From: a bacterium
GTDB taxonomy: Bacteria > Patescibacteriota > CPR2 > UBA1875 > CAIMLA01
Length of the DNA: 64,000 nucleotides
Assembly: GCA_037129835.1 (NCBI GenBank)
Contig: JBAXUE010000001.1
Coordinates: forward strand, 90,085-154,084
Direction: 5' to 3'
Part shown: positions 1 to 64,000 of the stretch, one piece after another
Layout of the letters: the number at the start of each line of letters is the position of its first letter
Position numbering within the stretch: the first letter of the stretch is position 1
The notes under the pieces: generated by a model
Databases searched by the model: none
Told to the model about the DNA's origin: nothing
What the model saw: the letters and a program-made list of their open reading frames with translations, nothing else
Program-made: the position numbers and the translations under genes

Positions 1-1157
1 AATAGAAACTGTAAATAAACAGCCCCAGGAGCTATTTGTTTTTCACTTTCTTGTTGAACAAGTTCAGGATTAATCCAAAAGTGACCATTTCTAACTTCGT
101 ATTGCGAACGCAACTCTTCTGTAGGATCGTTCCGTAAATTGTCTATATATTTTTTTAGTGGGCCACCGTCAGAAAATTCATTTTCTGGATTATAGATATA
201 TGCATCAATGAGGTTTGCTCTAACAGAATAACTAGTGAACGGTTGGTATTGTAGTTCGTATTGGTTTTTTTGGTCATAGAATTGGTTCGGATTTATCGAT
301 TTTTCTATTTGTATCAGCTCATATGGAGCCGGTCGTGAGGGAATCGTCAACTGGGTCTCAGTACCAAGAATGTCTTTTGGTGCTGCCATCAATCCAACAA
401 GATGGAATCGATCTCCCGGTAAGGCCCCAATCTGATTTAGATTCCAGGATATTCCCTCGTAGCCGCTATTCGCTTTTATTCTTTTAGGAATCCGATCTTC
501 TTTGGTGGCGGTTTCTGATTCACGGATATCAAGTGCACAAGTGTTCATGAGTGCGCCACTTTCTAAAATTTTTAGAGCAGAAGTTACTTCTGTAGTGTGA
601 ATTAGAAAGTTGCCTCCGGGAAAAAGTTGAGCGAACTTTTCTTTGTTCCTTGCTTCAGATAAGTCATATGTGATTTCATCTAGTTTAGCGATTTCTGCTT
701 TCTCGAATTCGCTTTTAAGCGGACGCTCTTTGATAAATGAATTTATAACCTTACTAATTTCTCGCTCTCTTTGGGCTCTTTTACGTCGGAGATTTGCTAC
801 GTAGGACATGTTGCCATATTCATCAGCTCTCATTTCTGCCACATAGTCACTCATACCAAGATTCTTGTAATTATTAATCAACTCGCTTCTATCAGAGGAT
901 CTTGAGTCTAAATATTTGTCCCTAGTAAATAGCCCAAGTTCTCTGGCTTCAGCTTCAAGCCCAGCTAGTAACTCTATAGACACAGCCTCCCTAGATTGAA
1001 ATAGTGCATCACTCTTTGCTAAAAGAGTGTCTATTTGCTCTTGTTCCTCGGGCCTTGTACTGTGCCAGTGACTTTCTGAGGCTTGTAATATAAGCTCTTG
1101 GTTTGATTTTGGTTTACCAAAAGTAGTATTTATTTCGCTTTCTGCTGTTTCTTTCAT
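1..1157 (-). CDS. hypothetical protein, partial (C-terminus beyond window start); N-terminus MKETAESEINTTFGKPKSNQELILQASESHW...
   Basis: Hand-translated reverse strand from ATG (complement of 'cat' at 1155-1157); frame appears open to position 1; not in ORF track because no stop inside window. No recognisable family. Confidence 0.5.
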   Translation of the reverse strand, partial: MKETAESEINTTFGKPKSNQELILQASESHWHSTRPEEQEQIDTLLAKSDALFQSREAVSIELLAGLEAEARELGLFTRDKYLDSRSSDRSELINNYKNLGMSDYVAEMRADEYGNMSYVANLRRKRAQREREISKVINSFIKERPLKSEFEKAEIAKLDEITYDLSEARNKEKFAQLFPGGNFLIHTTEVTSALKILESGALMNTCALDIRESETATKEDRIPKRIKANSGYEGISWNLNQIGALPGDRFHLVGLMAAPKDILGTETQLTIPSRPAPYELIQIEKSINPNQFYDQKNQYELQYQPFTSYSVRANLIDAYIYNPENEFSDGGPLKKYIDNLRNDPTEELRSQYEVRNGHFWINPELVQQESEKQIAPGAVYLQFL

Positions 1158-1460
1158 AAAGGTATTTTACCATACGACTTTTATTAATAGATAATCTATA
1201 AAATCTACACCTCCGTTGATATGAAATATCATAAAATTCAGGGGTATTTCTCCGCTCTCAGCTTCTGGTTAAGTTATTATGTTAATCACTATTCTGTTGC
1301 CCGTAGTTAGTTTACTCTTAGTAAGGCAGAAATGGTTTTTATTGAAGCATAAAAAGTTAACACGTCTGTAATACGGATATTTGGCTGTAGCTCTAATTAT
1401 TCTTTTCTATATTATAGACAAATATTTAAAAGGACCAAGTGAAACATTACGCTTGTCTAC

Positions 1461-1490
1461 TTGACTAAATATTTTAGCTACTGATAAGAT
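1461..1490 (+). promoter_or_regulatory. candidate sigma70-type promoter (TTGACT-18 nt-TAAGAT) for the LTD-protein gene
   Basis: Hexamers read directly in the AT-rich divergent intergenic region upstream of the 1509 start (RBS GGGGGATAATG). Confidence 0.3.
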
Positions 1491-1508
1491 AAATATGATC
1501 GGGGGATA

Positions 1509-2792
1509 ATGAAAAAACAATTTCTCTTAAGCCTAATCTTTATAGTTATTACTGTTATTCCAATCCACGTGTTTGCGGGATCAGAAAACCTAAAGATTGA
1601 AGAATTTAGGGTAGACGGTGTAACTACAAACGACGAATACGTAGTAATTGCCAACTATGGCACTGAGAGCATAGATATTAATTTATATTCACTAACCATC
1701 AAGACAAGCGCAACGACATATAGCTACCTATATAAATTTGGAATTGGTAGTTCTATAAAGCCTGGGGAACGAATACGAATTTGCCATAATTCAATAGCGG
1801 ACAAATCACTTTGTAATTTATTCAATACTTCTACTTCATATTCTATGAAGGAAAGTGGTGTTCTTGCTCTAGTTGATAATAGCAAGGGAACAAAGATAAA
1901 TATCGATATCGTTGGCTATGGCGAGTTAGATTATGGAGTGGGTGGGTGCTGGTCTACGGGTTGTGAAGAATATCCGCTAGACATGCCTGCTAAAAACACT
2001 CCTTATAAAAGGATTAACGGTCAAGATACAAATCGAGGGTATTTTGATTTTGAACCAGTTGTAATACTAGAATCCACTTATTCTGATCCGAACATTGATA
2101 AAATAGTTATCAGCGAGCTTATGCCGGCACCAGATAGTGAAGAAGAGTGGTTCGAACTTTATAACCAGGCCAGTTTACCAGTCTCACTTTCTGGAGTAAA
2201 AATTTGCGATGCAGTTGGTAGTATCCATTGCTATTATTTTGTCGAAACAGACCTTATGAAACCTTTTGAATACAAAACTTATTCACAGAGTACGACTAAA
2301 ATTACCTTGAATAATACCGGAGATTGGCTCGAACTCCGGGATGAAAATGATAATCTTTTGGCTGACAGTGGCGGAAATTACGGCAGAGCAGACTCTGCCA
2401 TTAGTCTTTCACTATTCGGAAATGATTTTAATTGGACTAAAACAGCGACTCCAAATGAGCAAAATATTTATACTGATACGGTTGAGATAGAAGAACCAAC
2501 AACAGTGGCACCGAAATCAACTTCTAAGAAAGTTAAGGCAGCCGTAGTAAAGAAAGCTTCTAGTGTCACTTCGGCAAGCGAGCCAAGTGAAGTTGCAGGC
2601 GCTAGTACGGTTTTGGCTGCTAAAAACGCGAAATCAGTTGCGGCCATACCAGTAAAGCCGGGGCTTAACGATAATAACTATGCCTATCTTCTATTCGCTT
2701 TGGCAATCCTAATCTTTCTGGGCTATAATCTTTGGGAAAGAAGGACCAATGTCAGAAACTTTTACTACAAAATCATCAGAAGAGACAGTTAA
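1509..2792 (+). CDS. secreted lamin-tail-domain (LTD) repeat protein with N-terminal signal peptide and C-terminal TM anchor
   Basis: Signal peptide (MKKQFLLSLIFIVITVIPIHVFA). Two LTD-like segments (EEFRVDG...YVVIANYG; ISELMPAPDSEEEWFELYN = classic LTD 'EWIELYN' motif). C-terminal hydrophobic stretch YLLFALAILIFLGY. Confidence 0.6.
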   Translation: MKKQFLLSLIFIVITVIPIHVFAGSENLKIEEFRVDGVTTNDEYVVIANYGTESIDINLYSLTIKTSATTYSYLYKFGIGSSIKPGERIRICHNSIADKSLCNLFNTSTSYSMKESGVLALVDNSKGTKINIDIVGYGELDYGVGGCWSTGCEEYPLDMPAKNTPYKRINGQDTNRGYFDFEPVVILESTYSDPNIDKIVISELMPAPDSEEEWFELYNQASLPVSLSGVKICDAVGSIHCYYFVETDLMKPFEYKTYSQSTTKITLNNTGDWLELRDENDNLLADSGGNYGRADSAISLSLFGNDFNWTKTATPNEQNIYTDTVEIEEPTTVAPKSTSKKVKAAVVKKASSVTSASEPSEVAGASTVLAAKNAKSVAAIPVKPGLNDNNYAYLLFALAILIFLGYNLWERRTNVRNFYYKIIRRDS

Positions 2793-3195
2793 TCTTGGCA
2801 AAAAGCTGGGCCAGAAGCTTCGTGGTGGGGAGGTAATCTTTCTTATCGGTGATCTTGGTGGTGGTAAAACTCAATTTGCCAAGGGAGTTGCCCTTGGTCT
2901 GGGAATAGTAGAAACGGTAGTAAGTCCAACGTTTACGATTGAAAGAATATACACTTCCCCTCGTCATTCCCGCGAAGGCGGGAATCTAGTCATGCACCAT
3001 TTCGATCTATATCGGCTCACGAATGATAGAGAAATAAACGAGGAAATCAAGGAAATCTCTGAAAGTGGTGTTGAGATTATGTTAATAGAGTGGCCAGAGA
3101 ATCTAGAGGGAATCCAGGGCCTCGCTACGACGAAAATACAGTTTGAACACATAGATGAAGATATTAGAAAGATAACTACTGAGGAGATAAAATGA
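2749..3195 (+). CDS. tsaE: tRNA threonylcarbamoyladenosine biosynthesis protein TsaE (YjeE P-loop ATPase)
   Basis: GDLGGGKTQFAKG Walker-A, SPTFTI...HFDLYRL TsaE signature; RBS AGAAGGA; overlaps upstream gene by 44 nt. Confidence 0.8.
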   Translation: MSETFTTKSSEETVNLGKKLGQKLRGGEVIFLIGDLGGGKTQFAKGVALGLGIVETVVSPTFTIERIYTSPRHSREGGNLVMHHFDLYRLTNDREINEEIKEISESGVEIMLIEWPENLEGIQGLATTKIQFEHIDEDIRKITTEEIK

Positions 3196-3599
3196 TTCTT
3201 GTAATAGATACAGCTGCAAACGATACTTCTCTCGGTCTTTGGTCAGAAAAGTGGTTAGCGACGGAAGAATTCACGGGTGGGCGAGAGCTAAATAGACTTA
3301 TTATTGAAAAAATAGATAATCTTTTCGTAAATACGAAAGCTAAGCCAGCAGATATTACGGGCATAATTGTAAATGCTGGACCTGGCTCCTTTACAGGCCT
3401 GCGCATCGGTATCTCAGTTGCGAATACATTTGCATATTCACTTGATATCCCAATTGTTGGTGTAAAAGAGCAGACTGAAGCTGAAAACCTTTTACAGAAT
3501 GGCCTTTCCATGCTAAAATCACGGGGCGCATCATTTGACGAGGTTGTTGTACCTCACTATGGTGCTGAACCTAATATTTCTATTCCCAAGAAGGGGTAA
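3192..3599 (+). CDS. tsaB: TsaB-like (YeaZ/inactive Kae1 paralogue), short 135-aa form
   Basis: MILVIDTAANDTSLGLW... N-terminal ASKHA fold typical of TsaB; directly coupled to tsaE (ATGA overlap); shorter than canonical ~220 aa. Confidence 0.6.
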   Translation: MILVIDTAANDTSLGLWSEKWLATEEFTGGRELNRLIIEKIDNLFVNTKAKPADITGIIVNAGPGSFTGLRIGISVANTFAYSLDIPIVGVKEQTEAENLLQNGLSMLKSRGASFDEVVVPHYGAEPNISIPKKG

Positions 3600-3610
3600 G
3601 GTGTTGCCAT

Positions 3611-3787
3611 ATGGCGACGAGACCCCCAAATGGGTTTCTGCAGTCTACCAGACGCCGTGCTACAAAGCTGGAGCGCGTTGCTCCAGAAATCAACCTGGTG
3701 AAATACCCAGTGAGTTATCTGTTTGTTCTTATTCGCAATGTCTGGCGTGAGCTAGACAAAAGTATCGAGGAGGGTAGTGCGAAATGA
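3611..3787 (+). CDS. small ORF A (58 aa) in GC-rich insert: MATRPPNGFLQSTRRRATKLERVAPEINLVKYPVSYLFVLIRNVWRELDKSIEEGSAK
   Basis: Hand-translated; below ORF-track size cut-off; stop TGA overlaps next ATG (ATGA coupling); AAGGGG/GGTG upstream. Confidence 0.3.
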   Translation: MATRPPNGFLQSTRRRATKLERVAPEINLVKYPVSYLFVLIRNVWRELDKSIEEGSAK

Positions 3788-3933
3788 GCACAACCGATGT
3801 ACGAATCAGGCAGGTTGTGAAGGCAAAATTCCTGCTTGAAGCTGTCGAGAGTCTCTCAGAAGTCCCTTGGTGGCGCTTTATTGAGCGTTCACGTCGCCTA
3901 GAAGGTGTATGGCTTCGCAGCTCTTCTGCGTAA
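3784..3933 (+). CDS. small ORF B (49 aa): MSTTDVRIRQVVKAKFLLEAVESLSEVPWWRFIERSRRLEGVWLRSSSA
   Basis: Strong SD GAGGAGGG 9 nt upstream of ATG; coupled to ORF A. Confidence 0.3.
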   Translation: MSTTDVRIRQVVKAKFLLEAVESLSEVPWWRFIERSRRLEGVWLRSSSA

Positions 3934-3979
3934 AACTATGCCGAAACCAGGCCCAGACAAACCAGGGAGGTGAAGACAG

Positions 3980-4186
3980 GTGGCTACTAATAGGCGCGAG
4001 GAAGCCCTCGTAAAGGCACAGGCTGAAATAGACGATTTCAGGGCTAATCATCCTGAGGAAGATTGGGGTCTGGACTCGGACTACGTGAGACGCCAGCAAT
4101 ACGAGAAAACCCATGAACGCATCGAGACGGTTCAGGGTCTCAGAAGTTGGTCACTCGGAGAGTCAACAAGGAGAAGTATCGGTTAA
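3980..4186 (+). CDS. small ORF C (68 aa, GTG start): MATNRREEALVKAQAEIDDFRANHPEEDWGLDSDYVRRQQYEKTHERIETVQGL...
   Basis: ORF track; SD AGGGAGG 8 nt upstream of GTG; charged helical composition; followed by intrinsic terminator. Confidence 0.35.
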   Translation: MATNRREEALVKAQAEIDDFRANHPEEDWGLDSDYVRRQQYEKTHERIETVQGLRSWSLGESTRRSIG

Positions 4187-4211
4187 CGGTCGAAAACCAC
4201 CAGCTTTAGGG

Positions 4212-4241
4212 CAACGGAGGGTTTCGGCCGTTGTTCTTTTT
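4212..4241 (+). terminator. intrinsic terminator (CAACGG-loop-CCGTTG + TTCTTTTT)
   Basis: Hairpin and T-run read directly; ends the tsaEB + GC-rich insert transcription unit. Confidence 0.6.
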
Positions 4242-4465
4242 AAGTCTTGTTTTTTTGTCTCGAAAGTCATATAATAATCCCGTAAACATAGAAATTAAAA
4301 CTAGTTGACATATATTCCAAAAAACCAAAAATTAATCTTAAATACATTAGAAAATAAAGAAATTTACTATAAAATTGAATAGATAAAACTCTTTTTTGGG
4401 AACATTTTTGGTTCTGTGCCAGCTTTTATGAAACTTACCCGTTATGGGAAAAGGAAGGAGATAAT

Positions 4466-5992
4466 ATGGAAGTAATTAGCATTATTATTGCGATTGCGGC
4501 TCTTGGTGCTGGCGGGATCGGTGGCTATGCTTATCGAAAAGTCCAGATATCAAAAGACGTAGAAAATGCAGAAGGCAAAGCAGAAAAAAAGATTTCTGAA
4601 GCTGAAGTAAAGGCAAAAGAAATTGTTATCGAGGCCAAGAATGAGGCTATTAAGATCGCTGAAGCGGCGAAACACGAAGAAAAAGAACGTCGTGACCAAT
4701 TTTCGGCAACAGAAAGAAGAGTCGCACAGCGTGAGGAAGCTCTCGATAAAAAAAGTGACGAGCTAGACAAGAAACGTGACGATATCGATAAGAATAAAGA
4801 AGAAATCGAAACTGTTAAGAACGATTTACGTGATCTTCGGGTCAAACAACAGGGAGCGCTTGAGAAAATATCAAAACTTACTAAAGATGAGGCCAAAGAC
4901 ACCCTTCTTAAAATGGTAGAAAAAGACTACAAAAAAGATATTGTTAGTTATATCAAAAAAGTTGAGATGGAAACCAAGGAAGAGGCTGACACTAAGGCCC
5001 GTGAGATTCTCGTTACCGCGATTCAACGTGTCGCAGGCGAGCAAACAGCTGAAAGTACAGTAACTTCAGTTGCTTTGCCTAATGACGAAATAAAAGGAAG
5101 AATTATCGGTCGAGAAGGACGAAATATACAAGCTATCGAAAAGGCGACTGGTTGTGACATTATTGTTGACGACACACCAGGGATGATTGTTATATCTGGC
5201 TTTGATCCAGTAAGACGCAATGTAGCCAAGGTAGCTCTAGAGAAACTTATTAAAGATGGTAGAATCCATCCAACCAAGATCGAAGAATCAGTGGCCAAGG
5301 CTCAAGAAGAGATAGATAAGCAGATCAAAGAAGCTGGCGAAAAAGCTGTTTATGAAGCTGGTGTAGCTGGACTTCCTGCTGAGATGATAAAGCTTCTTGG
5401 ACGCTTGAAGTTTAGAACTTCTTTTTCCCAAAATGTACTTCAACATTCAGTTGAAACAGCTCTTCTCGCAAGTGCGCTCGCAGGTGAGCTTGGTGCTGAT
5501 GTTGCTCTTGCTAAAAAGGCGGGGCTTCTCCATGACATTGGTAAGGCAGTGGACCAAGATATAGAGGGTTCTCATGCTACTATTTCTCGTGATATTTGTA
5601 GAAAATTTGGTATGAGTGACGAGATTGTTCATGCGGTAGAGGCACATCACGAAGAGGTTCCCTTCCGAACAGTTGAGGCAGTTATTATTCAAGTTTCTGA
5701 TGCTATTTCAGCTGGACGCCCAGGGGTTCGAAGAGACTCTTTGGATAATTATGTAAAGAGACTTACAGAGCTAGAAAATATTGCCAAAGGCTTCGATGGA
5801 GTAGAGAAGGTTTACGCAATCCAAGCAGGTAGAGAAGTGCGTGTCTTTGTAACGCCAGAGAAGATAGACGATCTTACGGCATTAAAACTTGCCAAGGATG
5901 TTGCGACCAAGATTGAGGCTGATCTGAAATATCCTGGGCAGATCAAGGTCAATGTTATCCGTGAAACCAGAGCAATCGAGTACGCAAAATAA
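4466..5992 (+). CDS. rny: ribonuclease Y (N-terminal TM, coiled coil, KH and HD domains)
   Basis: N-term TM IIAIAALGAGGIGGYAY, KH GRIIGREGRNIQAIE, HD HSVETALLASALAGELGAD...LLHDIGK; RBS GGAAGGAG. Confidence 0.9.
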   Translation: MEVISIIIAIAALGAGGIGGYAYRKVQISKDVENAEGKAEKKISEAEVKAKEIVIEAKNEAIKIAEAAKHEEKERRDQFSATERRVAQREEALDKKSDELDKKRDDIDKNKEEIETVKNDLRDLRVKQQGALEKISKLTKDEAKDTLLKMVEKDYKKDIVSYIKKVEMETKEEADTKAREILVTAIQRVAGEQTAESTVTSVALPNDEIKGRIIGREGRNIQAIEKATGCDIIVDDTPGMIVISGFDPVRRNVAKVALEKLIKDGRIHPTKIEESVAKAQEEIDKQIKEAGEKAVYEAGVAGLPAEMIKLLGRLKFRTSFSQNVLQHSVETALLASALAGELGADVALAKKAGLLHDIGKAVDQDIEGSHATISRDICRKFGMSDEIVHAVEAHHEEVPFRTVEAVIIQVSDAISAGRPGVRRDSLDNYVKRLTELENIAKGFDGVEKVYAIQAGREVRVFVTPEKIDDLTALKLAKDVATKIEADLKYPGQIKVNVIRETRAIEYAK

Positions 5993-6136
5993 CCCCTCCC
6001 GCCGTCATCCTGTCATCGACTCTGAGGTGAGCCTCATCGCTCAGACTCGAAGAGAGGAGCTAAGAAAGCTCACTTAGCGACGTGAGGATCTATAACTCTC
6101 GGCTTCTGCTCGAGACGACATAATAAAAGGAAAATT

Positions 6137-6919
6137 ATGAAAATATTATTTATCGGCGATATAGTTAGCAGTAGTGCTAGAAGTGTATTGAAAAAACTTC
6201 TTCCTGAGCTCAGAAGTGAGCACGGAATAGATATTGTTATTGCGAACGGCGAGCACCTTTCTGATAGAGTCGGGGTAGATGCTGAGACAGTCGAAGAGAT
6301 GACTAGAGCCGGTATCGATTTCTTTACGACGGGAAATCACGTTTGGAGACAGAAGGATTTCGCGGACAAACTAGAAAAAAGAAATCTACCGGTTATTAGA
6401 CCTGCGAATTTCCTGCATGGCACTCCTGGAGACGGCTATCGAGTAATTAACACATCTTTTGGTAAGTTACTCGTCATTAACCTACTTGGCCAACATGAGA
6501 TCAAGACAAACGCGACATCACCATTTCTTACGGCTGATGAAATAATTGCTGCAAATCCAGACTGTAAATATATATTCGTTGATTTCCATGCAGAGATGAG
6601 TAGCGAAAAAGTCGCTTTGGGGCGCTATCTAGACGGTCGAGTATCTGCAGTAGTGGGTACTCATATCCATGTTCCCACCGCAGACGCTAGAGTCCTCTCT
6701 GGTGGTACAGCTGTAGTAACTGACGTAGGTTTCACAGGTCCGGCAGAGTCAATACTTGGAGTTCGAGAAGATATTATTTTTCAGACATTTATTTCTAGTA
6801 TGCCCCAGAAATTTGAGCTAGCAGACGGTCCAATCCAGCTCAATTCAGTTTTAATCGATCTCGGCTCAGACGGTAAGGCAAAATCTATAATTCGTATTGA
6901 TAAAGTAGTTTCTGTTTAG
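6137..6919 (+). CDS. ymdB: YmdB-family metallophosphoesterase (2',3'-cyclic nucleotide phosphodiesterase)
   Basis: MKILFIGDIV...ANGEH metallophosphatase motifs; conserved rny-ymdB synteny as in Bacillus. Confidence 0.8.
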   Translation: MKILFIGDIVSSSARSVLKKLLPELRSEHGIDIVIANGEHLSDRVGVDAETVEEMTRAGIDFFTTGNHVWRQKDFADKLEKRNLPVIRPANFLHGTPGDGYRVINTSFGKLLVINLLGQHEIKTNATSPFLTADEIIAANPDCKYIFVDFHAEMSSEKVALGRYLDGRVSAVVGTHIHVPTADARVLSGGTAVVTDVGFTGPAESILGVREDIIFQTFISSMPQKFELADGPIQLNSVLIDLGSDGKAKSIIRIDKVVSV

Positions 6920-7063
6920 CCTCAGTTTATTCTCAGCTATAGAGACTAATTTAGTGTGGAGATAACTTCACAGGTGTAGTATAATTAGCTTAGTAAAAAG
7001 ATAAAAATCCCTTTAGTCGAGGGTCTGCTGGCTTAAAAAGCCAACTACGAAGGAGAGAATAAA

Positions 7064-7336
7064 ATGACAAAAAGAGAGCTAGTCGAAGTATTATCGAAAG
7101 AAACTGCATATACCAAGAAAGAGGTAAAAGAATTTATTGAGAAATTCGCAGAAGTTGTTACTCGCACTGTAAAAAAAGGTGAAAAAGTAGCTGTAACTGG
7201 TTTTGGTACATTTGACCTTGGTAAACGAGCTGCTCGACGTGGACGTGATCCACAGAGTGGTGAAATCATCCGTATACCAGAGATGAAAATGCCTCGTTTT
7301 AGAGCGGGTAAGAACCTAAAAGAAAACGTTAGATAA
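7064..7336 (+). CDS. hup: DNA-binding protein HU
   Basis: 90 aa, MTKRELVEVLS...GFGTF...RNPQTGE-like arm (RRGRDPQSGEIIRIP); RBS GAAGGAGAG. Confidence 0.9.
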   Translation: MTKRELVEVLSKETAYTKKEVKEFIEKFAEVVTRTVKKGEKVAVTGFGTFDLGKRAARRGRDPQSGEIIRIPEMKMPRFRAGKNLKENVR

Positions 7337-7353
7337 TATTTCTAAAATAGATA

Positions 7354-7383
7354 AAAGAGGCCTTAAGGGCCTCTTTTATATTG
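7354..7383 (+). terminator. intrinsic terminator AAAGAGGCC-TTAA-GGCCTCTTT + T-run
   Basis: Perfect palindrome read directly downstream of hup. Confidence 0.6.
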
Positions 7384-7535
7384 AAAAAAAGCTGATTTTC
7401 TGCTAAAATAACTAGGCATTTTGTGAGCAATCCACAAGTGGGGTCCCCGAAATTCATAGGATTTAAGGGGAAGAGGAAAAGTCGCGTAAAACATAAGCTT
7501 TGTAAAAAGCGATTGTTGGCAGCGGACTTTGACGA

Positions 7536-7611
7536 GCGGGTATAGTATAATGGCTTATTATGCGACCCTTCCAAGGTCGAGATAAGGGTTCGATCCCCTT
7601 TACCCGCTCCA
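7536..7611 (+). tRNA. tRNA-Gly (anticodon UCC), CCA encoded
   Basis: Hand-folded: acceptor GCGGGTA/TACCCGC, anticodon stem CGACC/GGTCG, loop CTTCCAA, T-arm AAGGG-TTCGATC-CCCTT, discriminator T + CCA. Confidence 0.7.
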
Positions 7612-7769
7612 CGTCAGCGCAAGCTGGCACATTTAGCAGATCCGCCAATTGTCGGACTGCACAAATATTTTCGCTACGCCTCCTTCCCAATAAATATCTA
7701 TCGATTTTTATTGGGTGGATATACGAACTTCCGCGACATTCGGAAGCTCGTTTCGGCATAGCCTCACGT

Positions 7770-7847
7770 GCGCCTATAGCTCAGTTGGATTAGAGCGTGT
7801 GGTTTCGGCCCACAAGGCCGGGGGTTCGAGTCCCTCTGGGCGCACCA
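7770..7847 (+). tRNA. tRNA-Arg (anticodon UCG), CCA encoded
   Basis: Acceptor GCGCCTA/TGGGCGC, D-arm GCTCAGTTGGATTAGAGC, anticodon stem TGTGG/CCACA, loop TTTCGGC, T-loop TTCGAGT. Confidence 0.65.
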
Positions 7848-8022
7848 CGTCAGAATAAACTGACAGCATTCATAATTTTACCAGTAAAATCAATTCCTGC
7901 TTCTCGTTATTCTTCCTTTCCGATCAAAAACATTATTTTTGATCGGTTTATCGACAAAACAGAAATATTTGTCGAAATAGATAAAGGAGGAATCGCGAAA
8001 AAATAACAGAAGATTCCGACGT

Positions 8023-8099
8023 GGTGGTCGTAGCTCAGCTGGTAGAGCTCCGGTTTGTGGTACCGGCGGTCGCGGGTTCGAGCCCCGTCGACCACCCCA
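8023..8099 (+). tRNA. tRNA-His (anticodon GUG) with genomically encoded G-1 and CCA
   Basis: Extra 5' G pairing with discriminator C (His identity element), acceptor GTGGTCG/CGACCAC, anticodon loop TTGTGGT. Confidence 0.75.
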
Positions 8100-8107
8100 G
8101 TAAAAAA

Positions 8108-8137
8108 ATCGAACCGTTAATCGAGTTCGATTTTTTA
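8108..8137 (+). terminator. intrinsic terminator ATCGAAC-loop-GTTCGAT + TTTTTT
   Basis: Read directly after tRNA-His. Confidence 0.55.
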
Positions 8138-8161
8138 ATTAAATTTAAGTATAGTTAACAA

Positions 8162-8734
8162 ATGAAGAAAATAAATCTTTTATTTGATAAACCTGATTAT
8201 GAAAAACTACTGACCAAAGATAGAATTATTAACATCACGGGCGCAGTTGGTTCTGGTAAGTCTACTTTGGCGCGAAAGTATAAAGACAATAATAAATATA
8301 TCGTCATTGGTTTAGATAGTGTTTTTGGAGAAAGAGATCCTGAAACTAGAAATCAGCATGCTTTGAATATAAAGAAAATATTATTAGAAAAATATAGAGA
8401 CAAGGGTGAATTATCATCTAAGTACATAGTAAATTATTATGAAGATATATTAAAATACATCAAAGATAATAATAAAATTGGTATTATTGAAGGAGGTTCT
8501 GTAGGTAATGTCGACCTTATTAGTAAGTTAAAAGGGAAGATAATAGTTAAAAGAACCGTAAAGATAAGGTGCTATATAAGAGCAGTGGTACGAGATTGCA
8601 AAAATCCAGATTGGCTAGAAGATCTAAGTTTTGCGGGGAAGCTGAAAAGATATATCCATGTTGCTATCAGAAGAACAGAAATATTCAGAAATGATGAAAT
8701 AGATAAATTTATGACCGCATTAGATAAAAAGTAA
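8162..8734 (+). CDS. P-loop NTPase / small-molecule kinase-like protein
   Basis: Walker A ITGAVGSGKST; 190 aa; very AT-rich gene; family not resolved (AAA/zeta-toxin/nucleoside-kinase-like fold). Confidence 0.45.
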   Translation: MKKINLLFDKPDYEKLLTKDRIINITGAVGSGKSTLARKYKDNNKYIVIGLDSVFGERDPETRNQHALNIKKILLEKYRDKGELSSKYIVNYYEDILKYIKDNNKIGIIEGGSVGNVDLISKLKGKIIVKRTVKIRCYIRAVVRDCKNPDWLEDLSFAGKLKRYIHVAIRRTEIFRNDEIDKFMTALDKK

Positions 8735-8777
8735 ATAATACTTGACATTTAGTAAACTTTACTTTACAATCACAGAC

Positions 8778-8999
8778 ATGGAACTAGGCAACAAAATAAA
8801 AGAGCTTCGCGCGAAAAATAATATTACCCAAGAAAAGTTGGCCAAGAAAACAGACGTTAGTCGCCAAACAATCATATCTATAGAAGGGGGTCAATATACC
8901 CCGTCTGCACTACTTGCCCTGAGGATAGCAAATATTTTTAAGTTACAATTTGAGGATGTATTTTATATAGTTAATAAAAAGGAGAATAATGAGCGTTGA
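8778..8999 (+). CDS. XRE-family helix-turn-helix transcriptional regulator (Cro/C1-type)
   Basis: LGNKIKELRAKNNITQEKLAKKTDVSRQTIISIEGG canonical HTH_XRE. Start placed at internal ATG 8778 (ORF-track start 8742 also possible). Confidence 0.75.
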   Translation: MELGNKIKELRAKNNITQEKLAKKTDVSRQTIISIEGGQYTPSALLALRIANIFKLQFEDVFYIVNKKENNER

Positions 9000-9222
9000 A
9001 ACAGAATTAACCAAAAAAGGTGACGAGAGACAAAATTATTACAATGGTTTGGCTTCAAGAATGGGGTTTATCTCCGTAGTTTTGAGTGCACTTGTAATGT
9101 CAGGATATTTTGCATATTTAGGTGATTATGATAAGGCATTTTTAATCCAAGAGCCAGCAGTTATTGGGGTGTTGGTCTTTATGGCATTTTATATAAAATG
9201 GAAGGTTGGTAATAGGCAATAG
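8989..9222 (+). CDS. small 2-TM membrane protein, partner of XRE regulator
   Basis: Two hydrophobic helices; RBS AAAAGGAG; overlaps XRE stop (typical XRE + membrane-protein pair). Confidence 0.5.
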   Translation: MSVETELTKKGDERQNYYNGLASRMGFISVVLSALVMSGYFAYLGDYDKAFLIQEPAVIGVLVFMAFYIKWKVGNRQ

Positions 9223-9250
9223 CTTAGACTTTTTTGCACTATTTGATTCG

Positions 9251-9300
9251 TATATTGAAATATAAAAGAGGCCATTTGGCCTCTTTTATATTTCAATATA
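9251..9300. terminator. bidirectional terminator; 23-nt perfect inverted arms around AAAGAGGCC-ATTT-GGCCTCTTT
   Basis: tatattgaaatataaaagaggcc / ggcctcttttatatttcaatata are exact reverse complements; between convergent genes. Core is near-identical to the terminator at 7354. Confidence 0.6.
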
Positions 9301-9301
9301 C

Positions 9302-9979
9302 TTATCTACCCAGTGAGCTGTTACAAGTGGAAACGCAAACGTCATGATTATCGGTTCCTACTGGAGGACAGCTAGTAACACAGTCGGTGTATAAATAACC
9401 ATCTTCAAGCCCCTTTAGAGGGAAAGACTGATCGAACGAGTTAGGTCCGAAACCTTTCACGGTAAAGTAAATATCTTCTTCGCCGTTAATATTATCTTTT
9501 ATTCTCGCGTCTTTTACATCTTCTTGTTTGTTGATCCAGTCGATCAAAAGCGTCTTTGCTTCTTGCTGAGTATTGTCTTTTAGTAATCGGCTATACTCAT
9601 TACTAACTGCTGTATAGTTGGGACCCGTCGGTAGATTGGAAGATAAATAATTAAAGATAAGGCTTCCTAAAATATACCCTATTATTAAAACGGTAAAAGC
9701 TATTAATAAAATTGAATTTAATTTTGTTTTTTTTATTAAAGCAAAATATAACACAAAACATACCGCAACAATTGTCCCCGTTACCATAGAAATAATACCC
9801 AAAACATTATAAGCATTACTGAGCGATTCATTCATGGGGAAAAAAGCACTAGAATAATTTAAGAAGATGAACATAGAAATTGTAAGAACCATATTTATTA
9901 ATAGAAGCGAGAGTATAATATCTTTTTTTATTTTTGCAAATATTTTTTTTATTATAATTTTTCTCCTTTCTGTAAGCAT
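9302..9979 (-). CDS. membrane protein with Cys-rich extracytoplasmic C-terminal domain
   Basis: Multiple TM helices N-terminal; C-terminal CVTSCPPVGTDNHDVCVSTCNSS. Confidence 0.45.
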   Translation of the reverse strand: MLTERRKIIIKKIFAKIKKDIILSLLLINMVLTISMFIFLNYSSAFFPMNESLSNAYNVLGIISMVTGTIVAVCFVLYFALIKKTKLNSILLIAFTVLIIGYILGSLIFNYLSSNLPTGPNYTAVSNEYSRLLKDNTQQEAKTLLIDWINKQEDVKDARIKDNINGEEDIYFTVKGFGPNSFDQSFPLKGLEDGYLYTDCVTSCPPVGTDNHDVCVSTCNSSLGR

Positions 9980-10001
9980 ACTCTTATAAGAAATATGCCT
10001 A

Positions 10002-10265
10002 TTAATTTTTGGATAATCTGTTGATTATTAAATATGAAACAGTTATGGCAATTATTATTGAGAAAATAAATAGTATTATTTGTGCGTAATCTGGCAGCAT
10101 TGTTGTATCTGTGAAAACACATGGCGTTGTTGCATGAAGTGGGGGGCAGGCAACAATTTGTTTAGTGAATTTCTGTGATAAATAATCATATAGCAGTATA
10201 GAAAGTAACCCAAATAATGGGATTGTTATAATTAAAGATAAGAAAAAGTATTTATTAAATCTCAT
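10002..10265 (-). CDS. small membrane protein (2 TM)
   Basis: ORF track; hydrophobic helices. Confidence 0.4.
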   Translation of the reverse strand: MRFNKYFFLSLIITIPLFGLLSILLYDYLSQKFTKQIVACPPLHATTPCVFTDTTMLPDYAQIILFIFSIIIAITVSYLIINRLSKN

Positions 10266-10291
10266 AGATTAACTATATTTTACTATATTGC

Positions 10292-10681
10292 TCATGATAT
10301 TAATCCAAATATTATTTCTAGTAACTTCGGCATAAAGATAAAAAGACCGACGATTCCAGCTCCGATACAAATTACGAGCACACTGCCAGCAGCGATATCT
10401 CGAGCCTCTTTGGTAGCTTTCGGGTGTATTCCAGGGAAATCTTTAATAATATTACAAACTTCTTCTACTGCCGTATTGATTAATTCTGCACCGAGAACAA
10501 GAGCAATTAACGTCAGAACGATCAGCCATTCGATAAAAGATATTTGGAAAATCACCCCAGCTAGTAAAATTAGTAGGCCAAAGAAGAATTGAATTCTGAT
10601 ATTCTTTCCTTGTGAACCAGATATAATACCTCGCCAAGCGTGAGTAAATGAGCGAAAAAAGTTTCTAAATTTAACTATCAT
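10292..10681 (-). CDS. dgkA: diacylglycerol/undecaprenol kinase DgkA family
   Basis: GAELINTAVEEVCN matches DgkA signature (E-x-x-NTA-x-E); 3 TM helices. Confidence 0.75.
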   Translation of the reverse strand: MIVKFRNFFRSFTHAWRGIISGSQGKNIRIQFFFGLLILLAGVIFQISFIEWLIVLTLIALVLGAELINTAVEEVCNIIKDFPGIHPKATKEARDIAAGSVLVICIGAGIVGLFIFMPKLLEIIFGLIS

Positions 10682-10771
10682 AGGTAAATATTACCGCTAT
10701 TTGGAAAATAAATAAAGCTTATCGGGTGAGAGGTATTTTGCATTTAAGTAAATGGCTGATAGACTTGATGT

Positions 10772-11347
10772 ATGTTTGAATTAGATTCATATATCCTCGT
10801 GTTATTAAATAAATTGGCTATTTCCTCAGATTTTTTGAAATCGGGATTTGTTTTTCTAGCCGAATATTTGATATATTTAGTGCCACTGGTTTTGATAATA
10901 CTTTGGTTCTATTCTCCAAAATCAAAAAAAGTTGCCCTGACGTCATTTTTTTCAGGGACGATTGCCCTCGGAGCCGGGTTGCTTTTGTCGTCAGAAATCA
11001 AAAGAGCCAGACCTTTTGACGGTTTAGGCATCCAGGAAGTACTCTTTCATCGTCCAGATTATTCATTTCCTTCTCATCATGCAATTTTGTTATTTGCGTG
11101 TGCTTTTGCTTTGTGGTTTTGTGGATACAAGAAACTAGGTAAATGGATGATTATTATGGCAGGGATAATCACTATTAGTAGGGTGGCTGTCGGGGTACAC
11201 TACCCATCTGATATAATAATAGGAGGGCTTCTCGGGTTTATCGTTGCTTGGTCAATTTACCGTCTTGATCCTTTACTTGATCGTTTTTATTTATTGTTCT
11301 TGGGTCTTGCGAAAAAATTGAAGCTAAGCTGGTCTTATCTAAAATGA
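10772..11347 (+). CDS. PAP2-family phosphatase (undecaprenyl-diphosphatase/PgpB-like)
   Basis: KRARPF, PSHH, SRVAVGVHYPSD = PAP2 motifs 1-3; divergent from dgkA. Confidence 0.7.
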   Translation: MFELDSYILVLLNKLAISSDFLKSGFVFLAEYLIYLVPLVLIILWFYSPKSKKVALTSFFSGTIALGAGLLLSSEIKRARPFDGLGIQEVLFHRPDYSFPSHHAILLFACAFALWFCGYKKLGKWMIIMAGIITISRVAVGVHYPSDIIIGGLLGFIVAWSIYRLDPLLDRFYLLFLGLAKKLKLSWSYLK

Positions 11348-11440
11348 TATTATTTAACTAAAATTTGCTATTAATAGTCAAAAAAGAGTAATATATAAAT
11401 GTGACAAAAGTCACAAATATTATTAAAAAAGGAGCAAATA

Positions 11441-11736
11441 TGAAGCAACGTAGTCCAATAGCAGTCTTTTTATTACCTTTTATTACCTTTGGAATTTATT
11501 CATTGGTGTGGATGGTGAAGACAAAAGGGGAAATGAACGGCAAGGGTGCTGAAATACCAACAGCTTGGTTAATTATCGTACCCCTAGTTAACATCTGGTG
11601 GATGTGGAAATACAGTGAGGGCGTCGAGAAAGTCACAAATGCCAAGATGAGTGGCGTTTTGGCCTTTATCCTTTTATTCCTTTTGGGAATGATCGGACAG
11701 GCAATTATTCAAGATTCATTCAATAAGATAGCTTAA
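11441..11736 (+). CDS. small membrane protein
   Basis: Start placed at ATG 11441 with RBS AAAAAAGGAG; 3 hydrophobic helices. Confidence 0.45.
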
Positions 11737-11747
11737 CTTTAATATTT

Positions 11748-11778
11748 CTTAGGAGGCCACATAAGGGCCTCCTTTTTA
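11748..11778 (+). terminator. intrinsic terminator AGGAGGCC-loop-GGGCCTCC + TTTTT
   Basis: Read directly. Confidence 0.55.
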
Positions 11779-11833
11779 ATTTGTAAATTCAATAGTATAA
11801 AGTTAGAATAATATATGTGTTCAGGAGTAGAAA

Positions 11834-12721
11834 ATGAATGTAATTGAAATAAAAAAACTTACTAAATATTACGGTAAATCACGCGGAATAGTAGACCTAG
11901 ATTTAACTATCGAAGAAGGGGAAGTTTTTGGGTTTATTGGACCAAATGGAGCTGGCAAATCAACTACGATACGGACTTTACTTGGACTTATTCATCCGAC
12001 TAGTGGTAGCGCGACGATATTTGGCAAAGATATCAAAGAGTTTGGCCCAGAAATACGCGAGCAAGTCGGTTATCTTCCGTCAGAGGTTTTCTATTACGAT
12101 GGAATGAAGGTGATAGATTTACTCAAATATTCTGCTAGTTTTTACAAAAAAGACCAAAAAGTTATCGAGAGGCGGATAGGTGAGCTGGCTAAATTACTCG
12201 ATTTGGACTTAAAAAAGAAGATAGATGACCTTTCTTATGGTAACAAGAAAAAAGTTGGGATTATCCAGGGATTATTGCACGAACCAAAACTGATTATACT
12301 TGATGAGCCGACAGGGGGTCTTGATCCGTTAATGCAACAGAAATTTTTTGAGCTTTTACGCGAAGAAAATAAAAGGGGCGCAACTATCTTGTTCTCGTCA
12401 CATATTCTCGGAGAAGTTCAGAAGATGTGTAGCCGAGTCGCTATAATAAAAGAAGGCAAGATTATTAAAACCGAAAAGATTAGCGACCTTTTGGAAAATA
12501 ATACTAAGCGGTTTAAGCTTGAGACGAATAAAATAACTGACAAAAAAGTTTTAGAAGGCATTAAGGGCATCAGCGATTTGACAGTCCAAGGCAAGGAGAT
12601 TAATTTCTTGTTTCGAGGTCACATAAATGAGGTAACAAAGAAGTTGGCCACAATAGACCTTTTAAATCTCGAAGTAACCGAGCCAGATTTGGAAGAAATT
12701 TTCCTGCATTATTATAAATAA
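11834..12721 (+). CDS. ABC transporter ATP-binding protein (ABC-2 type)
   Basis: GPNGAGKSTT Walker A, LSYGNKKKVGI signature, ILDEPTGGLD Walker B. Confidence 0.85.
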   Translation: MNVIEIKKLTKYYGKSRGIVDLDLTIEEGEVFGFIGPNGAGKSTTIRTLLGLIHPTSGSATIFGKDIKEFGPEIREQVGYLPSEVFYYDGMKVIDLLKYSASFYKKDQKVIERRIGELAKLLDLDLKKKIDDLSYGNKKKVGIIQGLLHEPKLIILDEPTGGLDPLMQQKFFELLREENKRGATILFSSHILGEVQKMCSRVAIIKEGKIIKTEKISDLLENNTKRFKLETNKITDKKVLEGIKGISDLTVQGKEINFLFRGHINEVTKKLATIDLLNLEVTEPDLEEIFLHYYK

Positions 12722-12731
12722 GATAAAAATT

Positions 12732-13532
12732 ATGAATATATATTTTCAAGAAGTTAAAAATTACTTTCGAGTTACAATGGTGTGGATTGCAGCGCTTTCG
12801 CTGATGTCATTCGGGTTTTTATCGATGTTTGGTAGTTTCTCAGGCGATGTAGAGAATATGAAACATTTACTCGCCGGTTATCCGCCGCAGGTACTTAGCG
12901 CACTAAATCTTCAGGTCGGTATTTTTTTTACCGCTATCGGATTCTTTGCCTATATCCTGACATTTATCTGGTTGGTTGGGGCGATGCAGGCAATGAATCT
13001 CGGTATGGGAATACTGTCAAAGGAGATAGCTGGCAAGACTGCAGATTTTCTTCTCACGAAGCCTGTTACTAGATTTAGTATGCTCACACAGAAACTTTTT
13101 GCCACCCTTACATTATTAGTTATTACTAATATTTGTTTTGTCGCGGTGACTATGTTCTCAGTAAACATGTTTTCAAAAGATCCTTTCGATGGATATATTT
13201 TGTTTCTTTCAACGTTGACACTTTTCCTGGTTCAACTAATCTTCTTGAGCCTAGGATTTGCCCTAGCAGCGCTGATTCCAAAGATTAAAACTGTTCTTTC
13301 ATATACTCTGCCAACAGTTTTTGGGCTTTTTATCTTAGGTCTTTTTGGTAATGTCCTAGGTAATGAGGAAATCTACTACCTAACGCCTTTTAAATATTTC
13401 GACGTGTCATATATTATCCGCAACTCTTCGTATCAATCAAAATATCTTTGGCTAGCGTTGGGGTTAACGCTTGTTGGCATTATTGTTGGCTATGCAGCAT
13501 TTATAAACAAAGATATAGAGGCGGCAAACTAA
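12732..13532 (+). CDS. ABC-2 family permease
   Basis: 6 TM helices, operon with ATPase. Confidence 0.65.
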   Translation: MNIYFQEVKNYFRVTMVWIAALSLMSFGFLSMFGSFSGDVENMKHLLAGYPPQVLSALNLQVGIFFTAIGFFAYILTFIWLVGAMQAMNLGMGILSKEIAGKTADFLLTKPVTRFSMLTQKLFATLTLLVITNICFVAVTMFSVNMFSKDPFDGYILFLSTLTLFLVQLIFLSLGFALAALIPKIKTVLSYTLPTVFGLFILGLFGNVLGNEEIYYLTPFKYFDVSYIIRNSSYQSKYLWLALGLTLVGIIVGYAAFINKDIEAAN

Positions 13533-14335
13533 TGAATGTATATTATAGAGAAATCAAATCTCATTGGAAGGGTTTTCTAGGTTGGTCAGCCGCGATAGCA
13601 TTTACTATCGTTTCTGGAATGGTAAAGTTCCAGGGTTACAATACCGCATCAGGAAAGGCCAATATAGGAGAACTTCTAAAAACTTTCCCAAAACCAATAC
13701 TGGCGATATTCGGAATGTCGGGTCTAGATGTAACAAAGATGATTGGATATGTGGGGATAATGTATCTTTACATCGTCCTAATCGGAGCCATCTATGCCGC
13801 GCTTGCAGGTGCTGAAATTATCTCGAAAGAAGAACTAGATAAGACTTCTGAATTTCTATATCCGAAGCCAGTTAGCCGTAGTAGAGTCCTAATAGAGAAA
13901 ATTTTAGCGGCCGTTACTTTTCAGCTTCTGTTTTTTATAGTCGCAGTAATTACAAATATTTGGATAGTTGACTACTACAATACGGGATATAGTCTCACGC
14001 CTCAAGTAATGACTTTGATGTGGGGAGTGTTACTCTTTCAACTAGTTTCATTCTCATTCGGAGTCTTTTTTGCTGGTATTTTTAAGAACCCTAAGCTTCC
14101 AACGGCTGCAGTTACTACCGTTGTTGTCTCGAGCTATCTGCTGTCAGTATTTATTGATATTAATGCTAACCTAGATTTTTTAAAGCCACTTACGCCTTTC
14201 CAATATTTTGGCGCCCCAAGGATTATAGCTGAAGGTCAACTGGATCCATTCTACGTTATTATGTTGCTCACAGTTTCGGCATTATTGTTAGTTTCAACGT
14301 ATTATTTTTACAATAAACGCGACCTTAATATTTAA
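13532..14335 (+). CDS. ABC-2 family permease (second subunit)
   Basis: Start taken at internal ATG (MNVYYREIKSHW) overlapping the upstream stop; N-terminal extension in ORF track rejected. Confidence 0.6.
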   Translation: MNVYYREIKSHWKGFLGWSAAIAFTIVSGMVKFQGYNTASGKANIGELLKTFPKPILAIFGMSGLDVTKMIGYVGIMYLYIVLIGAIYAALAGAEIISKEELDKTSEFLYPKPVSRSRVLIEKILAAVTFQLLFFIVAVITNIWIVDYYNTGYSLTPQVMTLMWGVLLFQLVSFSFGVFFAGIFKNPKLPTAAVTTVVVSSYLLSVFIDINANLDFLKPLTPFQYFGAPRIIAEGQLDPFYVIMLLTVSALLLVSTYYFYNKRDLNI

Positions 14336-14394
14336 TATATTCTGACAAAATATAAGAAGCATGAAAGGATATAATATTTAGCATATCTGTTTTT

Positions 14395-14748
14395 TTATTT
14401 AGTATTTTTGTTGTGCTTTATATCATGTTTAATCGCATATTCATCTGCGATTTCTTCTGGGCTCATTTCATTCGAATTTTTGGGTTCTTTCTTAAAATAA
14501 TCATCATTGTAGATCGGAGGATCGTTTGGCGGTATTTCGACCGAACTCTCATGCTCCAGTGTTTTAATATTAATTAGTTTTTTAGTTTCACTGAAGCCAC
14601 CAGTAGAGTTTCTAATTCTTTTAACTATATATTTTTTCCCGTCAGGGCCAACTTCAGTTGATTCTACCAACTCCTGTTGTTCATTTCCGACTCTCCATGT
14701 TTCTTGTTCGCCGGTTTGCTTGCTGAAATCTGGTTGTAGTTCTGTCAT
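14395..14748 (-). CDS. hypothetical acidic protein
   Basis: ORF track only. Confidence 0.35.
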   Translation of the reverse strand: MTELQPDFSKQTGEQETWRVGNEQQELVESTEVGPDGKKYIVKRIRNSTGGFSETKKLINIKTLEHESSVEIPPNDPPIYNDDYFKKEPKNSNEMSPEEIADEYAIKHDIKHNKNTK

Positions 14749-14844
14749 TTTGTTCTCCTGTTAATGTTATTAATTTAATGCCATAGTTAATATTAAGTCA
14801 AATATATTACTATTAAAAAGTCTATTTTTGGCTATAATTGGAAT

Positions 14845-16365
14845 ATGAAAAATATTAAAAAAATAAATATATATATTGCAAAATTCATAAATACGCCAAA
14901 ATACTTTTTCCCGCTACTGGTATTGGTATATTTCCTGTCACGTCTACCAGTTTGGTTATACCCTTTTGATAGTGATCATTGGATATTCTATTATGTCGGT
15001 AAAAATTGGTTTCACGGAGGGACTTTGTATTTAACTGCCTGGGATCATAAACCACCGATAATATTTTTAATAAATGGATTGATGTCAGTTATTCTTGGTG
15101 ACAATATAATTTTGCACCGAATTCTTTTTTCTTTTGTTGGTCTATTTAGTGTGTATCTAATGTACTTATTGTTAAAGCTGGTTGTTCCTAGGTTTAAGTT
15201 GAAGTCACCACAACTTGCGATAAATACAGGAATTTTGATATTTGTTATACTGACAAATGTCGCACAGTTTACAAGTAGCGGGAATGATACTGAAAATTTT
15301 GCTTTGCCGTTTTTGATTGGGATGATATTGTCCTACCTTTCATTTAGAAATAGTAATAAATATTGGCAATTACTTGTCTCCGGGATATGTCTTTCTTTTA
15401 TGTTCTTTTTAAAGGGAAATTTCCTACTATTGGCAATGCCAATCGGATTTTTTGTTATTTTTGATAATTTGAAAAATATTAAAAAAATGTTTATGGATGG
15501 TTTTATTTTTGGGCTACCCTTATTTTTACATTCATTAATTTGGATTGTTTATTTCGCGTTGCATAATGGCTTGCAAGATTTTTTGATTGCGACATTTATT
15601 TTTAGTGCTAAATACTCTGGCAGTGCCTGGGTTGGCCAGCTCAGTAGTATGAAAACATTTTATTTTATGGTTTCGTTAGCTTCACCCATTATTATTATTG
15701 CACCAATTTATTATTTTTTTCTTTTCAAAAAAGGTAGGAAAATTGCCGAATATAACTTTTTCGCACTTACGCTTTTGTTTTGTTTTATTGCTTTCTTTTC
15801 AGTAGGTTTGCCTTATCTTTATTATTTTTTAATCGCAATGCCTATTTATACGATCACGGCCATATATTCTATATTCTCTGACCATAATAGCTATAGGGTT
15901 GTAGGTAAATTTATATATACATGGTTTCTTTGTATGTTTTTTGCAGGGATTATTCTTTTATCGATTATAAGTATGAGACAATTACCGGCACTGAGCTCTG
16001 AAAATACAAATTCTGAAGCTATTGAATATAAAAACATCGCACAATACGTAAATAAAAATACTGACACGAATGATACTGTTTTTGCCAATGATTATGGTGG
16101 TACTTTTTACCGACTTTCTGATAGAGATTCTGGATCAAGGTTTATCTCCGCAAGCGTTTTGCTGCTAGACTACCGAGGCAATTATGGGTTTCATCTTAAT
16201 GATTTGTTTATCTCAGATGCTGAGAAATCAAAGCCAAAATATGTAGTGGTTTATAAAGACAAATCTAGTTTGTATTATCAAAATAAACCTATAGTTAAGT
16301 ACTTTAGCGGCCATTACCATTTAGAAAAATCCTTTAATAAGTTTGAGGTATTAAGAAGAAATTAG
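14845..16365 (+). CDS. multi-TM GT-C-fold glycosyltransferase (ArnT/PMT-like)
   Basis: About 12 TM helices, conserved acidic loop PFDSDHW early in the protein, soluble C-terminal domain; typical of PMT_2/ArnT-like proteins. Confidence 0.45.
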   Translation: MKNIKKINIYIAKFINTPKYFFPLLVLVYFLSRLPVWLYPFDSDHWIFYYVGKNWFHGGTLYLTAWDHKPPIIFLINGLMSVILGDNIILHRILFSFVGLFSVYLMYLLLKLVVPRFKLKSPQLAINTGILIFVILTNVAQFTSSGNDTENFALPFLIGMILSYLSFRNSNKYWQLLVSGICLSFMFFLKGNFLLLAMPIGFFVIFDNLKNIKKMFMDGFIFGLPLFLHSLIWIVYFALHNGLQDFLIATFIFSAKYSGSAWVGQLSSMKTFYFMVSLASPIIIIAPIYYFFLFKKGRKIAEYNFFALTLLFCFIAFFSVGLPYLYYFLIAMPIYTITAIYSIFSDHNSYRVVGKFIYTWFLCMFFAGIILLSIISMRQLPALSSENTNSEAIEYKNIAQYVNKNTDTNDTVFANDYGGTFYRLSDRDSGSRFISASVLLLDYRGNYGFHLNDLFISDAEKSKPKYVVVYKDKSSLYYQNKPIVKYFSGHYHLEKSFNKFEVLRRN

Positions 16366-16413
16366 TTCTTCCTTGAAATATGAGCACAAAAAGACTATAA
16401 TATCTTGGTTAGC

Positions 16414-16489
16414 CGGGGTGTAGCACAGTTGGTAGTGCGCGCGGTTTGGGACCGCGAGGTCGAAGGTTCGAGTCCTTTCACCCCGACCA
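16414..16489 (+). tRNA. tRNA-Pro (anticodon UGG), CCA encoded
   Basis: Acceptor CGGGGTG/CACCCCG, anticodon stem CGCGG/CCGCG, loop TTTGGGA, T-loop TTCGAGT. Confidence 0.75.
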
Positions 16490-16496
16490 TAAATAA

Positions 16497-16525
16497 AAAT
16501 AGCCCTGCAAGGGGCTTTATTTATT
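16497..16525 (+). terminator. intrinsic terminator AGCCC-TGCAAG-GGGCT + TTATTTATT
   Basis: Read directly after tRNA-Pro. Confidence 0.45.
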
Positions 16526-16576
16526 GACCAATAAATATATTTGTAATATAATTACTAAAAGTAAGAAAAGTAAGAG

Positions 16577-16816
16577 GTGATGATGAACTATCCACAACCG
16601 GAATTCTATGGCAGTACAATCGTTAGTGATAAGGGGCAAGTGGTTATACCCGTCGAGGCAAGAAACGTTTTAGGCTTAGAAAAAGGGGAGAAACTTCTTG
16701 TTATGGGAATTGACGAAAAAGGAATTATGCTGATGAAGGTTTCTGCTTTTGAAAAAATTTCACTTGAGATGGCAAAGAAACAGAAGCAAATAAATAAAAT
16801 TATTGAGAGTATTTAA
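16577..16816 (+). CDS. AbrB/MazE/SpoVT-family looped-hinge-helix DNA-binding protein
   Basis: GQVVIPVEARNVLGLEKGEKLLV matches SpoVT_AbrB domain. Confidence 0.65.
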   Translation: MMMNYPQPEFYGSTIVSDKGQVVIPVEARNVLGLEKGEKLLVMGIDEKGIMLMKVSAFEKISLEMAKKQKQINKIIESI

Positions 16817-18589
16817 TTGCTCAAATTAGCTAAATATCTAAAGCCATATGTTATCGGCCTTATAGGGGTTCTGATTTTGACATATATACAGGTTATGACC
16901 AGTTTGCAGCTTCCAGATTATATGGCGCAAATTATCAACGATGGCATCGTGGCTCAAAATAATAGTATTATCTGGAATACGGGTTTTTGGATGTTGGTAG
17001 TAGCGTTGCTGGGTGCCGTTTGTACCGTTGGTGTAGGTTATCTGTCAGCGAAAGTTGCTACTGGATTTTCAAGAGATTTGCGCGAAAAAGTTTTTACTAA
17101 GGTGGAAAGCTTTTCAATGCGCGAGTTTGACAAATTTTCCACCGCATCACTTATTACACGTTCTACAAATGACATTCAGCAAATACAAATGGTTTTTTTG
17201 ATGATATTAAGAATGGTTTTAGCGGCACCCATTATGGCAGTTGGCGCAGTAGTGAAGGCTTATAATATGGCTCCTTCGATGTCTTGGATCCTCGCTCTTG
17301 CAGTTACTGTTTTGGCTGGCATGATAATGTTGATATTTACTATCGCATTACCAAAATTCAAGATGTTACAAAAGTTAGTAGATAAGCTCAACTTGGTTAC
17401 TAGGGAGAACTTAACTGGCCTTAGGGTTATTCGAGCTTTTAATGCAGAAAGCTATGAAGAGAAAAAATTTGAGAAAGCAAATCGTGATCTAACGAATGTG
17501 AATCTTTTTGTTAATAGGCTAATGGTTGTAATGCAACCGATGATGATGCTGATTTTCAATATGACTGCAATCGCCATCGTTTGGTTTGGAGCCCACCTTA
17601 TTGGTACCGGAAGCTTGGCTATTGGTGATATGATCGCCTTTATGCAATATGCGATGCAGGTTATTATGTCGTTCTTGATGCTTTCATTCATCTTTATAGG
17701 GGTTCCGAGAGCGTCTGTCTCGGCGGGTCGTGTAGCAGAAGTTATTGATACTGAACCAGCAATTAAGGATCCTGAAAACCCGAAGAAATTTGCTATAAGT
17801 GAAAAAGGAATTATTGAATTTCGAGATGTTACCTTTTGCTATCCTGGTGCCGATACTCCGGTTTTACAAAATGTATCATTTGAGGCTCATTCTGGCCAAA
17901 CAACAGCATTTATCGGAAGTACAGGCAGCGGCAAATCAACTCTTATTAATCTGATTCCACGGTTTTATGACACTTCTAAGGGGCAGATATTGATAGATGG
18001 GCTAGATGTTCGAGAAGTTAGCCAGGAAGACCTTTGTAGTAAAATTGGTTATGTACCACAAAAAGGTGTTTTGTTTTCAGGTTCACTTAAGTCTAATATA
18101 AAATATGGCGCTCCCAAAGCTTCGGAAAACGAAATGAAGAAGGCAATAGAAATCGCTCAAGCCACTGATTTTGTTGCGGAAATGCCCAAAAAATATAATA
18201 CTAATATTTCTCAAGGGGGAACGAATGTGTCGGGTGGACAAAAACAACGCCTTTCTATTGCGAGAGCGATATTAAAAAAACCGGAAATATATATCTTTGA
18301 TGATAGTTTTTCTGCTCTTGATTTCAGGACCGATGCGGCTCTGAGAGCGGCTCTGGCTGCAGCCACAAAAGATGTGACAGTGTTGATAGTAGCTCAACGA
18401 GTTAGTACTATCCTAAATGCAGATAAAATAATTGTTCTAGATGAAGGAAAAATAGTTGGCATCGGTAAGCACACAGAACTGTTGGCGACGAATCCTGTAT
18501 ATCGAGAAATTGCATCTTCTCAATTATCGGCCGATGAACTGTCTGATGAGTCTCAAAATCAGCTTTTGGTTACTGGAGAAACGGCATGA
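16817..18589 (+). CDS. ABC exporter half-transporter (TMD-NBD), degenerate-site subunit
   Basis: 6 TM + NBD: GSTGSGKST, VSGGQKQRLSIARA, Walker B IYIFDDSFSALD (catalytic Glu replaced by Asp); TTG start immediately after AbrB-like stop. Confidence 0.8.
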   Translation: MLKLAKYLKPYVIGLIGVLILTYIQVMTSLQLPDYMAQIINDGIVAQNNSIIWNTGFWMLVVALLGAVCTVGVGYLSAKVATGFSRDLREKVFTKVESFSMREFDKFSTASLITRSTNDIQQIQMVFLMILRMVLAAPIMAVGAVVKAYNMAPSMSWILALAVTVLAGMIMLIFTIALPKFKMLQKLVDKLNLVTRENLTGLRVIRAFNAESYEEKKFEKANRDLTNVNLFVNRLMVVMQPMMMLIFNMTAIAIVWFGAHLIGTGSLAIGDMIAFMQYAMQVIMSFLMLSFIFIGVPRASVSAGRVAEVIDTEPAIKDPENPKKFAISEKGIIEFRDVTFCYPGADTPVLQNVSFEAHSGQTTAFIGSTGSGKSTLINLIPRFYDTSKGQILIDGLDVREVSQEDLCSKIGYVPQKGVLFSGSLKSNIKYGAPKASENEMKKAIEIAQATDFVAEMPKKYNTNISQGGTNVSGGQKQRLSIARAILKKPEIYIFDDSFSALDFRTDAALRAALAAATKDVTVLIVAQRVSTILNADKIIVLDEGKIVGIGKHTELLATNPVYREIASSQLSADELSDESQNQLLVTGETA

Positions 18590-20601
18590 GTGAAGAAAAG
18601 AAAAAAATAGAATCTACGCCAAGGCCGATTGCTGGTCGCGGTGGCCCGATGGGCGGGGGAATGATGCCGGGCGAGAAAGCGAAAAACTTTAAAACTACGA
18701 TGAAGAATCTCCTGGGTTATATGAAGCCTTATTGGATAGCAACTATTATTGTTATTATTTTTGCAATCGCTAGTACGGTGTTTGCCATTATGAGTCCAAA
18801 AATTCTTGGTAATATGACGACACAAGTTGTTAATGACTATGTTGATATGAAAGCATATGATTCACTAGTCGGTCAGTTACCAAAAGGAACGAAGATACCT
18901 GCAGGGACAACGGGCACAGATCTGCTCAAAAAAGCACCGCAGTCGATGACAACAAAGATTCCAGCCGATATGTTAGGCAGAATAAAAGGGCTTAATCTGA
19001 CAAAGCGGCCAGAAATCAATTTCAAAAAAATTGCTGATATTGCCACATTTCTTATTTGTTTGTATCTTTTGAGTGCACTTTTCAGTTTTATTCAGGGTTG
19101 GATAATGACAAATATTACTCAGAAAATAACTTATCAATTTCGAAAAGACATTTCAGATAAAATAAATAGAATGCCACTCCGGTATTTTGATACCAAGTCT
19201 TTTGGCGACGTACTAAGTCGAGTAACAAATGATGTCGACACTATTGGACAAACCCTGAACCAGAGCATGACACAAATAATTACTTCTATCACGATGATTA
19301 TTGGTATCCTGATAATGATGCTTTCTATTAGTTGGCAGCTTACCTTGGTCGCTCTTGTCACGATACCGCTTAGCTTTATCACTATTGGTTTAATAGTAAG
19401 TAAATCACAAAAATATTTTAAAACTCAACAGGCATCACTCGGAGAAATAAACGGTCATGTCGAAGAGATGTATGCGGGCCACAAAATTGTCAAAGTGTTT
19501 AATGGCGAAAAACAATCTGTTGATATTTTTAGAAGAATCAACAAAAAGCTTTATGACAGTGCTTGGAAATCACAGTTTTTATCCGGTTTGATGATGCCGC
19601 TAATGAACTTTTTTGGCAACCTCGGATTTGTAGGGGTTGCTGTTTATGGAGGCTGGTTGGCCATCAAGGGTTCTATCAACATTGGTGATATTCAGGCGTT
19701 TATACAGTATGTAAACCAATTTAACCAACCGATACTGCAGACCGCAAATATCGCCAATGTGTTACAATCTACTGCCGCGGCCGCCGAGAGAGTTTTTGAA
19801 TTTCTTGGCGAATCTGATGAACTAGCAGAGACTAGTAGACCGATAAAGATGCTTAACGTGAAAGGAAATGTCGACTTTAATGATGTAGTGTTTGGGTATA
19901 GCCCAGATAAAAAAATTATCAAGAATTTCAATGCAAAAGTACATTCAGGACAAAGAATCGCCATTGTCGGTCCCACTGGAGCAGGTAAGACCACAATGGT
20001 AAACTTACTTATGAGATTTTATGATGTCGATAAAGGTTCAATTAAAGTAGACGGTGTAGATATTCGTGATATGAAGCGTGCAGATCTTAGAAGAATGTTC
20101 GGAATGGTATTGCAGGACACTTGGCTTTTCCATGGTACTATCAAGGAAAATATAGCTTATGGGAATATACGTGCCAGTGAAAAGAAGATAATAGAGGCCG
20201 CTAAAGCCGCTCATGTAGACCATTTTGTTCATTCTTTACCAAATGGTTATGATATGGAGCTCAGCGAAGAGGCAGATAATATCTCACAAGGGGAAAAACA
20301 GCTTATGACGATAGCGAGAGCGATGCTTGCGGATCCGCCGATGCTTATCTTGGATGAGGCAACAAGCTCAGTCGATACTCGGACCGAAGTTTTGATACAA
20401 AAGGCTATGGAAAAGCTGATGGAGGGGCGAACTAGCTTTGTAATAGCTCACCGGCTCTCAACAATTCGTGGTGCAGATCTTATTCTAGTCATGGACGAAG
20501 GTAATATTGTCGAACAGGGTAAACACGACGAACTTCTCGAGAAGCAAGGATTTTATGCTAAACTATATAATAGTCAATTCACAGCACCGATGACGGAATA
20601 A
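18586..20601 (+). CDS. ABC exporter half-transporter (TMD-NBD), consensus-site subunit, with ~50-aa Gly/Met-rich N-extension and large TM1-TM2 extracytoplasmic loop
   Basis: GPTGAGKTT, canonical Walker B LILDEATSSVD but divergent signature ISQGEKQ. Together with upstream subunit forms a heterodimeric exporter of the LmrCD/TM287-288 type. Confidence 0.8.
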   Translation: MSEEKKKIESTPRPIAGRGGPMGGGMMPGEKAKNFKTTMKNLLGYMKPYWIATIIVIIFAIASTVFAIMSPKILGNMTTQVVNDYVDMKAYDSLVGQLPKGTKIPAGTTGTDLLKKAPQSMTTKIPADMLGRIKGLNLTKRPEINFKKIADIATFLICLYLLSALFSFIQGWIMTNITQKITYQFRKDISDKINRMPLRYFDTKSFGDVLSRVTNDVDTIGQTLNQSMTQIITSITMIIGILIMMLSISWQLTLVALVTIPLSFITIGLIVSKSQKYFKTQQASLGEINGHVEEMYAGHKIVKVFNGEKQSVDIFRRINKKLYDSAWKSQFLSGLMMPLMNFFGNLGFVGVAVYGGWLAIKGSINIGDIQAFIQYVNQFNQPILQTANIANVLQSTAAAAERVFEFLGESDELAETSRPIKMLNVKGNVDFNDVVFGYSPDKKIIKNFNAKVHSGQRIAIVGPTGAGKTTMVNLLMRFYDVDKGSIKVDGVDIRDMKRADLRRMFGMVLQDTWLFHGTIKENIAYGNIRASEKKIIEAAKAAHVDHFVHSLPNGYDMELSEEADNISQGEKQLMTIARAMLADPPMLILDEATSSVDTRTEVLIQKAMEKLMEGRTSFVIAHRLSTIRGADLILVMDEGNIVEQGKHDELLEKQGFYAKLYNSQFTAPMTE

Positions 20602-20615
20602 ATGAAGGAGAATAA

Positions 20616-21293
20616 ATGACAGCGATCATGAGTCTTAAGGATATCTCGAAGATATACAAAACCGGTGATGAAGACACCTACGCATTAAATAAAGTGTCTT
20701 TAGATATTAATAAAGGGGAATTTGTAGCGATTATGGGACCTTCAGGTTCTGGAAAATCTAGTCTAATGCATATCATTGGGCTTCTTGACACTGCTTCTAG
20801 TGGTAGCTATTGTCTAAACGAGGAAGATGTCAGTAAGCTGTCTCGAAAAACCCAGGCGATAATCCGCAATCAGGAAATCGGCTTTGTTTTCCAGCAATTC
20901 AATCTTTTGCCCAGAACTAGCGTTACTGATAATGTACTTTTGCCGACTATTTATGGCAAAGTAAAAAATCCTGAAGCAAAGGCAAAAAAGCTTATTATGG
21001 AAGTTGGTCTCGAAAAAAGAGCCAACAACAAAAGCAATCAATTGTCCGGAGGCCAGGTACAGCGAGTAGCAATTGCTAGGGCATTAGTGATGGAGCCTTC
21101 TATTATTCTGGCAGATGAACCTACCGGCAACCTTGATACGAAAACATCTATTGAAATTATGACTTTACTCAAGGATATTAATAAAAAAGGCGCAACAATT
21201 GTGCTCATAACCCATGAACCCGATATCGCTAAATTTGCATCAAGAATCATCCATCTTCGTGATGGCCGGGTTGTCTCTGGAAAGGATAAATAA
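20616..21293 (+). CDS. MacB/LolD/FtsE-family ABC ATP-binding protein
   Basis: GPSGSGKSS, LSGGQVQRVAIARA, ILADEPTGNLD. Confidence 0.85.
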   Translation: MTAIMSLKDISKIYKTGDEDTYALNKVSLDINKGEFVAIMGPSGSGKSSLMHIIGLLDTASSGSYCLNEEDVSKLSRKTQAIIRNQEIGFVFQQFNLLPRTSVTDNVLLPTIYGKVKNPEAKAKKLIMEVGLEKRANNKSNQLSGGQVQRVAIARALVMEPSIILADEPTGNLDTKTSIEIMTLLKDINKKGATIVLITHEPDIAKFASRIIHLRDGRVVSGKDK

Positions 21294-21294
21294 G

Positions 21295-22563
21295 ATGAAA
21301 TATTGGATGATTTTAAAACAATCCCTTAAAGCTATTTTTGCGAATAAAGGAAGAAGTTTTCTTACGGTTCTGGGGATCATTATTGGCATTGGTTCGGTGA
21401 TTGCTCTTATCTCTCTGGGAAACGGAGTACAGTCAAGTATCGATAGCCAGATTAGTAAACTGGGCGCAACAAGTCTTACGATAATGCCAGGGGCAAGTAA
21501 TTTCGGCCCCAGTAGTAGCGGTTCTACATCACAAACCTCTGCACCAAAGGGCCCAGCTTCAGCAGGCGGTGGCTTTGGATCTGCCTCTACGCTTTCACCT
21601 GCTGATTTAACTTCTCTTAGTGATAAGACCAAAAATCCCAAAGTTAAGGCTGCTACAGGCGCCGTGAATGGCACGGCAATATTTACTGTTAAGGGCGTAG
21701 AGCAAAGAAATACAATAATCGGTACAAATGTTGATTACTTTAACATTCACAATTTGCCTATTAAATCAGGACATTCGATAAGTAACGCAGACCTCGATAA
21801 CAAGGCAAAAGTACTAGTTCTTGGGAGCACTCTTGCTGCCGAGGTTTTCCCTGATATAAACCCTTTAGACCAGTCTGTGACGATCGGTACTGATACTTAT
21901 ACCGTGGTTGGTGTACTAAAAAAGGCCACTGAAAGTAGCTTTTTAAATCCAAATTTAAACGGTTATGTTCCTTATACTTCTGCGATGACAACATTCGGCA
22001 CGAGCGCATTTAATACTATGTTGGCACAAGCCATAGATGAAAATTCCGTTGATAAAGCAAAAGCAGATACAGAAGCGATTTTACTAAAAAACCACGGAAT
22101 TACGGATAAAAAACTAGCGGACTTCTCTATTATGAGTTCAAAAGACTTACTTACTACAATTAGTAGTATTACTGGTATAATAACGTCGCTACTTGCTGGT
22201 ATAGCGGCTATCTCTTTGGTGGTTGGAGGTATCGGTATCATGAATATCATGTTGGTTTCAGTGACTGAAAGAACAAGAGAAATAGGTTTGCGCAAAGCGG
22301 TAGGTGCGAAAACATCAGATATTTTACTGCAATTTATTGTAGAAGCCGTCGTTCTTACCCTCGCGGGTGGCATTCTAGGAATCGGACTCGGGTATTTAAT
22401 TGGTCTAGTTGCTGCGAGATTTATGGATTTTACGCCAATAGTTACGCTTGAAGCGATATTCCTTGCAGTTGGAGTGTCTAGCGCAGTGGGTCTTGTTTTT
22501 GGAATTTACCCTGCGGCTAAAGCGGCATTATTAAATCCGATTGACGCACTAAGATACGAATAA
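21295..22563 (+). CDS. MacB/FtsX-family ABC permease with large periplasmic/extracytoplasmic domain
   Basis: Start at ATG 21295 (MKYWMILKQ...) after upstream stop; N-terminal TM, C-terminal FtsX 3-TM bundle. Confidence 0.75.
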   Translation: MKYWMILKQSLKAIFANKGRSFLTVLGIIIGIGSVIALISLGNGVQSSIDSQISKLGATSLTIMPGASNFGPSSSGSTSQTSAPKGPASAGGGFGSASTLSPADLTSLSDKTKNPKVKAATGAVNGTAIFTVKGVEQRNTIIGTNVDYFNIHNLPIKSGHSISNADLDNKAKVLVLGSTLAAEVFPDINPLDQSVTIGTDTYTVVGVLKKATESSFLNPNLNGYVPYTSAMTTFGTSAFNTMLAQAIDENSVDKAKADTEAILLKNHGITDKKLADFSIMSSKDLLTTISSITGIITSLLAGIAAISLVVGGIGIMNIMLVSVTERTREIGLRKAVGAKTSDILLQFIVEAVVLTLAGGILGIGLGYLIGLVAARFMDFTPIVTLEAIFLAVGVSSAVGLVFGIYPAAKAALLNPIDALRYE

Positions 22564-22642
22564 ATAATTATCTCGGAGCTCAATTACCAAACCTCGATCT
22601 ATATAATATATTTCTGGAAAAATAAAGACAACAAGTTTACTT

Positions 22643-22675
22643 TGTGTTAAATTAACGTTAAAATTTATTAACACA
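22643..22675. promoter_or_regulatory. inverted repeat TGTGTTAA-N17-TTAACACA containing internal palindrome TTAACGTTAA; putative operator upstream of sortase
   Basis: Read directly. Confidence 0.35.
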
Positions 22676-22741
22676 AGACCGCTTTACTAAAAGTAAAAAA
22701 TATTTAACAAACGGCACAGTAAATTGTAAAAGAGGAATAAT

Positions 22742-23527
22742 TTGGATTTCGATAGCATCCGACCACAAGGTCGGAAATCCATAACCAAAGAAGTCACTTC
22801 AAATAAACCTATTAGAAACATTGTTTATCATCGCAGAAATAAACTCTTAGTAATGGGTAAAATAAGCAAGAAGACTATAATTAAATTAGCTATATTAGTA
22901 GCTACTTCTTGTTTGATTATAGCTCTCGGTAGCTTATATCGCATTCCCGACAAGATCAAGGATAAGGTTGTTACTAAGCCCAAGAAGTCTATCGTATCAA
23001 TTGAAAAAACAGTGGCAGAGACACCCGTCTTAACGCCAGCTCCTGTCCAGGTTGCAGAGCCAGTCTCTGTGGTGGGGAACAATCAGTTAACGGGGACCAC
23101 AAACAATATATTATTAACAAACTATTACCTTGAAGTTCCTAAATTGAATATTTTTGGTAATATACTCGAAACGGATTCCATGGAAAAAGTAGACAGTATG
23201 TTAAAAAATGGCGTCGTTCATCTACCGGGGACGGTTAATCCAGGTAATATTGGAAATACTATGTTCACAGCCCATAGCTCTTACTACGACTGGGATTACT
23301 ATTCGCATATATTCGCGAAAATAAACAATCTCGAGAATGAAGATAAAATAATAATACATCAAAATAATGTTTTATATAGCTATAAAGTCTTTAAGAAAGA
23401 GGTAATAACGGCCGAACTAGAAGCTGTTAAATACGTTAAAGGAGAAGAGAATATCGTTTTGTTGACTTGCTGGCCAGTAGGGACGAGCCAATACCGATTG
23501 GCGGTATATGGTAAAAGAATTAAGTAA
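22742..23527 (+). CDS. sortase-family transpeptidase (membrane-anchored)
   Basis: NTMFTAHSS (His), LLTCWP (Cys), QYRL (Arg) triad order typical of sortases; TTG start with RBS AAGAGGA; internal TM. Confidence 0.65.
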   Translation: MDFDSIRPQGRKSITKEVTSNKPIRNIVYHRRNKLLVMGKISKKTIIKLAILVATSCLIIALGSLYRIPDKIKDKVVTKPKKSIVSIEKTVAETPVLTPAPVQVAEPVSVVGNNQLTGTTNNILLTNYYLEVPKLNIFGNILETDSMEKVDSMLKNGVVHLPGTVNPGNIGNTMFTAHSSYYDWDYYSHIFAKINNLENEDKIIIHQNNVLYSYKVFKKEVITAELEAVKYVKGEENIVLLTCWPVGTSQYRLAVYGKRIK

Positions 23528-23560
23528 AGAAAATACTAATATCACTATGTTTAGATAGCT

Positions 23561-24766
23561 TTATTTACTCGTTTTAACTACAAGTATTTCTCTGCCCACA
23601 AATTGGTCTGCTCTTGAATAGGTGAGATTGCCCCTACCAAAGCGACGAACTCCAAGTCCTTCTGGTATATAGTCGATAAGTTCTAGGCCAAGACTTTCGA
23701 TTTCCTCAATAATAGTGAGATAAAAATACTCTTTATCAACAATAAAAAATGGAATCGCCAAAACGATAGTTCCGTCTTCGGGCATTTGTTTTTTAAGAGA
23801 TTCAAAAATCTTTATGTAGAATTGACTAAGCTTTGAAGCATCCGAAAGGGCTTTATCGCGACGTCGCTTTATTGGTTCACCGAGGTATCCTTCGCCCACA
23901 ATGGCTTTTGTGCTTATCATTTTTGTTGGTTCTAGGGCATCTGAAACAAAAATTTTTTCTTCAGGTACTTTTGGCATCCCGAATCGTGTATAAAGCCATT
24001 CTAGGTTTTCTTTTGTGTCGTCGATGTTTTTCTTTTCGATGTCGCTCGCAAAAATATCACGATAACCAAGAAAAAGTGCTTCTTGTAATATAGTCCCACT
24101 GCCGCAAAAAGGATCATATAAAGAGCTTGCTAAAGAAACCGAAGCCAGATTGATCATTATTTGTGCTAATTTCGGTGGTAACATCCCGTTACGACCATCA
24201 CGTTTTGGCCTACCAAAATCTCTTTTTGAATAAGCTTTGTAGTCTTGTACTTCGATAGTTTTACCAAGGAGATAGCCATTATCATTTTTAGCAATTATGG
24301 CTTCAAAGCCTCTTTCAATAAGTTTATTTTCAGTTACAATTACACTAGATAGATCGATGGTCTTCCCCGTAACGAAGCGTGCAGCATAGTTGCTGTCTTG
24401 TAAGCGGTTTTTTATGTCATAACCAATCTTAAGAACAAAATTTTTGTTCACATTTCCATATCCAGAGACACCAAAATTAACTCTTTTCTCAGATTCATAA
24501 TTTATTTCCGTAAGCAGCTTTTCTACAATTTCATCGCTCGAAAGATAACTCCCGAGAACGATAAACATTTTTATACTTCCGCCCAAGCTGTTTATTGATA
24601 GTAGAGGTAATTTGTCTTCAGCTATCTCTAGTAGTAAAATGTCGCCAACCAGAAATTGCAAAATAATTTCCACGCCAACCCTTTGGAGGTATGCAAATAT
24701 CTCAGCAACACTAAGTGCGGTATCTCGTCCTAAGGCAAAACCTATTTGAATATTCTTATTAGCCAT
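23561..24766 (-). CDS. THUMP-domain class I SAM-dependent RNA methyltransferase (Trm14/TrmN/RlmL-like)
   Basis: GMLPPKLAQIMINLA and DPFCGSGTILQEA motifs characteristic of THUMP-linked m2G/m6A RNA MTases. Confidence 0.6.
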   Translation of the reverse strand: MANKNIQIGFALGRDTALSVAEIFAYLQRVGVEIILQFLVGDILLLEIAEDKLPLLSINSLGGSIKMFIVLGSYLSSDEIVEKLLTEINYESEKRVNFGVSGYGNVNKNFVLKIGYDIKNRLQDSNYAARFVTGKTIDLSSVIVTENKLIERGFEAIIAKNDNGYLLGKTIEVQDYKAYSKRDFGRPKRDGRNGMLPPKLAQIMINLASVSLASSLYDPFCGSGTILQEALFLGYRDIFASDIEKKNIDDTKENLEWLYTRFGMPKVPEEKIFVSDALEPTKMISTKAIVGEGYLGEPIKRRRDKALSDASKLSQFYIKIFESLKKQMPEDGTIVLAIPFFIVDKEYFYLTIIEEIESLGLELIDYIPEGLGVRRFGRGNLTYSRADQFVGREILVVKTSK

Positions 24767-24822
24767 TTAAGTTATTGTACTTTCTAGTAAACATCCCCGC
24801 TGAAGCGGGGATTAAATAATTT

Positions 24823-24842
24823 TGGTGGGACCGGCGCGACTT
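24823..24842 (-). repeat. orphan duplicate of tRNA-Lys 3' end plus 3' flank (25-nt match AATTTTGGTGGGMCCGGCGCGACT, 1 mismatch)
   Basis: Direct comparison with 24920-24945; the fragment does not fold into a tRNA (no T-arm). Confidence 0.6.
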
Positions 24843-24926
24843 CTCTCGAGATAAACTTCTCGTCTCAACTTTATTGTTCGAGTGAGATCGAGAACTATCT
24901 TATTTTTGTTAAAACCTGATAAATTT

Positions 24927-25002
24927 TGGTGGGCCCGGCGCGACTCGAACGCGCGACCAGTTGCTTAAGAGGCAATTGCTCTACCAACTGAGCTACAGGC
25001 CC
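24927..25002 (-). tRNA. tRNA-Lys (anticodon CUU), CCA encoded
   Basis: Reverse complement GGGCCTGTAGCTCAGTTGGTAGAGCAATTGCCTCTTAAGCAACTGGTCGCGCGTTCGAGTCGCGCCGGGCCCACCA; loop CTCTTAA. Confidence 0.75.
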
Positions 25003-25058
25003 GCAAATAACTTTGAAATTATACTCGATTTAGCTATTAATTTCAATGTTGTTGATAA

Positions 25059-25134
25059 TGGTGCGCCCGGTTGGATTCGAACCAACGGCCAATAGCTTAG
25101 AAGGCTACTGCTCTATCCCCTGAGCTACGGGCGC
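25059..25134 (-). tRNA. tRNA-Arg (anticodon UCU), CCA encoded
   Basis: Reverse complement GCGCCCGTAGCTCAGGGGATAGAGCAGTAGCCTTCTAAGCTATTGGCCGTTGGTTCGAATCCAACCGGGCGCACCA. Confidence 0.75.
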
Positions 25135-25381
25135 GCGCCAACATTCGCAGGTGCGCCACATAATCAAGTACACTTGTTAGCTTTGCACGTTTGTGATGCT
25201 TTCTTTGCCCCAAGATACATTACTTCGTACGGTTTTTTTGGGGACCCCTGTGAATATAGCATAATGTAAATATCTATTTTTATAAAATAGCCACTAGATT
25301 ATAGCTTAAAATCTGTATTTTTTCAATCTTCTATTTTATAATAATATTTGCTATAATTTATAAAACGAAAGGAAACATATA

Positions 25382-25981
25382 ATGCCAACAAAAACGAAAA
25401 AAGTATCGAAAAAAGAACCTAAGACAGAAGTAACTGTTCCAGTGACTGCTCCTAGTGACAAAGAAACAAATCCAACAACTATCGCGTTAATAGTTTTGGC
25501 ATTACTTATATTCGGCATAATCGGATATCTAGGATGGAACAATAAATTTGCTACACCAACTACCAAGACAGGCGGTACAACACAAACAGGGACAGTTGAG
25601 CCAACCCCAGATTTATCAGCAGAAGTTAATGATATAGGCCCCAATGAGGTAAAATTTACCGCGGCTAACTTTAAAACCGAGGTAGAAGACGCCAAGGGTG
25701 TTGTGGTTGTTGATGCCTACGCAGCATGGTGTCCTCATTGCCAAAAAATGGCTCCAGTCATGACCGAAGTTTCTAACATTTATAAAGGAAAAGCTAAAAT
25801 CGGTAAATTAAGTGCTAATAATCAAGATCCTTTAGACAAAGAAAATTTCGATTTTGCAGTTAATAACGGACTAGAAAGTTATCCTACTGTTTGGATATAT
25901 AAAGATGGGAAAAAAGTAGATACTAGTACTGGTGCTTTAACAAAAGAAGAATTAAGCGCTTTAATAGATAAATATCTATAG
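25382..25981 (+). CDS. membrane-anchored thioredoxin-family thiol-disulfide oxidoreductase
   Basis: WCPHCQ CxxC motif; N-terminal TM; RBS AAAGGAAAC. Confidence 0.8.
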   Translation: MPTKTKKVSKKEPKTEVTVPVTAPSDKETNPTTIALIVLALLIFGIIGYLGWNNKFATPTTKTGGTTQTGTVEPTPDLSAEVNDIGPNEVKFTAANFKTEVEDAKGVVVVDAYAAWCPHCQKMAPVMTEVSNIYKGKAKIGKLSANNQDPLDKENFDFAVNNGLESYPTVWIYKDGKKVDTSTGALTKEELSALIDKYL

Positions 25982-26010
25982 ATAACGGGAAAATTTAATA
26001 TGTTAATTTA

Positions 26011-26036
26011 ATGCCCCCTAGGTGGGGGCATTTTTA
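26011..26036. terminator. bidirectional terminator ATGCCCCC-TAGGT-GGGGGCAT + TTTTT
   Basis: Read directly; between convergent genes. Confidence 0.6.
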
Positions 26037-26420
26037 TTTCTTTTTATAATATTTAATAAGTTCTTTTACTTTATTTGAAACATCTAGTGGAGTTAGTTCG
26101 GCCTTGATTAGATATTCAGTCGCTCCTAGCTCATATATTTTTTCTGCGGTTTTTTCATCTGACAGATTTGTTAGCATGATGACAATAACATCTTTAAGCT
26201 CTTTTTGTTCCTTGATGTATTTAAGTACTTGAAGCCCATCAACCATAGGCATCATTATATCTAACAAAACTACATCAGGAACAAAATTGCTTTCAAGAAT
26301 ATCGATGGCTTTTTGCCCATCTTCACCCAGCTGAACCTCGAAACCATCAAGGGCAAACTTGCGACTATACATATCTACAAGTTGAATATCATCTTCTGCT
26401 AGTAATATCTTTATAGCCAC
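26034..26420 (-). CDS. single-domain response regulator (CheY-like receiver)
   Basis: LLAEDD...LLDIMMP...acidic pocket and conserved K; 128 aa, no output domain. Confidence 0.8.
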   Translation of the reverse strand: MAIKILLAEDDIQLVDMYSRKFALDGFEVQLGEDGQKAIDILESNFVPDVVLLDIMMPMVDGLQVLKYIKEQKELKDVIVIMLTNLSDEKTAEKIYELGATEYLIKAELTPLDVSNKVKELIKYYKKK

Positions 26421-26480
26421 TAGATATCTCCTATTTATATTTTATACCACTACTGCCAATAGTCAACTAAGCAAAAAGTG

Positions 26481-26509
26481 TTGACAAAAATGCAAAAACG
26501 AGGTACAAT
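26481..26509 (+). promoter_or_regulatory. consensus sigma70 promoter TTGACA-17 nt-TACAAT
   Basis: Exact -35 TTGACA (26481-26486) and near-consensus -10 TACAAT (26504-26509) with 17-nt spacer. Confidence 0.65.
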
Positions 26510-26516
26510 CTTTTCT

Positions 26517-27056
26517 ATTGTTGTACCTACACATGAAAATCCGATCAGTATTTTCGCTCACCGCGGAAAAATGCCTTCTAAAGGATGAGAGAACTGTGAC
26601 TATGACAGTCACTGAAAACTCATCATTTCCTCGCACTAGCGAGGAGGCACCGCCAAAAGCGGAAGTACTGTTAAGATAGCGAGCCACGGGGCCAAGAAAC
26701 AGACAGGGAATTCAATTCCGTCTACCTACACATTTCCGGTATTCGTATCGGAAGGAATCGTGAAAGTAGCGGTGCGAAATCCCACCTTGTGTCTGCCCCA
26801 GAGCTCGTTGAGCTACGTACCTGCCACAGGCGCCTAAAAACCGTCGGCATGGATTTGTTGGAAAGGCTTGATGACATGCGGTTTGTATCCGCACAGTCTG
26901 ATACCGGACCACCTCCTGCTCTGTTTGATCAACAGGGCCCCGATGTAGGTGCATAGCTCGGCGGAAGCCGCAACATACCGAGTCCGCTCGGTATGTTGCG
27001 CGCTTCCGCCAACCTCAATATTGCAATTAAGAAGACCGACTGGGGTCTTTTTTTAT
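26517..27056 (+). ncRNA. candidate ~540-nt structured non-coding RNA (family unassigned) from consensus promoter to intrinsic terminator
   Basis: Visibly GC-rich versus flanks. No ORF >50 aa with an SD on + strand; minus-strand ORFs in track look like noise. Internal duplicated motif ACCTACACAT (26525, 26724); 22-bp near-perfect hairpin 26960-27010; terminator AGACC-GACTGG-GGTCT + T7 at 27032-27056. Confidence 0.4.
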
Positions 27057-27110
27057 TTAAAGTAATAATCTATACTTGAATACATCGCTGATAAGGGGCA
27101 AATTATCTTT

Positions 27111-28043
27111 ATGGTAAAAATTTTACACAACGCCTTTATATATATTAATAAAAATCGCTACTATATAGTCCCTAGTGTTTTGATTATTTTCGGAGTTATG
27201 ATGTTGGCTATATTCGGTTTTGGTCAAAATCAGGTCAAAAAAACCATTGTAGATAGAAAGTTTGCTGAGAGAATAATGCAAGCTGGAGAGCGAGATCAGC
27301 CCAAGATACCACCCATGCCCAAAGGAGAACAAAGAAATTATTTAGCTATTAATAATAAGCTTGTTCCTATTTTGATGTATCATCATATCAGGGAATATAC
27401 GGGCGATAATAAAATAGAGGCAGGCCTTAGTACTAGTCCAGCACTTTTTTCAGAACAGCTAGATTGGCTTAAAGAAAAAGGTTTTCATACTATTACTTTT
27501 TCGGACCTTTTTACTGGAAAAGTAGAAGATAAATCAATAATACTTACTTTTGATGACGGCTATCGAGATAACTATGAAGTGGCTTACAAAAAATTAAAAG
27601 AAAATGGGCAAAAAGGAGATTTTTTTGTTTTTACAGGTGCAATAGGCGCTTCAGAAGCTTTTTTGACAAAAGATATGATAAAAGAAATGTCAGATTATGG
27701 GATGGAGTTTGGATCTCATACTATTAATCATGTTGATATGTCTGTTGCAGATAAGGAAACGCTGGCCACCCAATTAAGTGGAAGTAAATCCGTGTTAGAA
27801 GGAATAACTGGCAAGAAAGTAGAATTCTTATGCTATCCCAGTGGCAAATATAATGCTTTGGCAGAAGCTGAGGCTAAGGCAGCGGGTTATAAGGCCGCAG
27901 TAACAACTAGGCCATATGCTGACAGTTCGAATCTGTACGAAATTCCTAGAATCAGAATGAATCCAGGAACTCCCACAGAAGGTCTCTCATTATCCATCAG
28001 GGGATATCTCTTATCGTCAGATAGATATAGCTGGACTTTTTAG
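27111..28043 (+). CDS. polysaccharide deacetylase (NodB-homology domain), N-terminal TM
   Basis: LTFDDGYRDNY (TFDDG motif), HTINH His motif. Confidence 0.8.
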   Translation: MVKILHNAFIYINKNRYYIVPSVLIIFGVMMLAIFGFGQNQVKKTIVDRKFAERIMQAGERDQPKIPPMPKGEQRNYLAINNKLVPILMYHHIREYTGDNKIEAGLSTSPALFSEQLDWLKEKGFHTITFSDLFTGKVEDKSIILTFDDGYRDNYEVAYKKLKENGQKGDFFVFTGAIGASEAFLTKDMIKEMSDYGMEFGSHTINHVDMSVADKETLATQLSGSKSVLEGITGKKVEFLCYPSGKYNALAEAEAKAAGYKAAVTTRPYADSSNLYEIPRIRMNPGTPTEGLSLSIRGYLLSSDRYSWTF

Positions 28044-28099
28044 AGGTTTTAAGATAATGGCTAGGGTGTTAAGATAATAGTCAAAGGATTAGGATAGAA

Positions 28100-29854
28100 A
28101 TGGCGATAAAAACCAAAAAGATTAGATCCCCGCGGAATCTTAACGAATTGTTCTGGGAAAGCGTTCAGAATTTTCCAGATAATGAGGCTTTGTGTTTTCT
28201 CAAGGGTCATCATTACGAAAGTTTAAGTTATAGAGAATTATCTCAAGAAGCAATAAGCCTTGCATGCGGCCTAGAAAACCTCGGCTTCAAAAGTGGCGAT
28301 GCTGCTGTTATTTTTTCTGAAAACCGACCCGAGTGGCCTATCTGTGACATTGCCTTTAATATGTTGGGGGTAATTAACGTCCCAATACATAGTGTCCTTT
28401 CAGCTTCACAGTTAGCTCATATCCTAGATGAAATAAAGCCAAAGGCAATATTTTTTTCAAATATTAATATTGAAACAAAACTACTCGATATATCAGAACA
28501 GATAAGTAAGATTGATTATTTATTTTCTTTTGAAGATATAGGAGAAAATGGCTTTAATAAATTAAATTATTTTAAATCCTTTATAAGGAAGCAGGCCCCT
28601 AGTGAACTGAAGAGTAAGCAGATTGTTGAAAATGGTTTGTCTATTAGTCCAGATCAAGTGTGTAGTATTATTTATACTTCGGGCACAACTGGTCATATGA
28701 AGGGCGTTAAGTTAACTCATAGAAATTTTGTATTTGACACTTTGGCGTTAATGAAATGGGTAGATGTACGCCCTACAGATAAATTCTTCTCAATATTGCC
28801 ATTGTCTCATGTTCTAGAAAGAACGGTTGGATATTATGTTGCTATTTATTCTGGTTCGAGCGTCGGATATTCTATTGATCTCGCGAAAGTTTCTGAGGAA
28901 TTAAGGGCGAGAAAACCCAATATCGTGATCGCAGTTCCTAGATTATTCGAAAAGATATATGAAAAAGTAATAGTAAAAATAAATAATAATTTTTTCGTAA
29001 AAAATCTATTTCACTATGCATTCAGGGTAAAAAAAGCTGGTAGAAGTAAGGTATTAATCTCATTTTTTGATAAGCTTCTTTTTTCAAAAATTAGAGATAA
29101 CTTTGGTGGAGAAGTAAGGTTTTTTGTCTCAGGCGGAGCGGCTTTGTCACCCAAGATAGCTGACTTTTTTGATACTATTGGGTTACCCATATTAGAAGGA
29201 TATGGCCTGACTGAGACTGCCCCGGTTATTTCAACTAACCGTTTAGAGGATTATAAGTTTGGAACCGTTGGTCCAGTCCTTGAAGGCTTAGAGGTAGAAA
29301 TACGCGAAGGTGGTGAAATCTGTGTCAAAGGACCCAATGTCTCGCCAGGATACGTTAGGAAAACCGATAATAAGGATGTTTTTAAGGATGGTTGGTTTTA
29401 TACTGGGGATCTAGGGAATTTTGATCGTCATGGATTTTTAATTATTACTGGGCGAAAGAAAGACTTGATAGTTCTTTCTACTGGCAAAAAAGTCGCACCC
29501 GGAATTATAGAAGAGCGTTTAAGCGAAAGTATATTTATTGATCAGTCCTATGTATTTGGGGAAGGAAGAAAACATATTGGGGCTATTATAGTTCCTAACT
29601 TTGAGGCCTTAAAGGAAATATTTGGTAGCGAAGGCACTGCTAAATTGATAACAAACCCTCGAGTAAATGAGTTGCTGGCTAATGAATTAATGAGACTAAC
29701 AAATCATCTTGCTTCATATGAAAAAATCCAAAAATTTATCCTAATAAAAAAGCCATTTACTATAGAAAGTGGAGAGTTAACACCAAAACTATCATTGCGT
29801 AGACACGTGATATATTCTACCTACTTAGATTATATAGAGAAAATATACCAATAA
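28100..29854 (+). CDS. AMP-dependent synthetase/ligase (long-chain acyl-CoA synthetase-like)
   Basis: YTSGTTGHMKGV AMP-binding motif, YTGDLG, GRKKDLI. Confidence 0.8.
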   Translation: MAIKTKKIRSPRNLNELFWESVQNFPDNEALCFLKGHHYESLSYRELSQEAISLACGLENLGFKSGDAAVIFSENRPEWPICDIAFNMLGVINVPIHSVLSASQLAHILDEIKPKAIFFSNINIETKLLDISEQISKIDYLFSFEDIGENGFNKLNYFKSFIRKQAPSELKSKQIVENGLSISPDQVCSIIYTSGTTGHMKGVKLTHRNFVFDTLALMKWVDVRPTDKFFSILPLSHVLERTVGYYVAIYSGSSVGYSIDLAKVSEELRARKPNIVIAVPRLFEKIYEKVIVKINNNFFVKNLFHYAFRVKKAGRSKVLISFFDKLLFSKIRDNFGGEVRFFVSGGAALSPKIADFFDTIGLPILEGYGLTETAPVISTNRLEDYKFGTVGPVLEGLEVEIREGGEICVKGPNVSPGYVRKTDNKDVFKDGWFYTGDLGNFDRHGFLIITGRKKDLIVLSTGKKVAPGIIEERLSESIFIDQSYVFGEGRKHIGAIIVPNFEALKEIFGSEGTAKLITNPRVNELLANELMRLTNHLASYEKIQKFILIKKPFTIESGELTPKLSLRRHVIYSTYLDYIEKIYQ

Positions 29855-29896
29855 GGGTATGCAATTTTTTCTTAAAGAAGCTATAATATTTAGTAT

Positions 29897-32656
29897 GTGG
29901 GAGGGTCTATGAGTCCTGATAAAGTTGAAACCGGTGAATCTACCAAAGAAACTAACAAGGGGAAAAAGGCGGAGTGGGAAGTCGATACAATAAATTCTGC
30001 TCTAGAAACAGCGCTCAAAACAGGAGACGAGGAATTAATCAAAGCGGCCCGAGCTTCTCTTGAGGGGGCTCAGGACGGTAGGATGGATCGTCAAGACGAT
30101 TTTATCTCTCCAGAAGTAAAGACAACTATCAAGAGAGGAGGTTCATCTCTAGAGACGGTTGTTCCTTTTGCAGAAAATAAAGACGGTGAAACATTTACTA
30201 CGTTTGATGCTGCTGTAGATAAGCACAAAGGGGGGGAAGCGGTCAAGGAGGCTGCTACCAAACTTCAAGAGAAGAGAACATTGGGTACTCTAGAAGCAGA
30301 TGATGTTGATCTCAAGACGGTTTTGGATTTTCTTGCGGCCGCTAAAGCCGAGGAAGCGAAAGAAGTTGTATTACAAGCCGTAAAACAGGCTGAATATAAG
30401 GCTATTGCCAATACTTTTGAGATGTATGTTGCTGAAGGCGAAACAGTTAAAGATAAAGAAAACCTTCAGTATTTAGTTAATTATCTAAGTGATGGTTTAA
30501 ATGAGTCAGAGTTTTCCAAAGATCGTTTAGAGTCAGCAACAGTTTCTTTGAGTAAGTTGATTCAATCAGCCAGATCTGGAAAGTCTGTCGGTGTGGCTGG
30601 AAACCCCCTTGAAACCGAACATAATTCAGCAAAAGAATCGATTGCCGTACACGCGCAAGCTTTTTATGAAAAAATAAGTGAAAAGATGTCAACCGAAGAC
30701 AATAAGCGCGCAATTGATAATAACAATGATATGGAAGGGCTTATGCTGAAGCTTGAAGAGTGGAAATCTGAAGCAAGAGAAACTAAACTAGAAGCTGAAG
30801 CCAAGAGCGGAGAAGAGAAATTAGAAGAAATATCCAAGGCACAAGATGAGCTAAAAGCCATTGTTGCAGAACAAGGCAAAGCACTTTTAGAAGTTGAAAC
30901 TGCTTTGGCAATAATTGAAGGTAAATATGACGAGCAAGGCAAGGCACTCCAAGAGGCTGAAGCTGCCCTGGCAGCGCTAGAAGGTAAAAATAACGAACCG
31001 GCTGACGAAAAGGCACTAAATAATGGTGAGAATGTTCAAAAATTGGAAGGACAATCCGAAAAGTTTACTTTAGATAAAATACATAAATTTTTGGAAGACA
31101 ATTTAGACAAAGAAGATATTCAGGAGCTATATAAGAAACTCTACAGCATTGGCTATAATCGCGATGAAATAGTGGACAGTAATATTGAGAATTACTTTAG
31201 TGATAATGCGTCTATTCAGATGGAAAGTCTTGAGGCAAAGTTAATTTCAGCAAACTATACACCAGAAGAGATTAGCCGTGCCAAAGAAAAGTTACGAGTT
31301 GGCGGTATTGATATGGGTGAGCCTAATCCGACTCCGGTTGATGGTGGCGTAGAAACCGAGCAAAATTCTGCAGATCCTCTTGAGGCACCCATAAGTCAAG
31401 ATCAACAAGCAGGGGAACTTCTTGATGGAGACGCAGACGTTGTTGGCGAAGAAATAAGAGATTTGGAACAACCTGACGGTAACGCAGAAACTGAGCAACA
31501 TTCTGTGGAACCACTTGAGTCAAACATGAATCAAGACCAACGGGTTGAGGAACTTCTTGATGGAGAAACAGATGGCGTTGGTGAAGAAATAAGCGTTTTA
31601 GAACAACTTGGGCTTACGGAATTACCAGATTTCCAGGAGGTTAAAGATGCAAAAGAAGCATACCTAAAAGCTTTGATAACGAGGCAAAAATGGCGAGGAA
31701 GAACCAGTGCAGAGAATACACGTGAGCTAAGAGCAAATTATCTAGAGGTGTTTACTAATTTCTTGCAAAGAAATATTGGAGATGTTGCCCAAAATGAGCT
31801 CCAGAGCTTAACAGGACAACAGAGAGCTGAGAAGATTAGAGAAATATCACATACTTTGTCACAAGTTCTAGTTGAGGAAGTTTATAATCTATCGAATACT
31901 GAAAGCGAATTGTGCAATGAGGGCGCAGGCAACAAAATAGTAAATTTTGTTAGAAGACATCCGTTTTTGAGAATGGCAATTAGTGGTGCTTTAGTAGTAG
32001 GTAATGCTGGTCTGACCGCCGCTGCTCTTTCCAATCCAGCACTTTTTTGGGCGCTCCCAGTACTCTTAACTTCAAATGTCGCTTTGCAGTCTGCTTCTAT
32101 GGAGGGTGCTTTTGAAGGCATTGGAATTGGGTATAGCAAAAGAGATATCGCCCAGAAACGCTTTGCGGAGATCAAATCTCGCATAGCTGAATCTCGCTTA
32201 GGTCAATCTCGTCTAGGAAAAATATTTGGCGTAAAAGAAAAAGGATCTATAAGGGATATACCTGAAGATGAGCTAGAAAAGTTGACTTCGCCTCAGATAA
32301 ATAAACGCTTCGCAGCAATCCAATCCCATCTAGTGCGCACGGGTGAATCTATCGATAAAGCCGGTGCTAGAGAAAAGGAGCTCTTTAAACAACTTCAGAT
32401 TGCTATGGCCGAAGATATTCAGAAAAGTATCGAAGGACAGCTGAAACGCAACGAAGCGGTATCCGATGTTATAATACAAGAGCTTATTACGAAGCCATAT
32501 CGAGAAACTTTACGTGAGTTTGAGTTTGGGCATGAAAAATTAAGAAGAGCTTCCCTCAGAAGATGGGCTGGAACATTGAGTTCACCGGGCGCAATAGCGG
32601 CATTGATTTCTTGGAAGTATGAGCCAAAGGAACCAACCCCTGAAAGTAATAGATAA
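29897..32656 (+). CDS. large (919 aa) acidic coiled-coil protein with internal tandem repeats and C-terminal hydrophobic segments
   Basis: Two ~45-aa repeats (ETEQNSADPLEAPISQDQQAGELLDGDADVVGEEIRDLEQ / ETEQHSVEPLESNMNQDQRVEELLDGETDGVGEEISVLEQ); heptad-rich; no enzymatic motif. Confidence 0.5.
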   Translation: MGGSMSPDKVETGESTKETNKGKKAEWEVDTINSALETALKTGDEELIKAARASLEGAQDGRMDRQDDFISPEVKTTIKRGGSSLETVVPFAENKDGETFTTFDAAVDKHKGGEAVKEAATKLQEKRTLGTLEADDVDLKTVLDFLAAAKAEEAKEVVLQAVKQAEYKAIANTFEMYVAEGETVKDKENLQYLVNYLSDGLNESEFSKDRLESATVSLSKLIQSARSGKSVGVAGNPLETEHNSAKESIAVHAQAFYEKISEKMSTEDNKRAIDNNNDMEGLMLKLEEWKSEARETKLEAEAKSGEEKLEEISKAQDELKAIVAEQGKALLEVETALAIIEGKYDEQGKALQEAEAALAALEGKNNEPADEKALNNGENVQKLEGQSEKFTLDKIHKFLEDNLDKEDIQELYKKLYSIGYNRDEIVDSNIENYFSDNASIQMESLEAKLISANYTPEEISRAKEKLRVGGIDMGEPNPTPVDGGVETEQNSADPLEAPISQDQQAGELLDGDADVVGEEIRDLEQPDGNAETEQHSVEPLESNMNQDQRVEELLDGETDGVGEEISVLEQLGLTELPDFQEVKDAKEAYLKALITRQKWRGRTSAENTRELRANYLEVFTNFLQRNIGDVAQNELQSLTGQQRAEKIREISHTLSQVLVEEVYNLSNTESELCNEGAGNKIVNFVRRHPFLRMAISGALVVGNAGLTAAALSNPALFWALPVLLTSNVALQSASMEGAFEGIGIGYSKRDIAQKRFAEIKSRIAESRLGQSRLGKIFGVKEKGSIRDIPEDELEKLTSPQINKRFAAIQSHLVRTGESIDKAGAREKELFKQLQIAMAEDIQKSIEGQLKRNEAVSDVIIQELITKPYRETLREFEFGHEKLRRASLRRWAGTLSSPGAIAALISWKYEPKEPTPESNR
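31352..31621 (+). repeat. imperfect ~135-bp tandem duplication inside the 919-aa ORF
   Basis: DNA and protein repeat read directly. Confidence 0.6.
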
Positions 32657-32681
32657 TAAATAAACTAAATTGGAGGGAATT

Positions 32682-33014
32682 ATGCCATCAAATATTGAGA
32701 TAATACAGGATTTAAAATTAGCTGATCTCCCAGAAGAAGAACAAAATAAAGTTCTGGCTCAGATTGCAGAAACTATACAGAATAGAATAGCTATTCGCGT
32801 AGATGGAATATTAACCGATCAACAGAAGATTGAGTATGACGGGCTAATTACCGCTGGCAACCAAGATGAGTCGGACAAATATCTTGACGAAAAGATCCCT
32901 AATTTAAGCGATATGGTTGCCGAAGAGTACACCTCACTTCGTAAGGAGCTCATAGAAAGAAACGAAATTATACTTGCTGCAATAGATAAAGCGACTAAAA
33001 AACTAGATAGCTAG
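32682..33014 (+). CDS. hypothetical acidic protein (110 aa)
   Basis: Start at ATG 32682 with SD TGGAGGG. Confidence 0.4.
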   Translation: MPSNIEIIQDLKLADLPEEEQNKVLAQIAETIQNRIAIRVDGILTDQQKIEYDGLITAGNQDESDKYLDEKIPNLSDMVAEEYTSLRKELIERNEIILAAIDKATKKLDS

Positions 33015-33045
33015 CAGTCCTAGAGCTCCGGCCAGGCACAACCTT

Positions 33046-33098
33046 GTTAACGTTGACAACTATTGTTAACAAGTGTTAACATAAAAAAAGAGGTTAAC
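33046..33098 (+). promoter_or_regulatory. promoter (TTGACA 33053-33058, -10 TAACAT) overlapped by four GTTAAC hexamers (33046, 33065, 33075, 33093); putative autoregulatory operator
   Basis: Read directly; last GTTAAC abuts the start codon, RBS AAAGAGG. Confidence 0.5.
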
Positions 33099-33350
33099 AT
33101 GACAAATAGTTATATTAGTACTACGCAGGCGGCAAAAATTCTTGGTATTAGTAGAATTGCAGTATTTAATCAAATAAAAAGTGGTAAAATACCAGCTCAA
33201 AAGGTGGGAAGAAACTATGTTATTAACCGTAAGGATATTGGCGGCATATTTCGGACTATTACCGCAAACGATAAGAGGAAGATCAATAAAGCGGTAGGCA
33301 AGGTACTTAAAGATTATTCATCAGCATTAAAGAAGCTGGGCAAAGAGTGA
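33099..33350 (+). CDS. excisionase/AlpA-family (MerR-superfamily) HTH DNA-binding protein; putative antitoxin
   Basis: ISTTQAAKILGISRIAVFNQIKSGKIPAQKVGRNYVI matches excisionase-family HTH (TIGR01764-like); stop overlaps Doc start (TGATG). Confidence 0.65.
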   Translation: MTNSYISTTQAAKILGISRIAVFNQIKSGKIPAQKVGRNYVINRKDIGGIFRTITANDKRKINKAVGKVLKDYSSALKKLGKE

Positions 33351-33766
33351 TGAAGGCGATAACCGTCGCAGAGGTGGAATATCTAGCTTATGAGCTCGCC
33401 GAGAAACAGATGGCGTGGAATGAGCCGATCCCAGATTTTGGTACTAGATATGTTGGCAAACTGGAAAGCTGTTTATCCGCGGGTTTTCAGACTTATGCGA
33501 AGAAAGAGTTATATCCAGGTTTATTGGACAAGGTCTCTATTATTTTTTACCTGATGATCAAAAATCATCCCTTTATGAACGGAAATAAACGTATCGCGAT
33601 AGCTACTATACTGACTTTTCTATATATAAATGAGAAATGGCTTGATGTCAGCAACGATGAGCTTTATCACTTTGCTATATGGGTGGCTGCCAGCAACCCG
33701 AGGCTTAAAGATGGTGTCGTCCTTGCTATCCATAGTTTTATCAAAAGCGGAATGATAGATTTATAG
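33350..33766 (+). CDS. doc: Doc/Fic-family toxin (death-on-curing kinase-like)
   Basis: HPFMNGNKRIAIA = Doc variant of the Fic motif HxFx(D/N)GNKR. Confidence 0.75.
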   Translation: MKAITVAEVEYLAYELAEKQMAWNEPIPDFGTRYVGKLESCLSAGFQTYAKKELYPGLLDKVSIIFYLMIKNHPFMNGNKRIAIATILTFLYINEKWLDVSNDELYHFAIWVAASNPRLKDGVVLAIHSFIKSGMIDL

Positions 33767-33848
33767 AGCCGTAGAAATAAAACTATTGTAGAAAACTAAA
33801 AAGAGGAGTATATTTCTTGCCAATAGTAATTTTATAGATGGGGAATAA

Positions 33849-35126
33849 GTGGAAAGATTTAAAGACATTCCTGATTTGGCAAAGTGGAAGGCTCTGATAA
33901 TAGACTACGGTATCGAGCTAGCAGAAAAGAGTATATTTAATAACCTCCCAAATATTAACGACTACAAAATAAAATATAGAATTAAGCACCCTGAAGTAAA
34001 GGGCCTAAAAGTCACCGACAATTCCGGGGACATTTTTTTTATACCTGAAGAGATAATAATTTCAAAGAATGGAAAAAAATCTTTGGTAAAGCTGAATTAC
34101 CGGAAAAACTCACCTCTGGTATTAAGCATAGAGGATGGTAAAATCGTGCTCTTAGAAAAAGGTATAACGAAGGTATCAATAAGTATTGAATTAGTCAAAA
34201 AGAGAAAATATCAGTTTCACAAGATGCCGAAAGAACTTAATCCTTTAGAGCCGTCTCTTAAGGATTTTGTTCAAGTAATAGGATTAGACAGGATAGCTAT
34301 TATGGAATTTGAGGGTTGTTGGCATTGGAACACAGGAAATGCCTGTAAATTTTGTGATACAAATCCTAAAAGACCAGGAATAATAAGTGGAATGCCAAGC
34401 GTGAATACATTGTCAGATTATAATCTAAATGTCGATGATTGGTGGAATTCGGTAAAAGACAATTACTACCAGGGTATCGAATATACCTTTAAAAAGATTC
34501 TTCAAGAAGAAATAATATCACCCCATCAACACTTCCAGTTAATGTCCGGTAATTTGCCCAATACTAGGAAAATTTGGGAGATATCCGGAGAAATTGCGGA
34601 AGTTGTTAATAGGGTTAGGCCAATTAAACAATTTGATAGTTATCTAAATATCGCTGCCCCAAGAGAAGATCAGGAACAATGGCTAAGTAAGGCTAAGTAT
34701 GATTGGGGATTTAATAATATGGTTTTTAACCTGGAGGTTATCGGTAGGGATAGATTTAGAGAAGTTTGCCCTGGAAAATCTGCACTTATGGGATACGAAA
34801 ATACGATCAACTGTATGGAGATGTCTGTAAAAATTTTTGGCAGGGGCAATGTCAGAAGTAATTTTGTTCTAGGTGCACAGCCGGTCGATGAGCTACTAAG
34901 AGGCATTGAAGATTTGGCAGAAAAAGGAATTGTGGCGGATTATAGTATTTTTTCACCGAAAAAAGGAACTCCTTGGGAAGATAGAACATCTCCAGACATG
35001 GAAACAATAGTGAATTTCTCTCAAGAACTAGCGAAAATATATAAAAAGTATGGCTACAGCGGTATATATTGTAGCTTAAGCAGCCGCTCCAATATATTAC
35101 ATGAACTAATGGAATCTGAAGAGTAA
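33849..35126 (+). CDS. hypothetical protein with CX9CX2C motif (possible non-canonical [4Fe-4S]/radical-SAM-like enzyme)
   Basis: GCWHWNTGNACKFCDTNP; ...CxFCDT resembles QueE-type cluster loop, but overall family not recognised; GTG start. Confidence 0.4.
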   Translation: MERFKDIPDLAKWKALIIDYGIELAEKSIFNNLPNINDYKIKYRIKHPEVKGLKVTDNSGDIFFIPEEIIISKNGKKSLVKLNYRKNSPLVLSIEDGKIVLLEKGITKVSISIELVKKRKYQFHKMPKELNPLEPSLKDFVQVIGLDRIAIMEFEGCWHWNTGNACKFCDTNPKRPGIISGMPSVNTLSDYNLNVDDWWNSVKDNYYQGIEYTFKKILQEEIISPHQHFQLMSGNLPNTRKIWEISGEIAEVVNRVRPIKQFDSYLNIAAPREDQEQWLSKAKYDWGFNNMVFNLEVIGRDRFREVCPGKSALMGYENTINCMEMSVKIFGRGNVRSNFVLGAQPVDELLRGIEDLAEKGIVADYSIFSPKKGTPWEDRTSPDMETIVNFSQELAKIYKKYGYSGIYCSLSSRSNILHELMESEE

Positions 35127-35128
35127 AA

Positions 35129-36157
35129 ATGAAAGCATTAGAAACAAAATTAGCGGAATTGGTTATTTTTGATGATAGTCATCAAAGAGAAGAAGTATCC
35201 CTTATGACTTATAGCGTAGAGGAGCTATATGTCAGGATGAAGGATGGATGGACTTTTAAAAGACACCCAGAAGGTTTTATATTAAGAGCCCCAGAGGAGT
35301 GGTTTGTAGATCTTAGCGATCCTTATAAGGTTATTTACCATGCAAAAATAGAAGAGAATTTAGCATACTTTCTATTTATTAGAGATCTTATAAAAGACAA
35401 TAATTTTGAAAATTATCTACATACTATTCTTAAGAAGTATCATATTGGTAATTTTAGTTTTATTTTACTAAAGGGGCCTTCATTAAAAACAGAAGTTAGA
35501 TTGGCAGGGTCAGATAAAAGAATCAGTTTATTAAAAGATTACTCGTTTTTTGAATTTGAGCAAAATAATCTGTTTAATTGTTATGTAGAAAAGGCAAATA
35601 AAATTTTACGAAAAGATTTTAAGTTTAAATCCAAAAGAGTATCTATCTACGATCAACCAGTGGCGATAAGAGACTTCTTTTTTTCGCTTAAAGATCAGTT
35701 TTCACCATTAAACAATTTTCAAAAAGATACATTTAATAATGTTTTTTTTGAGGATTTATTTAAGGGCGTTCCAGAGGCAGATGTTTATCTGTTTATTCCT
35801 TATGGGTGTTTTAGATATATTTCTAGTTTTGTCGTAGCTCATAAAACTAGCAAAATTATGCTCTGGGAGCTACATACAGACAAACATTATTCTCAAACTA
35901 GTAAATACATGGCGAAGAATTTAAAGGGGAAAAATGTTTTGATCATAGATAATTCTTATACTGGCAAAACACTTACCATGATGGCAGACTTAGTAAAAAA
36001 GGAAGGCGGTAACCCTATTCGGTTAGCACTTTTCCCTAAAAGTGAATTGTCTATTCGAAATTCTGAGTATGTTTTGTTTGTTAATAAATTTTTTAGTTCG
36101 AAAGATATAAATTTGGTCGAGGATGATTGGTTTTTAGAAATGTATAAAAATTTGTAG
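35129..36157 (+). CDS. protein with C-terminal type-I phosphoribosyltransferase (PRPP-binding) domain
   Basis: VLIIDNSYTGKTLTMM = PRTase PRPP-binding loop; N-terminal ~230 aa unassigned. Confidence 0.55.
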   Translation: MKALETKLAELVIFDDSHQREEVSLMTYSVEELYVRMKDGWTFKRHPEGFILRAPEEWFVDLSDPYKVIYHAKIEENLAYFLFIRDLIKDNNFENYLHTILKKYHIGNFSFILLKGPSLKTEVRLAGSDKRISLLKDYSFFEFEQNNLFNCYVEKANKILRKDFKFKSKRVSIYDQPVAIRDFFFSLKDQFSPLNNFQKDTFNNVFFEDLFKGVPEADVYLFIPYGCFRYISSFVVAHKTSKIMLWELHTDKHYSQTSKYMAKNLKGKNVLIIDNSYTGKTLTMMADLVKKEGGNPIRLALFPKSELSIRNSEYVLFVNKFFSSKDINLVEDDWFLEMYKNL

Positions 36158-36165
36158 GAGGATTT

Positions 36166-36747
36166 ATGACAAAACCGGAAAAAAATATCGAAAAAGAAAT
36201 CAAAATAAAAGTCGAAAATATTGCCGAGATAGGTGAAATATTAAAACGGAAAAATGCCAAGTGTCTTGGTAAATCTTTTCAGAGGACAATTCGGTTTGAC
36301 ACTGAAGATTGTGATTTAGAAAAAAATAAAACATTTATTCGGGTCCGTTCTGGTTTTGGGAACGTAGTTACGTTGAAAAAGAAAACAAAAACAAATGAAA
36401 ATGTTTTTGAAAGAGTCGAGCTAGAAACAGAAGTGTCGGACATTGAAATTATGAGAAAAATTTTCCACAACCTGGGCTATACTCGTGAATTTATCATGGA
36501 AAAATATCGAACAAATTGGGAATATAATGATACTAAAATTTCCTTTGATGAAATGCCTTTTGGTTTGTATGTGGAAATTGAAGGCGAAGAAGCAGAAATA
36601 TTCGAAACTGCCGAAGAGCTTGGACTTGATTTGAGCAACAAAATCACAGTTACTTATTGGGATTTATTTGAAGATTACAAAAAAGAAACTGGAATCTCTG
36701 GCGAAAATATAGTTTTTTCAAAGGGGTACAAGTCTAAATCAAGCTAA
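36166..36747 (+). CDS. CYTH-domain (triphosphate tunnel metalloenzyme; CyaB/ThTPase-like) protein
   Basis: N-terminal EIEIKIKV (ExExK) hallmark and conserved acidic/basic pattern; RBS AGGAGG. Confidence 0.6.
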   Translation: MTKPEKNIEKEIKIKVENIAEIGEILKRKNAKCLGKSFQRTIRFDTEDCDLEKNKTFIRVRSGFGNVVTLKKKTKTNENVFERVELETEVSDIEIMRKIFHNLGYTREFIMEKYRTNWEYNDTKISFDEMPFGLYVEIEGEEAEIFETAEELGLDLSNKITVTYWDLFEDYKKETGISGENIVFSKGYKSKSS

Positions 36748-36849
36748 GAACTACATAGTTTGGTAACATAGACAGTATTTATATTATTTAAATTGCTGCT
36801 TCTTGGCAGTGCATCTTTACAACCATCCATCTCTTGAAAGGGGGCGGAA

Positions 36850-37524
36850 ATGAAAGACTTTGAGGTTGCAGAACGACTTTACAGCGTCAATGGGCCTGAC
36901 GGGTCAGGGAAGACTATTTTCGTTCGGTACTTGGCAGCCGAAATGGCTTCAATTGCCCCCACGATAGTAGTCAAGCCTTCACTGTTCTCAGAGTCATCGG
37001 CGTCTCGGAGTATCGGAGATCTCTTCGCCAAAGACGTAGAGGTAAAGAAGGACAGTAGGGTACGGAATACCTACTTCCTTGAGACTCTCAGCGTCAACTA
37101 CCGAGACAGAGTCATTCCGTTGCTGGAGCAGGGTTACTGTGTAATCCTGGATTCATCGGAGATCCGGGATGTAGCTTTTACAAAGGATATCTCGGATGAG
37201 TTGGCTCACTCAGATACACTTGAGTGGGTTCAAAGCGGAAAGCTGACTCATCGAACAGTCGCGAAGCATCAAGTATTTCTCTACTCGGAAGCCGAAGATC
37301 TCTTTGCCAATATCCTTGCAAGAGGAGAGTTTGGCTATGGAGATCCAAGGAGCTTGGAAGAGGCAGAACGTCGTCTCTTGTGCTATCAGGAAGCCTTCAA
37401 GCTTTTCCGCTTGATGGCTCCCGAAGAAGTCAACTGGCACTATCTGGAAAATCCTCGAGTACTTAATTTCGAGGAACAGCTTCGGCTACTGAGCCGACGA
37501 GTTATCGAAGGAGCAAGCTCATGA
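36850..37524 (+). CDS. dNMP/thymidylate-kinase-like P-loop kinase (GC-rich cassette)
   Basis: NGPDGSGKT Walker A, ILDSSEIRD ~ DRY-lid region of dTMP kinases. Confidence 0.5.
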   Translation: MKDFEVAERLYSVNGPDGSGKTIFVRYLAAEMASIAPTIVVKPSLFSESSASRSIGDLFAKDVEVKKDSRVRNTYFLETLSVNYRDRVIPLLEQGYCVILDSSEIRDVAFTKDISDELAHSDTLEWVQSGKLTHRTVAKHQVFLYSEAEDLFANILARGEFGYGDPRSLEEAERRLLCYQEAFKLFRLMAPEEVNWHYLENPRVLNFEEQLRLLSRRVIEGASS

Positions 37525-37994
37525 ACAAAGCATCCAAGTACGGTCTCAACACAATTAGAAATCAACTTGAGGCCGAGAAGGTTCGCTTGGTTGCCATACG
37601 CGAGAGCAAAGCGCTCGCGGCGGGGGACCAAGACAGCTGGCATGACGAGCAGTTCAAGACAGAGATGCAGGAAGAGACGAAGTCTCTAGATAGCATCGGT
37701 CATCTCGAACAGCTGCTCGATTCCCTAAAGGAGCATCAACCAGATGGGAATGATGTCGTTGACATCGGACACTATGTCACCCTGTCTTTCCCCGAAAAGG
37801 GGGAGAAGACCTTTTGGGTTGATGGGGTTGTAGTCTCTGGTCTTGCCCACGACACGGTTACTGTGGAGAGTCCTATCGGCAAAGTCATAATCGGCTCAAG
37901 AAGAGGTCAGACAGCCACATACGTGGTAGGCACAAGCAGTGTCCAACTCCAGGTTGTCGACATCTTCCTTCCGGAAGATCTTCCACCGTTGTAG
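37521..37994 (+). CDS. GreA/GreB C-terminal-domain protein (Rnk-like regulator of nucleoside diphosphate kinase)
   Basis: C-terminal FKBP-like segment HYVTLSFPEKGEKTFWVDG...SPIGKVIIGSRRGQTATYVV aligns with the GreA C-domain; short coiled-coil N-terminus; ATGA-coupled to kinase. Confidence 0.5.
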   Translation: MNKASKYGLNTIRNQLEAEKVRLVAIRESKALAAGDQDSWHDEQFKTEMQEETKSLDSIGHLEQLLDSLKEHQPDGNDVVDIGHYVTLSFPEKGEKTFWVDGVVVSGLAHDTVTVESPIGKVIIGSRRGQTATYVVGTSSVQLQVVDIFLPEDLPPL

Positions 37995-38014
37995 CCTTGC
38001 AGCATCAAGAGAAT

Positions 38015-38054
38015 GGGTGAATGGACCTAGCGCGCTAGCGCTAGGTCCTAAACC
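38015..38054 (+). terminator. GC-rich terminator GGACCTAGCGC-GCTA-GCGCTAGGTCC + CCTTTTTTAT
   Basis: 11-bp perfect stem read directly; closes the GC-rich cassette. Confidence 0.6.
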
Positions 38055-38064
38055 TTTTTTATAG

Positions 38065-38577
38065 TTATTTTTGTTTAGCTAATTCAACTGCCTTTAAACA
38101 CGTTGATTTTAAGTCAGTAAAAAAAGGTACTTCGGGACAATCCTGGGAAAATCTTCTTTTTATATACCGATGGTTTGTAAAACCGTCTTCAATGCCTATA
38201 ACCAAGTTGGCTCCTGTGTTTTCATGTTTTACTTTCCATTCAGCGAGCTCGAATCTGGTAGTTTGAGCAAATGGTCTTTCGCAATAATGTTCTTTTTCGC
38301 TAGCAAGCCAGAAAATAATAGCACCTTCTCTTGCACATCTGTTTAAATATTCAGTTTCCCAGTCAACTTGTTCATTATACATTTCTTGGGTAAAGTCTTT
38401 TTGTCTGTCTAGAACTCTTCTAGGGGAAGCTAGGTAGATATTTGGGTCGATTTCGTGGATATACTCCATGGCGACTTCTTGCCACCTTTCAGAGCCTTTG
38501 ATTGGTCCAGCTAAAAAGATCATGGGACCTTCTACTTCTCTTTTTTCTGGTGGGATGATTATTCTATCTTTATTCAT
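38065..38577 (-). CDS. nucleoside 2-deoxyribosyltransferase / DNPH1(Rcl)-like N-glycosidase family protein
   Basis: MIFLAGPIKG (LAGP motif) and TTRFELAEW (T-x-FE catalytic Glu context) of PF05014 family. Confidence 0.55.
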   Translation of the reverse strand: MNKDRIIIPPEKREVEGPMIFLAGPIKGSERWQEVAMEYIHEIDPNIYLASPRRVLDRQKDFTQEMYNEQVDWETEYLNRCAREGAIIFWLASEKEHYCERPFAQTTRFELAEWKVKHENTGANLVIGIEDGFTNHRYIKRRFSQDCPEVPFFTDLKSTCLKAVELAKQK

Positions 38578-38649
38578 GCCCTGATTATATCAAATATTCT
38601 TTATTTGGCTATTATATTATTATTTTTATGTGCTAAAATAGCTCCTAAT

Positions 38650-40086
38650 ATGGAAAAAATGATAATCGAGATTATGCTTGATACCTTTGGAGAAACACCT
38701 AAAAGTATTAGCAGAAAAAAGATAGGACTTCGAAACGAGGTTTTTGAAGTCATTTTCGATAAACAAGAGGCAGTTATTATTAGAATTGGAAAAAATAGTA
38801 ATCAATTAGTTGGATCATCTAGGTATATCCCGTTATTTCATTCACTTGGTATAACAGTTCCAGTTATTCTTAAAGAAGACTATTCGTTAGAAAGCCATCC
38901 ATATCCATATCATATTCAAACAAAAATTGATGGTCAGGATCTAGAAAAGATCTTTAACACCCTGACTTTTTTAGAGCTAAAAAAGGTTGCGAAATTCGTT
39001 TCAGACGTCTTTACAAAGCTAGTCACATTACCAACCGACGGATGTTTTGGAATTGTGGACTACCAAGCCGTAGGGTCACATAGCAGTTGGAAAGACTTTA
39101 TACGCTCTTTGCTAAAAGAAATAGAAGAAAGTGAATCGATAAAGCACCATATAGATAAAATTTTGGTCGCCAAGACCTTTGAAATAATTCACAGCTATGA
39201 AGAATATTTTGACACTGTTAGTTCTGAGTTTTTTACTCATGATATTAGTTCAAAAAATATTATGATTTATAATGGGAAAGTTATGGGTCTGGTTGATCTG
39301 GATGTGATGTGTTTTGGGGACCCATTATTTTCATTAGGCTCAATCGTTGCTACTTGGCCGGATTCAAAAAGGGGAATGTACTATATTAATGAAATTTATA
39401 AAAATTTGCACCTGACTTTTGAAAAAATAAAAATTGTTGAAATGTATGCTATATTCCAACGATTATGGTGGCTTTCAGAAATCGGTAAAAAGTTTAACGA
39501 CAATACCGTCAAGGTAGTAGATCGAAATATAATATCCGCGGGTTCTAGTATTCTTGATATATTGATAAGTAAATACGAAGAGAAAAAATTTTTTGAATAT
39601 AAGATGAAAAATATTACCTATAATAAAGAATATCCAAAGATGTTTTTAAAGGAAAGGAAGAAAATATTATCTTTATTTGGGGAAAATGTTCAAGTTTTTC
39701 ATATTGGCAGCACGGCGATTCCTGAAATGTCAGGCAAGGGAATAATAGACATTTTGATAGTAGTCCCTGCGTTTAAGATGGCCGTTGTTTCAGAAGAATT
39801 GTTGGCTTCCGGACTACTTTTGCGCGAAAATGCAGGTTCGTCTGGCAGAATATTCTTTTCCGATAAACCACTCGAGGCTTCCAATGTTCGTTTTCACTAT
39901 CATTTAGTCAGAGAAAACACCCCAGATCATCTGAATCCTATTAAATTTCGAGATTATCTTATCGCACATCCAGATACTGCTGGTGAATATCAGGCTTTAA
40001 AAGAAACCCTAGCGCAAAATAGCGCGACCAGCCGAGAATATCTTGAGGGGAAGGCGGAGTTTATCCAATCTATTCTTAATAAATAG
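38650..40086 (+). CDS. fusion: APH/choline-kinase-like phosphotransferase (N) + GrpB/UPF0157 nucleotidyltransferase-fold domain (C)
   Basis: HDISSKNIMIY...GLVDLDVMCFGDPLFSLG (APH catalytic/Brenner + DxD motifs); C-terminal VFHIGSTAIPEMSGKGIIDILIV (GrpB). Start moved to internal ATG (MEKMIIE...) to leave a divergent promoter. Confidence 0.55.
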   Translation: MEKMIIEIMLDTFGETPKSISRKKIGLRNEVFEVIFDKQEAVIIRIGKNSNQLVGSSRYIPLFHSLGITVPVILKEDYSLESHPYPYHIQTKIDGQDLEKIFNTLTFLELKKVAKFVSDVFTKLVTLPTDGCFGIVDYQAVGSHSSWKDFIRSLLKEIEESESIKHHIDKILVAKTFEIIHSYEEYFDTVSSEFFTHDISSKNIMIYNGKVMGLVDLDVMCFGDPLFSLGSIVATWPDSKRGMYYINEIYKNLHLTFEKIKIVEMYAIFQRLWWLSEIGKKFNDNTVKVVDRNIISAGSSILDILISKYEEKKFFEYKMKNITYNKEYPKMFLKERKKILSLFGENVQVFHIGSTAIPEMSGKGIIDILIVVPAFKMAVVSEELLASGLLLRENAGSSGRIFFSDKPLEASNVRFHYHLVRENTPDHLNPIKFRDYLIAHPDTAGEYQALKETLAQNSATSREYLEGKAEFIQSILNK

Positions 40087-40119
40087 TGGTACAATAAGTG
40101 CAAATTATATTGGAGAAAC

Positions 40120-40773
40120 GTGAGGAAAGAATTTTCGAATAAATTTAAAAATGCGTACGCGGAATTGTATAAACTTCATCCTCAAGTAGGTGAGCAAAAC
40201 CCGCGTTTCCGTTATCTAAGAGTAGACTGGTTCTTCCCGAATCATATACACAATGTTCTCGAACAAGTGAAGGATTTGGGTCAGAAATATTTTACTAGCA
40301 TAGATTATGAGGTGTGTCTATATGCGGGATTGCTTCACGACTCTGGACTGGTATATAAACGAGAAACCGCAGAGGCGACTGGTCATGAAGAAAGAAGTAT
40401 TGAATACGCCGAAAAAGAACTAAAAAATTTGGGTTACAGCCAAGATTTTATTATTAAAGTTCTCGAGTGTATTAGAGCAACCAATGTAGGATATGATTCT
40501 AAATTGCCAGAAGCAATATTGGTAAGAAATGCAGATGCATACGCTCATCTTATTTCTATGCACTTTTTTGCGAAAGCGAATTTTGCAAATGATATTATTT
40601 CTTTTATCGATTGGTTTGAGAACAAAGTCGAAAGAACATATAAAAAGATATCTATCCCAGAGCTACGTTTAGAGATTGGGCCACTAATGAATTATTATCA
40701 GAAAATGCTAGAAAATTATCGGAAACAACAAGTCTCAGAAAAAGTCTATTTGAATAATATTACAGGCGAATAG
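40120..40773 (+). CDS. HD-domain phosphohydrolase
   Basis: H...AGLLHDSG...NADAYAHL metal-binding His/Asp pattern. Confidence 0.55.
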   Translation: MRKEFSNKFKNAYAELYKLHPQVGEQNPRFRYLRVDWFFPNHIHNVLEQVKDLGQKYFTSIDYEVCLYAGLLHDSGLVYKRETAEATGHEERSIEYAEKELKNLGYSQDFIIKVLECIRATNVGYDSKLPEAILVRNADAYAHLISMHFFAKANFANDIISFIDWFENKVERTYKKISIPELRLEIGPLMNYYQKMLENYRKQQVSEKVYLNNITGE

Positions 40774-41363
40774 TGAATACTTATAACAAAATCTATAGCG
40801 AAAATAAAAACGTTTTTGGTCTTAAGCCTACTGCCATACTAGAAACTGCGTTAAAGGTTGTGAGCAATAAGAGCATTGCTCTCGATATCGGCGCCGGGCA
40901 GGGGAGAGATACAATATTTCTAGCGAAATCGGGCTTTGCTGTAGATTCCATTGAAAAATCAGATGTGGCAATAAACTATTTGAAAAGTTTGAATAATAGT
41001 AATATATGTCCTATTCAAACTCGGATAGAAGACTTTGATATTGTTGAAGATAGATATGATCTAATCAACGCAATTAATGTACTTCAGTTTGTGGAAGATG
41101 AGAACATTCCTAATGTAACTACAAAAATAAAAGCTGGTTTAAAGAGCGGTGGAGTAGTGGTTATCGCTTCTTTTACAGAGGAAGACCCGTCTTTTTTAGA
41201 GCAGTCGTTTAAGAAATATTTTGCGAAAGGCGAACTCAAAAAATTATTTTCTGATTTCGAAATCATTTTTTATCGTGAAAAGCTTGTGGACGATAATCCG
41301 CACGGCGGCACGCCTTACCCCCATCAGCACGGAGCTGTAGAAGTGGTGGCTAGGAAAAGGTAA
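40773..41363 (+). CDS. class I SAM-dependent methyltransferase (TehB-like)
   Basis: Motif I ALDIGAGQGRD; GTG start overlapping upstream stop. Confidence 0.6.
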   Translation: MNTYNKIYSENKNVFGLKPTAILETALKVVSNKSIALDIGAGQGRDTIFLAKSGFAVDSIEKSDVAINYLKSLNNSNICPIQTRIEDFDIVEDRYDLINAINVLQFVEDENIPNVTTKIKAGLKSGGVVVIASFTEEDPSFLEQSFKKYFAKGELKKLFSDFEIIFYREKLVDDNPHGGTPYPHQHGAVEVVARKR

Positions 41364-41459
41364 TAATCAACTATAATACTTAACTTGTGAACGGCATTCT
41401 TTCTTTAATCTTCCAATTTATGACCCTAGATGATAATATTTTAGTAACACGGAGGGTGA

Positions 41460-42176
41460 ATGTCAAAAAAGCTTGATCATAGATTTTGGGCAAAATATTT
41501 TAAGGTTTACGATGTACTGAATATGGTAATTCCTTACCAGGAGTTATTGGGCAGTATTATTAACGAGTTGGATATTAAAAAAGGCGACCTTGTTCTCGAT
41601 GCGGGTTGCGGAACCGGTAACTTGGCGGTAAAGATGAAGACCAAGGGTGCAAAGGTTATTGGTATAGATAATTGTATAGAGGCACTTGATATTTATAAAG
41701 AAAAGGATAAACAGGCAGAGATTTTAGTCCATGATCTTACTATGCCACTACCGTTTCCAGATGGTTTTTTTGACAAAATCGCGTCAAACAATGTTCTATA
41801 TACAATTTCAAAAGCAAATAGACAAGCTGTCTATAAAGAGCTTAAGAGAGTCCTTAAGCCAGGAGGACTTTTAGTAGTAGCAAATATTCAAAAGGATTTT
41901 AAGCCTCTGAATATTTACAAAGATCACTTAAAGCAAGATTTAAGTGTTAATGGTTATTTCAGATTAATGATAAAAATAGTTAAAATGTCATTTCCAACAA
42001 TTAAAATGTTTTATTATAATTCAATAATAAAAAGTAATAACAAATCAGGTTTCTATAACTTCATTGAGAAAGGTGAAGAGGCGAAAGACTTAGAAGGTCA
42101 TGGTTTTAAAATATTATCCGAACTACCCGTTTATAGTCAACAAGCTTTCTTAACAACAAGTAAAAAAAATGTATAA
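41460..42176 (+). CDS. class I SAM-dependent methyltransferase
   Basis: Motif I VLDAGCGTGNL, post-I acidic, LKPGGLLVV motif. Confidence 0.65.
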   Translation: MSKKLDHRFWAKYFKVYDVLNMVIPYQELLGSIINELDIKKGDLVLDAGCGTGNLAVKMKTKGAKVIGIDNCIEALDIYKEKDKQAEILVHDLTMPLPFPDGFFDKIASNNVLYTISKANRQAVYKELKRVLKPGGLLVVANIQKDFKPLNIYKDHLKQDLSVNGYFRLMIKIVKMSFPTIKMFYYNSIIKSNNKSGFYNFIEKGEEAKDLEGHGFKILSELPVYSQQAFLTTSKKNV

Positions 42177-42873
42177 AAACTTTTCTGTGAAGATAGGAGA
42201 AGAGACTATAGATTTCGGGATTGCTGTTGGTAAGGAAGAGATCGAAGACTTTGTAAGGCTAAGAACATATATTTATAATAAAAATGATTATTATTCGGAG
42301 AAGAAGAAAATTGATGTTGACGAATATGATAATAAAAAAACAATATATATTGTGGCCCATTCAAGGAAGAAAGTTGTGGCAGGTCTAAGACTAATATTTG
42401 ATAAATATTTACCTACCGAGAAAGACTGTTTTAGCTTTAAGGAACCAGTAGAAATGACTACCATACCACGAAATAAAAGATTTGAAATTGGCAGACTGGT
42501 TGTAACGAATAGCGCCGGCAGGGTACCGCGAAATATTTTAATGCTTGGTCTTTTTAAAGTTGTCATGAAATATTCGATTGAAAATGGACTTATGGGAGGA
42601 TACGCTTTTATTAAACAAAAGCTTTATAAAAAATTAGTATTTATTAATGCACCATTCCATGTAATAAAGAATTCAAAGTTAATATATGAAAAAGAAACAT
42701 TAAGAAACTATTTCGGGGATCCTTTGAATCCCGTTATCCCTATTTATTTTCTTGTTTCTGAATTTAAGAAATATGAAAAGAAAATTTTTAGTAAATATTT
42801 ATTCAAAAGTGTTGATGATGTTTATATTTTGAGAAGCGTTACTAGCTGGAATATACTGAGGCGCTTTTTATGA
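42169..42873 (+). CDS. GNAT-fold N-acyltransferase (FeeM/OlsB/LuxI-like acyl-amino-acid or autoinducer synthase family)
   Basis: FEIGRLVV and hydrophobic acyl-pocket segments typical of Acetyltransf_5-type N-acyl synthases. Confidence 0.45.
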   Translation: MYKNFSVKIGEETIDFGIAVGKEEIEDFVRLRTYIYNKNDYYSEKKKIDVDEYDNKKTIYIVAHSRKKVVAGLRLIFDKYLPTEKDCFSFKEPVEMTTIPRNKRFEIGRLVVTNSAGRVPRNILMLGLFKVVMKYSIENGLMGGYAFIKQKLYKKLVFINAPFHVIKNSKLIYEKETLRNYFGDPLNPVIPIYFLVSEFKKYEKKIFSKYLFKSVDDVYILRSVTSWNILRRFL

Positions 42874-45113
42874 TGTTTAATTTTTCTTCTATATTACTAT
42901 TAATTATTAGCGCAGTTAATTTAGTTCTGGGTTTATTAATTATAGTTAGAAACAGGAAAAGCATTCAAAATATTTTATTTTCTATTATGCTTTTTGGTAT
43001 CACCTTTTGGTCACTTTCCTTAATCCTCTATAATTTAGGCTTGCCAGAAACTATATATATATGGGGACAATTAGCCTATCTTTTTTCTGCATTAACTATA
43101 AGTTTATTTTTACAGTTTACTTTATACTTTCAAACAAAATTAGTAAATAAATTTGTTCAATACCTTTCTATTTTTTTGTGTACTGTGTATTTAGTTATAG
43201 CAGTTATACCATTTTCAATTTTTTCAAGTATTACAATAGCAGATGGTTTAATCGAAACTAGCTTAAACTGGGGTTATTATTTACATTCTATTATGACATT
43301 TGTTCTTTTCGGATGGGCTTTGATAAACCTAGTAATAAAGTACAATAAATCAACAGGAATATATCGTTCTCAATTAGTATTAATTCTTGTGGGTGCAACA
43401 ATTTCAACAGTCATTGCCATTTTTTCGAATGTTATATTATTTTCGAGTACAGGACTGTATAACTGGCTAGGACCAACAGGCACAATTTTTTTAGTTGGGT
43501 GTATAACATATGCCATTGTTAAACATAGATTAATGGATATTAGAATGGTTGTTGCTCGTTCGGTAGCATATATCATTCTTATTGTTACTTTGGCTGGTCT
43601 ATATGCCGGTGCAGTGCTCGGAATGGAATTTATCCTTTTCCCAAAAGAATTGACATCTTTCAGCTTAACCCAAGGAGGCTTAAGAACTGTTGTCGCCGTA
43701 ATTATGGTATTCCTCTTCCAGCCATTAAAAAACTGGATTACCAAAGCAACAGATAAAATATTTTTCCGAGGTAGATATGACGCCGATCAGCTACTTTCTG
43801 AGCTTTCAAATACAATGAGCTCGACAATCGTTCTTGTGGAGCTACTTTACCGAGTTAGCGATCTGATTCAAAAGAATATTAAGTCTACAAGAGTTCTTAC
43901 GGCACTCGTTAAGGATGACACCAGAATGTATAATGTCCAGGCAAATGGCTATAAAGAGACTCCCGATGTAGATCCCAGAGACGTCTACCATCTGGCCAAG
44001 GATGGAATTATCATCAAAGATGATCTGGAAGACGGCTCAAAATCAAAAAAACTCTTAACTGAATATAATGCGACTATGGCTGTGCCACTAAAGACAGATA
44101 GTGAGGTCATCGGAGTGATTCTTCTAGGTGAGAAAAATTCAGGGGAGATGTACAACCAGCAAGATATGAAGGTGATGGAGATTATTGGTCCAGAGCTAGC
44201 AGTTGCAGTTGAGAACGCCAAATCATACGAAGAGATATCAAAGTTCAATGTCACTCTGCGCCAGGAAGTGAAGAGAGCGACTTATCGCTTGAAACAGAAG
44301 AACTCGGAGCTACAGGAGCTAGATAAGGCCAAGGACGAGTTTATCAGCATGGCATCTCATCAGCTGCGAACGCCTCTGACGGCCATTAAGGGCTATTTAT
44401 CGATGCTACTCGAGGGAGATGCTGGAGATATCAAAGTAAGTCAGTATGACTTCATTAACGAGGCATACAGCGGTGCAAATAGAATGGTAGGACTGATCAA
44501 TGATCTTCTTAACGTATCTCGCATGGAAACAGGTCGTTTTTTTCTGGAGCCGAAGGAAGTGGATATTGAAAGGATTGTTAACGAAGAGGTTAAACAATTA
44601 TCACAACAGGCTAGGACTAAGGGTCTTTATCTAAAGGTTGAGAACAAAGGCAAGGTGCCCCATATTTGGGCAGACGAAACTAAAATTCGCCAAGTGGTAA
44701 TGAATTTTATGGACAATGCTCTCTACTACACCTTGACCGGAGGAGTGACCGTGACGCTAAGACATGATAAGGTAAATCTATATTATGAAGTCCATGATAC
44801 TGGCATAGGTGTTCCTGCAGACCAAAAACGGCATCTTTTTGAAAAGTTTTTCAGGGCAGATAATGCTCGTACTACACGGCCAGACGGTACCGGGCTTGGT
44901 ATTTATCTTGCGAAGAGAGTCATAGAAGATCATGGTGGAGAAATTATTTTCGAATCGGAAGTGGGCAAGGGCTCTATGTTTGGCTTCAAGTTTCCGCTTA
45001 AGAAAAAAGTTGGACCAAAGCCGATAAGTGCTCCTGCGCCACGGACGGTACATACAGCCGAAACAATGCAGGCAGTACAGACAGAGATTGTTGAAAAAGC
45101 TGCAATAAAATAA
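42870..45113 (+). CDS. sensor histidine kinase: ~8 TM N-terminal domain + GAF + HisKA + HATPase_c
   Basis: H-box FISMASHQLRTPLTAI, N/G boxes NALYYT...DTGIGVP...GTGLGIYLAK. Confidence 0.85.
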   Translation: MMFNFSSILLLIISAVNLVLGLLIIVRNRKSIQNILFSIMLFGITFWSLSLILYNLGLPETIYIWGQLAYLFSALTISLFLQFTLYFQTKLVNKFVQYLSIFLCTVYLVIAVIPFSIFSSITIADGLIETSLNWGYYLHSIMTFVLFGWALINLVIKYNKSTGIYRSQLVLILVGATISTVIAIFSNVILFSSTGLYNWLGPTGTIFLVGCITYAIVKHRLMDIRMVVARSVAYIILIVTLAGLYAGAVLGMEFILFPKELTSFSLTQGGLRTVVAVIMVFLFQPLKNWITKATDKIFFRGRYDADQLLSELSNTMSSTIVLVELLYRVSDLIQKNIKSTRVLTALVKDDTRMYNVQANGYKETPDVDPRDVYHLAKDGIIIKDDLEDGSKSKKLLTEYNATMAVPLKTDSEVIGVILLGEKNSGEMYNQQDMKVMEIIGPELAVAVENAKSYEEISKFNVTLRQEVKRATYRLKQKNSELQELDKAKDEFISMASHQLRTPLTAIKGYLSMLLEGDAGDIKVSQYDFINEAYSGANRMVGLINDLLNVSRMETGRFFLEPKEVDIERIVNEEVKQLSQQARTKGLYLKVENKGKVPHIWADETKIRQVVMNFMDNALYYTLTGGVTVTLRHDKVNLYYEVHDTGIGVPADQKRHLFEKFFRADNARTTRPDGTGLGIYLAKRVIEDHGGEIIFESEVGKGSMFGFKFPLKKKVGPKPISAPAPRTVHTAETMQAVQTEIVEKAAIK

Positions 45114-45128
45114 TACGCGAGGTTTAAA

Positions 45129-45803
45129 ATGGCTATAATACCAAAATATCATCAGTTTGATTGTGTTGAAAAGAATGAGCCTGACGATAGGCAAGCGGAC
45201 GCGATACTAAAATATAGACCGGATATCATAATCTTAGAGGGACCAGAAAGAGAAGGAAAACCCGACCTAATATTCAATGCATATGGCCCCCACGAAAAAC
45301 CAAAGAAAGAAATAGCTGACGTAATGGATGGTCTCAGGATAGCATCAAAACAATTTGGTTACGCTGTTTCAGATATGAAGGCCTTTGAGAATGTTCAGAG
45401 GCTTTGGAACGAGGGACATAATGTCTTAGAATACGGAGTTGACGGGCCAAAAGAGCTTAGATCTGAGTTTTATGAAGTTTGGAACCATTGTTATCCTTGT
45501 GCAAAAAAGAATTGGCTCTGGTGGGTCCATATCTATCTCAGAGAGCGAATAATGGCAAATCATATGGCCAATATTTTAAAAAACTATCAGGACAAACCGA
45601 ATCCTGTTATTTTGATATTTCTTCAAAGTTTCCATTGGAAACATGTTAAATTTCTCTTAACTAATCCGACCAAGGAAGAGAATTGGGAATATTACTTTGG
45701 CAGTTTCCCAGAAGTAACACCAGAAACGATTGCAGAAATGATTAAAAGAAATAATAAAGTATTTTATAAATATTGGATGAAATACTCAGATTTTAAGGAG
45801 TAA
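45129..45803 (+). CDS. hypothetical protein
   Basis: ORF track; Trp-rich C-terminus; no family recognised. Confidence 0.35.
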   Translation: MAIIPKYHQFDCVEKNEPDDRQADAILKYRPDIIILEGPEREGKPDLIFNAYGPHEKPKKEIADVMDGLRIASKQFGYAVSDMKAFENVQRLWNEGHNVLEYGVDGPKELRSEFYEVWNHCYPCAKKNWLWWVHIYLRERIMANHMANILKNYQDKPNPVILIFLQSFHWKHVKFLLTNPTKEENWEYYFGSFPEVTPETIAEMIKRNNKVFYKYWMKYSDFKE

Positions 45804-45804
45804 T

Positions 45805-46707
45805 ATGGCACAAGTTGGTGAGAAATTTGAACCGACCGGGAAAGATAAAGAGTTTTTTGACGACCTGGGTAGGCGTAGTGAGGAGCTTCTAAGCGATAAT
45901 GAAGAAGACTACCAGGCGCGGTATAATGAGCTAAAAAGAATTTATATAAAAAAACAGAGAGAAATAGACCACGATACAAATAGTAAGGAATTTAAAGTAG
46001 CTTTTCTAGGTGAAATGAATACAAGTGGCTATTTTCAAGAAATACTCACAGGCGAACCTATACCTGCGGAGGAGCGAGCAACACAGGATTTTCTAAGAGA
46101 AATGGGTATTGATGAAGCAGAATTACCTAAAGATGAAATAGAAGTATCATATAAAAAAGAAAAAATTGAAGTCCCAGAAGATATTGCCAAAGAAGACATC
46201 CAGGAATATTTGGACAGTTATGGAGATTTACGTTTTTTTTATCGTCAAATATTTGAAAAATACTTAGGAGAGACTGATAGCCCATCTTTTATGGCTGATT
46301 TACGGGAAGTAATGCCTAGTATCAGGATAGACGATGCTTATACAAGTCCCATAAAGACAAGGGCAACAGAGGATTTCTTCAAAGAGATTGGATACGAAGA
46401 CAAATCTCAACTAGAATTTGACGTATCAGACGAGGATAGGGTTTTTCTGGCTGAACTAAGCGGTAAAAGTCAGGAATTACTCAGAGATTATTCAGATTAC
46501 TACCACGATTCAATGTGGGAAGATTATAACGAATTGGCCCACATTTATAGTGGAAAAGAAGACAGCCCCGAATTTCAAAAAAAGGTCGAAGATCTATTGG
46601 AAAAATATAAGAAACAACTGGGAAAAGAAGATTTACAATTGTCAGAACGGAAAGCTATATTAGATTTCTTAAGAATATTTACTAGAGAAGAGCGTGAGAA
46701 CACTTAG
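45805..46707 (+). CDS. hypothetical acidic protein
   Basis: ORF track. Confidence 0.35.
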   Translation: MAQVGEKFEPTGKDKEFFDDLGRRSEELLSDNEEDYQARYNELKRIYIKKQREIDHDTNSKEFKVAFLGEMNTSGYFQEILTGEPIPAEERATQDFLREMGIDEAELPKDEIEVSYKKEKIEVPEDIAKEDIQEYLDSYGDLRFFYRQIFEKYLGETDSPSFMADLREVMPSIRIDDAYTSPIKTRATEDFFKEIGYEDKSQLEFDVSDEDRVFLAELSGKSQELLRDYSDYYHDSMWEDYNELAHIYSGKEDSPEFQKKVEDLLEKYKKQLGKEDLQLSERKAILDFLRIFTREERENT

Positions 46708-46737
46708 AAAATATTAAGTATTGTAATGATTAAATAT

Positions 46738-46785
46738 ATAAAAAGAGACTGATTATTTCCACAAATAATCAGTCTCTTTTTTGGC
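46738..46785. terminator. terminator AAAGAGACTGATTATTT-loop-AAATAATCAGTCTCTTT + TTTTGG
   Basis: 17-bp stem read directly; between convergent + genes and the minus-strand tRNA-Glu. Confidence 0.6.
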
Positions 46786-46811
46786 TCGCCAAGCGTAGCT
46801 TTAGCGAAGTT

Positions 46812-46886
46812 TGGTAGTCCCAAGGGGAGTCGAACCCCTGTTACCAGGATGAAAACCTGGCGTCCTAACCACTAGACGATGGGACC
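46812..46886 (-). tRNA. tRNA-Glu (anticodon UUC), CCA encoded
   Basis: Reverse complement GGTCCCATCGTCTAGTGGTTAGGACGCCAGGTTTTCATCCTGGTAACAGGGGTTCGACTCCCCTTGGGACTACCA. Confidence 0.75.
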
Positions 46887-47325
46887 GCTTTATATAATAA
46901 TCACAACAAAAGCTCGAATATTATAGCAGAAAAGACCCTGCCTGACAATAATTTGTCTCAGTTTGTGTCATATAAATATTAAGTAATATATGCACACTCA
47001 CTTCTTGTTATTAGGATCGGCGTTTATATAATTGTTATAAGATCGGGGAAGAGATTCGGGCTCGCGATCTGACCCATCAAATCTATTAATTGGTAGAGAG
47101 GTTCTAAAAGTGGGAAAATAGACTTCGGATATTCTTATAATTGAACAAAAACATCATAGGATATCAATAATAATTCTAACCTGATTTTTATATTAAAAGA
47201 AAAGCAATTAATAACTTTAATTTTTACATTTTTCAAGTTAGAATAATACTGTACACACTATATTAAATAATAAGCCCTTCGACTTCGAGAGTCGCTCAGG
47301 GCTGGGCTGTAGCCCAGGAGGCAAA

Positions 47326-48321
47326 ATGAAGCTCGCAATAAATGGTTTTGGACGTATCGGTCGCCAGGTATTTAAAATCCTTACCCAGGAATACCCTGAA
47401 GTTGAAATAGTGGCAGTAAACGACCTTACAGATGTCGCCACCCTTGCTACTTTGCTTAAATATGATTCGAACTATGGTGTTTGGGATGAAAAAATAACTC
47501 CAGAAGACAGCGATATCATGGTAGGAGGTCAAAAGGTAAAAGTATACTCTGAAAAAGACCCCTTAAATCTACCCTGGAAAGAGCTCGAGGTAGACGTTGT
47601 TTTAGAATGCACGGGTTTCTTTACTGATGGCGAAAAAGCAAAAGCACACATTACTGCTGGCGCAAAAAAAGTTTTGATTTCTGCACCTGCAAAAAATCAC
47701 GATATTACTTTGGTTCTTGGCGTTAATGAAGAAAAATATGATAAAGAAAAGCACCATATTGTTTCAAATGCATCTTGTACTACGAACGGCCTGGCACCTA
47801 TCGTGAAAGTACTTGTCGACAACTTCGGTTTGGAAAAGGGTTTCCTAACCACTATTCACTCCTATACCAACGACCAAAGAATATTAGACGCACCACATGA
47901 AGACTTACGAAGAGCAAGAAATGCTGCTACGAATATTATCCCCACATCAACAGGAGCTGCGAAGGCTCTCAAAGAGGTTATCCCAGAAGTTGAAGGCATA
48001 ATTGATGGAGTTGCCGTTCGAGTACCAACACCAACAGTATCGATGAATGATCTTACGGTTGAGCTTACAAAAAGCACAACACCCGAAGAGATAAAAGAAA
48101 AAATGCTCGAAGCTGCTAGGGGTAGGATGAAGGGCCAGCTTTGGGTTTCCATGGATCCAACAGTTTCTATGGACTGGAGAGGAAGTCGTTACTCGTCAAT
48201 TTATGATGGATTACTTACTAAGAATATCGGCGGTAATTTCTTTAAAATTATGGGTTGGTACGATAATGAATGGGGTTATAGCTGCAGACTTGCAGATATG
48301 GCAGTATATATTAGTAAATAA
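47326..48321 (+). CDS. gap: glyceraldehyde-3-phosphate dehydrogenase
   Basis: NGFGRIGR, ASCTTN active-site Cys motif. Confidence 0.9.
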   Translation: MKLAINGFGRIGRQVFKILTQEYPEVEIVAVNDLTDVATLATLLKYDSNYGVWDEKITPEDSDIMVGGQKVKVYSEKDPLNLPWKELEVDVVLECTGFFTDGEKAKAHITAGAKKVLISAPAKNHDITLVLGVNEEKYDKEKHHIVSNASCTTNGLAPIVKVLVDNFGLEKGFLTTIHSYTNDQRILDAPHEDLRRARNAATNIIPTSTGAAKALKEVIPEVEGIIDGVAVRVPTPTVSMNDLTVELTKSTTPEEIKEKMLEAARGRMKGQLWVSMDPTVSMDWRGSRYSSIYDGLLTKNIGGNFFKIMGWYDNEWGYSCRLADMAVYISK

Positions 48322-48372
48322 TCTATCAGATGCATCATCCTGATAAATAAAGTGATGATATGCGGGAGGAAA

Positions 48373-49557
48373 ATGAATAAAATAGAAGATATCACAGATT
48401 TAGCTGACAAGAAAGTACTTGTTCGAGTCGATTATAATGTTCCGGTAAAAAAAGGTAAAGTTACAAACAATGAGCGTGTTATTGCTAGCCTTGAAACTAT
48501 TAATTTTCTTATAGAAAAAGGAGCAGGCGTAGTTCTTTGTTCTCATTTGGGTCGCCCTGATGGGCAAAAAAAAATAGAATTCAGTCTAAAGCCCTTAGCA
48601 AAAGAGTTAGAGTCTTTAATAAAGACAAGGGTTAAGTTTGTTGATGATTGCATTGGTTTAGATAAAGATAAAGCTGTTATGGGCCTTAAGCCTGGAGAGG
48701 TTTTGTTGCTTGAAAATGTTCGATTTTATCCTGAAGAAGAAACAAATGATGCGCTTTTTGCGCAGAAATTATCGAGAGGATGCGACATTTATATTGATGA
48801 TGCATTTTCTTCGTCACATAGGGCGCATGCATCGGTTGTGGGTGTTTCAGAATATTTGCCTAGTTATGCAGGATTTTGTATGGAAAAAGAGATTGATAAT
48901 CTCTCCAAACTACTCGGCAATACTGCCAAGCCTTTTGTATTTATTTCTGGTGGCGCAAAAATATCAGACAAAATCGGCATTTTAGAAAACTTATTGGGCA
49001 AAGTAGACACCATGCTTATAGGTGGAGGAATGGCGAACACATTTCTTTCTGGGCAACAGGTTGAAGTAGGTTGTTCTCTATATGAAGAAGATTTTGTAAA
49101 AAAATCACAAGAAATTATAACCCTCGGACAGCAAAAAGGCATTAAAATTATATTGCCAATCGATGTTGTTATAACTAGAGATATCACAGAAAATGCAAAG
49201 GGGCTAAATGTTCCGATTGACGAAGTGGGGGAACTTGATATTATCGCAGATATAGGCTTTGACACGATTAGTCTATTCGAAAAGGAAATAGCTAAGGCGG
49301 GGACAGTTTTCTGGAATGGTCCTTTGGGTGTCGCAGAATTTCCTGAATTCGCGAAAGGCACTGTTTTGATAGGAAAGGCAATAGCCAGAAATGAGAGTGT
49401 TTTTAGTGTTATAGGTGGCGGCGATACAATTGCAGCTATCTCTGAAGAAGTAAAAGACAACTACAGTTTTGTTTCCATGGCAGGAGGGGCATCAATGGAA
49501 TTTCTTGAGGGCAAGGAATTGCCAGGAATTAAGGCACTCGAGTATAAGGTCGTTTAG
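48373..49557 (+). CDS. pgk: phosphoglycerate kinase
   Basis: VRVDYNVP, hinge and ATP motifs; start at ATG 48373 with RBS GGGAGGAAA. Confidence 0.9.
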   Translation: MNKIEDITDLADKKVLVRVDYNVPVKKGKVTNNERVIASLETINFLIEKGAGVVLCSHLGRPDGQKKIEFSLKPLAKELESLIKTRVKFVDDCIGLDKDKAVMGLKPGEVLLLENVRFYPEEETNDALFAQKLSRGCDIYIDDAFSSSHRAHASVVGVSEYLPSYAGFCMEKEIDNLSKLLGNTAKPFVFISGGAKISDKIGILENLLGKVDTMLIGGGMANTFLSGQQVEVGCSLYEEDFVKKSQEIITLGQQKGIKIILPIDVVITRDITENAKGLNVPIDEVGELDIIADIGFDTISLFEKEIAKAGTVFWNGPLGVAEFPEFAKGTVLIGKAIARNESVFSVIGGGDTIAAISEEVKDNYSFVSMAGGASMEFLEGKELPGIKALEYKVV

Positions 49558-49604
49558 TGGTACAATTATGGCAAGCTGATTGAAGCATTTCTAGGAGGGG
49601 GATA

Positions 49605-51356
49605 TTGGGTAATAAAGATAATACAATTAAAAAAAATGTGGTAGAACCAAGCGTTGGAGATAATGCTGTTCCTGTGGTTAATGTTGATCCAGAAAAAGTA
49701 GCAGGACCTAGCGATGACGTTACCTCTTCTGAAGTGACGGCGGAAATACCAACTTCGCTCGATTCTGCTAACTCAGAGGGGGCAATTCCTTTAGGTTTGC
49801 CAACTGAACAGCCCTCTGTAGTATCAGACGTTCCGCAAGAAAATTCCGAGTCTGCGGTCACAGAATATTCAGCTGAAGCTCCTCGGGAACTACCAAACAC
49901 CGAGCAAACAATTCCGGAAAGTGTGCCTCTAGTTTCTGAAGATATACCCGAGGCGCCTTTGTATCAAGAACAGTCACCATTTTTATCAGAGCAATCGGAT
50001 GTTAATCCAATTATTCAGCAACCGATATCCCCAACAACAGGACAGATATCTGCTTTGCCACCGGATGTCGGCGGTATTAAGGGTTTTGATCCTGCTAACA
50101 AATATAATAAGAGGTTTGTATACATTATCTTCGGGAGCGTTGTTGGCCTACTAGTCCTCATTTTATTAGGCTTCCTAGGTTATAATTTTTATATTTCAAG
50201 TTCAAATGAGCGCATTCTGGGTTTGGCCGCTAAGAATATAATTAACAGTAAGAATATAGAAGTAGATTTCAGTGTAGGTGTAGATAGCTTCTCATTAAAC
50301 GGCAAATTATATGTTGATAAAACTCAGAACCTTAAGTTTCTAGTTTCTGTAAGTGGATTTTCATTAGAGGCTCTATATCTGAAAGAGAAAGACATCGTTT
50401 ATTTAAAAGAACTGGACTTGTTTGGTTCGGGCACAAGCACAGAAAGTAAAGCTGCTTATTATGAGGGCAAAAATGTTGAAAAGGCAATAAATAAATATAG
50501 CACAAAGGATTTGGGGTTAGATTCTCTTAATCCAACAAAAGACTATTTTTCGTCGGAAAATATGAAACATTTTAAACGAGAAGACGATGAAAAGAGAGAT
50601 GGTATTGACCTATATAAATACAGCTTTGTTGCAAATGAGGCAGATATTAAAAAAGCTACCGATCAAGCAAATACAAAAATAGCAGAATATTCTCCAGATA
50701 TTAAGGTTAAGCATGTTAAAAACACTACAACACTTTTGATCAAAAAATCAGATTTTACTCTTTATCGAGTCGATGGTAATACCGAAATAAGCTATTCTCA
50801 AAAAATGCCGGATACATCGAAATGTTTGTCCTTATCATATGAAGAACAGACCACATGTGCAGATAAGGCCCCAACAAAAGAACAAACACAGAAATATGTG
50901 TTCAAATGGGCTTTGGATATAAAGGGTGGTTATAAAGACACCATCGCACTTCCAAAAGGTTCGACGATTTCTCAGTCCGTTGATTTGTCAACATATGAAG
51001 ATGATATAAAGAAAACTACGAATGATAGCGAAAGAAAATCGAATTCTTGGTCTATAGAAACTGCCCTCGAAACGTATTATATAGACAATAAGAGCTATCC
51101 AACGAAATTAGCTTTATTAGTACCGGATTACCTGAAGTCTTTGCCGAAAAATCCAGGTGATACCAAATTCTTATATGTAGCGAAAGACAATGGCTACACG
51201 CTGTCGGTTAAACTTGAAAATCCAGATAAAAATGACTCTAATGTAAAGAATGGATCGTATATAGTAACTAAAACTGCAGATCAAATAAATGTTTTCGATA
51301 TGCCAGTGCCCACCGAAGTAAATAATGTTGATTTGCCAGTGTCACTTTTAGAATAA
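49605..51356 (+). CDS. membrane protein with Ser/Pro-rich N-region, central TM and C-terminal pseudopilin (GspG/ComGC-like) domain
   Basis: C-terminal SWSIETALETYYIDNKSYPTKLALLVPDYLKSLPKNPGD resembles T2SS GspG globular domain; TTG start with SD GGAGGGGG. Confidence 0.45.
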   Translation: MGNKDNTIKKNVVEPSVGDNAVPVVNVDPEKVAGPSDDVTSSEVTAEIPTSLDSANSEGAIPLGLPTEQPSVVSDVPQENSESAVTEYSAEAPRELPNTEQTIPESVPLVSEDIPEAPLYQEQSPFLSEQSDVNPIIQQPISPTTGQISALPPDVGGIKGFDPANKYNKRFVYIIFGSVVGLLVLILLGFLGYNFYISSSNERILGLAAKNIINSKNIEVDFSVGVDSFSLNGKLYVDKTQNLKFLVSVSGFSLEALYLKEKDIVYLKELDLFGSGTSTESKAAYYEGKNVEKAINKYSTKDLGLDSLNPTKDYFSSENMKHFKREDDEKRDGIDLYKYSFVANEADIKKATDQANTKIAEYSPDIKVKHVKNTTTLLIKKSDFTLYRVDGNTEISYSQKMPDTSKCLSLSYEEQTTCADKAPTKEQTQKYVFKWALDIKGGYKDTIALPKGSTISQSVDLSTYEDDIKKTTNDSERKSNSWSIETALETYYIDNKSYPTKLALLVPDYLKSLPKNPGDTKFLYVAKDNGYTLSVKLENPDKNDSNVKNGSYIVTKTADQINVFDMPVPTEVNNVDLPVSLLE

Positions 51357-51357
51357 T

Positions 51358-52155
51358 ATGGATAATACTAACATGAACAAGAAAATAGTAATTGGTAATT
51401 GGAAAATGAACCTAACGGTACCGGAAAGCACTATTTTAATTGAAAAATTAATCAAGGGCTTGAGAAGTGTCTCGGATACGGAAGTAGTAATTTGCCCAAC
51501 TTTTTTGGATATATATTCAGCTTCAAAGGAGCTAAACAACACCAATATTTCACTTGGGGCACAAAACATATTTTTTGAGGATGAGGGTGCCTACACGGGG
51601 GAGGTGTCACCTGTTCATTTGGCGCATTTTGTGAAGTATTGTATCATTGGCCATTCTGAACGTCGTGTTAATTTCGGGGAAACTGACAAAATGGTGGCGA
51701 AAAAAGTAGCCTCTGCCGTTGCCCACGGGATAACTCCAATAATCTGTATAGGTGATACTTTACACGAAAAACGAGATGGACTTAGTCGAGTCGTGGTGAT
51801 GAGCCAGTTGGAAACCTCTCTTTCATATTTAACAGAAAAGGAAGTGGCTGAAGTTATAATTGCTTATGAGCCAGTGTGGGCCATTAGCACCAGCGGCGGC
51901 ATGGTATGTGAACCTTCGGACGCTGAACAAATGGCTAAAAACATTAGATCTCTTGTAAGTGCACTGTATGGCAAGCAGGCAGCCACAAAGCTACGTGTTT
52001 TATACGGAGGCAGTGTTAACGACTCTAATGTAGATGGTTATGCTAAAATAAAAAATATGGACGGAGCCCTAGTTGGAGCTGCCAGTCTCGATTATAACAA
52101 GTTCGTGAACATTGTTATAATGTATGATAAGTTGAGAAAGGTACAAAAAATATGA
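51358..52155 (+). CDS. tpiA: triosephosphate isomerase
   Basis: NWKMN, GHSERR, YEPVWAI. Confidence 0.9.
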   Translation: MDNTNMNKKIVIGNWKMNLTVPESTILIEKLIKGLRSVSDTEVVICPTFLDIYSASKELNNTNISLGAQNIFFEDEGAYTGEVSPVHLAHFVKYCIIGHSERRVNFGETDKMVAKKVASAVAHGITPIICIGDTLHEKRDGLSRVVVMSQLETSLSYLTEKEVAEVIIAYEPVWAISTSGGMVCEPSDAEQMAKNIRSLVSALYGKQAATKLRVLYGGSVNDSNVDGYAKIKNMDGALVGAASLDYNKFVNIVIMYDKLRKVQKI

Positions 52156-53006
52156 TTTTTACTACTAAAGAGCTATTTATTAGAGCAGCTATAGGTAATT
52201 ATGCAATCGGTGCATTTAATGTTTCAACACCTGAGGCTATAAGAGGTGTTTTAGAAGCTGCTGAAGAGCTTAATTCACCAGTGATTATAGAAACTAGTGA
52301 AGGCGAGATGGGCTATATGGGGTCAAAGGTGGTGGCGGATATTGTTAGGGGATTAGCTACAGACTTGAGTATACCTGTTGCCTTGCATTTAGACCATGGA
52401 CAAAGTTTAGACTCTGTTAAAAAGGCTATTGGAGCCGGTTATACATCTGTCCATATTGATGGATCAGCGTTAGAATATGATGAAAACGTTGCATTAACAA
52501 AGCAGGTTATGGAATATGCACACGATAGAGGAGTGACTGTAGAAGGTGAGCTCGGGCATATAGGCGGAGTAAGTGAGATACATACAGAAAGTTCTAAAAT
52601 AGAACCAAGTACTTATACTGATCCTGAAATGGCAAAGTTTTTCGTTGAGGAAACTGGAATAGACGTTTTAGCCTCATCTATAGGGAACGTTCATGGTATT
52701 TATAAGAATGAGCCAGAATTAGACTTTGATCGACTCAAAAAAATTGGGAAAATCGGTGTACCTCTTTCTTTTCATGGGGGTTCGGGAATTTCCGAAGTAA
52801 ATATCAAGAAAGCAATTTCATTAGGCGTCACTAAGGTTAATGTAAATACTGAGCTTAGGGTTGCCTATACAGAGACACTGAGAAGAGAATTAATCGCAGA
52901 CACAGAAGTAGAAATTCCATATAAATATTTGCCCAAAACTATTGCAGCTGTTAAAAAAGTAGTCAAAGAGAAAATAAAAATTTTTGGTAGTGAAAATAAG
53001 GCATAG
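52152..53006 (+). CDS. fba: class II fructose-bisphosphate aldolase
   Basis: HLDHG zinc-binding motif, GVTKVN C-terminal motif. Confidence 0.85.
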   Translation: MIFTTKELFIRAAIGNYAIGAFNVSTPEAIRGVLEAAEELNSPVIIETSEGEMGYMGSKVVADIVRGLATDLSIPVALHLDHGQSLDSVKKAIGAGYTSVHIDGSALEYDENVALTKQVMEYAHDRGVTVEGELGHIGGVSEIHTESSKIEPSTYTDPEMAKFFVEETGIDVLASSIGNVHGIYKNEPELDFDRLKKIGKIGVPLSFHGGSGISEVNIKKAISLGVTKVNVNTELRVAYTETLRRELIADTEVEIPYKYLPKTIAAVKKVVKEKIKIFGSENKA

Positions 53007-53075
53007 TAATACTGTATTTGTTATATAATGTTAAGAAAATTTGATAAATAAACATAGATAAAGGAGGGATAATAA

Positions 53076-55460
53076 ATGTCTAAAAATATAGTTTGGTTTA
53101 AAGAAGTTGGAAAAGACGACGGTGCGACTGTTGGTGGTAAGGGTGCTAATCTAGGAGAGTTAACGTCGGTTGGTTTGCCCGTTCCTCCTGGATATATTAT
53201 TACTGCAGACGCTTATTTTGATTATATTAAATCTACTGGTCTTGAACAAAGTATTAGTTCAGTTATTGAGGGTTTCGACAAAGAAGACACAAAAGATTTA
53301 CAAGAAAGAGCAGAAAAATCCAAAAAGTTAATTTTAGAAACGCCACTTCCAGATTCTTTAAAACAAGAAATCCTAGAGGGCTATCATAAGTTAGCCGAAG
53401 AAAGCGGCACTTTGCTAGAAGAGTTATATGTTGCAGTCCGCTCAAGTGCAACTGCAGAAGATTTGGCAGGCGCTTCTTTTGCTGGACAGCAGGCCACATA
53501 TTTAAATGTTATTGGCGATGACGATTTGCTAGTAGCTGTCCTTAAATGTTGGGCTTCTTTATTTGAGGCAAGGGCTATTTATTATCGAGCCGAGCAAGGA
53601 TTCGGACAACTTGAAGTTGGCATAGCTGTCCCTGTGCAAAAAATGGTTAATTCTGAAGCTGCTGGGGTAATGTTTACAATTGATCCATCAAATAATGACC
53701 TTGACCATATTTCTATAGAAGCAGCTTATGGTCTTGGTGAAGTCGTTGTTCTTGGCGCTGTTACCCCTGATAGATATTTGGTAGACAAAAAGACCCTAGA
53801 GATAAGTTCAAAAGAAATTTTCAAACAAGAGTGGAAGCTTACTAGAGATTCTGGTTCTGGTGATACTGGGGATTTGTCTGTGCTAAAGAGCGAAAGCATT
53901 CCTGTTCCAGTAGAGCTACAAGACGTGCAAAAAATTACGGATGAACAAATATTGGAGCTCGCTAAGTTAGCTCTTAAAATTGAAGAACATTATGGTAAGC
54001 CACAAGATACTGAGTGGGCGCTTGAGGAAGGAAAGATGTACATGGTACAAAGCAGACCAGTTACAACCCTTGGAGACTCAACTAAAGATGATAGTAAAGC
54101 CGTAAAGCCGGATGAAGGCAAACATGAAATAATCATGAAAGGCCAAGCGGCTAGTACTGGTATGGCATCAGGCCCAGTAAAGATAATTCATAGTCCTACC
54201 GAAATCGATTTAATTAAAGAAGGTGATGTCTTAGTAACAGAAATGACAACACCAGACTTTGTTCCAGCAATGAAGAGAGCGGCGGGTATTGTGACTGATG
54301 CTGGCGGGCGTACTTGTCATGCAGCGATAGTTTCGCGCGAACTCGGCATACCTTGTGTTGTTGGTACGGGCGAAGCAACAACAAAATTAAAAGACGGACA
54401 GATTGTTACAGTCGATGGCAAGGGCGGAAATGTATATGACGGTAAGATAGAGGTAAAACAACCCGAAATTGCCACTGGGACAGTCGTAGCAGGCCAGACA
54501 GCGCCAATAACCGCGACTAAGATATATGTTAACCTAGCAGAACCTTCACTCGCCGAAAAAGTCGCTGCAATGGATGTTGATGGTGTTGGCCTACTTAGAG
54601 CTGAATTTATTATTATGGAATCTATTGCCGAACACCCTAAAAAAATGATAAAAGAGGGCAGACAAGAAGAATATGTCACTAAACTGGCTGAGGGAATGGA
54701 GACATTTGCAAAAGCCTTTCATCCTAGAAATGTTGTTTACCGTGCAACAGATTTCAAGACAAACGAATATCGTGGACTTAAAGGTGGTGAAGAGTTTGAA
54801 CCAAATGAAGAAAATCCAATGATTGGTTACCGTGGTTGTTTCCGTTATCTTAAGGATCCAGAGGAATTTGGCCTTGAGCTTGAGGCGATTAAGCGTGTTC
54901 GTAAAAATTATAACAACCTACAGCTCATGATACCGTTTGTTAGACGAACTGACGAATTTGCAAAAGTAAAAGCAATAGTAGAAGGAAGTGGTCTTAATAA
55001 GGAACTAGATCCAGACTTTAAGCTTTGGATTATGGTAGAGGTGCCAAGTGCGGTGATTGAAATTGATAAATACTGCGAAATGGGTATCGACGGTGTTTCT
55101 ATAGGCTCAAATGATTTGACTCAGCTAACTCTTGGTCTCGATCGTGATTCCAGCGTAGTAGCTGAAGAATTCGACGAAAGATATCCAGCCGTACAATGGA
55201 TGATTAAACATACTGTTGAGACATGCGCAAAATATGGGGTTACTTGTTCAATATGCGGCCAGGCCCCAAGTGTTTATCCTGAGGTTGCACAGCAAATGGT
55301 TGAATATGGTGCTACGTCTATTTCAGTAAACCCAGATATGATTGATAGTACTCGTAAACTTGTTGCTGCCGTTGAAGAAAAGATTGTTTTGTCAGAAATT
55401 GTAAATATGAAAAACGAAATAAAAGATTTAGAGAGCAGACTTAGTTCTGATGGGAGCTAG
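53076..55460 (+). CDS. ppsA: phosphoenolpyruvate synthase (PEP-utilising enzyme, 794 aa)
   Basis: N-terminal ATP-grasp GGKGANLGEL, phosphohistidine GGRTCHAAIVSRELGIPCVVG, C-terminal PEP/pyruvate domain. Confidence 0.85.
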   Translation: MSKNIVWFKEVGKDDGATVGGKGANLGELTSVGLPVPPGYIITADAYFDYIKSTGLEQSISSVIEGFDKEDTKDLQERAEKSKKLILETPLPDSLKQEILEGYHKLAEESGTLLEELYVAVRSSATAEDLAGASFAGQQATYLNVIGDDDLLVAVLKCWASLFEARAIYYRAEQGFGQLEVGIAVPVQKMVNSEAAGVMFTIDPSNNDLDHISIEAAYGLGEVVVLGAVTPDRYLVDKKTLEISSKEIFKQEWKLTRDSGSGDTGDLSVLKSESIPVPVELQDVQKITDEQILELAKLALKIEEHYGKPQDTEWALEEGKMYMVQSRPVTTLGDSTKDDSKAVKPDEGKHEIIMKGQAASTGMASGPVKIIHSPTEIDLIKEGDVLVTEMTTPDFVPAMKRAAGIVTDAGGRTCHAAIVSRELGIPCVVGTGEATTKLKDGQIVTVDGKGGNVYDGKIEVKQPEIATGTVVAGQTAPITATKIYVNLAEPSLAEKVAAMDVDGVGLLRAEFIIMESIAEHPKKMIKEGRQEEYVTKLAEGMETFAKAFHPRNVVYRATDFKTNEYRGLKGGEEFEPNEENPMIGYRGCFRYLKDPEEFGLELEAIKRVRKNYNNLQLMIPFVRRTDEFAKVKAIVEGSGLNKELDPDFKLWIMVEVPSAVIEIDKYCEMGIDGVSIGSNDLTQLTLGLDRDSSVVAEEFDERYPAVQWMIKHTVETCAKYGVTCSICGQAPSVYPEVAQQMVEYGATSISVNPDMIDSTRKLVAAVEEKIVLSEIVNMKNEIKDLESRLSSDGS

Positions 55461-55470
55461 ATAAAGTATA

Positions 55471-56661
55471 ATGTTATGTCCAAACTGTAAAACCGAATTA
55501 GTTGAGGTAAATGGTCGATATATTTGCTCTGAGTGCGGTAAGGAAGTGCCATTAAATGAAGTGAGCGTTGGTACCTGGGATGAATCAGGTGAAAAACTCA
55601 AGATTCATCCTGCCCCAGGTTCTGAAAATGTTTCTAGTACCAGCAATCCAATGGAAGAATCAACAGATTATATCGAAGATGATGTATCGTCTATAGACAA
55701 CAAGGATGGAAAATCAAAGAAAAACAAGGAGAAGGTGATTAGCCCAAAACCTTCTTCGGGTGGAGCAAAGTGGACCCCAAAGGTTATTGAACCAGTAAAG
55801 ACTGTAGATTCATTTGAGGATATTGATAAACAAGTATTCGGTAAAAATGCCCCACAGAAACCGGCAGATAACCCAGAGATACCTCAAGCTTTTGAACGCG
55901 GGGCGCTCGAAGTAGAGAGTGCTGGAAACATTGATTTAAATAATACCGGAGTTGATGTAACTCTTGACTCTGACATATACAAAGACCCAATATTTGAAGA
56001 ATCTACACTCCAGGAATCTACTACAAACCGTCAGGATAATTCAATCAGATCTAAAATACAAAGAACTTTTAAAAATGATTCTGAGATAGAATCAAAGATT
56101 AATATAATTATCATAGCAGTGGGCACGGTTTTTTTATTTACTTTTATAATAGTTGGAATAATTTCAATTGTTTCATTGAGCAGAAAGGCAGTAGTTCCCT
56201 TAACAAACGGGAATAACTTAAACGATATTGTTGTCAACTGCGGTGACGCAGATACACAAGAAGATAAGGCTCTTTGTATTGAACAAAGATATAGCGTCTG
56301 CAAACCCGCCAAATGGTTTGGGGTGTTCCCTGCTATACCAGATACAGAAGCTGCCTATCAGATTATGGGAATATCGGATGATCTTTGCCAAGTCTCTATC
56401 ACAATGGAAAAATATGTGGATAAGCCTGAGATTGAGAACGAAGTAATGTCATGCCAGCTAGATTTTAGCCAAGAATTTGTAAAAGCAGAATTATTACTTT
56501 CAGAAAAAAACTGTAGTGGCACGCTCGCTAACCTTCTTTATGGGTCACAGTTGAAAACCCCTAGCGTTACCCCAACCACAAGCATTACACCATCACCTAG
56601 CGTTACCCCAACTTCAAGTGTTACCCCAAAACCTAGTGTTACTCCAAAACCTGCAATCTAG
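55471..56661 (+). CDS. zinc-ribbon (CPNC...CSEC) membrane protein with Thr/Pro/Ser-rich C-terminal tail
   Basis: N-terminal C4 ribbon, single TM, C-terminal PSVTPT repeats. Confidence 0.45.
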   Translation: MLCPNCKTELVEVNGRYICSECGKEVPLNEVSVGTWDESGEKLKIHPAPGSENVSSTSNPMEESTDYIEDDVSSIDNKDGKSKKNKEKVISPKPSSGGAKWTPKVIEPVKTVDSFEDIDKQVFGKNAPQKPADNPEIPQAFERGALEVESAGNIDLNNTGVDVTLDSDIYKDPIFEESTLQESTTNRQDNSIRSKIQRTFKNDSEIESKINIIIIAVGTVFLFTFIIVGIISIVSLSRKAVVPLTNGNNLNDIVVNCGDADTQEDKALCIEQRYSVCKPAKWFGVFPAIPDTEAAYQIMGISDDLCQVSITMEKYVDKPEIENEVMSCQLDFSQEFVKAELLLSEKNCSGTLANLLYGSQLKTPSVTPTTSITPSPSVTPTSSVTPKPSVTPKPAI

Positions 56662-56727
56662 ATAAGTCCAGAATCATTCTGGGGGCAGAGTCTAGTAATT
56701 AATAGATTAATCGGTAATAATATATTT

Positions 56728-58017
56728 ATGAGAATCACAGAACTAAACGCAATCCAAATACTAGACTCCCGAGGGAATCCAACACTTAAAGTTTTAGCTT
56801 GGGTGGATGGTATAAGCGGAGAATTTTCTGTTCCGAGCGGTGCATCTACGGGTAGTCACGAAGCACTTGAATTACGTGATGGCGGTTCAGCTTTTGATGG
56901 ACAAGGTGTCAAAAAAGCAATTGAAAATATCAAGGGTCCTATTAGTGATCTTATTGTTGGACAAGACCCCTTTGATTTACGTGCAATAGACAATATGATG
57001 AATAGACTAGATGGTACTGACAATAAAGCCGTTTTGGGTGCAAACGCAATTTTGGGTGTTTCGGGGGCTGTTACAGTTGCCTCGGCGAATGCGTTAAAGA
57101 TCCCCTTATTCCAATATATTCGCGATATTTATGAAAATGATGGACATTGGCAGTCAGATTTAAATATCAAGGTAGATGATTATATAATGCCTAAAATGTA
57201 TTTTAATATTTTAAATGGCGGTAAGCACGCCGAGAACAACGTTGATATTCAAGAGACTATGATAGTTCCACAAAAAAAGACCATAGCTGAAAATATAAAA
57301 ATCGCTTCTGAGATATATCATTCTTTAAAAAAGGTGTTAATTAGTAAAAATATGTCTGTTGGCCTTGGTGATGAAGGTGGATTTGCTCCAAATCTGGAGT
57401 CAAATACTAAGGTTTTCGAAGTTGTGCTCGAGGCAATAGAAAAAGCAGGCTATGTTTCTGGAAAAGACGTTGCAATCGCAATAGATGTTGCTGCCACAGA
57501 AATTTTTTCTCATGACAAAGATGATAAATATATACTTGGAAGTGAGGGCGTAGGCTTAAATTCACAGCAACTTGTCAGTTGGTATAAAGAATTAGCAACG
57601 ACTTATCCGATTATATCTATAGAAGATGGACTTTCTGAAGATGATTGGGACGGTTGGAAGCATATGACGGAAAGGATTGGAGATAAAATACAGTTAGTCG
57701 GAGACGATCTTTTTGTAACGAACCCAGTCAGAATAAAAAAGGGAATCGATGAGGGCGCAGGGACGGCAGTGTTAATTAAAATTAATCAGATCGGTACCAT
57801 AACCGAGACTTTAGATGCGATCCATCTAGCTTTGAAAAATAAAATGAAATGTATGGTTTCTCACCGGAGCGGCGAAACAACTGATTCTTTTATTGCTGAT
57901 CTGGTTGTGGGGACCGGTGTTGGGCAGATTAAGTCAGGGGCACCTGCTCGTGGTGAAAGGACAGCGAAGTATAATCGACTTTTAGAGATCGAGGAATATT
58001 TAATTAATAATAAATAA
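56728..58017 (+). CDS. eno: enolase
   Basis: ILDSRGNPT, SHRSGETED-like motif (SHRSGETTD). Confidence 0.9.
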   Translation: MRITELNAIQILDSRGNPTLKVLAWVDGISGEFSVPSGASTGSHEALELRDGGSAFDGQGVKKAIENIKGPISDLIVGQDPFDLRAIDNMMNRLDGTDNKAVLGANAILGVSGAVTVASANALKIPLFQYIRDIYENDGHWQSDLNIKVDDYIMPKMYFNILNGGKHAENNVDIQETMIVPQKKTIAENIKIASEIYHSLKKVLISKNMSVGLGDEGGFAPNLESNTKVFEVVLEAIEKAGYVSGKDVAIAIDVAATEIFSHDKDDKYILGSEGVGLNSQQLVSWYKELATTYPIISIEDGLSEDDWDGWKHMTERIGDKIQLVGDDLFVTNPVRIKKGIDEGAGTAVLIKINQIGTITETLDAIHLALKNKMKCMVSHRSGETTDSFIADLVVGTGVGQIKSGAPARGERTAKYNRLLEIEEYLINNK

Positions 58018-58033
58018 ACACAGGAAATCTGGT

Positions 58034-58849
58034 ATGGTAACGGCACAAAAAAAAGTAAAAACAAGAAGTAAACCCGTATCGACGACAGAAACGACTTCAA
58101 AAGAAAGTGGTCAAATACGCTCATTTAGTGTTTTATTAAGCGGTTCTTGGCAGATTTTCAAGCGCTCTTTTGTAAATTATCTTTTACTGCTACTAGTAGC
58201 AGTGGGTCTAGTGGGAACAATTATCATTATAACTTTTTCTTTCACATTTTTTCCTAATTTTAACTCCATGACTACAAATTTGTTTTCTACTCCTGTCGGA
58301 TTAATTCTTATAATTTTTTTAATTTTTTTGTATTACGTAGTCGCTTTGTTTATACCTATCTTTTTCGAATTAGCCATAAAACACATTATTATAACAACAG
58401 GTGAGGGCGAACCAACTGATTTCCGATTATCTCTTAAATATAGTTATAGAAATTTAGGATCATTTTTCTCGGTTTCATTAGTTTCAGGGATTTTATCAAT
58501 AATGGGGTATTATTTGCTAATTATTCCTGGTGTTATCATTTCTATAATTTTAAGTCAGGTGGCTAACGTCTTTGTTCTAGAAAATAGAAATGGACTGAGT
58601 CTGGGGACACTTGATAAAAGTTGCGAGATAACAAAAGGCTATCGTTGGATTGTTTTGGGTAGATATATTTTACTGTATGTATTTTTGTTAAGTCCTTTAT
58701 TAATATCAGCCTTACTTACCCTAGTATCACCGGTAATGACTATAATTTTTTTCGTGGTATTTGTCTGCACAATTATTTCGTTTTCACCCATTACGACTGC
58801 CTTCAACTATCTTATTTATAAAGATCTCGTTAAGATTCAGTCTAATTAA
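58034..58849 (+). CDS. polytopic membrane protein (DUF-type)
   Basis: Multiple TM helices. Confidence 0.4.
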   Translation: MVTAQKKVKTRSKPVSTTETTSKESGQIRSFSVLLSGSWQIFKRSFVNYLLLLLVAVGLVGTIIIITFSFTFFPNFNSMTTNLFSTPVGLILIIFLIFLYYVVALFIPIFFELAIKHIIITTGEGEPTDFRLSLKYSYRNLGSFFSVSLVSGILSIMGYYLLIIPGVIISIILSQVANVFVLENRNGLSLGTLDKSCEITKGYRWIVLGRYILLYVFLLSPLLISALLTLVSPVMTIIFFVVFVCTIISFSPITTAFNYLIYKDLVKIQSN

Positions 58850-58887
58850 TTCACAATTAAAATATTCAAGCTGAAATATTTTATAAA

Positions 58888-60423
58888 TTGGGCTATAATA
58901 GTTCTATGAAAAGGAGGGTATTGCTAGTAATTCTTGATGGCTGGGGTTTGGCTCCGGCCGGCTCAGGCAATGCAATAAGTTTGGCGAGAACGCCAAACTT
59001 TGAGTATTACTGGTCCAATTTTTTGCATACAAAATTATCTGCCTCAGGAGAGGCAGTCGGTTTGCCAGTTGGGCAAATGGGAAATTCTGAGGTTGGGCAC
59101 TTGAATATTGGTTCAGGAAGAGCGGTTTTACAAGATTTACCTCGTATTACTAAAAGTATTAAAGACGGCGATTTTTTTCATAATAAGTCACTGTTGGGTG
59201 CTTTTGCAAGCGCTAAAGCAGCGGGGAGCTCTCTCCATTTGCTGGGTTTGGTAAGTCCTGGTGGTGTACATTCTCACCAGGAACATCTATATGCCTTATT
59301 GGAAATGGCAAAACAAGAGAAAGTTCACAATGTTTTTGTCCATGTATTTACTGACGGTCGTGACGTTAAGCCAAAGTCAGCATTGAAATATGTACAAAAT
59401 TTAGAAAAAACAATGAAAGACATTGGAGTGGGCACCATCGCAACTGTTTCTGGGCGATATTATTCTATGGACAGAGACAATAGGTGGAACCGTATTCAGT
59501 CTGCTTATGACGCAATAGTTTCGTGCCAGGGCGAGTTAGCAGATTCTGCAGAAGAAGCAATAGAGAGGAGTTATAAAGTGGGTATCACTGATGAATTTAT
59601 CAGACCTACGATTATTGACAAGGAAGGAACAATAAAAAACGGTGATAGTGTTATTTTTTTCAATTTTAGGTCAGATAGACCCAGAGAGCTTTGCCATGCA
59701 CTCCTGGATACGAAATTTAAGAGCTTTATCCCACATCAGCAACTTAAAAATTTATATTTTGTAACAATGGCGGATTATGACCCTTCTATACCAGTTAGCG
59801 CCGTGGCCTTTCCCTCTGTTGATGTCTCTAACACTTTGAGTGAAACAATTTCTCAATATGGTTTAGAACAATTTCATATTGCAGAAACCGAAAAATATGC
59901 ACATGTTACATTTTATTTTAACGGTGGCAAAGAAAAGCCGGTAGTCGGAGAAGAAAGATTGCTTGTTCCTTCTCCTCAAGTTTCTACTTATGATCTTAGG
60001 CCTAAAATGAGCATTGGCAAAGTAGAAGAAGAGCTTTTACAGAGGATTGGATCATACGATTTTATAGTAGTTAATTTTGCCAATCCGGATATGGTTGGGC
60101 ATACGGGTAAATTGAAACCCGCTATTGAGGCCTGTGAGTACGTTGATGAAGCGTTAGGGCGCGTGGTCCGGGCAGCACAAAAAGAAGATTATACGATTTT
60201 AGTGACGGCAGACCATGGCAACATAGAAAAAATGTTGAACAGTGACGGGACCCCCAATACGGCTCACACCACAGACAAAGTTCCTTTTATTTTAATAACT
60301 CAAGATGATTGCATAATAAAGAAAGTTGTTGAACCGAAGCTATCGAATATCGCTCCAACCATACTTTCTATTATGGGCTTACCAAAACCAAAGGAAATGA
60401 GCGCGAGCTTATTAGTGGAGTAA
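58888..60423 (+). CDS. gpmI: 2,3-bisphosphoglycerate-independent phosphoglycerate mutase
   Basis: LVILDGWG N-terminus, ADHGN metal site. Confidence 0.9.
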   Translation: MGYNSSMKRRVLLVILDGWGLAPAGSGNAISLARTPNFEYYWSNFLHTKLSASGEAVGLPVGQMGNSEVGHLNIGSGRAVLQDLPRITKSIKDGDFFHNKSLLGAFASAKAAGSSLHLLGLVSPGGVHSHQEHLYALLEMAKQEKVHNVFVHVFTDGRDVKPKSALKYVQNLEKTMKDIGVGTIATVSGRYYSMDRDNRWNRIQSAYDAIVSCQGELADSAEEAIERSYKVGITDEFIRPTIIDKEGTIKNGDSVIFFNFRSDRPRELCHALLDTKFKSFIPHQQLKNLYFVTMADYDPSIPVSAVAFPSVDVSNTLSETISQYGLEQFHIAETEKYAHVTFYFNGGKEKPVVGEERLLVPSPQVSTYDLRPKMSIGKVEEELLQRIGSYDFIVVNFANPDMVGHTGKLKPAIEACEYVDEALGRVVRAAQKEDYTILVTADHGNIEKMLNSDGTPNTAHTTDKVPFILITQDDCIIKKVVEPKLSNIAPTILSIMGLPKPKEMSASLLVE

Positions 60424-60425
60424 AT

Positions 60426-61406
60426 ATGTTTGATATTGTTACAATCGGTGGAGCTTCAAGGGATGTTTTTTTTATGACTGACAAGGGAAGAGTAATAAAT
60501 GACTTAGTTCACCATCAGAAAATTCTCGGCTTTGAGCATGGATCAAAAGTAATCCCAAATGATAGTAAATTTACATATGGCGGCGGTGGCTTAAATGCCG
60601 CAGTTAGTTTTGTGAAACTTGGTCTAAGTGTTTCGACCCTTCTTAATATTGGTAGTGAGGGGAGTGGTAGCCTTATTATTAACAGTCTTCATAGCTATGG
60701 AGTAGATATTGAGCACGTCAATCGAGATTATGTTAACCATACGGCTATGTCTATAATCATCAGTATCCCCGGTGAAGACCATATTATGTTCTTATATCGT
60801 GGGGCCAATGATTTTCTTAAAGTTCACGATTGGAGACCCTTACGAGCTAAATGGTTTTATGTCGCATCTCTTACCGGTGATTCGGCGGATCTCTTGCCTG
60901 AGATTTTTACATTTGCAAGATCCCAAGGTATAAAAGTGGCTTGGAACCCGGGAAGCGAACAGCTTGCAGGCGGGTATTCAGATTTGAGCAGTTTTTTAGA
61001 GGAGACTGCAATTCTTTCTTTGAACCGTTCAGAAGCCGAAGAATTGGTCCGTAGTAGGAAAAGAATTAAGCTCGGTGATGAAAAGTTATTACTTCGTGAA
61101 TTGTATAATATGACAAAAGGCTTAGTTGTAATCACTGATGGTAAAAATGGTAGTTATGCGACTGATGGAGAAAAAGAATATTATATGCCTGCTAGTACGT
61201 ATCATAAAGTATTGGAAACAACTGGAGCTGGAGACGCATTTGGTTCAACTTTTGTGGCTATGAAATTATTGGGCTATGGGACAAAGCATTCCATGAAAGC
61301 GGCGGCTTTTAATGCAGGAAGTGTTATCGAGCACATAGGAGCACAGGATGGGCTAATGACTTTTAACGAATTAAGCGCTAAAATAGAGTCTAAGAACAAT
61401 GGATAA
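60426..61406 (+). CDS. PfkB-family carbohydrate/nucleoside kinase (ribokinase-like)
   Basis: TTGAGDAFGSTF anion-hole motif, GG dipeptide. Confidence 0.7.
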   Translation: MFDIVTIGGASRDVFFMTDKGRVINDLVHHQKILGFEHGSKVIPNDSKFTYGGGGLNAAVSFVKLGLSVSTLLNIGSEGSGSLIINSLHSYGVDIEHVNRDYVNHTAMSIIISIPGEDHIMFLYRGANDFLKVHDWRPLRAKWFYVASLTGDSADLLPEIFTFARSQGIKVAWNPGSEQLAGGYSDLSSFLEETAILSLNRSEAEELVRSRKRIKLGDEKLLLRELYNMTKGLVVITDGKNGSYATDGEKEYYMPASTYHKVLETTGAGDAFGSTFVAMKLLGYGTKHSMKAAAFNAGSVIEHIGAQDGLMTFNELSAKIESKNNG

Positions 61407-61435
61407 ATATATATTAATTTTCGCGATGAGGAAAG

Positions 61436-61909
61436 ATGGATAAACAGCAAACAATTATCACAATCACAATTATGGTCATAGTTGTTATTTTATCGTTTGT
61501 TGGTTCATATTTTGCTGCAAATATGGGCTATCAAACTAAAGTAGACGAGTTGACGAAAGCAAGGGATAAAAAAGCTCAAGAAAACATAGCCATTGTTGCT
61601 AAACAGGATACAAATCTATTCGTACCTATCGATTTGGTGAAAACATTTATGTCTGAAGTAAAGGCGAACAACGATGGAAACGCAAGACTATATTTGTCGG
61701 CTAAAGTCCAAAATATGGATATTAAAAATACTCTTAAGCTTGGTGATGATTTAAATAACCTGATTTTCGGGACACCAACAGAAACCCCAAATGGCGAGGG
61801 CTATAAAGTGTCGATGGATTTTGTAGTTGGAACAGATGGTGCCAAAAGAGCCTTTGTTCTAATCAAAGAAGGCGGACTGTGGAAAATAAGTGAGATTATT
61901 GCTGAATAA
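61436..61909 (+). CDS. membrane-anchored hypothetical protein
   Basis: N-terminal TM; ORF track. Confidence 0.4.
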   Translation: MDKQQTIITITIMVIVVILSFVGSYFAANMGYQTKVDELTKARDKKAQENIAIVAKQDTNLFVPIDLVKTFMSEVKANNDGNARLYLSAKVQNMDIKNTLKLGDDLNNLIFGTPTETPNGEGYKVSMDFVVGTDGAKRAFVLIKEGGLWKISEIIAE

Positions 61910-62737
61910 ATGGGCAAGAGGCGATATTATGGTAATAAAAATTCTTTTTCTGCGACGCAGAAAAAGAATTTCATGTTTTTTTTAGTAATTATATTTTCAT
62001 TATTTGTCATTATTTATAGCGTTTACTATTTTATGGCCCAGAAGCCTGGTAGCGGACAAAAAATAGTCAGCAAGATTCAAACAGGCGATCAACCGTTAAC
62101 AAAAGAATTAGTAGTTTTTATCAATGCAGACGGTGGACTTAGCTTACGGAATGATCGTAGTACTACTTCTAAGAGACTTGCTCTAATCCCGAATGGTACT
62201 AAACTAACAATTACGCAAGAGTTGGATGGTTGGTACAAAGTATTATATGAAAGTAAAGAAGGATGGATTTCAAAACAATATACAACCACAAATGCACCAC
62301 CGGAGGATCCAACCAAAGATTGGCAAATATACAGTTCTGCTTCAGGTTACAAAATCAAATATCAGCCAGGCTGGAAAGCCCAAGATTACGGCAATAATGA
62401 GTCCTTGGCAACCACCTCAATAGTTGCTTTTAGCAACCAGGATCTGCCATCTACAATTCCCGCTGGAAGTGATTTTATAGCCCCTATAATTGTTAAAATA
62501 TTGACAAAAAATATTGATGATATTACAAAAGAATATACTTCTATGTCTGGAGTTCAAATTGAAGCAATCACGGTTGCTGGTAAACCCGGGCAAAAGTACA
62601 CATATATGATGCTTAGTACAAACACGCAGGTGACAGCAGTAATCTTAAATACAGGTCCCCAGGTTTTTATTCTTTCTGAGGCGGGCGGTTATGGAGACGA
62701 TTTGCTTAAAATGTTAAACACACTTACAATAGGATAA
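61910..62737 (+). CDS. membrane-anchored SH3b-domain protein
   Basis: LALIPNGTKLTITQELDGWYKVLYESKEGWISKQY bacterial SH3 pattern. Confidence 0.5.
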   Translation: MGKRRYYGNKNSFSATQKKNFMFFLVIIFSLFVIIYSVYYFMAQKPGSGQKIVSKIQTGDQPLTKELVVFINADGGLSLRNDRSTTSKRLALIPNGTKLTITQELDGWYKVLYESKEGWISKQYTTTNAPPEDPTKDWQIYSSASGYKIKYQPGWKAQDYGNNESLATTSIVAFSNQDLPSTIPAGSDFIAPIIVKILTKNIDDITKEYTSMSGVQIEAITVAGKPGQKYTYMMLSTNTQVTAVILNTGPQVFILSEAGGYGDDLLKMLNTLTIG

Positions 62738-62747
62738 AAGAGGGAAA

Positions 62748-63680
62748 ATGGCAGACACTATCGATTCAGCAGGCAGTTTAGGCACAAGTGCTGACCAACC
62801 AGTAGTGGGTGGTCTTTCTTCTCAACCCTCTCAACCTATGCAGGATATTGATTTAACGAAATCTACTACACCCACTCCGGTATCGGTATCGACTGAATCA
62901 TCTCAAGTGCCACAACCTGTACAGCCGGTGGTAACGACAGAAACTCCTGCACCGGTCGATAGATTCTATGATGGCTTTTCTCCTTCTGGCGCCGTAAAAA
63001 TTAATTTAGCTTCAGGTGTTTCTTCTGGACCGGAAGTTTTATTGCCGCCAAAAGAAGACCCGCAAATAGAAACAACGATTACGGCTAATGAAAGTGATCC
63101 TCTTGATAGCCTTAATAACTCAGGCATTGAACAAAATCTTCCTAGTATAGAAACCCCCACTACTGGCTTTGAGACAACGCCTGCTACAGACAAGCCTATT
63201 TCTCAGCTTGCTTCTTCGGGTGTACAGAGCGTTCCTAGTTCTAGACTTCCACAAAGCAGCGGATTTAATAATATGCCAATAAGTGTTGGTGTAGACTCTA
63301 TTGCACCACAGCTACCGCCAACGCCTTATGATAATCAAGGTGTTGTCGACGTTTCGAATCCAATTAATCTCCGTGGACTTTTGGTTATAGTCGCTATAGG
63401 TGCGGGAATAGCTTTACTCGGTAGCGCAATAATCTATTTTACAATCAGCTATTTTAATGATGCTAACTTAAAAAAGCTGATTGATGAGTTAGCAAACGAG
63501 AATAGCAATAATGAGAGATTGATAAAACCACCATCGCCACTTGTCAACCCAAATGTAACGCCAACGCCAACACCAGAACCAACGCCAACGCCAGAACCGA
63601 CGGCTACACCAGAACCAACGCCAACGCCAAATATTATTATAGTGGACCCCGCAAAAATAACTGGTGATGGTACGGGTTAG
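62748..63680 (+). CDS. Pro/Thr/Ser-rich surface protein with C-terminal TM and (TPTPEP)n tail
   Basis: Low-complexity; 18-bp tandem DNA repeats 63560-63640. Confidence 0.4.
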   Translation: MADTIDSAGSLGTSADQPVVGGLSSQPSQPMQDIDLTKSTTPTPVSVSTESSQVPQPVQPVVTTETPAPVDRFYDGFSPSGAVKINLASGVSSGPEVLLPPKEDPQIETTITANESDPLDSLNNSGIEQNLPSIETPTTGFETTPATDKPISQLASSGVQSVPSSRLPQSSGFNNMPISVGVDSIAPQLPPTPYDNQGVVDVSNPINLRGLLVIVAIGAGIALLGSAIIYFTISYFNDANLKKLIDELANENSNNERLIKPPSPLVNPNVTPTPTPEPTPTPEPTATPEPTPTPNIIIVDPAKITGDGTG

Positions 63681-63696
63681 AAATAATGGAGGGATT

Positions 63697-64000
63697 TTGA
63701 AAGATATATTACAGCCCAAATCAGTAGCAATTATTGGAGCGTCTTCTCATCCTGAGAAGATCGGTTTTTCAGTATTAAAAAATATTATCGACGGGGGTTT
63801 TCAAGGAAGAATTATTCCTATTAATCCTGCTTCTGATAATATTTTAGGTCTCAATTGTCTGCCTAGTGTCTCTGAGATCCGGGGAGTTTGCGATCTTGCC
63901 GTTATTGTAGTCCCGGCAAAAATTGTGCCTGAAGTTTTGACCGAATGCGGTAAGAAACGAATAAGAACAGCAATAATTATTTCTGCGGGCTTTGCGGAGG
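63697..64000 (+). CDS. CoA-binding-domain protein (ADP-forming acyl-CoA synthetase alpha-like), partial at window end
   Basis: TTG start after SD GGAGGG; SVAIIGASSHPEKIGF...RIIPINP CoA-binding Rossmann. Confidence 0.55.
   Translation, partial: MKDILQPKSVAIIGASSHPEKIGFSVLKNIIDGGFQGRIIPINPASDNILGLNCLPSVSEIRGVCDLAVIVVPAKIVPEVLTECGKKRIRTAIIISAGFAE

Follow-up and report, generated by a model that had tools for sequence, protein, structure and literature searches.

Replacement-type flexible islets are hypervariable loci between core genes that are exchanged by recombination in their flanks, and O-antigen and capsule loci are examples. Phage "morons" are additional genes, unusual in GC content, that have been inserted among conserved ones. 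Integron arrays hold promoterless, unrelated small open reading frames (ORFs) behind a fixed upstream expression signal, with conserved imperfect hairpins at the 3' side. Here we describe the interval between tsaB and rny in a genome of the Saccharibacteria (Patescibacteria), contained in a 64,000-nucleotide stretch of DNA that was analysed as a whole (the window). The interval has features in common with each of these systems. We give a probability of roughly 70% to the reading that it is a recombination-exchanged slot for accessory small genes, received from a different lineage of Saccharibacteria.

Replacement-type islets are the nearest match. Like them, the slot has syntenic flanks (tsaE-tsaB and rny-ymdB), unrelated content in close relatives and deviant composition. 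Both hallmarks of such islets were found, namely flank synteny around unrelated content, and breakpoints inside the flanks together with an incongruent insert. Unlike them, the slot measures a mere 0.2-1.3 kb and its genes encode 49-189 aa. Its promoterless cargo follows the gene of a conserved micro-protein and is linked to it by successive translational coupling; the slot is also not devoted to surface-polysaccharide synthesis, as the O-antigen and capsule islets are. The slot shares with integron arrays both the promoterless small ORFs behind a fixed expression signal and the 3' hairpin; a hairpin travels with a cargo gene in some relatives (L046 and L002). However, there is one conserved hairpin per array, and it is followed by a U-run and is thus a terminator. 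In the window, GTTGTTC stands at the 3' flank in place of GTTRRRY and the heptamer that ends in AAC is GGTTAAC; this pair does not conform to the RYYYAAC...GTTRRRY pattern of attC sites. The edges of exchange are homologous flanks rather than a recombination point, and no integrase was found among the genes within ~4 kb on either side. The slot does not represent a new type of genetic element.

Layout of the interval between tsaB and rny

The neighbours of the interval include genes for an LTD protein, tsaE and tsaB upstream, with rny, ymdB and HU among the rest. The tsaB gene, ORF1-ORF3, their Shine-Dalgarno sequences and the terminator described below are on the + strand. The tsaB gene (3192-3599; Pfam TsaD, E = 1.2e-15) encodes a short form of 135 aa. 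Its shortness had been pointed out in the original prediction and is real, but the homologues listed are mostly 127-146 aa long (range 108-172), and by this comparison 135 aa is the normal form for the clade. ORF1 (58 aa, 3611-3787) comes directly after tsaB. Its Shine-Dalgarno sequence, AAGGGGTAAGGTG (3592-3604), overlaps the final codons of tsaB together with its stop, and translation of ORF1 is therefore likely to be coupled to that of tsaB. ORF2 (49 aa, 3784-3933) overlaps the end of ORF1 by the ATGA at 3784-3787, and its Shine-Dalgarno sequence, GAGGAGGG (3767-3774), lies within the ORF1 3' end. ORF3 (68 aa, 3980-4186) begins with GTG and is preceded by GGGAGG (3965-3970), which is part of CCAGGGAGG (3962-3970). 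The rny gene, with RNase_Y_N, KH and HD domains, occupies 4466-5992. The three mini-ORFs, a Shine-Dalgarno sequence ahead of each, the coupling of the first two and a terminator had all been predicted, and all were present when the sequence was read again.

Because no terminator intervenes, we infer that ORF1-ORF3 are co-transcribed with tsaB, although promoter-like matches occur within the 3' end of tsaB (3491-3519 and 3535-3563). A promoter-like region for rny lies after the terminator.

The end of the unit, a presumed tsaE-tsaB-ORF1-cargo transcript, is marked by an intrinsic (Rho-independent) terminator (4184-4241), assigned from a stable stem-loop followed by a U-run. It had been placed at 4212-4241; folding bears out the terminator itself but extends it to a composite hairpin at 4184-4233 followed by UUCUUUUU (4234-4241). 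The hairpin has a minimum free energy (MFE) of -24.7 kcal/mol (z = -3.1), and the same architecture folds in nine other loci (z = -3.0 to -6.3), making ten loci in total. The 15-bp basal stem is 88% paired and three of its pairs show compensatory changes. In one relative (L048), one base has been lost from each arm of the stem and the folding is still fully paired. A simple terminator scanner misses this hairpin because its apical part exceeds the loop limit. Two near-matches to the 3' arm occur elsewhere in the window, neither of them a hairpin.

This conserved, covarying hairpin bears on the suggestion that the region is a structured non-coding RNA with fortuitous ORFs. The suggestion gains from the GC-richness of the region within an AT-rich genome and from the folding of the + strand over 3595-4250 (MFE z = -2.8). 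Conserved structure and RNA-type covariation are nevertheless confined to the terminator and its U-run, and relatives show no conservation in the middle part. The proposed Rfam search gave nothing relevant, either over the whole window or over 3400-4500 at E <= 10; in the latter segment no covariance model reached the gathering threshold or E <= 1, and there were only two chance-level matches (E = 2.3 and 7.9). Frame-breaking indels alongside conserved structure were not seen among the relatives. ORF1 and ORF3 are instead constrained at the protein level, with synonymous changes dominating and Arg codon families switching. As judged from these codon patterns, the RNA reading is refuted for ORF1 and ORF3, and for the region as a whole we consider it very improbable.

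Allelic replacement and base composition

A foreign origin had been predicted from composition, and comparison with the near-isogenic L040, which carries a different, shorter allele, agrees with it. The two are 97-100% identical over 3109-3408 and 4309-4488 and unalignable between these flanks. Within tsaB, identity to L040 is 100% through 3408 and then falls to 0.57-0.80 over 3409-3588; blastn matches to L040 end at 3577 and restart at 4270 with 95.6% identity. The 3' end of tsaB (3409-3588) matches L048, L039 and L047 rather than L040. Similarity to these three genomes, with tsaB genes just 58-62% identical, is 78-91% in the tsaB 3' end, the ORF1 5' end, an ORF1-tail remnant and the terminator. 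The segments 3647-3939 and 3977-4184 match nothing among the sampled genomes, and no donor was found among them. These alignments show an allelic replacement of ~850 bp, with mapped breakpoints at ~3420 and ~4269, that takes in the 3' third of tsaB. The insert had been put at 650 bp, starting after the tsaB stop; the foreign tract is larger and starts inside tsaB. Apart from the near-matches to the terminator arm, no part of the region was found again in the window, and no att-like direct repeats were found. With no second copy present, it does not qualify as duplicated, nor as a DGR-like or MITE-like element.

Natural competence of Saccharibacteria, with DNA integrated through homologous recombination, is described in two reports (PMC10633639; preprint PMC10187176), and we infer that the tract was taken up by natural transformation. 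The replacement fits this reported competence in a group where gene flow is hard to observe, and it provides a recent inter-lineage exchange in a Patescibacteria genome that has been caught at near-isogenic resolution.

The region also stands out in composition. The 600 nt from 3601 have a GC content of 0.512, about 3.1 sd above the mean for the whole window (0.379, sd 0.043) and the second-highest of all 600-nt segments in the stretch. GC at third codon positions is raised as well, to 0.46-0.51 in the three ORFs versus 0.32 ± 0.05 in the 39 long ORFs of the window. The switch to GC-rich sequence after the tsaB stop, which had been noticed by eye, thus holds when it is computed. Codon log-odds favour the annotated frames, but stop codons in the alternative frames bias this score, and it was not counted as evidence.

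The GC-richness could have arisen locally, through GC-biased gene conversion in a hot spot of recombination, or else through selection favouring GC-rich codons or mRNA structure. Several observations are in line with a local cause. The modules between tsaB and rny exceed the GC content of their host loci by 3.5-13 points in 13/13 cases, hosts at 0.43-0.47 included, and the vertically conserved ORF1 shares in the excess. No genome of a sampled lineage is as GC-rich as the modules, so transfer from the sampled lineages cannot alone explain the excess. On the other hand, the L040 allele has a GC content of 0.45, far below that of the allele in the window, and is unrelated to it in sequence, which indicates that the latter came in as one piece rather than forming in situ. 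Furthermore, an ORF3 homologue in L059 has a host-like GC content of 0.44. We therefore regard a local origin as doubtful.

Under the preferred reading of an exchanged slot, the region would be the variable 3' end of an LTD-protein-tsaE-tsaB operon. The whole module, together with the last third of tsaB, would have been imported by homologous recombination from a different, GC-richer lineage of Saccharibacteria, and this would account for the GC contrast. The displaced native allele would have been shorter, with ORF1 and a simple terminator only.

The remnant of a second ORF1 tail ahead of ORF3 shows that the imported allele is mosaic in its turn. This remnant (3940-3976; detected by blastn and HMM) derives from the C-terminal tail of another ORF1 allele type (MPKPGPDKPGR*, 3948-3973) and is 78-81% identical by blastn to the ORF1 tails of L048, L039 and L047. 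It shares its reading frame with ORF1 and ORF3, and its codons CCAGGGAGG double as the ORF3 Shine-Dalgarno sequence. The HMM for type-B ORF1 matches just 12 tail residues (9.8 bits). We also asked whether the ORF2 region is a degraded duplicate of ORF1 read in a different frame, and rejected this since the match is limited to those 12 residues.

The slot in related genomes

Our sample of relatives consists of 13 distinct loci that share the LTD-tsaE-tsaB ... rny-ymdB arrangement. One question raised by the original prediction was whether the tsaB-rny spacer is empty in relatives. The answer is divided: in three loci (L040, L054 and L003) ORF1 leads directly to a terminator, and ten carry one to four mostly unrelated cargo genes followed by the conserved long hairpin terminator. 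The cargo proteins of the relatives are 54-189 aa long. Among ~15 cargo genes, homology across loci was found once, between L046 and the last gene of L002. The interval from ORF1 to the terminator is a variable slot between conserved syntenic flanks. We found no hypervariable locus described in Saccharibacteria in the literature.

As we picture it, the slot may be empty or may hold between one and four small genes that lack promoters and are for the most part unrelated. A Shine-Dalgarno sequence inside the end of the ORF before it would drive each gene. In the window it would be filled by ORF2, an orphan, and by ORF3, a member of a small dispersed family. With low confidence, we suggest that the cargo encodes accessory proteins under diversifying or frequency-dependent selection, for example in defence, competition or host interaction. 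Being both compact and hypervariable, the slot offers a tractable way to study the roles of accessory micro-proteins in an epibiotic bacterium.

A more far-reaching proposal, which is speculative and which we think rather unlikely, is that the tsaB-rny interval is a dedicated, recombinase-free slot for cassette exchange in naturally competent Saccharibacteria, integron-like in function. ORF1 would then be a universal docking site whose last codons, KPGR (CCAGGGAGG) or GAGGAGG, provide the ribosome-binding site for the next gene, and the conserved long hairpin terminator would be the downstream homology arm. Promoterless small genes from a GC-rich pool common to several lineages could be exchanged into the slot, where their expression would start immediately. 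Their products would be membrane-proximal effectors that act with ORF1 in defence or in interaction with the host (Actinobacteria). If true, this would be an exchange slot built from homologous recombination and translational coupling alone.

Cargo derived from a phage or plasmid, by moron-like accretion or as the remnant of an integrated element, would also bring foreign composition and small orphan genes, the latter typical of the dark matter of mobile elements. Like morons, the slot holds compositionally deviant extra genes between conserved neighbours with a terminator at the end, and one ORF3 homologue lies elsewhere, in a GC-rich islet that has a terminator to itself. Unlike morons, the slot has a chromosomal, non-phage context and no promoter of its own. 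There was no significant match in PHROGs, no relative of ORF1, ORF2, ORF3 or four other cargo genes in IMG/VR, and nothing in INPHARED phages (tblastn, blastn) or PLSDB plasmids, in collections where phages of Patescibacteria are poorly represented. The lack of a nearby integrase and of att-like repeats, and breakpoints that fall in homologous flanks rather than at a discrete insertion site, also argue against this origin, which we consider unlikely. Ten cargo proteins of the relatives and an antisense 78-aa ORF likewise had no significant family match in Pfam, PHROGs, PADLOC or NCBIfam. Bacteriocin immunity had been offered as another possible role for the genes; no bacteriocin family was matched, and none of the neighbours (the LTD protein, tsaE, tsaB, rny, ymdB and HU genes) encodes a precursor peptide with a leader or a protein for its export, processing or immunity.

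Small proteins encoded in the slot

Homologues of ORF1 are found right after tsaB in all 13 of these related Saccharibacteria loci. The family members are 52-65 aa long. In ORF1, the basic motif PxGF..S.RRR..LE near the N-terminus precedes a hydrophobic helix. The hydrophobic segment is at residues ~27-41 in every member, with a maximum Kyte-Doolittle value over a 15-residue window of 1.5-2.9 at the same position throughout, and the product is probably membrane-anchored. Nei-Gojobori (NG86) dN/dS values are 0.18-0.47, changes at third positions dominate and Arg codons alternate between AGA and CGT/AGG among the homologues. On the basis of these substitutions, ORF1 is shown to be a real coding gene under purifying selection. 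Its Shine-Dalgarno region (AAGGGGTAAGGTG) is nearly invariant in L001, L002, L004, L039, L046, L047 and L048. L001, L002 and L004 have (G)AGGAG(G) at the position of GAGGAGGG, ahead of their own unrelated next genes. A word-indexed homologue search with ORF1 returned the query alone because the homologues share no 5-residue words, and a metagenome scan with the ORF1 alignment returned a single locus, L039. No significant similarity to described families was found in Pfam or NCBIfam. ORF1 was also inspected as a possible prepilin-like protein and rejected: its "NGF" motif lacks a hydrophobic stretch after it and a Glu at +5.

The short, basic and hydrophobic character of ORF1 is a reason to consider a toxin-antitoxin or abortive-infection unit, in which ORF1 would be a membrane-disrupting effector or type I-like toxin and ORF2 and ORF3 its partner, sensor or antitoxin. 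With its basic N-terminus and just one hydrophobic helix, ORF1 also resembles type I toxins and other bacterial membrane proteins below 65 aa, and the members of its family are small hydrophobic peptides, as type I toxins are. The genes are small and translationally coupled, in a locus that is hypervariable and horizontally exchanged, as is often true of defence islets. Yet ORF1 occurs in all subclade genomes sampled, in three of them (L040, L054 and L003) without a partner; it is coupled to a housekeeping gene and is under ordinary purifying selection, unlike type I toxins. No sign of an antisense RNA was seen, and the minus strand is no more stable in folding than shuffled sequence (z = -1.2). 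ORF1-3 were not seen together as a unit in any relative, ORF2 was found nowhere else, and ORF3 homologues exist without ORF1. There was no significant match in PADLOC, Pfam or NCBIfam and no type II toxin or antitoxin domain in the three ORFs by these searches (for ORF3, also by a profile search of PDB and by Foldseek). A toxin-antitoxin unit thus seems improbable, and none of the three origins (toxin-antitoxin, phage or bacteriocin immunity) that the original prediction had named as typical of tiny coupled genes is supported.

ORF2 is the only open frame across 3784-3933. Searches of 59 loci and of viral contigs turned up no homologue, and it has been called as a gene on two public contigs only, as a singleton cluster. 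ORF2 is a candidate gene and may be translated; because it has no homologue, it may alternatively be untranslated, or a fragment made at a mosaic junction near 3935-3940.

ORF3 has more relatives. An exhaustive HMMER search found homologues of 64-80 aa (P0124-P0127; E = 2e-7 to 4e-4), and a further protein, P0128, is 88% identical to ORF3. The homologues occupy other genomic positions, in L058 and L059 without ORF1 or ORF2. Within the family, pS is 0.75-0.90 versus a pN of 0.39-0.46, a comparison that shows ORF3 to be a real coding gene under purifying selection at the protein level. Neither the family profile against PDB sequences nor Foldseek against PDB gave a meaningful match. The AlphaFold2 model of ORF3 consists of two helices (pLDDT 86.7), and ORF3 belongs to a small, dispersed and uncharacterised family of helical-hairpin proteins. 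Two uncharacterised small-protein families are thereby defined, the tsaB-following, probably membrane-anchored micro-protein ORF1 and the dispersed helical hairpin ORF3, both of which are partly missed by standard annotation.

Small genes between tsaB and rny

The short form of tsaB (3192-3599, plus strand; Pfam TsaD), preceded by tsaE and a gene for a Lamin-tail-domain (LTD) protein, is followed on the same strand by ORF1 (3611-3787, 58 aa), ORF2 (3784-3933, 49 aa) and ORF3 (3980-4186, 68 aa, GTG start). Beyond this small-ORF interval lies rny (4466-5992) and, based on gene calls in the syntenic locus L040 from a near-isogenic relative, ymdB and HU. Reading of the sequence confirmed the three ORFs, Shine-Dalgarno motifs and ATGA overlap of the original prediction. 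The reported compositional contrast also holds, with a GC content of 0.50-0.52 over 3600-4200 versus 0.379 ± 0.043 across 600-nt windows (+3.1 sd, rank 2 in the window) and a GC3 of 0.46-0.51 in the three ORFs versus 0.32 ± 0.05 in 39 long ORFs. The terminator exists, but not as placed at 4212-4241: it is a larger composite hairpin (4184-4233) followed by UUCUUUUU, which a simple terminator scanner misses.

GC as high (0.49-0.51) occurs at only one further stretch, about 36800-37900, with a weak thymidylate-kinase-like ORF (36850-37524) and a GreA/GreB-like ORF (37521-37994); this may be another imported segment. Just 3' of the HU gene is a three-tRNA cluster (Gly-TCC, Arg-TCG, His-GTG; 7536-8099). 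TsaB proteins of the clade, going by the one in the window and the homologues listed, are mostly 127-146 aa long. TsaB/YeaZ of model bacteria has about 230 aa, and the short form corresponds roughly to its N-terminal domain.

We compared 13 distinct loci with LTD-tsaE-tsaB ... rny-ymdB synteny, every one from Saccharibacteria or Patescibacteria. An Rny scan of GTDB contributed four genomes and a metagenome scan one; the remaining loci were found via tsaB homologues and contig look-ups. Comparison of these relatives answered whether the region encodes RNA or protein. A structured RNA with fortuitous ORFs had been proposed. Folding of the plus strand is indeed somewhat stronger than that of shuffled sequence (z = -2.8); that of the minus strand is not (z = -1.2). 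An Rfam scan of the region gave no relevant match at the gathering threshold or at E <= 10, features of the structured-RNA class, tested individually, were not found, and relatives identify ORF1 and ORF3 as real genes; the RNA reading was rejected.

A conserved micro-protein and a variable slot

ORF1 homologues begin 10-70 nt past the tsaB stop in all loci with a tsaB at least about 56% identical to that of the window, and one also lies 3' of tsaB in L003 (tsaB identity only 49%). Translational coupling to tsaB is seen in all cases. The homologues share an N-terminal motif (P-x-G-[FLM]-[LVI]-x-[SG]-[AC]-R-R-R-S-x-x-L-E), a hydrophobic segment (residues about 27-45) and a basic tail, and the product is probably a membrane-anchored micro-protein. 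Substitutions cluster at third codon positions, dN/dS is 0.18-0.47 (NG86), and conserved arginines alternate between AGA and CGT/AGG codons; ORF1 is therefore a real gene. Three allele types are distinguishable: type A, with the end ...WREL... (the window, L001, L002, L004); type B, ending RPKPDPDxPGR (L039, L046, L047, L048); and type C, with a clear transmembrane helix and a WW motif (L040, L054, L003). ORF1 is missing from the more distant genomes examined. The tsaB-rny spacer of L050 is empty (166 nt), and that of L053 (3905-4330) holds several GTCATTCTGAGCGAAG-type hairpin repeats in place of ORF1 and cargo.

The slot between ORF1 and the terminator is empty in the three type C loci and holds 1 to 4 ORFs of 54-189 aa in the other ten of 13. 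These cargo proteins, several with CxxC pairs, have no match in Pfam, PADLOC or NCBIfam, and the sole homology across loci is between the L046 cargo and the final cargo gene of L002. The existence of a 189-aa ORF in L039 and of the ORF3 family indicates that cargo ORFs are real genes rather than chance ORFs. They lack promoters, and their Shine-Dalgarno sequences lie at the end of, or are overlapped by, the preceding ORF; in type B, the ORF1 tail codons AAG CCA GGG AGG (KPGR) double as the Shine-Dalgarno of the next gene. Cargo-bearing arrays close with a conserved long hairpin (ACGGUCG..A.CC ... GGGU..CGGCCGU) and a U-run, which folds in 10 of 10 such loci (z = -3.0 to -6.3). Its basal stem of 15 bp is 88% paired, with two-sided changes at three pairs; in L048 one base is gone from each arm and folding is still fully paired.

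Cargo genes in four loci have a short hairpin of the form GGUGGC-ACCGCG(G)A(A)-GCCACC next to them: L046 (4075-4093), L043 (4493-4513), L004 (3464-3484) and L002 (3513-3532, with compensatory stem changes). The hairpin precedes the one cargo family shared by L046 and L002, is not present in the window, and may mark a cassette boundary.

For ORF3, exhaustive HMMER searching of 1.84 billion representatives returned four homologous clusters (64-80 aa, E = 2e-7 to 4e-4); a fifth match, a repetitive protein, was judged spurious. A profile search added a variant at 88% identity. The family has the conserved core L[DG]S..[VF]R..QY.KT.ERIE.VQ.LRAWSLG and a pS of 0.75-0.90 versus a pN of 0.39-0.46. AlphaFold2 models ORF3 as a two-helix hairpin (pLDDT 86.7), with no relative in PDB by sequence or fold. 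Neither of the two homologues with known genomic context is at tsaB-rny: one, between pgm and a Mur ligase, sits in its own GC-rich islet (0.55-0.63 versus 0.43) with its own terminator, and the other, between mnmA and alaS, has host-like GC. ORF3 is thus a real, dispersed small gene, presumably mobile.

ORF2 is the sole open frame spanning 3784-3933. The ATGA overlap and the GAGGAGGG Shine-Dalgarno favor a putative gene, and type A ORF1 ends in L001, L002 and L004 carry an equivalent Shine-Dalgarno ahead of the unrelated gene that follows there. Searches of the 59 fetched loci and of viral contigs returned no homologue of ORF2, and its cluster in the protein collection is a singleton. The region defines two uncharacterised small-protein families, those of ORF1 and ORF3.

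Provenance of the window's allele

L040 is 97-100% identical to the window over 3109-3408 and 4309-4488, and 87-100% over rny. Identity falls to 0.57-0.80 at 3409-3588, and the sequences are unalignable from there to about 4270, where L040 has a type C ORF1 and a simple terminator (spacer 461 nt, GC 0.45). Three type B loci (L048, L039, L047), with only 58-62% overall tsaB identity to the window, reach 82-87% over 3511-3636 (tsaB 3′ end and ORF1 5′ end), 78-81% over a 37-nt ORF1-tail/Shine-Dalgarno remnant (3940-3976) and 87-91% over the terminator (4185-4240). The central parts of the tract have no match among sampled loci. We conclude that homologous recombination produced the window's allele as an allelic replacement of about 850 bp whose left breakpoint falls within tsaB. 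The proposed foreign origin is supported in this refined form, as a locus-specific replacement from another Saccharibacteria lineage. Natural competence of Saccharibacteria, described in PMC10633639 and PMC10187176, is a plausible route.

The remnant, MPKPGPDKPGR* (3948-3973), lies in the same frame as ORF1 and ORF3 and matches a type B ORF1 profile in its tail only. The imported allele is therefore mosaic in its own right, a type-A-like ORF1 and ORF2 joined to a type B tail, ORF3 and a type B terminator. The GC of the small-gene module exceeds that of the host in 13 of 13 loci, by 3.5-13 points, which implies that the ultimate pool is GC-richer than any of the sampled genomes or that recombination-associated GC bias contributes.

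A second mosaic patch relative to L040 (2869-3048, identity 0.55-0.77) lies within tsaE (2749-3195). It includes an in-frame 7-aa insertion, TSPRHSR, encoded by the GC-rich hairpin cgtcattcccgcgaaggcgggaatc, which resembles short repeats of other Patescibacteria spacers.

Relation to known systems and flanking elements

Toxin-antitoxin, phage-derived and bacteriocin-immunity modules had also been suggested; set against the traits of each class one by one, the region fell into none of them, leaving these labels unsupported. Among known systems, the region comes closest to replacement-type hypervariable genomic islets between core genes, but it is unusually small and is built as a chain of translationally coupled genes that follows a conserved micro-protein gene. 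Functionally the slot resembles an integron cassette array, because promoterless cargo follows a fixed expression signal; unlike in integrons, evidence for site-specific recombination was not found at the slot, and a trait-by-trait comparison did not place it among integron arrays. For ORF1, our best guess is a conserved membrane-associated micro-protein that is co-expressed with TsaB and, given that it also occurs without cargo, acts on its own. With low confidence, we suggest an accessory role for the cargo proteins and diversifying or frequency-dependent selection acting on them.

Upstream of rny (4263-4465), a TATAAT, followed by AAACTAGTTGACA and then a long AT-rich leader, is kept across Saccharibacteria loci. 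With the motif CCAGCTTTTATGAAA, found at about 4418-4434 and 30-50 nt ahead of the rny start, these could form a promoter and leader element of rny. The rny-ymdB spacer (5993-6136) is GC-rich and contains 'cgtcatcctgtcatcgac...'; ymdB begins only a few bases past rny in L043, L046, L047 and L048. Both this spacer sequence and the GTCATTCTGAGCGAAG-type repeats of L053 look like small Patescibacteria repeat elements.

Follow-up and report, generated by a model that had tools for sequence, protein, structure and literature searches.

The DNA between positions 33849 and 38577 of the window (the whole 64,000-nucleotide stretch that was analysed), together with an HD-domain gene at 40120..40773, is the fullest copy of a rare, horizontally transferred, uncharacterised cassette, which probably makes or processes a modified nucleotide. 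The unit consists of a trio of genes, g1 to g3, predicted to encode a variant radical-SAM enzyme, a two-domain protein with a PRTase fold and a CYTH triphosphate-tunnel protein, and of a few helper genes that vary between loci (kinase, pyrophosphatase, N-glycosidase and Gre-like). A previous reading of this DNA, made from the sequence alone, had described ten consecutive genes forming a 9-kb island between a Doc toxin module and a sensor kinase. The flanks are as described (HTH_17 and Fic/Doc upstream, a 7TM histidine kinase downstream), but the gene count in 33849-42873 is eleven (g1 to g11, every ORF being present at the coordinates given here), and conservation is limited to the trio and its variable helpers, with g7 and g9-g11 recurring sporadically or not at all. 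The eleven genes together are not one pathway, and their second half looks like unrelated neighbours.

The three genes of the trio are passed on jointly as one unit. Of 37 non-redundant orthologue loci, 34 have g2 adjoining g1, 29 of these 34 have g3 beside them as well, and all six further metagenome loci carry g1-g2-g3; the Cys-motif, PRTase and CYTH neighbourhood picked out by the sequence-only reading is thus strongly conserved. Pairwise identities of g1, g2 and g3 covary (Mantel r 0.77-0.89, p <= 5e-4), the genes are spaced by 2-8 nt in the window, and a NUDIX domain is fused to the g1 N-terminus in L010, L023 and L025. That unrelated neighbours without joint function happen to lie side by side is hardly credible: for g1-g3 it is excluded by the adjacency, the metagenome loci, the covariation and the fusions, although it does apply to g7, g10 and g11, which are without significant recurrence. 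The trio is hosted by tiny symbiotic bacteria (CPR), tiny archaea (DPANN-type MAGs) and gut Firmicutes (Clostridia and Bacilli); it is rare and patchy across the two domains, with roughly 30 orthologue loci in a set of 185,579 species genomes. The chromosome of one host (L021) measures 1.7 Mb. The trio core is not covered by Pfam or PADLOC models, by PHROGs, by riboswitches or by any publication, and a PADLOC search of the stretch gave nothing significant. Of the roles suggested previously, namely a modified-nucleotide signal, nucleotide depletion against phages and small-molecule tailoring or resistance, none is established, PADLOC and PHROGs being negative. Toxin-antitoxin or Abi genes lie close by in the window, L003, L081 and L083.

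Gene g1 (33849..35126, + strand, 425 aa) begins with a beta-rich domain of some 130 aa, after which comes the partial TIM barrel of a radical-SAM enzyme. It matches the NCBIfam model NF045502 'variant_rSAM' with 170 bits (cutoff 125); a Pfam search gave no match. The cluster-binding motif (CWHWNTGNACKFC, 34317..34355, + strand) had been read as CX9CX2C; with the translation checked, its true spacing is CX8CX2C (C157-x8-C166-x2-C169), and it is invariant among 25 homologues. The partial TIM barrel envisaged for the 425-aa protein appears in its AF2 model (pLDDT 92.4), for which the top Foldseek matches in the PDB are LipA, SkfB, BioB, NifB, NosL and HydG. Judged by the NCBIfam score, the Cys motif and the structure model, g1 is a radical-SAM enzyme. 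A total of 177 g1 homologues were found. The Nit1C-cluster proteins (MSMEG_0568) fall under the same NCBIfam 'variant_rSAM' umbrella, but g1 reaches just 39.7 bits on TIGR04043, the cutoff of which is 303.7. The partner genes of Nit1C (nitrilase, GNAT, flavoprotein and AIR-synthase-like) are all absent beside the trio, and distant paralogues of g1 are without g2 and g3. Uncharacterised CX8CX2C megaclusters 4-6-x are present in RadicalSAM.org (PMC9477430).

Gene g2 (35129..36157, + strand, 342 aa) encodes a new two-domain protein. Its N-terminal domain is novel, no relative of these approximately 200 aa being detectable, and the type I PRTase fold of its C-terminal part survives both profile and structure tests. 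In the PRPP-loop-like motif (VLIIDNSYTGKT, 35936..35971, + strand) D274, Y277 and T281 are invariant and the 5'-phosphate loop is kept, but canonical PRTases have a second acidic residue there that g2 proteins do not conserve; therefore g2 may bind substrate rather than catalyse. The family is tiny and has a single architecture throughout. The building of a modified nucleoside by radical-SAM, PRTase and Nudix enzymes is also known from 7-deazapurine nucleoside pathways such as that of tubercidin (QueE, TubE and TubG, respectively; PMC6112128), and the sequence-only reading had drawn a comparison with 7-deazapurine nucleoside synthesis. That comparison is not supported: no QueE-type model matches g1 at E <= 0.1, g2 has the extra N-terminal domain and an incomplete PRPP loop, and FolE, QueD and QueC are neither encoded by the island in the window nor recurrent beside the trio.

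Gene g3 (36166..36747, + strand, 193 aa) encodes a CYTH/triphosphate-tunnel metalloenzyme (PF01928, 59.6 bits) with the ExExK motif at E9-E11-K13; the glutamates of this motif are lost in Firmicutes copies. Among solved structures its nearest relative is the SaTTM triphosphatase Saci_0718 (E 2.5e-19) from a Sulfolobus operon that is likewise SAM- and nucleotide-linked, with a SAM hydrolase and an NMN adenylyltransferase (bioRxiv 10.1101/2025.08.29.672840), but that, unlike the cassette, lacks a radical-SAM enzyme and a PRTase-fold protein. On the class IV adenylate cyclase model g3 scores 52.4 bits, slightly under the cutoff of 57.95.

To describe the surroundings of the trio, the 113 proteins encoded within two genes of it in 31 loci were taken as close neighbours. 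NUDIX proteins (19/113) and the families AAA_18 (12/113), Cytidylate_kin (8/113), Thymidylate_kin (5/113), dNK (5/113), GreA_GreB (6/113) and HD (3/113) were found, as well as extra CYTH proteins (6/113), and N-glycosidases (NDT-like or IUNH) are also enriched at these positions. The 131 wider neighbours show no recurring theme (NUDIX 3, HD 3, any other family at most 2). Gene make-up around the trio differs from locus to locus; clustering beyond chance is seen for g1-g3 themselves and, as gene classes, for g4, g5, g6 and g8, and not for g7 or g9-g11. The kinase slot, which kinases from several families fill at other loci, is taken in the window by g4 (36850..37524, + strand), a Tmk/dNK-like P-loop kinase (GPDGSGKT) with 19.5 bits on PF02223, under the cutoff, and a PHROG thymidylate kinase match at E 5e-6. 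It is an orphan sequence: a search of 5.8 billion proteins returned g4 only. The HD-domain phosphohydrolase g8 (+ strand; PF01966, 31.7 bits) is probably the 'pyrophosphohydrolase' that NUDIX proteins provide at most other loci; the trio has an HD gene directly beside it in L003, L017, L033, L034 and L081, and one close by in L008. Gene g6 (38065..38577, - strand) encodes an NDT/DNPH1-like N-glycosidase of the PF15891 family (29.9 bits, cutoff 30) with the candidate nucleophile E110 in RFELAEW. A profile of four orthologues matches PDB entry 4mcj (E 7e-5), and orthologues adjoin the trio in L012 (4e-49), L019 (6e-57), L033 and L080. The domain calls made previously, that of an NDT-like enzyme included, all hold, some weakly.

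The remaining helper, g5 (37521..37994, + strand, overlapping g4 by 4 nt), is a predicted Gre/Rnk-like RNA polymerase secondary-channel factor, with 35 bits on the GreA/GreB C-terminal domain PF01272 and Rnk as best NCBIfam match (52.8 bits, under cutoff). Its tip motif, DSWHDE (nt 37632-37649), conforms to a conserved motif of their own, D-x-W-H-D-[NE], in the Gre-like proteins of trio loci. A Gre-like gene adjoins the trio in 10 CPR/DPANN-type loci; Firmicutes loci have none. A kinase-then-Gre pair occurs in the window and in L015/L016, and L083 has a PfkB-Gre fusion as a single ORF. In small genomes, such a gene could simply be the housekeeping greA (GreA; PMC4598747). The adjoining genes and their tip motif are compatible with a signal nucleotide directed at RNA polymerase: an NTP modified by the radical-SAM enzyme would be the substrate of CYTH, which would cyclise it or release pyrophosphate from it, and the product would work with the secondary-channel factor, as ppGpp does with DksA, possibly under the histidine kinase next door. 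The score of g3 on the cyclase model points in the same direction, as do 7TM histidine kinase homologues near the trio in the window, L001 and L022 (the latter also with a response regulator), and NUDIX or HD could serve as signal degraders. Nevertheless, we consider this improbable, as the nearest solved relative of g3 is a triphosphatase and not a cyclase, Firmicutes loci do without the Gre-like gene, and no receptor or effector domain recurs among the 113 close or 131 wider neighbours.

RNA triphosphatases are among the members on which the CYTH/TTM family was founded, and the trio-associated NUDIX proteins, which carry a LeuRS-editing-domain-like segment, have RNA pyrophosphohydrolase models as their (weak) best matches. 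Along with the link of the Gre-like gene to trio and kinase, this would suit a system acting on transcript 5' ends, with CYTH as RNA triphosphatase, NUDIX as decapping-type enzyme, the Gre-like protein as connection to RNA polymerase, and the radical-SAM enzyme and PRTase-fold protein installing an unusual 5' group. This support is all indirect, however, kinases and N-glycosidases suggest free nucleotides, and no RNA-binding domain was detected; we regard such a system as very improbable.

Our best reading, held tentatively, is a viperin-like scheme in which a phosphorylated nucleoside undergoes radical-SAM modification and the cassette product is a nucleotide analogue. Past the domain assignments, we infer the following steps. 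The kinase would phosphorylate a nucleoside monophosphate further, to its di- or triphosphate; taking into account that cytidylate kinases are the commonest kinase partner, the substrate would probably often be a pyrimidine. A 5'-deoxyadenosyl radical would be used by g1 to change sugar or base, while the PRTase-fold protein g2 may hold the substrate through its 5-phosphoribosyl group. CYTH and NUDIX/HD would strip tri- or pyrophosphate, in product maturation or level control, and the NDT-like or IUNH enzyme would cleave off the base for recycling. The Gre/Rnk-like factor, kinase-paired or kinase-fused, would link the system to RNA polymerase, one possibility being rescue of the host polymerase from the analogue. 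The latter would most likely serve as an antimetabolite or antiviral agent.

Viperins, prokaryotic ones included, share with the cassette a genetic linkage of the radical-SAM enzyme to NMP kinases (the CMPK2-type partnership), and certain viperins carry a fused 'triphosphatase or cyclase' domain (bioRxiv 10.1101/2023.09.13.557418); both are patchily distributed in both domains of life. In contrast to viperin, which has CX3CX2C, g1 has CX8CX2C and a fold that groups with BioB/LipA/ThiH-like enzymes. The obligatory PRTase-fold and CYTH proteins, the near-universal NUDIX/HD and the Gre-like factor have not been described for viperins, and the cassette is not in PADLOC. That g1 itself is a viperin homologue was ruled out, by the absence of a match to the viperin model and by the different Cys spacing. 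Also against a viperin-type scheme, the near-universal NUDIX/HD would destroy an NTP analogue, unless they act in maturation or self-protection.

The Firmicutes trio loci are located behind LysR regulators and the L082 trio is embedded among ribosomal genes, so that the cassette looks metabolic rather than defensive; as the hosts are mostly nucleotide auxotrophs, a salvage role would also be natural. A housekeeping route by which a nucleotide that is scavenged or damaged, or else a sugar at the PRPP level, is converted, repaired or recycled into (deoxy)nucleotides that the cell can use is therefore possible, if on balance rather unlikely. It fits small-genome anaerobes such as CPR, DPANN-type MAGs and small gut Clostridia and Bacilli (L021 among them), and it leaves the accessory enzymes, all salvage-type, in ordinary roles: kinases, PRTase, N-glycosidase and pyrophosphatases. 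The Gre/Rnk-like protein would then regulate the kinase, the Rnk family being named for nucleoside diphosphate kinase regulation (PMC4598747). The trio of L081 lies beside IMPDH and PurA, and L080 also holds Maf, His_Phos, HAD, an MFS transporter and two NUDIX genes. Yet the cassette is very rare even in CPR, a stoichiometric radical-SAM step is expensive for bulk metabolism, locus composition is variable, unlike a fixed primary pathway, and no missing housekeeping step was identified for the cassette to fill.

The other genes of the stretch are, on present evidence, neighbouring small-molecule transferases outside the cassette, with at most sporadic recurrence. The APH-GrpB fusion g7 (38605..40086, + strand) has counterparts close to the trio in L004 (as separate APH and GrpB genes) and in L023 (an APH), and no wider recurrence among the 113 close or 131 wider neighbours. 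Homologues of g9 (40773..41363, + strand), a TehB-type SAM methyltransferase (PF03848, 78 bits), lie near the trio in L004 (1e-39), L008 and L013; in L008 the HD and TehB genes are paired as in g8-g9, and g9 is a possible accessory of the cassette. For g10 (Methyltransf_11), which with g11 (FeeM/autoinducer-synthase-like N-acyltransferase) occupies 41460..42873 on the + strand, there are just weak matches to generic methyltransferases (L001 and L013), and g11 has no homologue near any other trio.

If the whole 9 kb were one nucleoside natural-product BGC, the trio would build a modified nucleoside scaffold by tubercidin/toyocamycin or bacimethrin/mildiomycin logic, and g7 and g9-g11 would tailor it or give self-resistance. 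A fixed core ringed by variable tailoring-type genes argues for this, as does the make-up of the tubercidin pathway given above. L023 adds a ThyA-like gene directly after the trio as well as APH, alpha/beta hydrolase and GT2 genes, L020 an ABC-2 exporter, and L004 has NTP_transf_2 besides its APH, GrpB and TehB genes. Bacimethrin, mildiomycin and blasticidin S are made with a ThyA-like CMP hydroxymethylase and an NDT-like CMP N-glycosidase (plus a radical-SAM enzyme); the cassette resembles them in pairing an NDT-family N-glycosidase, there acting on a modified pyrimidine nucleotide, with methyltransferases and kinases nearby. However, the ThyA-like gene occurs in a single trio locus, g6 comes from the uncharacterised PF15891 branch, and cytosylglucuronate-type enzymes are absent. 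Tailoring genes do not recur between loci, no other trio has a g11 homologue nearby, g1 is not QueE-like, FolE, QueD and QueC are missing, and no transporter lies beside the trio outside L020 and L080. A single cluster of this kind is thus quite improbable.

Mosaic composition had been taken as consistent with horizontal assembly. This stands for g4-g5, which have 49-52% GC (48.9% for g4) and 51-58% GC3 against a window mean of 37.9%, and contain the top 1-kb GC value of the window; it does not for the other genes, all at 30-38% GC. Neither flanking direct repeats nor an integrase were found at the island edges. At the downstream end, g11 is translationally coupled to the 7TM histidine kinase: its stop overlaps the kinase start, and position 42873 is therefore no operon boundary.

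The stretch between window positions 33849 and 42873 holds eleven ORFs (g1 to g11), ten on the forward strand and one (38065-38577) on the reverse strand. It is flanked upstream by an HTH_17/Fic-Doc pair (33063-33766) and downstream by a 7TM histidine kinase gene (HisKA_7TM, 42870-45113), the start of which overlaps the stop codon of g11. The rest of the window is ordinary small-genome bacterial chromosome, including genes for RNase Y, ABC transporters, a PEP-utilising enzyme (PPDK_N plus PEP-utilizers), iPGM, a DUF5663 protein and seven tRNAs. The gene cluster reported in the sequence-only reading is real, and the domain calls made there for g1 to g11 were borne out by profile searches, several of them weakly. 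The same reading described the composition as mosaic. This holds for g4 (36850-37524) and g5 (37521-37994), the only compositionally foreign genes, which form a 1.15-kb block of 49–52% GC (GC3 51–58%) in a 38% GC genome (window, 37.9%) and give the highest 1-kb GC value of the window; it does not hold for the remaining genes, with 30–38% GC. By sequence g4 is an orphan: when 5.8 billion proteins were queried by a word-indexed search, g4 itself was the single match, which gave no lead to the source of the GC-rich block. Flanking direct repeats and an integrase were looked for at the island borders and neither was found. An Rfam scan of window positions 33000-43500 gave zero matches at E ≤ 1, and hence no riboswitch clue; in ten Firmicutes loci carrying homologous genes, the scan detected tRNAs and one group II intron, and nothing else.

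The first gene, g1 (33849-35126), encodes a predicted radical-SAM enzyme, an assignment on which a curated HMM, a Cys motif and the modeled fold all agree. The protein scores 170.1 bits against the NCBIfam model NF045502 'variant_rSAM' (cutoff 125) and matches no Pfam family, PF04055 included. The canonical motif binding the radical-SAM [4Fe-4S] cluster is CX3CX2C. That of g1, CWHWNTGNACKFC, had been read as having a CX9 spacing; it is in fact CX8CX2C (C157, C166, C169) and is invariant across 25 homologues. Such spacing is one of the listed radical-SAM motif variants (PMC9477430). The AF2 model obtained from the alignment of the 25 homologues (pLDDT 92.4) consists of a beta-rich N-terminal domain of about 130 residues and a partial (beta/alpha)6 TIM barrel, as the earlier suggestion of a partial radical-SAM barrel anticipated. 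The top PDB structures found by Foldseek for this barrel are lipoyl synthase (LipA), SkfB, biotin synthase (BioB), NifB, NosL and HydG (E 2e-6 to 1e-4). When the g1 profile was run against PDB sequences nothing was found, and there is thus no close relative with a solved structure. Two known identities were discarded. As a MSMEG_0568/Nit1C radical-SAM protein, g1 reaches 39.7 bits with TIGR04043 (cutoff 303.7). As QueE, which the sequence-only reading invoked together with 7-deazapurine synthesis, it has no QueE-type match at E ≤ 0.1; FolE, QueD and QueC are absent from 113 immediate and 131 wider neighbours of the g1-g2-g3 trio described below, and the 7-deazapurine pathway was dropped.

The product of g2 (35129-36157) displays a type I phosphoribosyltransferase (PRTase) fold with a five-stranded core. 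Its PRPP loop is VLIIDNSYTGKT; conservation covers D274, Y277 and the phosphate-binding T/S-G-x-T and leaves out the second acidic residue. This pattern makes ribose-5-phosphate binding likely and catalysis uncertain, judging from sequence conservation. The match to PF00156 (19.6 bits, under the 26.3 cutoff) is confined to the PRPP loop, which is also all that a g2 profile matched among PDB sequences. The family is tiny, with 137 representatives among 1.84 billion proteins, nearly all of them 330–370 aa long, and generic PRTases were not drawn in by that search.

The third gene, g3 (36166-36747), codes for a clear CYTH protein (PF01928, 59.6 bits; cutoff 23.2). The window copy has the ExExK motif (E9-x-E11-x-K13), the glutamates of which are lost in the Firmicutes orthologues. 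The class IV adenylate cyclase (CyaB) model TIGR00318 gives 52.4 bits, under its 57.95 cutoff, and among solved structures a triphosphatase, SaTTM of Sulfolobus (E 2.5e-19), is nearest, with class IV adenylate cyclases behind it. An RNA-5′-end system, which may also be considered for a core that includes such a protein, appears to us scarcely credible. Just upstream of the trio, Firmicutes loci carry a LysR gene and, behind it, a further gene pair in which a MoaA-like radical-SAM gene is joined by a second CYTH gene (L006:6264-7735; also L021, L025, L029, L039 and L040), often accompanied by a guanylate/cytidylate kinase. This MoaA-like protein, of about 300 aa, scores about 138 bits with MoaA models, far under their cutoffs, and matches the viperin model NF038283 weakly (62 bits; cutoff 180). 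At locus L081 a B12-binding radical-SAM gene and a CYTH gene take the place of this pair. From these combinations, CYTH appears to partner nucleotide-directed radical-SAM enzymes generally.

Out of 177 detectable g1 homologues, neighbourhoods were read for nine, and 185,579 species genomes were then scanned; window proteins were compared by phmmer with all ORFs of each locus (comparison loci bear L numbers). In this check, proposed from the sequence, the three genes stay together: of 37 non-redundant orthologue loci, 34 have g2 adjoining g1 and 29 of these 34 have g3 next to them as well, and the trio was found in all six additional metagenome loci. Where the CYTH gene is missing, a NUDIX, nucleotidyltransferase or kinase gene occupies the same place. 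Pairwise identities of g1, g2 and g3 covary (Mantel r 0.77–0.89, p ≤ 5e-4). The three genes are a co-inherited trio, rare and transferred across both domains. Hosts include CPR bacteria (Berkelbacteria, Saccharibacteria, Paceibacterota), DPANN-type MAGs (Nanohalarchaeota, Nanoarchaeota), uncultured Clostridia and Bacilli, Lacrimispora sp. AGF001 and Paenibacillus dendritiformis. In two records titled 'uncultured archaeon' (L015, L016), a bacterial-type Gre-like factor with a C-terminal extension of about 90 aa lies beside the trio, which reflects either inter-domain transfer or mis-binning.

A phage origin, or an auxiliary phage gene, was rejected: a scan of IMG/VR with the g1 profile gave a single 44-residue fragment and nothing else, and g1, g2, g3, g5 and g6 have no match in PHROGs. 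Known anti-phage systems were rejected as well, since PADLOC-DB 2.0 yielded no significant component match; the matches to ShosT (14.7 bits), mad8 (15.2 bits) and the Cas10 HD domain (23.5 bits) are trivial. No paper uniting radical SAM, CYTH and PRTase was found in the searchable literature.

To describe the genes that accompany the trio, a Pfam census was made of the 113 proteins encoded within two genes of it in 31 loci, and of a wider set of 131 neighbours. NUDIX proteins are the most frequent (19 of 113, 12 of them with a LeuRS-editing-domain-like segment), followed by AAA_18 (12), Cytidylate_kin (8), Thymidylate_kin (5), dNK (5) and AAA_28 (4), with Guanylate_kin counted twice. Extra CYTH and GreA_GreB proteins occur six times each, MoaA-like Radical_SAM four, HD three, and IU_nuc_hydro and PF15891 twice each. 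Among the wider neighbours, NUDIX and HD were counted three times each and every other family at most twice; the cassette is therefore compact. These 131 genes disclosed no recurring defence-island or biosynthetic-cluster context. Contacts with the trio can be intimate: g1 carries an N-terminal NUDIX fusion in L010, L023 and L025, an HD gene abuts the trio in L003, L017, L033, L034 and L081, and N-glycosidase genes accompany it in eight loci besides the window, either NDT-like (L012, L019, L033, L080) or as an IUNH gene inserted within the operon (L001, L013, L014). A role in salvage or in pool maintenance, which may be asked of such partners, seems to us rather unlikely.

Several loci carry further genes. 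The CPR-type locus L080 (4398-10174) is crowded with nucleotide-cleaning genes: beside the trio stand a pair of NUDIX genes and a further CYTH gene, together with Maf, His_Phos_1, HAD hydrolase, MFS transporter and GNAT genes. In the CPR locus L082 (1976-3653), a Vut_1/YhhQ-family transporter gene and a radical-SAM gene of 287 aa lie 4.5 kb upstream of the trio; Vut_1/YhhQ is the queuosine-precursor transporter family, and its presence here is possibly a coincidence. In Lacrimispora sp. AGF001 (L023), a group II intron (6867-6963; Rfam, 49.8 bits) precedes the NUDIX-radical-SAM fusion by 2.5 kb, and the trio is followed (12966-17625) by a thymidylate-synthase-like gene (93 bits) and by APH, alpha/beta hydrolase and GT2 genes, an accessory set unique to this locus.

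The GC-rich g4-g5 block combines a kinase and a Gre-like factor. The g4 product is weakly Tmk-like (Pfam, 19.5 bits; PHROG thymidylate kinase, E 5e-6; P-loop GPDGSGKT). That of g5 has a GreA/GreB C-terminal domain (PF01272, 35.2 bits; cutoff 26.9) and falls under the cutoff of all NCBIfam equivalogs, the best being Rnk (52.8 versus 126). Its tip, D-S-W-H-D-E, aligns to what we take to be the G-D41-L-K-E44-N of GreA, and the E44 position is acidic in seven of seven proteins. Gre-like genes beside the trio were found in the window and in L001, L004, L012, L015, L016, L022, L080, L082 and L083; all ten loci are CPR/DPANN-type, and arrangements vary between them. The common tip motif of these proteins, D-x-W-H-D-[NE], presumably corresponds to the acidic tip of GreA. 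In the window g4 and g5 share 4 nt; in L015 and L016 the Gre-like gene abuts a CMP-kinase-like gene; and in L083 (11589-12899, reverse strand) one uninterrupted 436-aa ORF beside the trio encodes both a PfkB-family sugar/nucleoside kinase (GAGD motif) and, fused to it, an entire Gre-like factor that has the coiled coil, the tip motif NWHDN and the C-terminal domain. To our knowledge, no kinase-Gre fusion has been described. That one factor is repeatedly paired or fused with three unrelated kinase folds is unexpected, and argues for a functional link between the Gre-like factor and the kinase. Rnk-type factors bind RNA polymerase and their function is listed as unknown (PMC4598747), so this pairing could explain the long-obscure link between Rnk-type factors and nucleotide kinases. 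That the cassette produces a polymerase-directed signal is a reading we regard as quite improbable.

Recurrence across loci was also used to delimit the cassette. The match of g6 (38065-38577, reverse strand) to PF15891 is at threshold (29.9 bits; cutoff 30); a profile of its family, made from four orthologues, matches the PF15891-type PDB entry 4mcj (E 7e-5), and E110, invariant among the four, is the candidate catalytic Glu. Profile searches identify g7 (38605-40086) as APH plus GrpB, g8 (40120-40773) as HD, g9 (40773-41363) as a TehB methyltransferase, and g10 and g11 (41460-42873) as Methyltransf_11 and as a FeeM/autoinducer-synthase-like protein, respectively. Homologues of g9 are encoded near the trio in L004 (1e-39), L008 and L013, and the HD-TehB gene pair of the window recurs in L008. 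GrpB plus APH are found near the trio in L004 and APH in L023; g10 has weak matches to generic methyltransferases in L001 and L013, and nothing more, and g11 does not recur near the trio in other loci. On this pattern g1 to g6 and g8 are treated as cassette members, g9 as a possible member, and g7, g10 and g11 as neighbours. The 9-kb island put forward from the sequence, with its eleven genes, is thus not the unit: ThyA, APH, GT2, methyltransferase and GNAT genes are locus-specific. A nucleoside natural-product cluster spanning the whole island is accordingly highly improbable in our estimation. The core is a genuine uncharacterised system. Homologues of the window 7TM histidine kinase are present near the trio in L022 (331-2382) and L001 (from 21081), and in L022 a response regulator sits between the kinase and the Gre-like gene.

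We would place the cassette among the radical-SAM nucleotide-modifying cassettes. Viperins show genetic linkage to NMP kinases, and a triphosphatase/cyclase domain forms part of some of them as a fusion (bioRxiv 10.1101/2023.09.13.557418). Nucleotide-kinase families are likewise enriched within two genes of the trio, a likeness to prokaryotic viperins (pVips) that concerns shared logic and not homology, g1 having no match to the viperin HMM NF038283. By this analogy the substrate may be a phosphorylated nucleoside, handled with a viperin-with-kinase-like logic, a reading that we consider plausible and hold tentatively. Pyrophosphatases and N-glycosidases would then process the product of the predicted radical-SAM step, and its link to RNA polymerase would be the Gre-like factor.

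A categorically new system, for instance a kinase-tethered secondary-channel factor or a ribonucleotide-reductase-free deoxynucleotide route, is on the whole unlikely. It is similarly doubtful that the trio and the kinase-linked Gre-like factor constitute an unrecognised class of system, based on a non-canonical nucleotide that would take effect, or be counteracted, at the RNA polymerase secondary channel. In such a class, the new radical-SAM family and its dedicated PRTase-fold partner would make the non-canonical nucleotide, and the Gre-like protein, tethered to a nucleoside/nucleotide kinase, would deliver the analogue to RNA polymerase; alternatively, the tethered protein might excise the analogue from host transcript 3′ ends, so that foreign polymerases alone would be poisoned. 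In a bolder variant, the radical-SAM enzyme would deoxygenate a ribonucleotide or PRPP and supply nucleotide auxotrophs with deoxynucleotides without ribonucleotide reductase, the NDT-like enzyme and dNMP-type kinases spreading deoxyribose among bases.

Should the core make a modified nucleotide, it would represent a second, unrelated radical-SAM lineage in nucleotide-analogue chemistry beside viperin and QueE, and would bring with it a new family of partner proteins (g2) as well as an obligatory triphosphatase. CPR and DPANN organisms depend on host nucleotides, a dependence central to their lifestyle, and the cassette would offer a first handle on their accessory nucleotide biochemistry. Being small (3–6 genes) and present in at least one isolate genome (Lacrimispora sp. 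AGF001), it is directly testable.

Distant g1 paralogues (25–30% identity), encoded without g2 and g3, were observed in Clostridia, Rhodobacter and Treponema. They often form tandem arrays, of 2–5 copies per 20 kb (L046-L062 and L077; e.g., L058:670-20594), hosted by Ruminiclostridium, Anaerosporobacter, other Clostridia and Treponema. Elsewhere in the window, positions 29897-32656 encode a 919-aa acidic protein with no Pfam match, hydrophobic C-terminal segments and an internal repeat of about 40 aa (ETEQNSADPLEAP... / ETEQHSVEPLESN...), followed by a DUF5663 protein. A perfect 19-bp inverted repeat with a 4-nt loop (46740-46781), directly past a gene ending at 46707 and beside a tRNA-Glu gene (46812-46886), is probably a terminator.

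Follow-up and report, generated by a model that had tools for sequence, protein, structure and literature searches.

A conserved radical-SAM, phosphoribosyltransferase-fold and CYTH gene trio as the putative core of a nucleotide-modifying cassette in Patescibacteria

Three adjacent genes of a CPR2 bacterium, located in a stretch of 64,000 nucleotides that was analysed as a whole (the window), form a genuine conserved unit. From sequence and structure models, the trio was deduced with a probability of about 0.5 to be the core of an uncharacterised nucleotide-modifying cassette that combines a radical-SAM (rSAM) enzyme, a phosphoribosyltransferase (PRTase)-fold protein and a polyphosphate hydrolase and that most likely acts in virus or mobile-element conflict. 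The three open reading frames lie on the + strand and encode the rSAM protein (33849-35126, 425 aa, GTG start), a PRTase-like (PRT-like) protein (35129-36157, 342 aa) and a CYTH protein (36166-36747, 193 aa). The gaps between them are 2 nt and 8 nt, respectively, as in a tight operon. Re-checking the reading frames returned the same positions, strands and lengths as a preliminary description of this DNA. The products are identical to the NCBI MAG proteins MEI6266399/400/401, annotated by PGAP as 'radical SAM protein', 'phosphoribosyltransferase' and 'class IV adenylate cyclase', respectively.

The conservation of the unit was established from gene order. Of 47 distinct loci, 45 had a PRTase-fold gene directly downstream of the rSAM gene, a member of the PRT-like family itself occupying this place in 40 of them, and CYTH followed PRT-like in 27 of 31 loci, so that the expected co-occurrence of the three families was borne out. 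In the four exceptions the CYTH slot was taken by MazG (L017), NUDIX (L018 and L067) or a dTMP-kinase-like gene (L006); elsewhere the third slot held HD (branch 2, the sister branch described below) or GTP cyclohydrolase II (L074). The PRTase partner was also replaced non-orthologously, as PRT-like and PRTase-CE have no detectable homology. The preliminary description had read the trio as acting on an unusual (deaza)purine-like ribonucleotide or a triphosphate-bearing messenger. A joint nucleotide/polyphosphate role is supported by the co-occurrence and by the exchange of CYTH for MazG, NUDIX or HD, while the (deaza)purine flavour is not; a triphosphate-bearing messenger is possible as the concern of the cassette.

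The 425-aa protein is assigned, from its sequence and predicted structure, as a variant radical-SAM enzyme whose cluster loop is extended. It matched the NCBIfam model NF045502 (variant_rSAM) at 170.1 bits (curated cutoff, 125 bits; E 6e-50) over nearly the whole model. This generic name denotes an uncharacterised radical-SAM family having the same extended C-X8-C-X2-C motif, for which the CX8CX2C megaclusters 4-6-x of RadicalSAM.org are a comparison point (PMC9477430). NCBIfam profile searches also gave weak matches to the MSMEG_0568 and LipS2 families. Pfam PF04055 did not match the window protein; some of its homologues, of which at least 177 were found, do match. The AF2 model (pLDDT 93.5, pTM 0.92) predicts a beta-rich N-terminal domain of ~140 aa followed by a (beta/alpha)6 radical-SAM core. 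The best 34 PDB matches to this model were all radical-SAM enzymes (probability 1.0), led by LipA 5exi (E 1.6e-6), and the structural neighbours include LipA, HemN, BioB and NosL. The suspected radical-SAM or metal-cluster fold was thus recovered, with cysteines conserved in homologues. The proposed resemblance to QueE was not, as no QueE family match was obtained and QueE was missing from the top 50 structural matches.

The canonical radical-SAM motif is CX3CX2C, with an aromatic residue preceding the final Cys. In the window protein the cysteines are at 157, 166 and 169, within ...GCWHWNTGNACKFCDT..., and the motif C157-X8-C166-X2-C169 (GCWHWNTGNACKFCD; codons 34317..34355, + strand) is presumed to be the [4Fe-4S]/SAM site, with F168 at the usual aromatic position ahead of the last Cys. 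The three cysteines, the CKFCDT ending and the position ~150 aa into the protein were as previously described; the spacing had been given as CX9 and is X8. Throughout an alignment of 34 sequences (A1) with identity down to 35%, C157, C166, F168, C169 and D170 do not vary, and G-C-x8-C-x2-C-D occurs in 143 of the 144 family proteins that were retrieved; the motif is therefore not due to chance. Other invariant residues are C307, in a CPGK motif, and K14, K42 and K81 of the N-terminal domain. Candidate SAM-binding motifs, proposed from position only, are M232-S-G234-N (after strand 228-232), N294/E296 (strand 290-292) and R336-S-N-F-V-L-G (strand 335-341). Proteins in which the rSAM is fused to NUDIX were also found (P0056/P0057).

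The 342-aa protein (35129..36157, + strand) is deduced, from sequence and an AF2 model (pLDDT 89.9), to have an orphan N-terminal domain (~1-200), followed towards the C-terminus by a type I PRTase fold with an atypical phosphate loop. In Foldseek searches of the PDB the C-terminal part alone matched, to HGXPRT 5bqo (E 1.1e-4) and the purine PRT 1vdm (probability 1.0). The sole part recognised by Pfam was residues 260-302, which matched PF00156 at 19.6 bits (cutoff, 26.3); across the family 10 of 21 members matched, all sub-threshold. The sequence VLIIDNSYTGKTLTMM spans residues 270-285, and residues 270-281 (VLIIDNSYTGKT; codons 35936..35971, + strand) correspond to a PRPP/5-phosphate-type loop. 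Among 114 homologues D274 was present in all, Y277 in 106, G279 in 104 and T281 in 108, with [S/T] at 278. The PRTase loop reported earlier as the only recognisable part of the protein is thus present and conserved. The fold and the hhhhD-x-x-x-[ST]-G-x-T loop are shared with type I PRTases (HGXPRT, purine PRT 1vdm, OPRT), whereas the window protein differs in scoring below the PF00156 cutoff, in its extra ~200-aa orphan domain and in its second acidic residue, as position 275 is K/N/S/R/V across the 114 homologues and the canonical acidic residue is absent. Since this residue is a feature of catalytic type I PRTases, the PRT-like protein may only bind its ligand. An exhaustive profile search of 1.84e9 proteins yielded 137 representatives and retrieved no canonical PRTases at E<=1e-3, and the family was judged to be closed. 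A PADLOC search with the window rSAM and PRT-like proteins returned nothing past a weak match (E 0.005) to ShosT, a defence PRTase.

The 193-aa product (36166..36747, + strand) was identified as a CYTH (triphosphate-tunnel) protein by its PF01928 score of 59.6 bits (cutoff, 23.2; E 4.5e-16) and by an ExExK start, E9-K-E11-I-K13, at nt 36190-36204, in agreement with the first assignment. K13 was retained in 27 of 28 orthologues, across which the tunnel residues R43, R59, K71, E112, D128 and E137 are conserved. The PF01928 score, the ExExK motif and the tunnel Arg/Lys/Glu residues are common to this protein and to CyaB, ThTPase and bacterial PPPases. Assignment as a class IV adenylate cyclase is not supported by the TIGR00318 cyaB score (52.4 bits), which is under the equivalog cutoff of 57.95. 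In gut copies Gln replaces the second Glu of ExExK, and these copies may therefore not hydrolyse.

In a sister branch (branch 2) an NF045502-type rSAM is paired with PRTase-CE (PF24390) and an HD hydrolase, a combination for which no description was found in the literature searched. The branch-2 rSAMs scored 145 and 157 bits, above the NF045502 cutoff, and are ~38% identical to branch 1. The rSAM family, the gene order and the three-part logic are common to branch 2 and the window, whereas the branch-2 PRTase-CE is larger (650-715 aa), has its loop, a canonical hhFhDDFhNSG, near residue 130 and shows no homology to the window PRT-like protein, and an HD hydrolase stands in place of CYTH. The branch-2 HD family also occurs in the gut branch-1 locus L065 (E 1e-22), and the window HD protein is weakly related (E 2e-4). 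One branch-2 rSAM gene (L071) immediately follows a CARF gene within a type III CRISPR-Cas locus that also has Cas10/Cmr2, RAMPs and Cas6, and another (L072) lies near RtcR (CARF), these links being of one locus each. Cas1 is encoded close to L075, and nSTAND and MazE/PIN are encoded close to the P0307 locus.

Branch-1 hosts are mainly Patescibacteria and small-genome gut Firmicute-like organisms. The defence setting is clear for branch 2 and a few branch-1 lineages only. Among the latter, the L067 cassette sits between tRNA genes and ICE genes, and in one gut lineage a viperin-like rSAM (PADLOC pVip, 8e-44) and a CYTH gene lie directly upstream of the trio. No type III cas operon placement was found among the branch-1 loci or at the window, and no family member was found on IMG/VR viral contigs. 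In most Patescibacteria loci, that of the window among them, the surrounding genes are of housekeeping or miscellaneous kinds, which argues against a conflict role; the Doc/HTH pair directly upstream of the trio in the window counts in favour of it.

Directly downstream of the trio, three further genes belong to kinds that recur near the cassette. The first (36850..37524, + strand) encodes a 224-aa P-loop protein that is weakly dTMP-kinase-like (PF02223, E 8e-4, sub-cutoff) and is probably an accessory nucleotide kinase. It was not itself found in other cassette loci, although NMP-kinase-like genes adjoin the cassette in L006, L017, L037 and L002, and cytidylate- or thymidylate-kinase-like genes occur close to cassettes. 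It is overlapped by 4 nt by the gene for a 157-aa GreA/Rnk-like transcript-cleavage-factor homologue (37521..37994, + strand; PF01272, E 1.2e-8). A Gre-like gene was found <=5 kb from the cassette in 11 of 26 loci, on either side and either strand, and also at the branch-2 locus L072; conservation extends to the GreA tip motif, [DST]WHDNxx[FYW]. The third gene (38065..38577, - strand) encodes a 170-aa nucleoside 2-deoxyribosyltransferase-like (NDT-like) protein (PF15891, E 7e-7, 29.9 bits; cutoff, 30), which may act on nucleotides as an N-glycosidase or a transferase. Homologues adjoin the cassette in 6 of 26 loci, and in L036 and L063 they lie between the rSAM and PRT-like genes. The GreA-like, NDT-like and NMP-kinase-like neighbours and the CRISPR/defence setting of the sister branch were absent from the preliminary description.

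Two known systems offer the nearest comparison, and the cassette appears to be analogous to both while being a member of neither. Prokaryotic viperins (pVips) are radical-SAM enzymes that convert NTPs to antiviral ddhNTPs, often with NMP kinases adjacent. Identity with pVip was rejected because the window rSAM and its L002 orthologue had no PADLOC or NCBIfam viperin match; the window protein also differs in its Cys spacing, its extra N-terminal domain and its obligate PRTase-fold partner. Ophion, an experimentally validated anti-jumbo-phage system, consists of OpnA (rSAM), OpnB (PHP) and OpnC (PRTase); defence requires both the rSAM and the PRTase, and nucleotide modification has been proposed (bioRxiv 10.1101/2025.09.30.679545). 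The likeness lies in the combination of an rSAM, a metal-dependent phosphoesterase and a ~350-aa PRTase-fold protein whose C-terminal half carries the PRPP loop. In contrast to the window rSAM with CX8CX2C, OphA has the canonical CX3CX2C and is viperin-related; OphC is not PRTase-CE; the phosphoesterase is PHP, where the window trio has CYTH and no PHP gene; and the hosts are Gammaproteobacteria. Membership in Ophion was rejected, as OphA and OphC had no detectable homology to the window-family A1/A2 profiles (hmmsearch --max, hhalign).

The conflict role would consist in making or processing a nucleotide analogue against viruses or mobile elements. The PRT-like protein is proposed to bind a 5-phosphoribosyl compound, either PRPP or an NMP, via D274 and the [S/T]-G-x-T loop, and then to build or present an unusual ribotide. 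The rSAM, as its fold and motif suggest, would hold a [4Fe-4S] cluster on C157/C166/C169 and cleave SAM, and the 5'-deoxyadenosyl radical would alter the ribose or base of the nucleotide of PRT-like, with the invariant C307 (CPGK) as a candidate H-atom donor. CYTH would trim a tri- or diphosphate, presumably either supplying an NMP-level substrate (NTP -> NMP + PPi) or limiting or detoxifying an NTP-level product, and the enzymes observed in its place in other lineages (MazG, NUDIX, HD or GTP cyclohydrolase II) would fill the same role. The NMP-kinase-like and NDT-like neighbours may tune the phosphorylation state and swap the base. Because its sister versions are located within CRISPR loci and other loci directed against viruses, the cassette may represent an unstudied antiviral nucleotide-analogue route.

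In a more specific form, which we regard as speculative and rather unlikely, an undescribed radical-SAM reaction on a PRPP- or NTP-derived ribotide would yield a toxic or chain-terminating analogue against phages. Host polymerases would be protected by CYTH/NUDIX/MazG/HD and, in Patescibacteria, by the linked GreA, which would excise terminated 3' ends from host RNA polymerase, phage polymerases not being rescuable in this way; the same chemistry would be under type III CRISPR/CARF control in the sister branch. If correct, the cassette would provide a nucleotide-based antiviral pathway separate from both viperin and Ophion, and it would join the small number of defence systems that are widespread across the candidate phyla radiation.

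The same genes could instead serve a housekeeping pathway of reduced-genome bacteria with no conflict role, in which an ordinary, hard-to-make nucleotide or cofactor precursor is salvaged or synthesised from base and PRPP by PRT-like, a radical step by rSAM and phosphate trimming by CYTH. This is possible, if doubtful. It accords with the ribosomal, translation and tRNA-modification genes that adjoin branch 1, with a window cassette that has no obvious defence island around it, with the stable linkage to a GreA homologue whose tip motif is intact, and with the thymidine kinase, SAM synthetase and HAD phosphatase genes that flank L074; the NDT-like, NMP-kinase and NUDIX neighbours, too, are of types well known from salvage. 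It is harder to reconcile with the patchy distribution (137 PRT-like representatives in the 1.84e9 proteins), with accessories so modular that both PRTase and hydrolase are swapped non-orthologously, and with the CRISPR, CARF, Cas1, STAND, TA, viperin and ICE neighbours. Nor was a riboswitch or metabolite-sensing RNA found upstream in the window or nine gut loci.

The modularity also bears on a signalling module, in which CYTH would be a class IV nucleotide cyclase or the cassette would make or degrade a CARF-read second messenger modified by rSAM and PRT-like. The PGAP name, the cyaB score of 52.4 bits and the branch-2 rSAM genes after CARF and near RtcR point in this direction, but that score is under the cutoff, MazG, NUDIX and HD hydrolases that replace CYTH are non-cyclases, CARF, SAVED and other sensor genes are absent from branch-1 loci, and bacterial CYTH proteins are mostly triphosphatases; we consider this improbable. 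An RNA-directed system is judged quite improbable. Here the rSAM would modify or repair tRNA, rRNA or mRNA via its beta-rich N-terminal domain and the neighbours would process RNA ends or released nucleotides. Many radical-SAM enzymes do modify RNA, this domain is uncharacterised and carries the invariant K14, K42 and K81, and GreA (transcription), RtcR (an RNA-repair regulator) and TrmD are among the neighbours. Against this, all recurrent partners (PRTase fold, CYTH, NUDIX, MazG, HD, NMP kinases and NDT-like) work on free nucleotides, Pfam/NCBIfam profile searches detected no RNA-binding domain family, and no RNA-modifying radical-SAM family rose above noise in NCBIfam. The earlier proposal, that a QueE-like enzyme and a PRTase make an unusual 7-deazapurine ribonucleotide in the toyocamycin/queuosine pattern, recalls the rSAM plus PRTase-type pairing of ToyC/ToyH and the extended Cys spacing of some QueE members, and GTP cyclohydrolase II is present in one branch-2 locus (L074). 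It is nevertheless highly improbable, as homologues of QueE, QueC, QueD and FolE (GTP cyclohydrolase I) are absent from all ~54 loci examined and the family and structural matches of the rSAM, listed above, do not include QueE.

Farther downstream in the window, Pfam matches identified an APH+GrpB fusion (38605-40086), an HD phosphohydrolase (40120-40773) and a TehB-like methyltransferase (40773-41363), all on the + strand, which are possible looser accessories. Loci L069 and L065 likewise have APH, GrpB, HD and TehB-like methyltransferase genes close to their cassettes, and the window methyltransferase is 37% identical to that of L069.

The three genes lie on the forward strand of the window, exactly where the preliminary description had placed them: those for a 425-aa radical-SAM (rSAM) protein (33849-35126), a 342-aa phosphoribosyltransferase-like (PRT-like) protein (35129-36157), and a 193-aa CYTH protein (36166-36747), with intergenic gaps of 2 nt and 8 nt, respectively. 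The products are identical to consecutive proteins encoded on a 372-kb contig of one NCBI metagenome-assembled genome, for which the PGAP names are "radical SAM protein," "phosphoribosyltransferase," and "class IV adenylate cyclase"; the current family annotation is generic only. Searches for a riboswitch or other cis-regulatory RNA upstream of the cassette were negative both for the window (E<=1) and for nine gut loci, and a promoter and terminator scan was uninformative, as its counts were not above those of shuffled sequence.

The first protein had zero matches in Pfam but was covered nearly end to end by NCBIfam NF045502 ("variant_rSAM") at 170 bits (cutoff, 125), with weaker, partial matches to the MSMEG_0568 and LipS2 radical-SAM families. 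Its cysteines, previously read as CX9CX2C, are C157, C166, and C169 and give the spacing C-X8-C-X2-C (GCWHWNTGNACKFCDT). Such CX8CX2C variants are listed by RadicalSAM.org as uncharacterised (PMC9477430). Across 34 homologues with identity down to 35%, residues C157, C166, F168, C169, and D170 were invariant, as were C307 of a CPGK motif and many basic residues, and G-C-x8-C-x2-C-D was present in 143 of the 144 family proteins retrieved. The AlphaFold model built on the 34-homologue alignment was very confident (pLDDT 93.5, pTM 0.92), and the best 34 PDB matches were radical-SAM enzymes without exception (34/34), among them lipoyl synthase, HemN, biotin synthase, NosL, NifB, and Elp3. These matches span the C-terminal ~280 residues, while the beta-rich N-terminal ~140 residues were matched by nothing in the PDB structural comparison. 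The 425-aa protein therefore belongs to the radical-SAM enzymes by both family and fold, and with the fold predicted and the cysteines conserved, the earlier radical-SAM reading was upheld.

For the second protein, resemblance to PRTases by sequence was confined to residues 260 to 302 (PF00156, 19.6 bits; cutoff, 26.3), a segment matched also by the purine PRT 1vdm; a PDB sequence search with either this protein or the rSAM protein returned the PRPP loop as its sole match. In the structure model (pLDDT 89.9), the C-terminal part adopts a type I PRTase fold (HGXPRT and purine PRT, E ~1e-4), and the N-terminal ~200 residues had no structural match in the PDB or viral structure libraries. The PRTase loop, the only part recognised initially, proved to be strongly conserved across 114 full-length homologues, with D274 in 114/114, Y277 in 106, G279 in 104, T281 in 108, and Ser or Thr at position 278. 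Where catalytic PRTases have a second acidic residue, this set has K, N, S, R, or V instead; H249 is kept in 114/114 and E247, K304, and D61 are likewise near-invariant. Searching 1.84 billion representatives exhaustively with a profile returned 137 proteins, almost all of 340 to 370 aa, and none of the 137 had another architecture or was a canonical PRTase. From the conserved loop, the fold, and the closed set of search results, it was deduced that the PRT-like protein is a closed, family-specific PRTase-fold protein. Its phosphate loop is conserved yet atypical, and the protein is clearly predicted to bind a phosphate or phosphoribosyl ligand. Three weak Pfam matches that would make the N-domain an OAS1_C/nucleotidyltransferase were deemed spurious, as they align onto the PRTase region at ~13 bits.

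The third protein is a bona fide CYTH (PF01928, 59.6 bits), with E9, E11, and K13 forming the ExExK motif and the tunnel residues conserved. It scored just under the cutoff of the class IV adenylate cyclase equivalog, and that name is probably misleading. In the gut-lineage orthologues the second Glu of ExExK is Gln, the motif being D-I-Q-I-K or Q-K-Q-V-K and not E-x-E-x-K (e.g., L046 9226-9792 and L002 9223-9780). As judged from this substitution at a metal-binding position, the gut proteins may bind a ligand instead of hydrolysing it.

A total of 75 loci were collected, and their six-frame ORFs were searched with profiles. Among 54 distinct rSAM loci, 47 had at least 400 nt downstream, and a PRTase-fold gene directly followed the rSAM gene in 45 of these 47 (40 PRT-like and 5 of a second family, PRTase-CE), with CYTH next after PRT-like in 27 of the 31 loci with room, although these counts overstate the number of independent events because the loci are phylogenetically non-independent. 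The co-occurrence supports the initial treatment of the three genes as a unit. The four loci without CYTH at this position carried MazG (L017), NUDIX (L018 and L067), or a dTMP-kinase-like P-loop protein (L006), and family members P0056 and P0057 are rSAM-NUDIX fusions. Gene linkage is near-obligate, the polyphosphate hydrolases are interchangeable, and there are two non-orthologous PRTase partners. Cytidylate-kinase- or thymidylate-kinase-like genes were also recurrent, and an NDT-like gene (window 38065-38577) was found in 6/26 loci, twice between rSAM and PRT-like. A GreA-like gene (window 37521-37994, +) lay <5 kb from the cassette in 11/26 loci, with sides and strands varying. What the loci have in common is a radical-SAM enzyme surrounded by genes of free-nucleotide and polyphosphate chemistry.

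The GreA-like protein retains an acidic Gre-type motif, [D/S/T]-W-H-D-N-x-x-[F/Y/W], on its coiled-coil tip, which resembles the D41/E44 tip of E. coli GreA. A GreA/Rnk-like gene was seen near the cassette in L001, L006, L007, L011, L013, L014, L016, L018, L023-25, L029, L069, and L072 (the last with a sister-branch rSAM), and the linkage, over a few kb, holds across deeply diverged Patescibacteria. Four further gene types turn up repeatedly close to the cassette in lineages far apart, namely those for an APH-like kinase, a GrpB nucleotidyltransferase-fold protein, an HD hydrolase, and a TehB-like methyltransferase (window 38605-41363, +; L069 3085-16066; L065 4769-6009). In the window, APH and GrpB form one fused 493-aa protein, and the methyltransferase is 37% identical to that of L069. 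In L055 (6180-7642), the PRT-like gene is followed by a 197-aa piece of the rSAM protein that has no Cys motif, so this locus is a decayed or rearranged copy. L059, a 26% identity match in AT-rich sequence (26% GC), was rejected as a family locus and regarded as a degraded remnant because no coherent ORFs were obtained under genetic codes 11, 4, or 25.

The strongest functional hint is the defence-type context of a sister branch (branch 2), comprising ~35 further NF045502 members, including some from Nitrospina and Riflebacteria MAGs. Its rSAM proteins are ~38% identical to the window protein and score above the NF045502 cutoff. The downstream partner is PF24390 "PRTase-CE" (650 to 715 aa), with a canonical ..FIDDFxNSG loop; it was dismissed as a relative of the window's PRT-like family, homology being undetectable. 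At L071, the branch-2 rSAM gene is part of a type III CRISPR-Cas operon, where 7 nt separate it from the preceding CARF gene. Others lie near RtcR, an ECF sigma factor, and another Gre homologue (L072), near Cas1 (L075), and after nSTAND and MazE/PIN genes (the P0307 locus); the CRISPR, RtcR, and Cas1 links are from one locus each. An HD phosphohydrolase gene came after PRTase-CE in 3/4 further branch-2 loci, its family being common to a gut locus, L065, of the window's own branch 1 (E 1e-22), and in the fourth (L074) GTP cyclohydrolase II stands between rSAM and a short PRTase-CE (321 aa). One gut branch-1 lineage has a viperin-family rSAM gene and a second CYTH gene directly upstream (prokaryotic viperin, pVip, 8e-44, PADLOC; 146 bits for NF038283, under the cutoff of 180). 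Defence or CRISPR contexts thus occur in the sister branch and in some branch-1 lineages, and the branch-2 context may not carry over to branch 1.

The L071 operon looks complete (639-14843), with Cas10/Cmr2-like, three RAMP, CHP04423, Cas_APE2256 CARF, and Cas6 genes; the variant rSAM gene and one for a 659-aa PRTase-CE directly follow the CARF gene, and no CRISPR array was found in the 17 kb of sequence covered. In L074 (7270-12941), genes for thymidine kinase, a HAD phosphatase, and an archaeal-type SAM synthetase are divergently upstream, and the gene content hints at a guanine-nucleotide substrate and local SAM supply. In L046 (4358-6882; also L050-L053, L058, and L060), the genes for a 282-aa CYTH with an insertion and the viperin-family rSAM directly precede a LysR gene and the trio, and L002 (5264-6735) has a MoaA-like rSAM and CYTH pair at the same position. 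With these pairs, CYTH is found beside rSAM proteins of three distinct families, and for two of the three, relatives with activity on NTPs are known. In L067 (8454-19293), two tRNA genes immediately precede the cassette, which consists of rSAM, PRT-like, and, on the opposite strand, NUDIX; PcfK, PcfJ, KilA-N, and PAPS-reductase/DUF4007 genes lie beyond it, an arrangement resembling that of cargo in an integrative conjugative element. The metagenomic locus L031 (238-3650) has a lone rSAM family member, without PRT-like or CYTH. After it come an acidic coiled-coil ORF and the gene for a terminase large subunit (PF17289), an arrangement suggestive of a phage or prophage copy. An IMG/VR scan with the family alignment for phage carriage gave zero matches, and a fold search of BFVD gave generic PRTases only, none at E<=0.001.

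A known parallel in logic is Ophion, a validated three-gene defence system of rSAM, PHP phosphoesterase, and PRTase that blocks jumbo phages, requires both rSAM and PRTase, and is proposed by its authors to make transcription-halting nucleotides (2025 preprint, bioRxiv 10.1101/2025.09.30.679545). The families are different. Neither hmmsearch nor hhalign linked the OphA (rSAM) or OphC (PRTase) sequence, both taken from the preprint supplement, to the window families, OphA has a canonical CX3CX2C instead of CX8CX2C, and OphC is not a PRTase-CE protein. Three unrelated PRTase-fold families therefore each pair with an rSAM and a phosphoesterase. Nor is the window rSAM a viperin, and no description of the trio or of the rSAM/PRTase-CE/HD cassette was found in the literature searched.

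We consider it likely, at a probability of roughly 70%, that the trio is a nucleotide-modifying three-enzyme cassette. A fuller scheme, for which we put the chances at about even, is that the PRT-like protein would supply or hold the phosphoribosyl nucleotide on which the rSAM protein would act, that the CYTH would interconvert NTP and NMP levels or detoxify the product, and that the cassette would serve in conflict with viruses or mobile elements. The main rival holds that the cassette is a housekeeping step of salvage or biosynthesis in reduced genomes. It is favored by the housekeeping neighbourhoods of the cassette in Patescibacteria and by the stable greA linkage; it was judged unlikely. 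If the role is metabolic instead, the cassette would be a new step of that kind. Signalling, raised originally as a triphosphate messenger, was deemed improbable, and an RNA-directed function slightly more so. A deazapurine product is essentially excluded: the QueE-type likeness on which it was proposed found no support in family or structure, nor did the product itself in the neighbourhoods across loci.

If the nucleotide-modifying cassette makes or processes a nucleotide analogue, it would bring to three the radical-SAM routes to antiviral nucleotides and would have evolved separately from viperin and Ophion, with new chemistry in the CX8CX2C cluster loop, the invariant CPGK cysteine, and the obligate PRTase-fold partner. 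Defence and nucleotide economy are poorly understood in Patescibacteria, and the cassette would be the first functional handle on a gene set conserved there. It is also an example of modularity, with three PRTase-fold families and CYTH, MazG, NUDIX, HD, and PHP hydrolases swapped non-orthologously around a radical-SAM enzyme.

Directly upstream of the trio is a toxin-antitoxin-like pair (33063-33766, +), consisting of an HTH_17/excisionase-type DNA-binding gene (33063-33350, +) that overlaps by 4 nt a Fic/Doc "death-on-curing" toxin gene (33347-33766, +; TIGR01550, 46.7; cutoff, 38.65; PADLOC PDC-S23, E 1e-18). The surroundings beyond this pair are mixed. They include a highly acidic, repeat-rich 919-aa protein with hydrophobic C-terminal segments and no Pfam match (29897-32656, +), followed by a DUF5663 protein (32670-33014, +). 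The DUF5663 gene, together with a best relative from Berkelbacteria, indicates Patescibacteria. Seven tRNA genes (Gly-TCC, Arg-TCG, His-GTG, Pro-TGG, Lys-CTT, Arg-TCT, and Glu-TTC) are located at 7536-8099, 16414-16489, 24927-25134, and 46812-46886, and no other Rfam family reached its gathering threshold in the window. At 42169-45113 (+), the gene for a FeeM/autoinducer-synthase-like GNAT (234 aa) overlaps by 4 nt that for a 7TM-GAF histidine kinase (747 aa), a possible acyl-signal synthase and sensor pair in a Patescibacteria-like genome.
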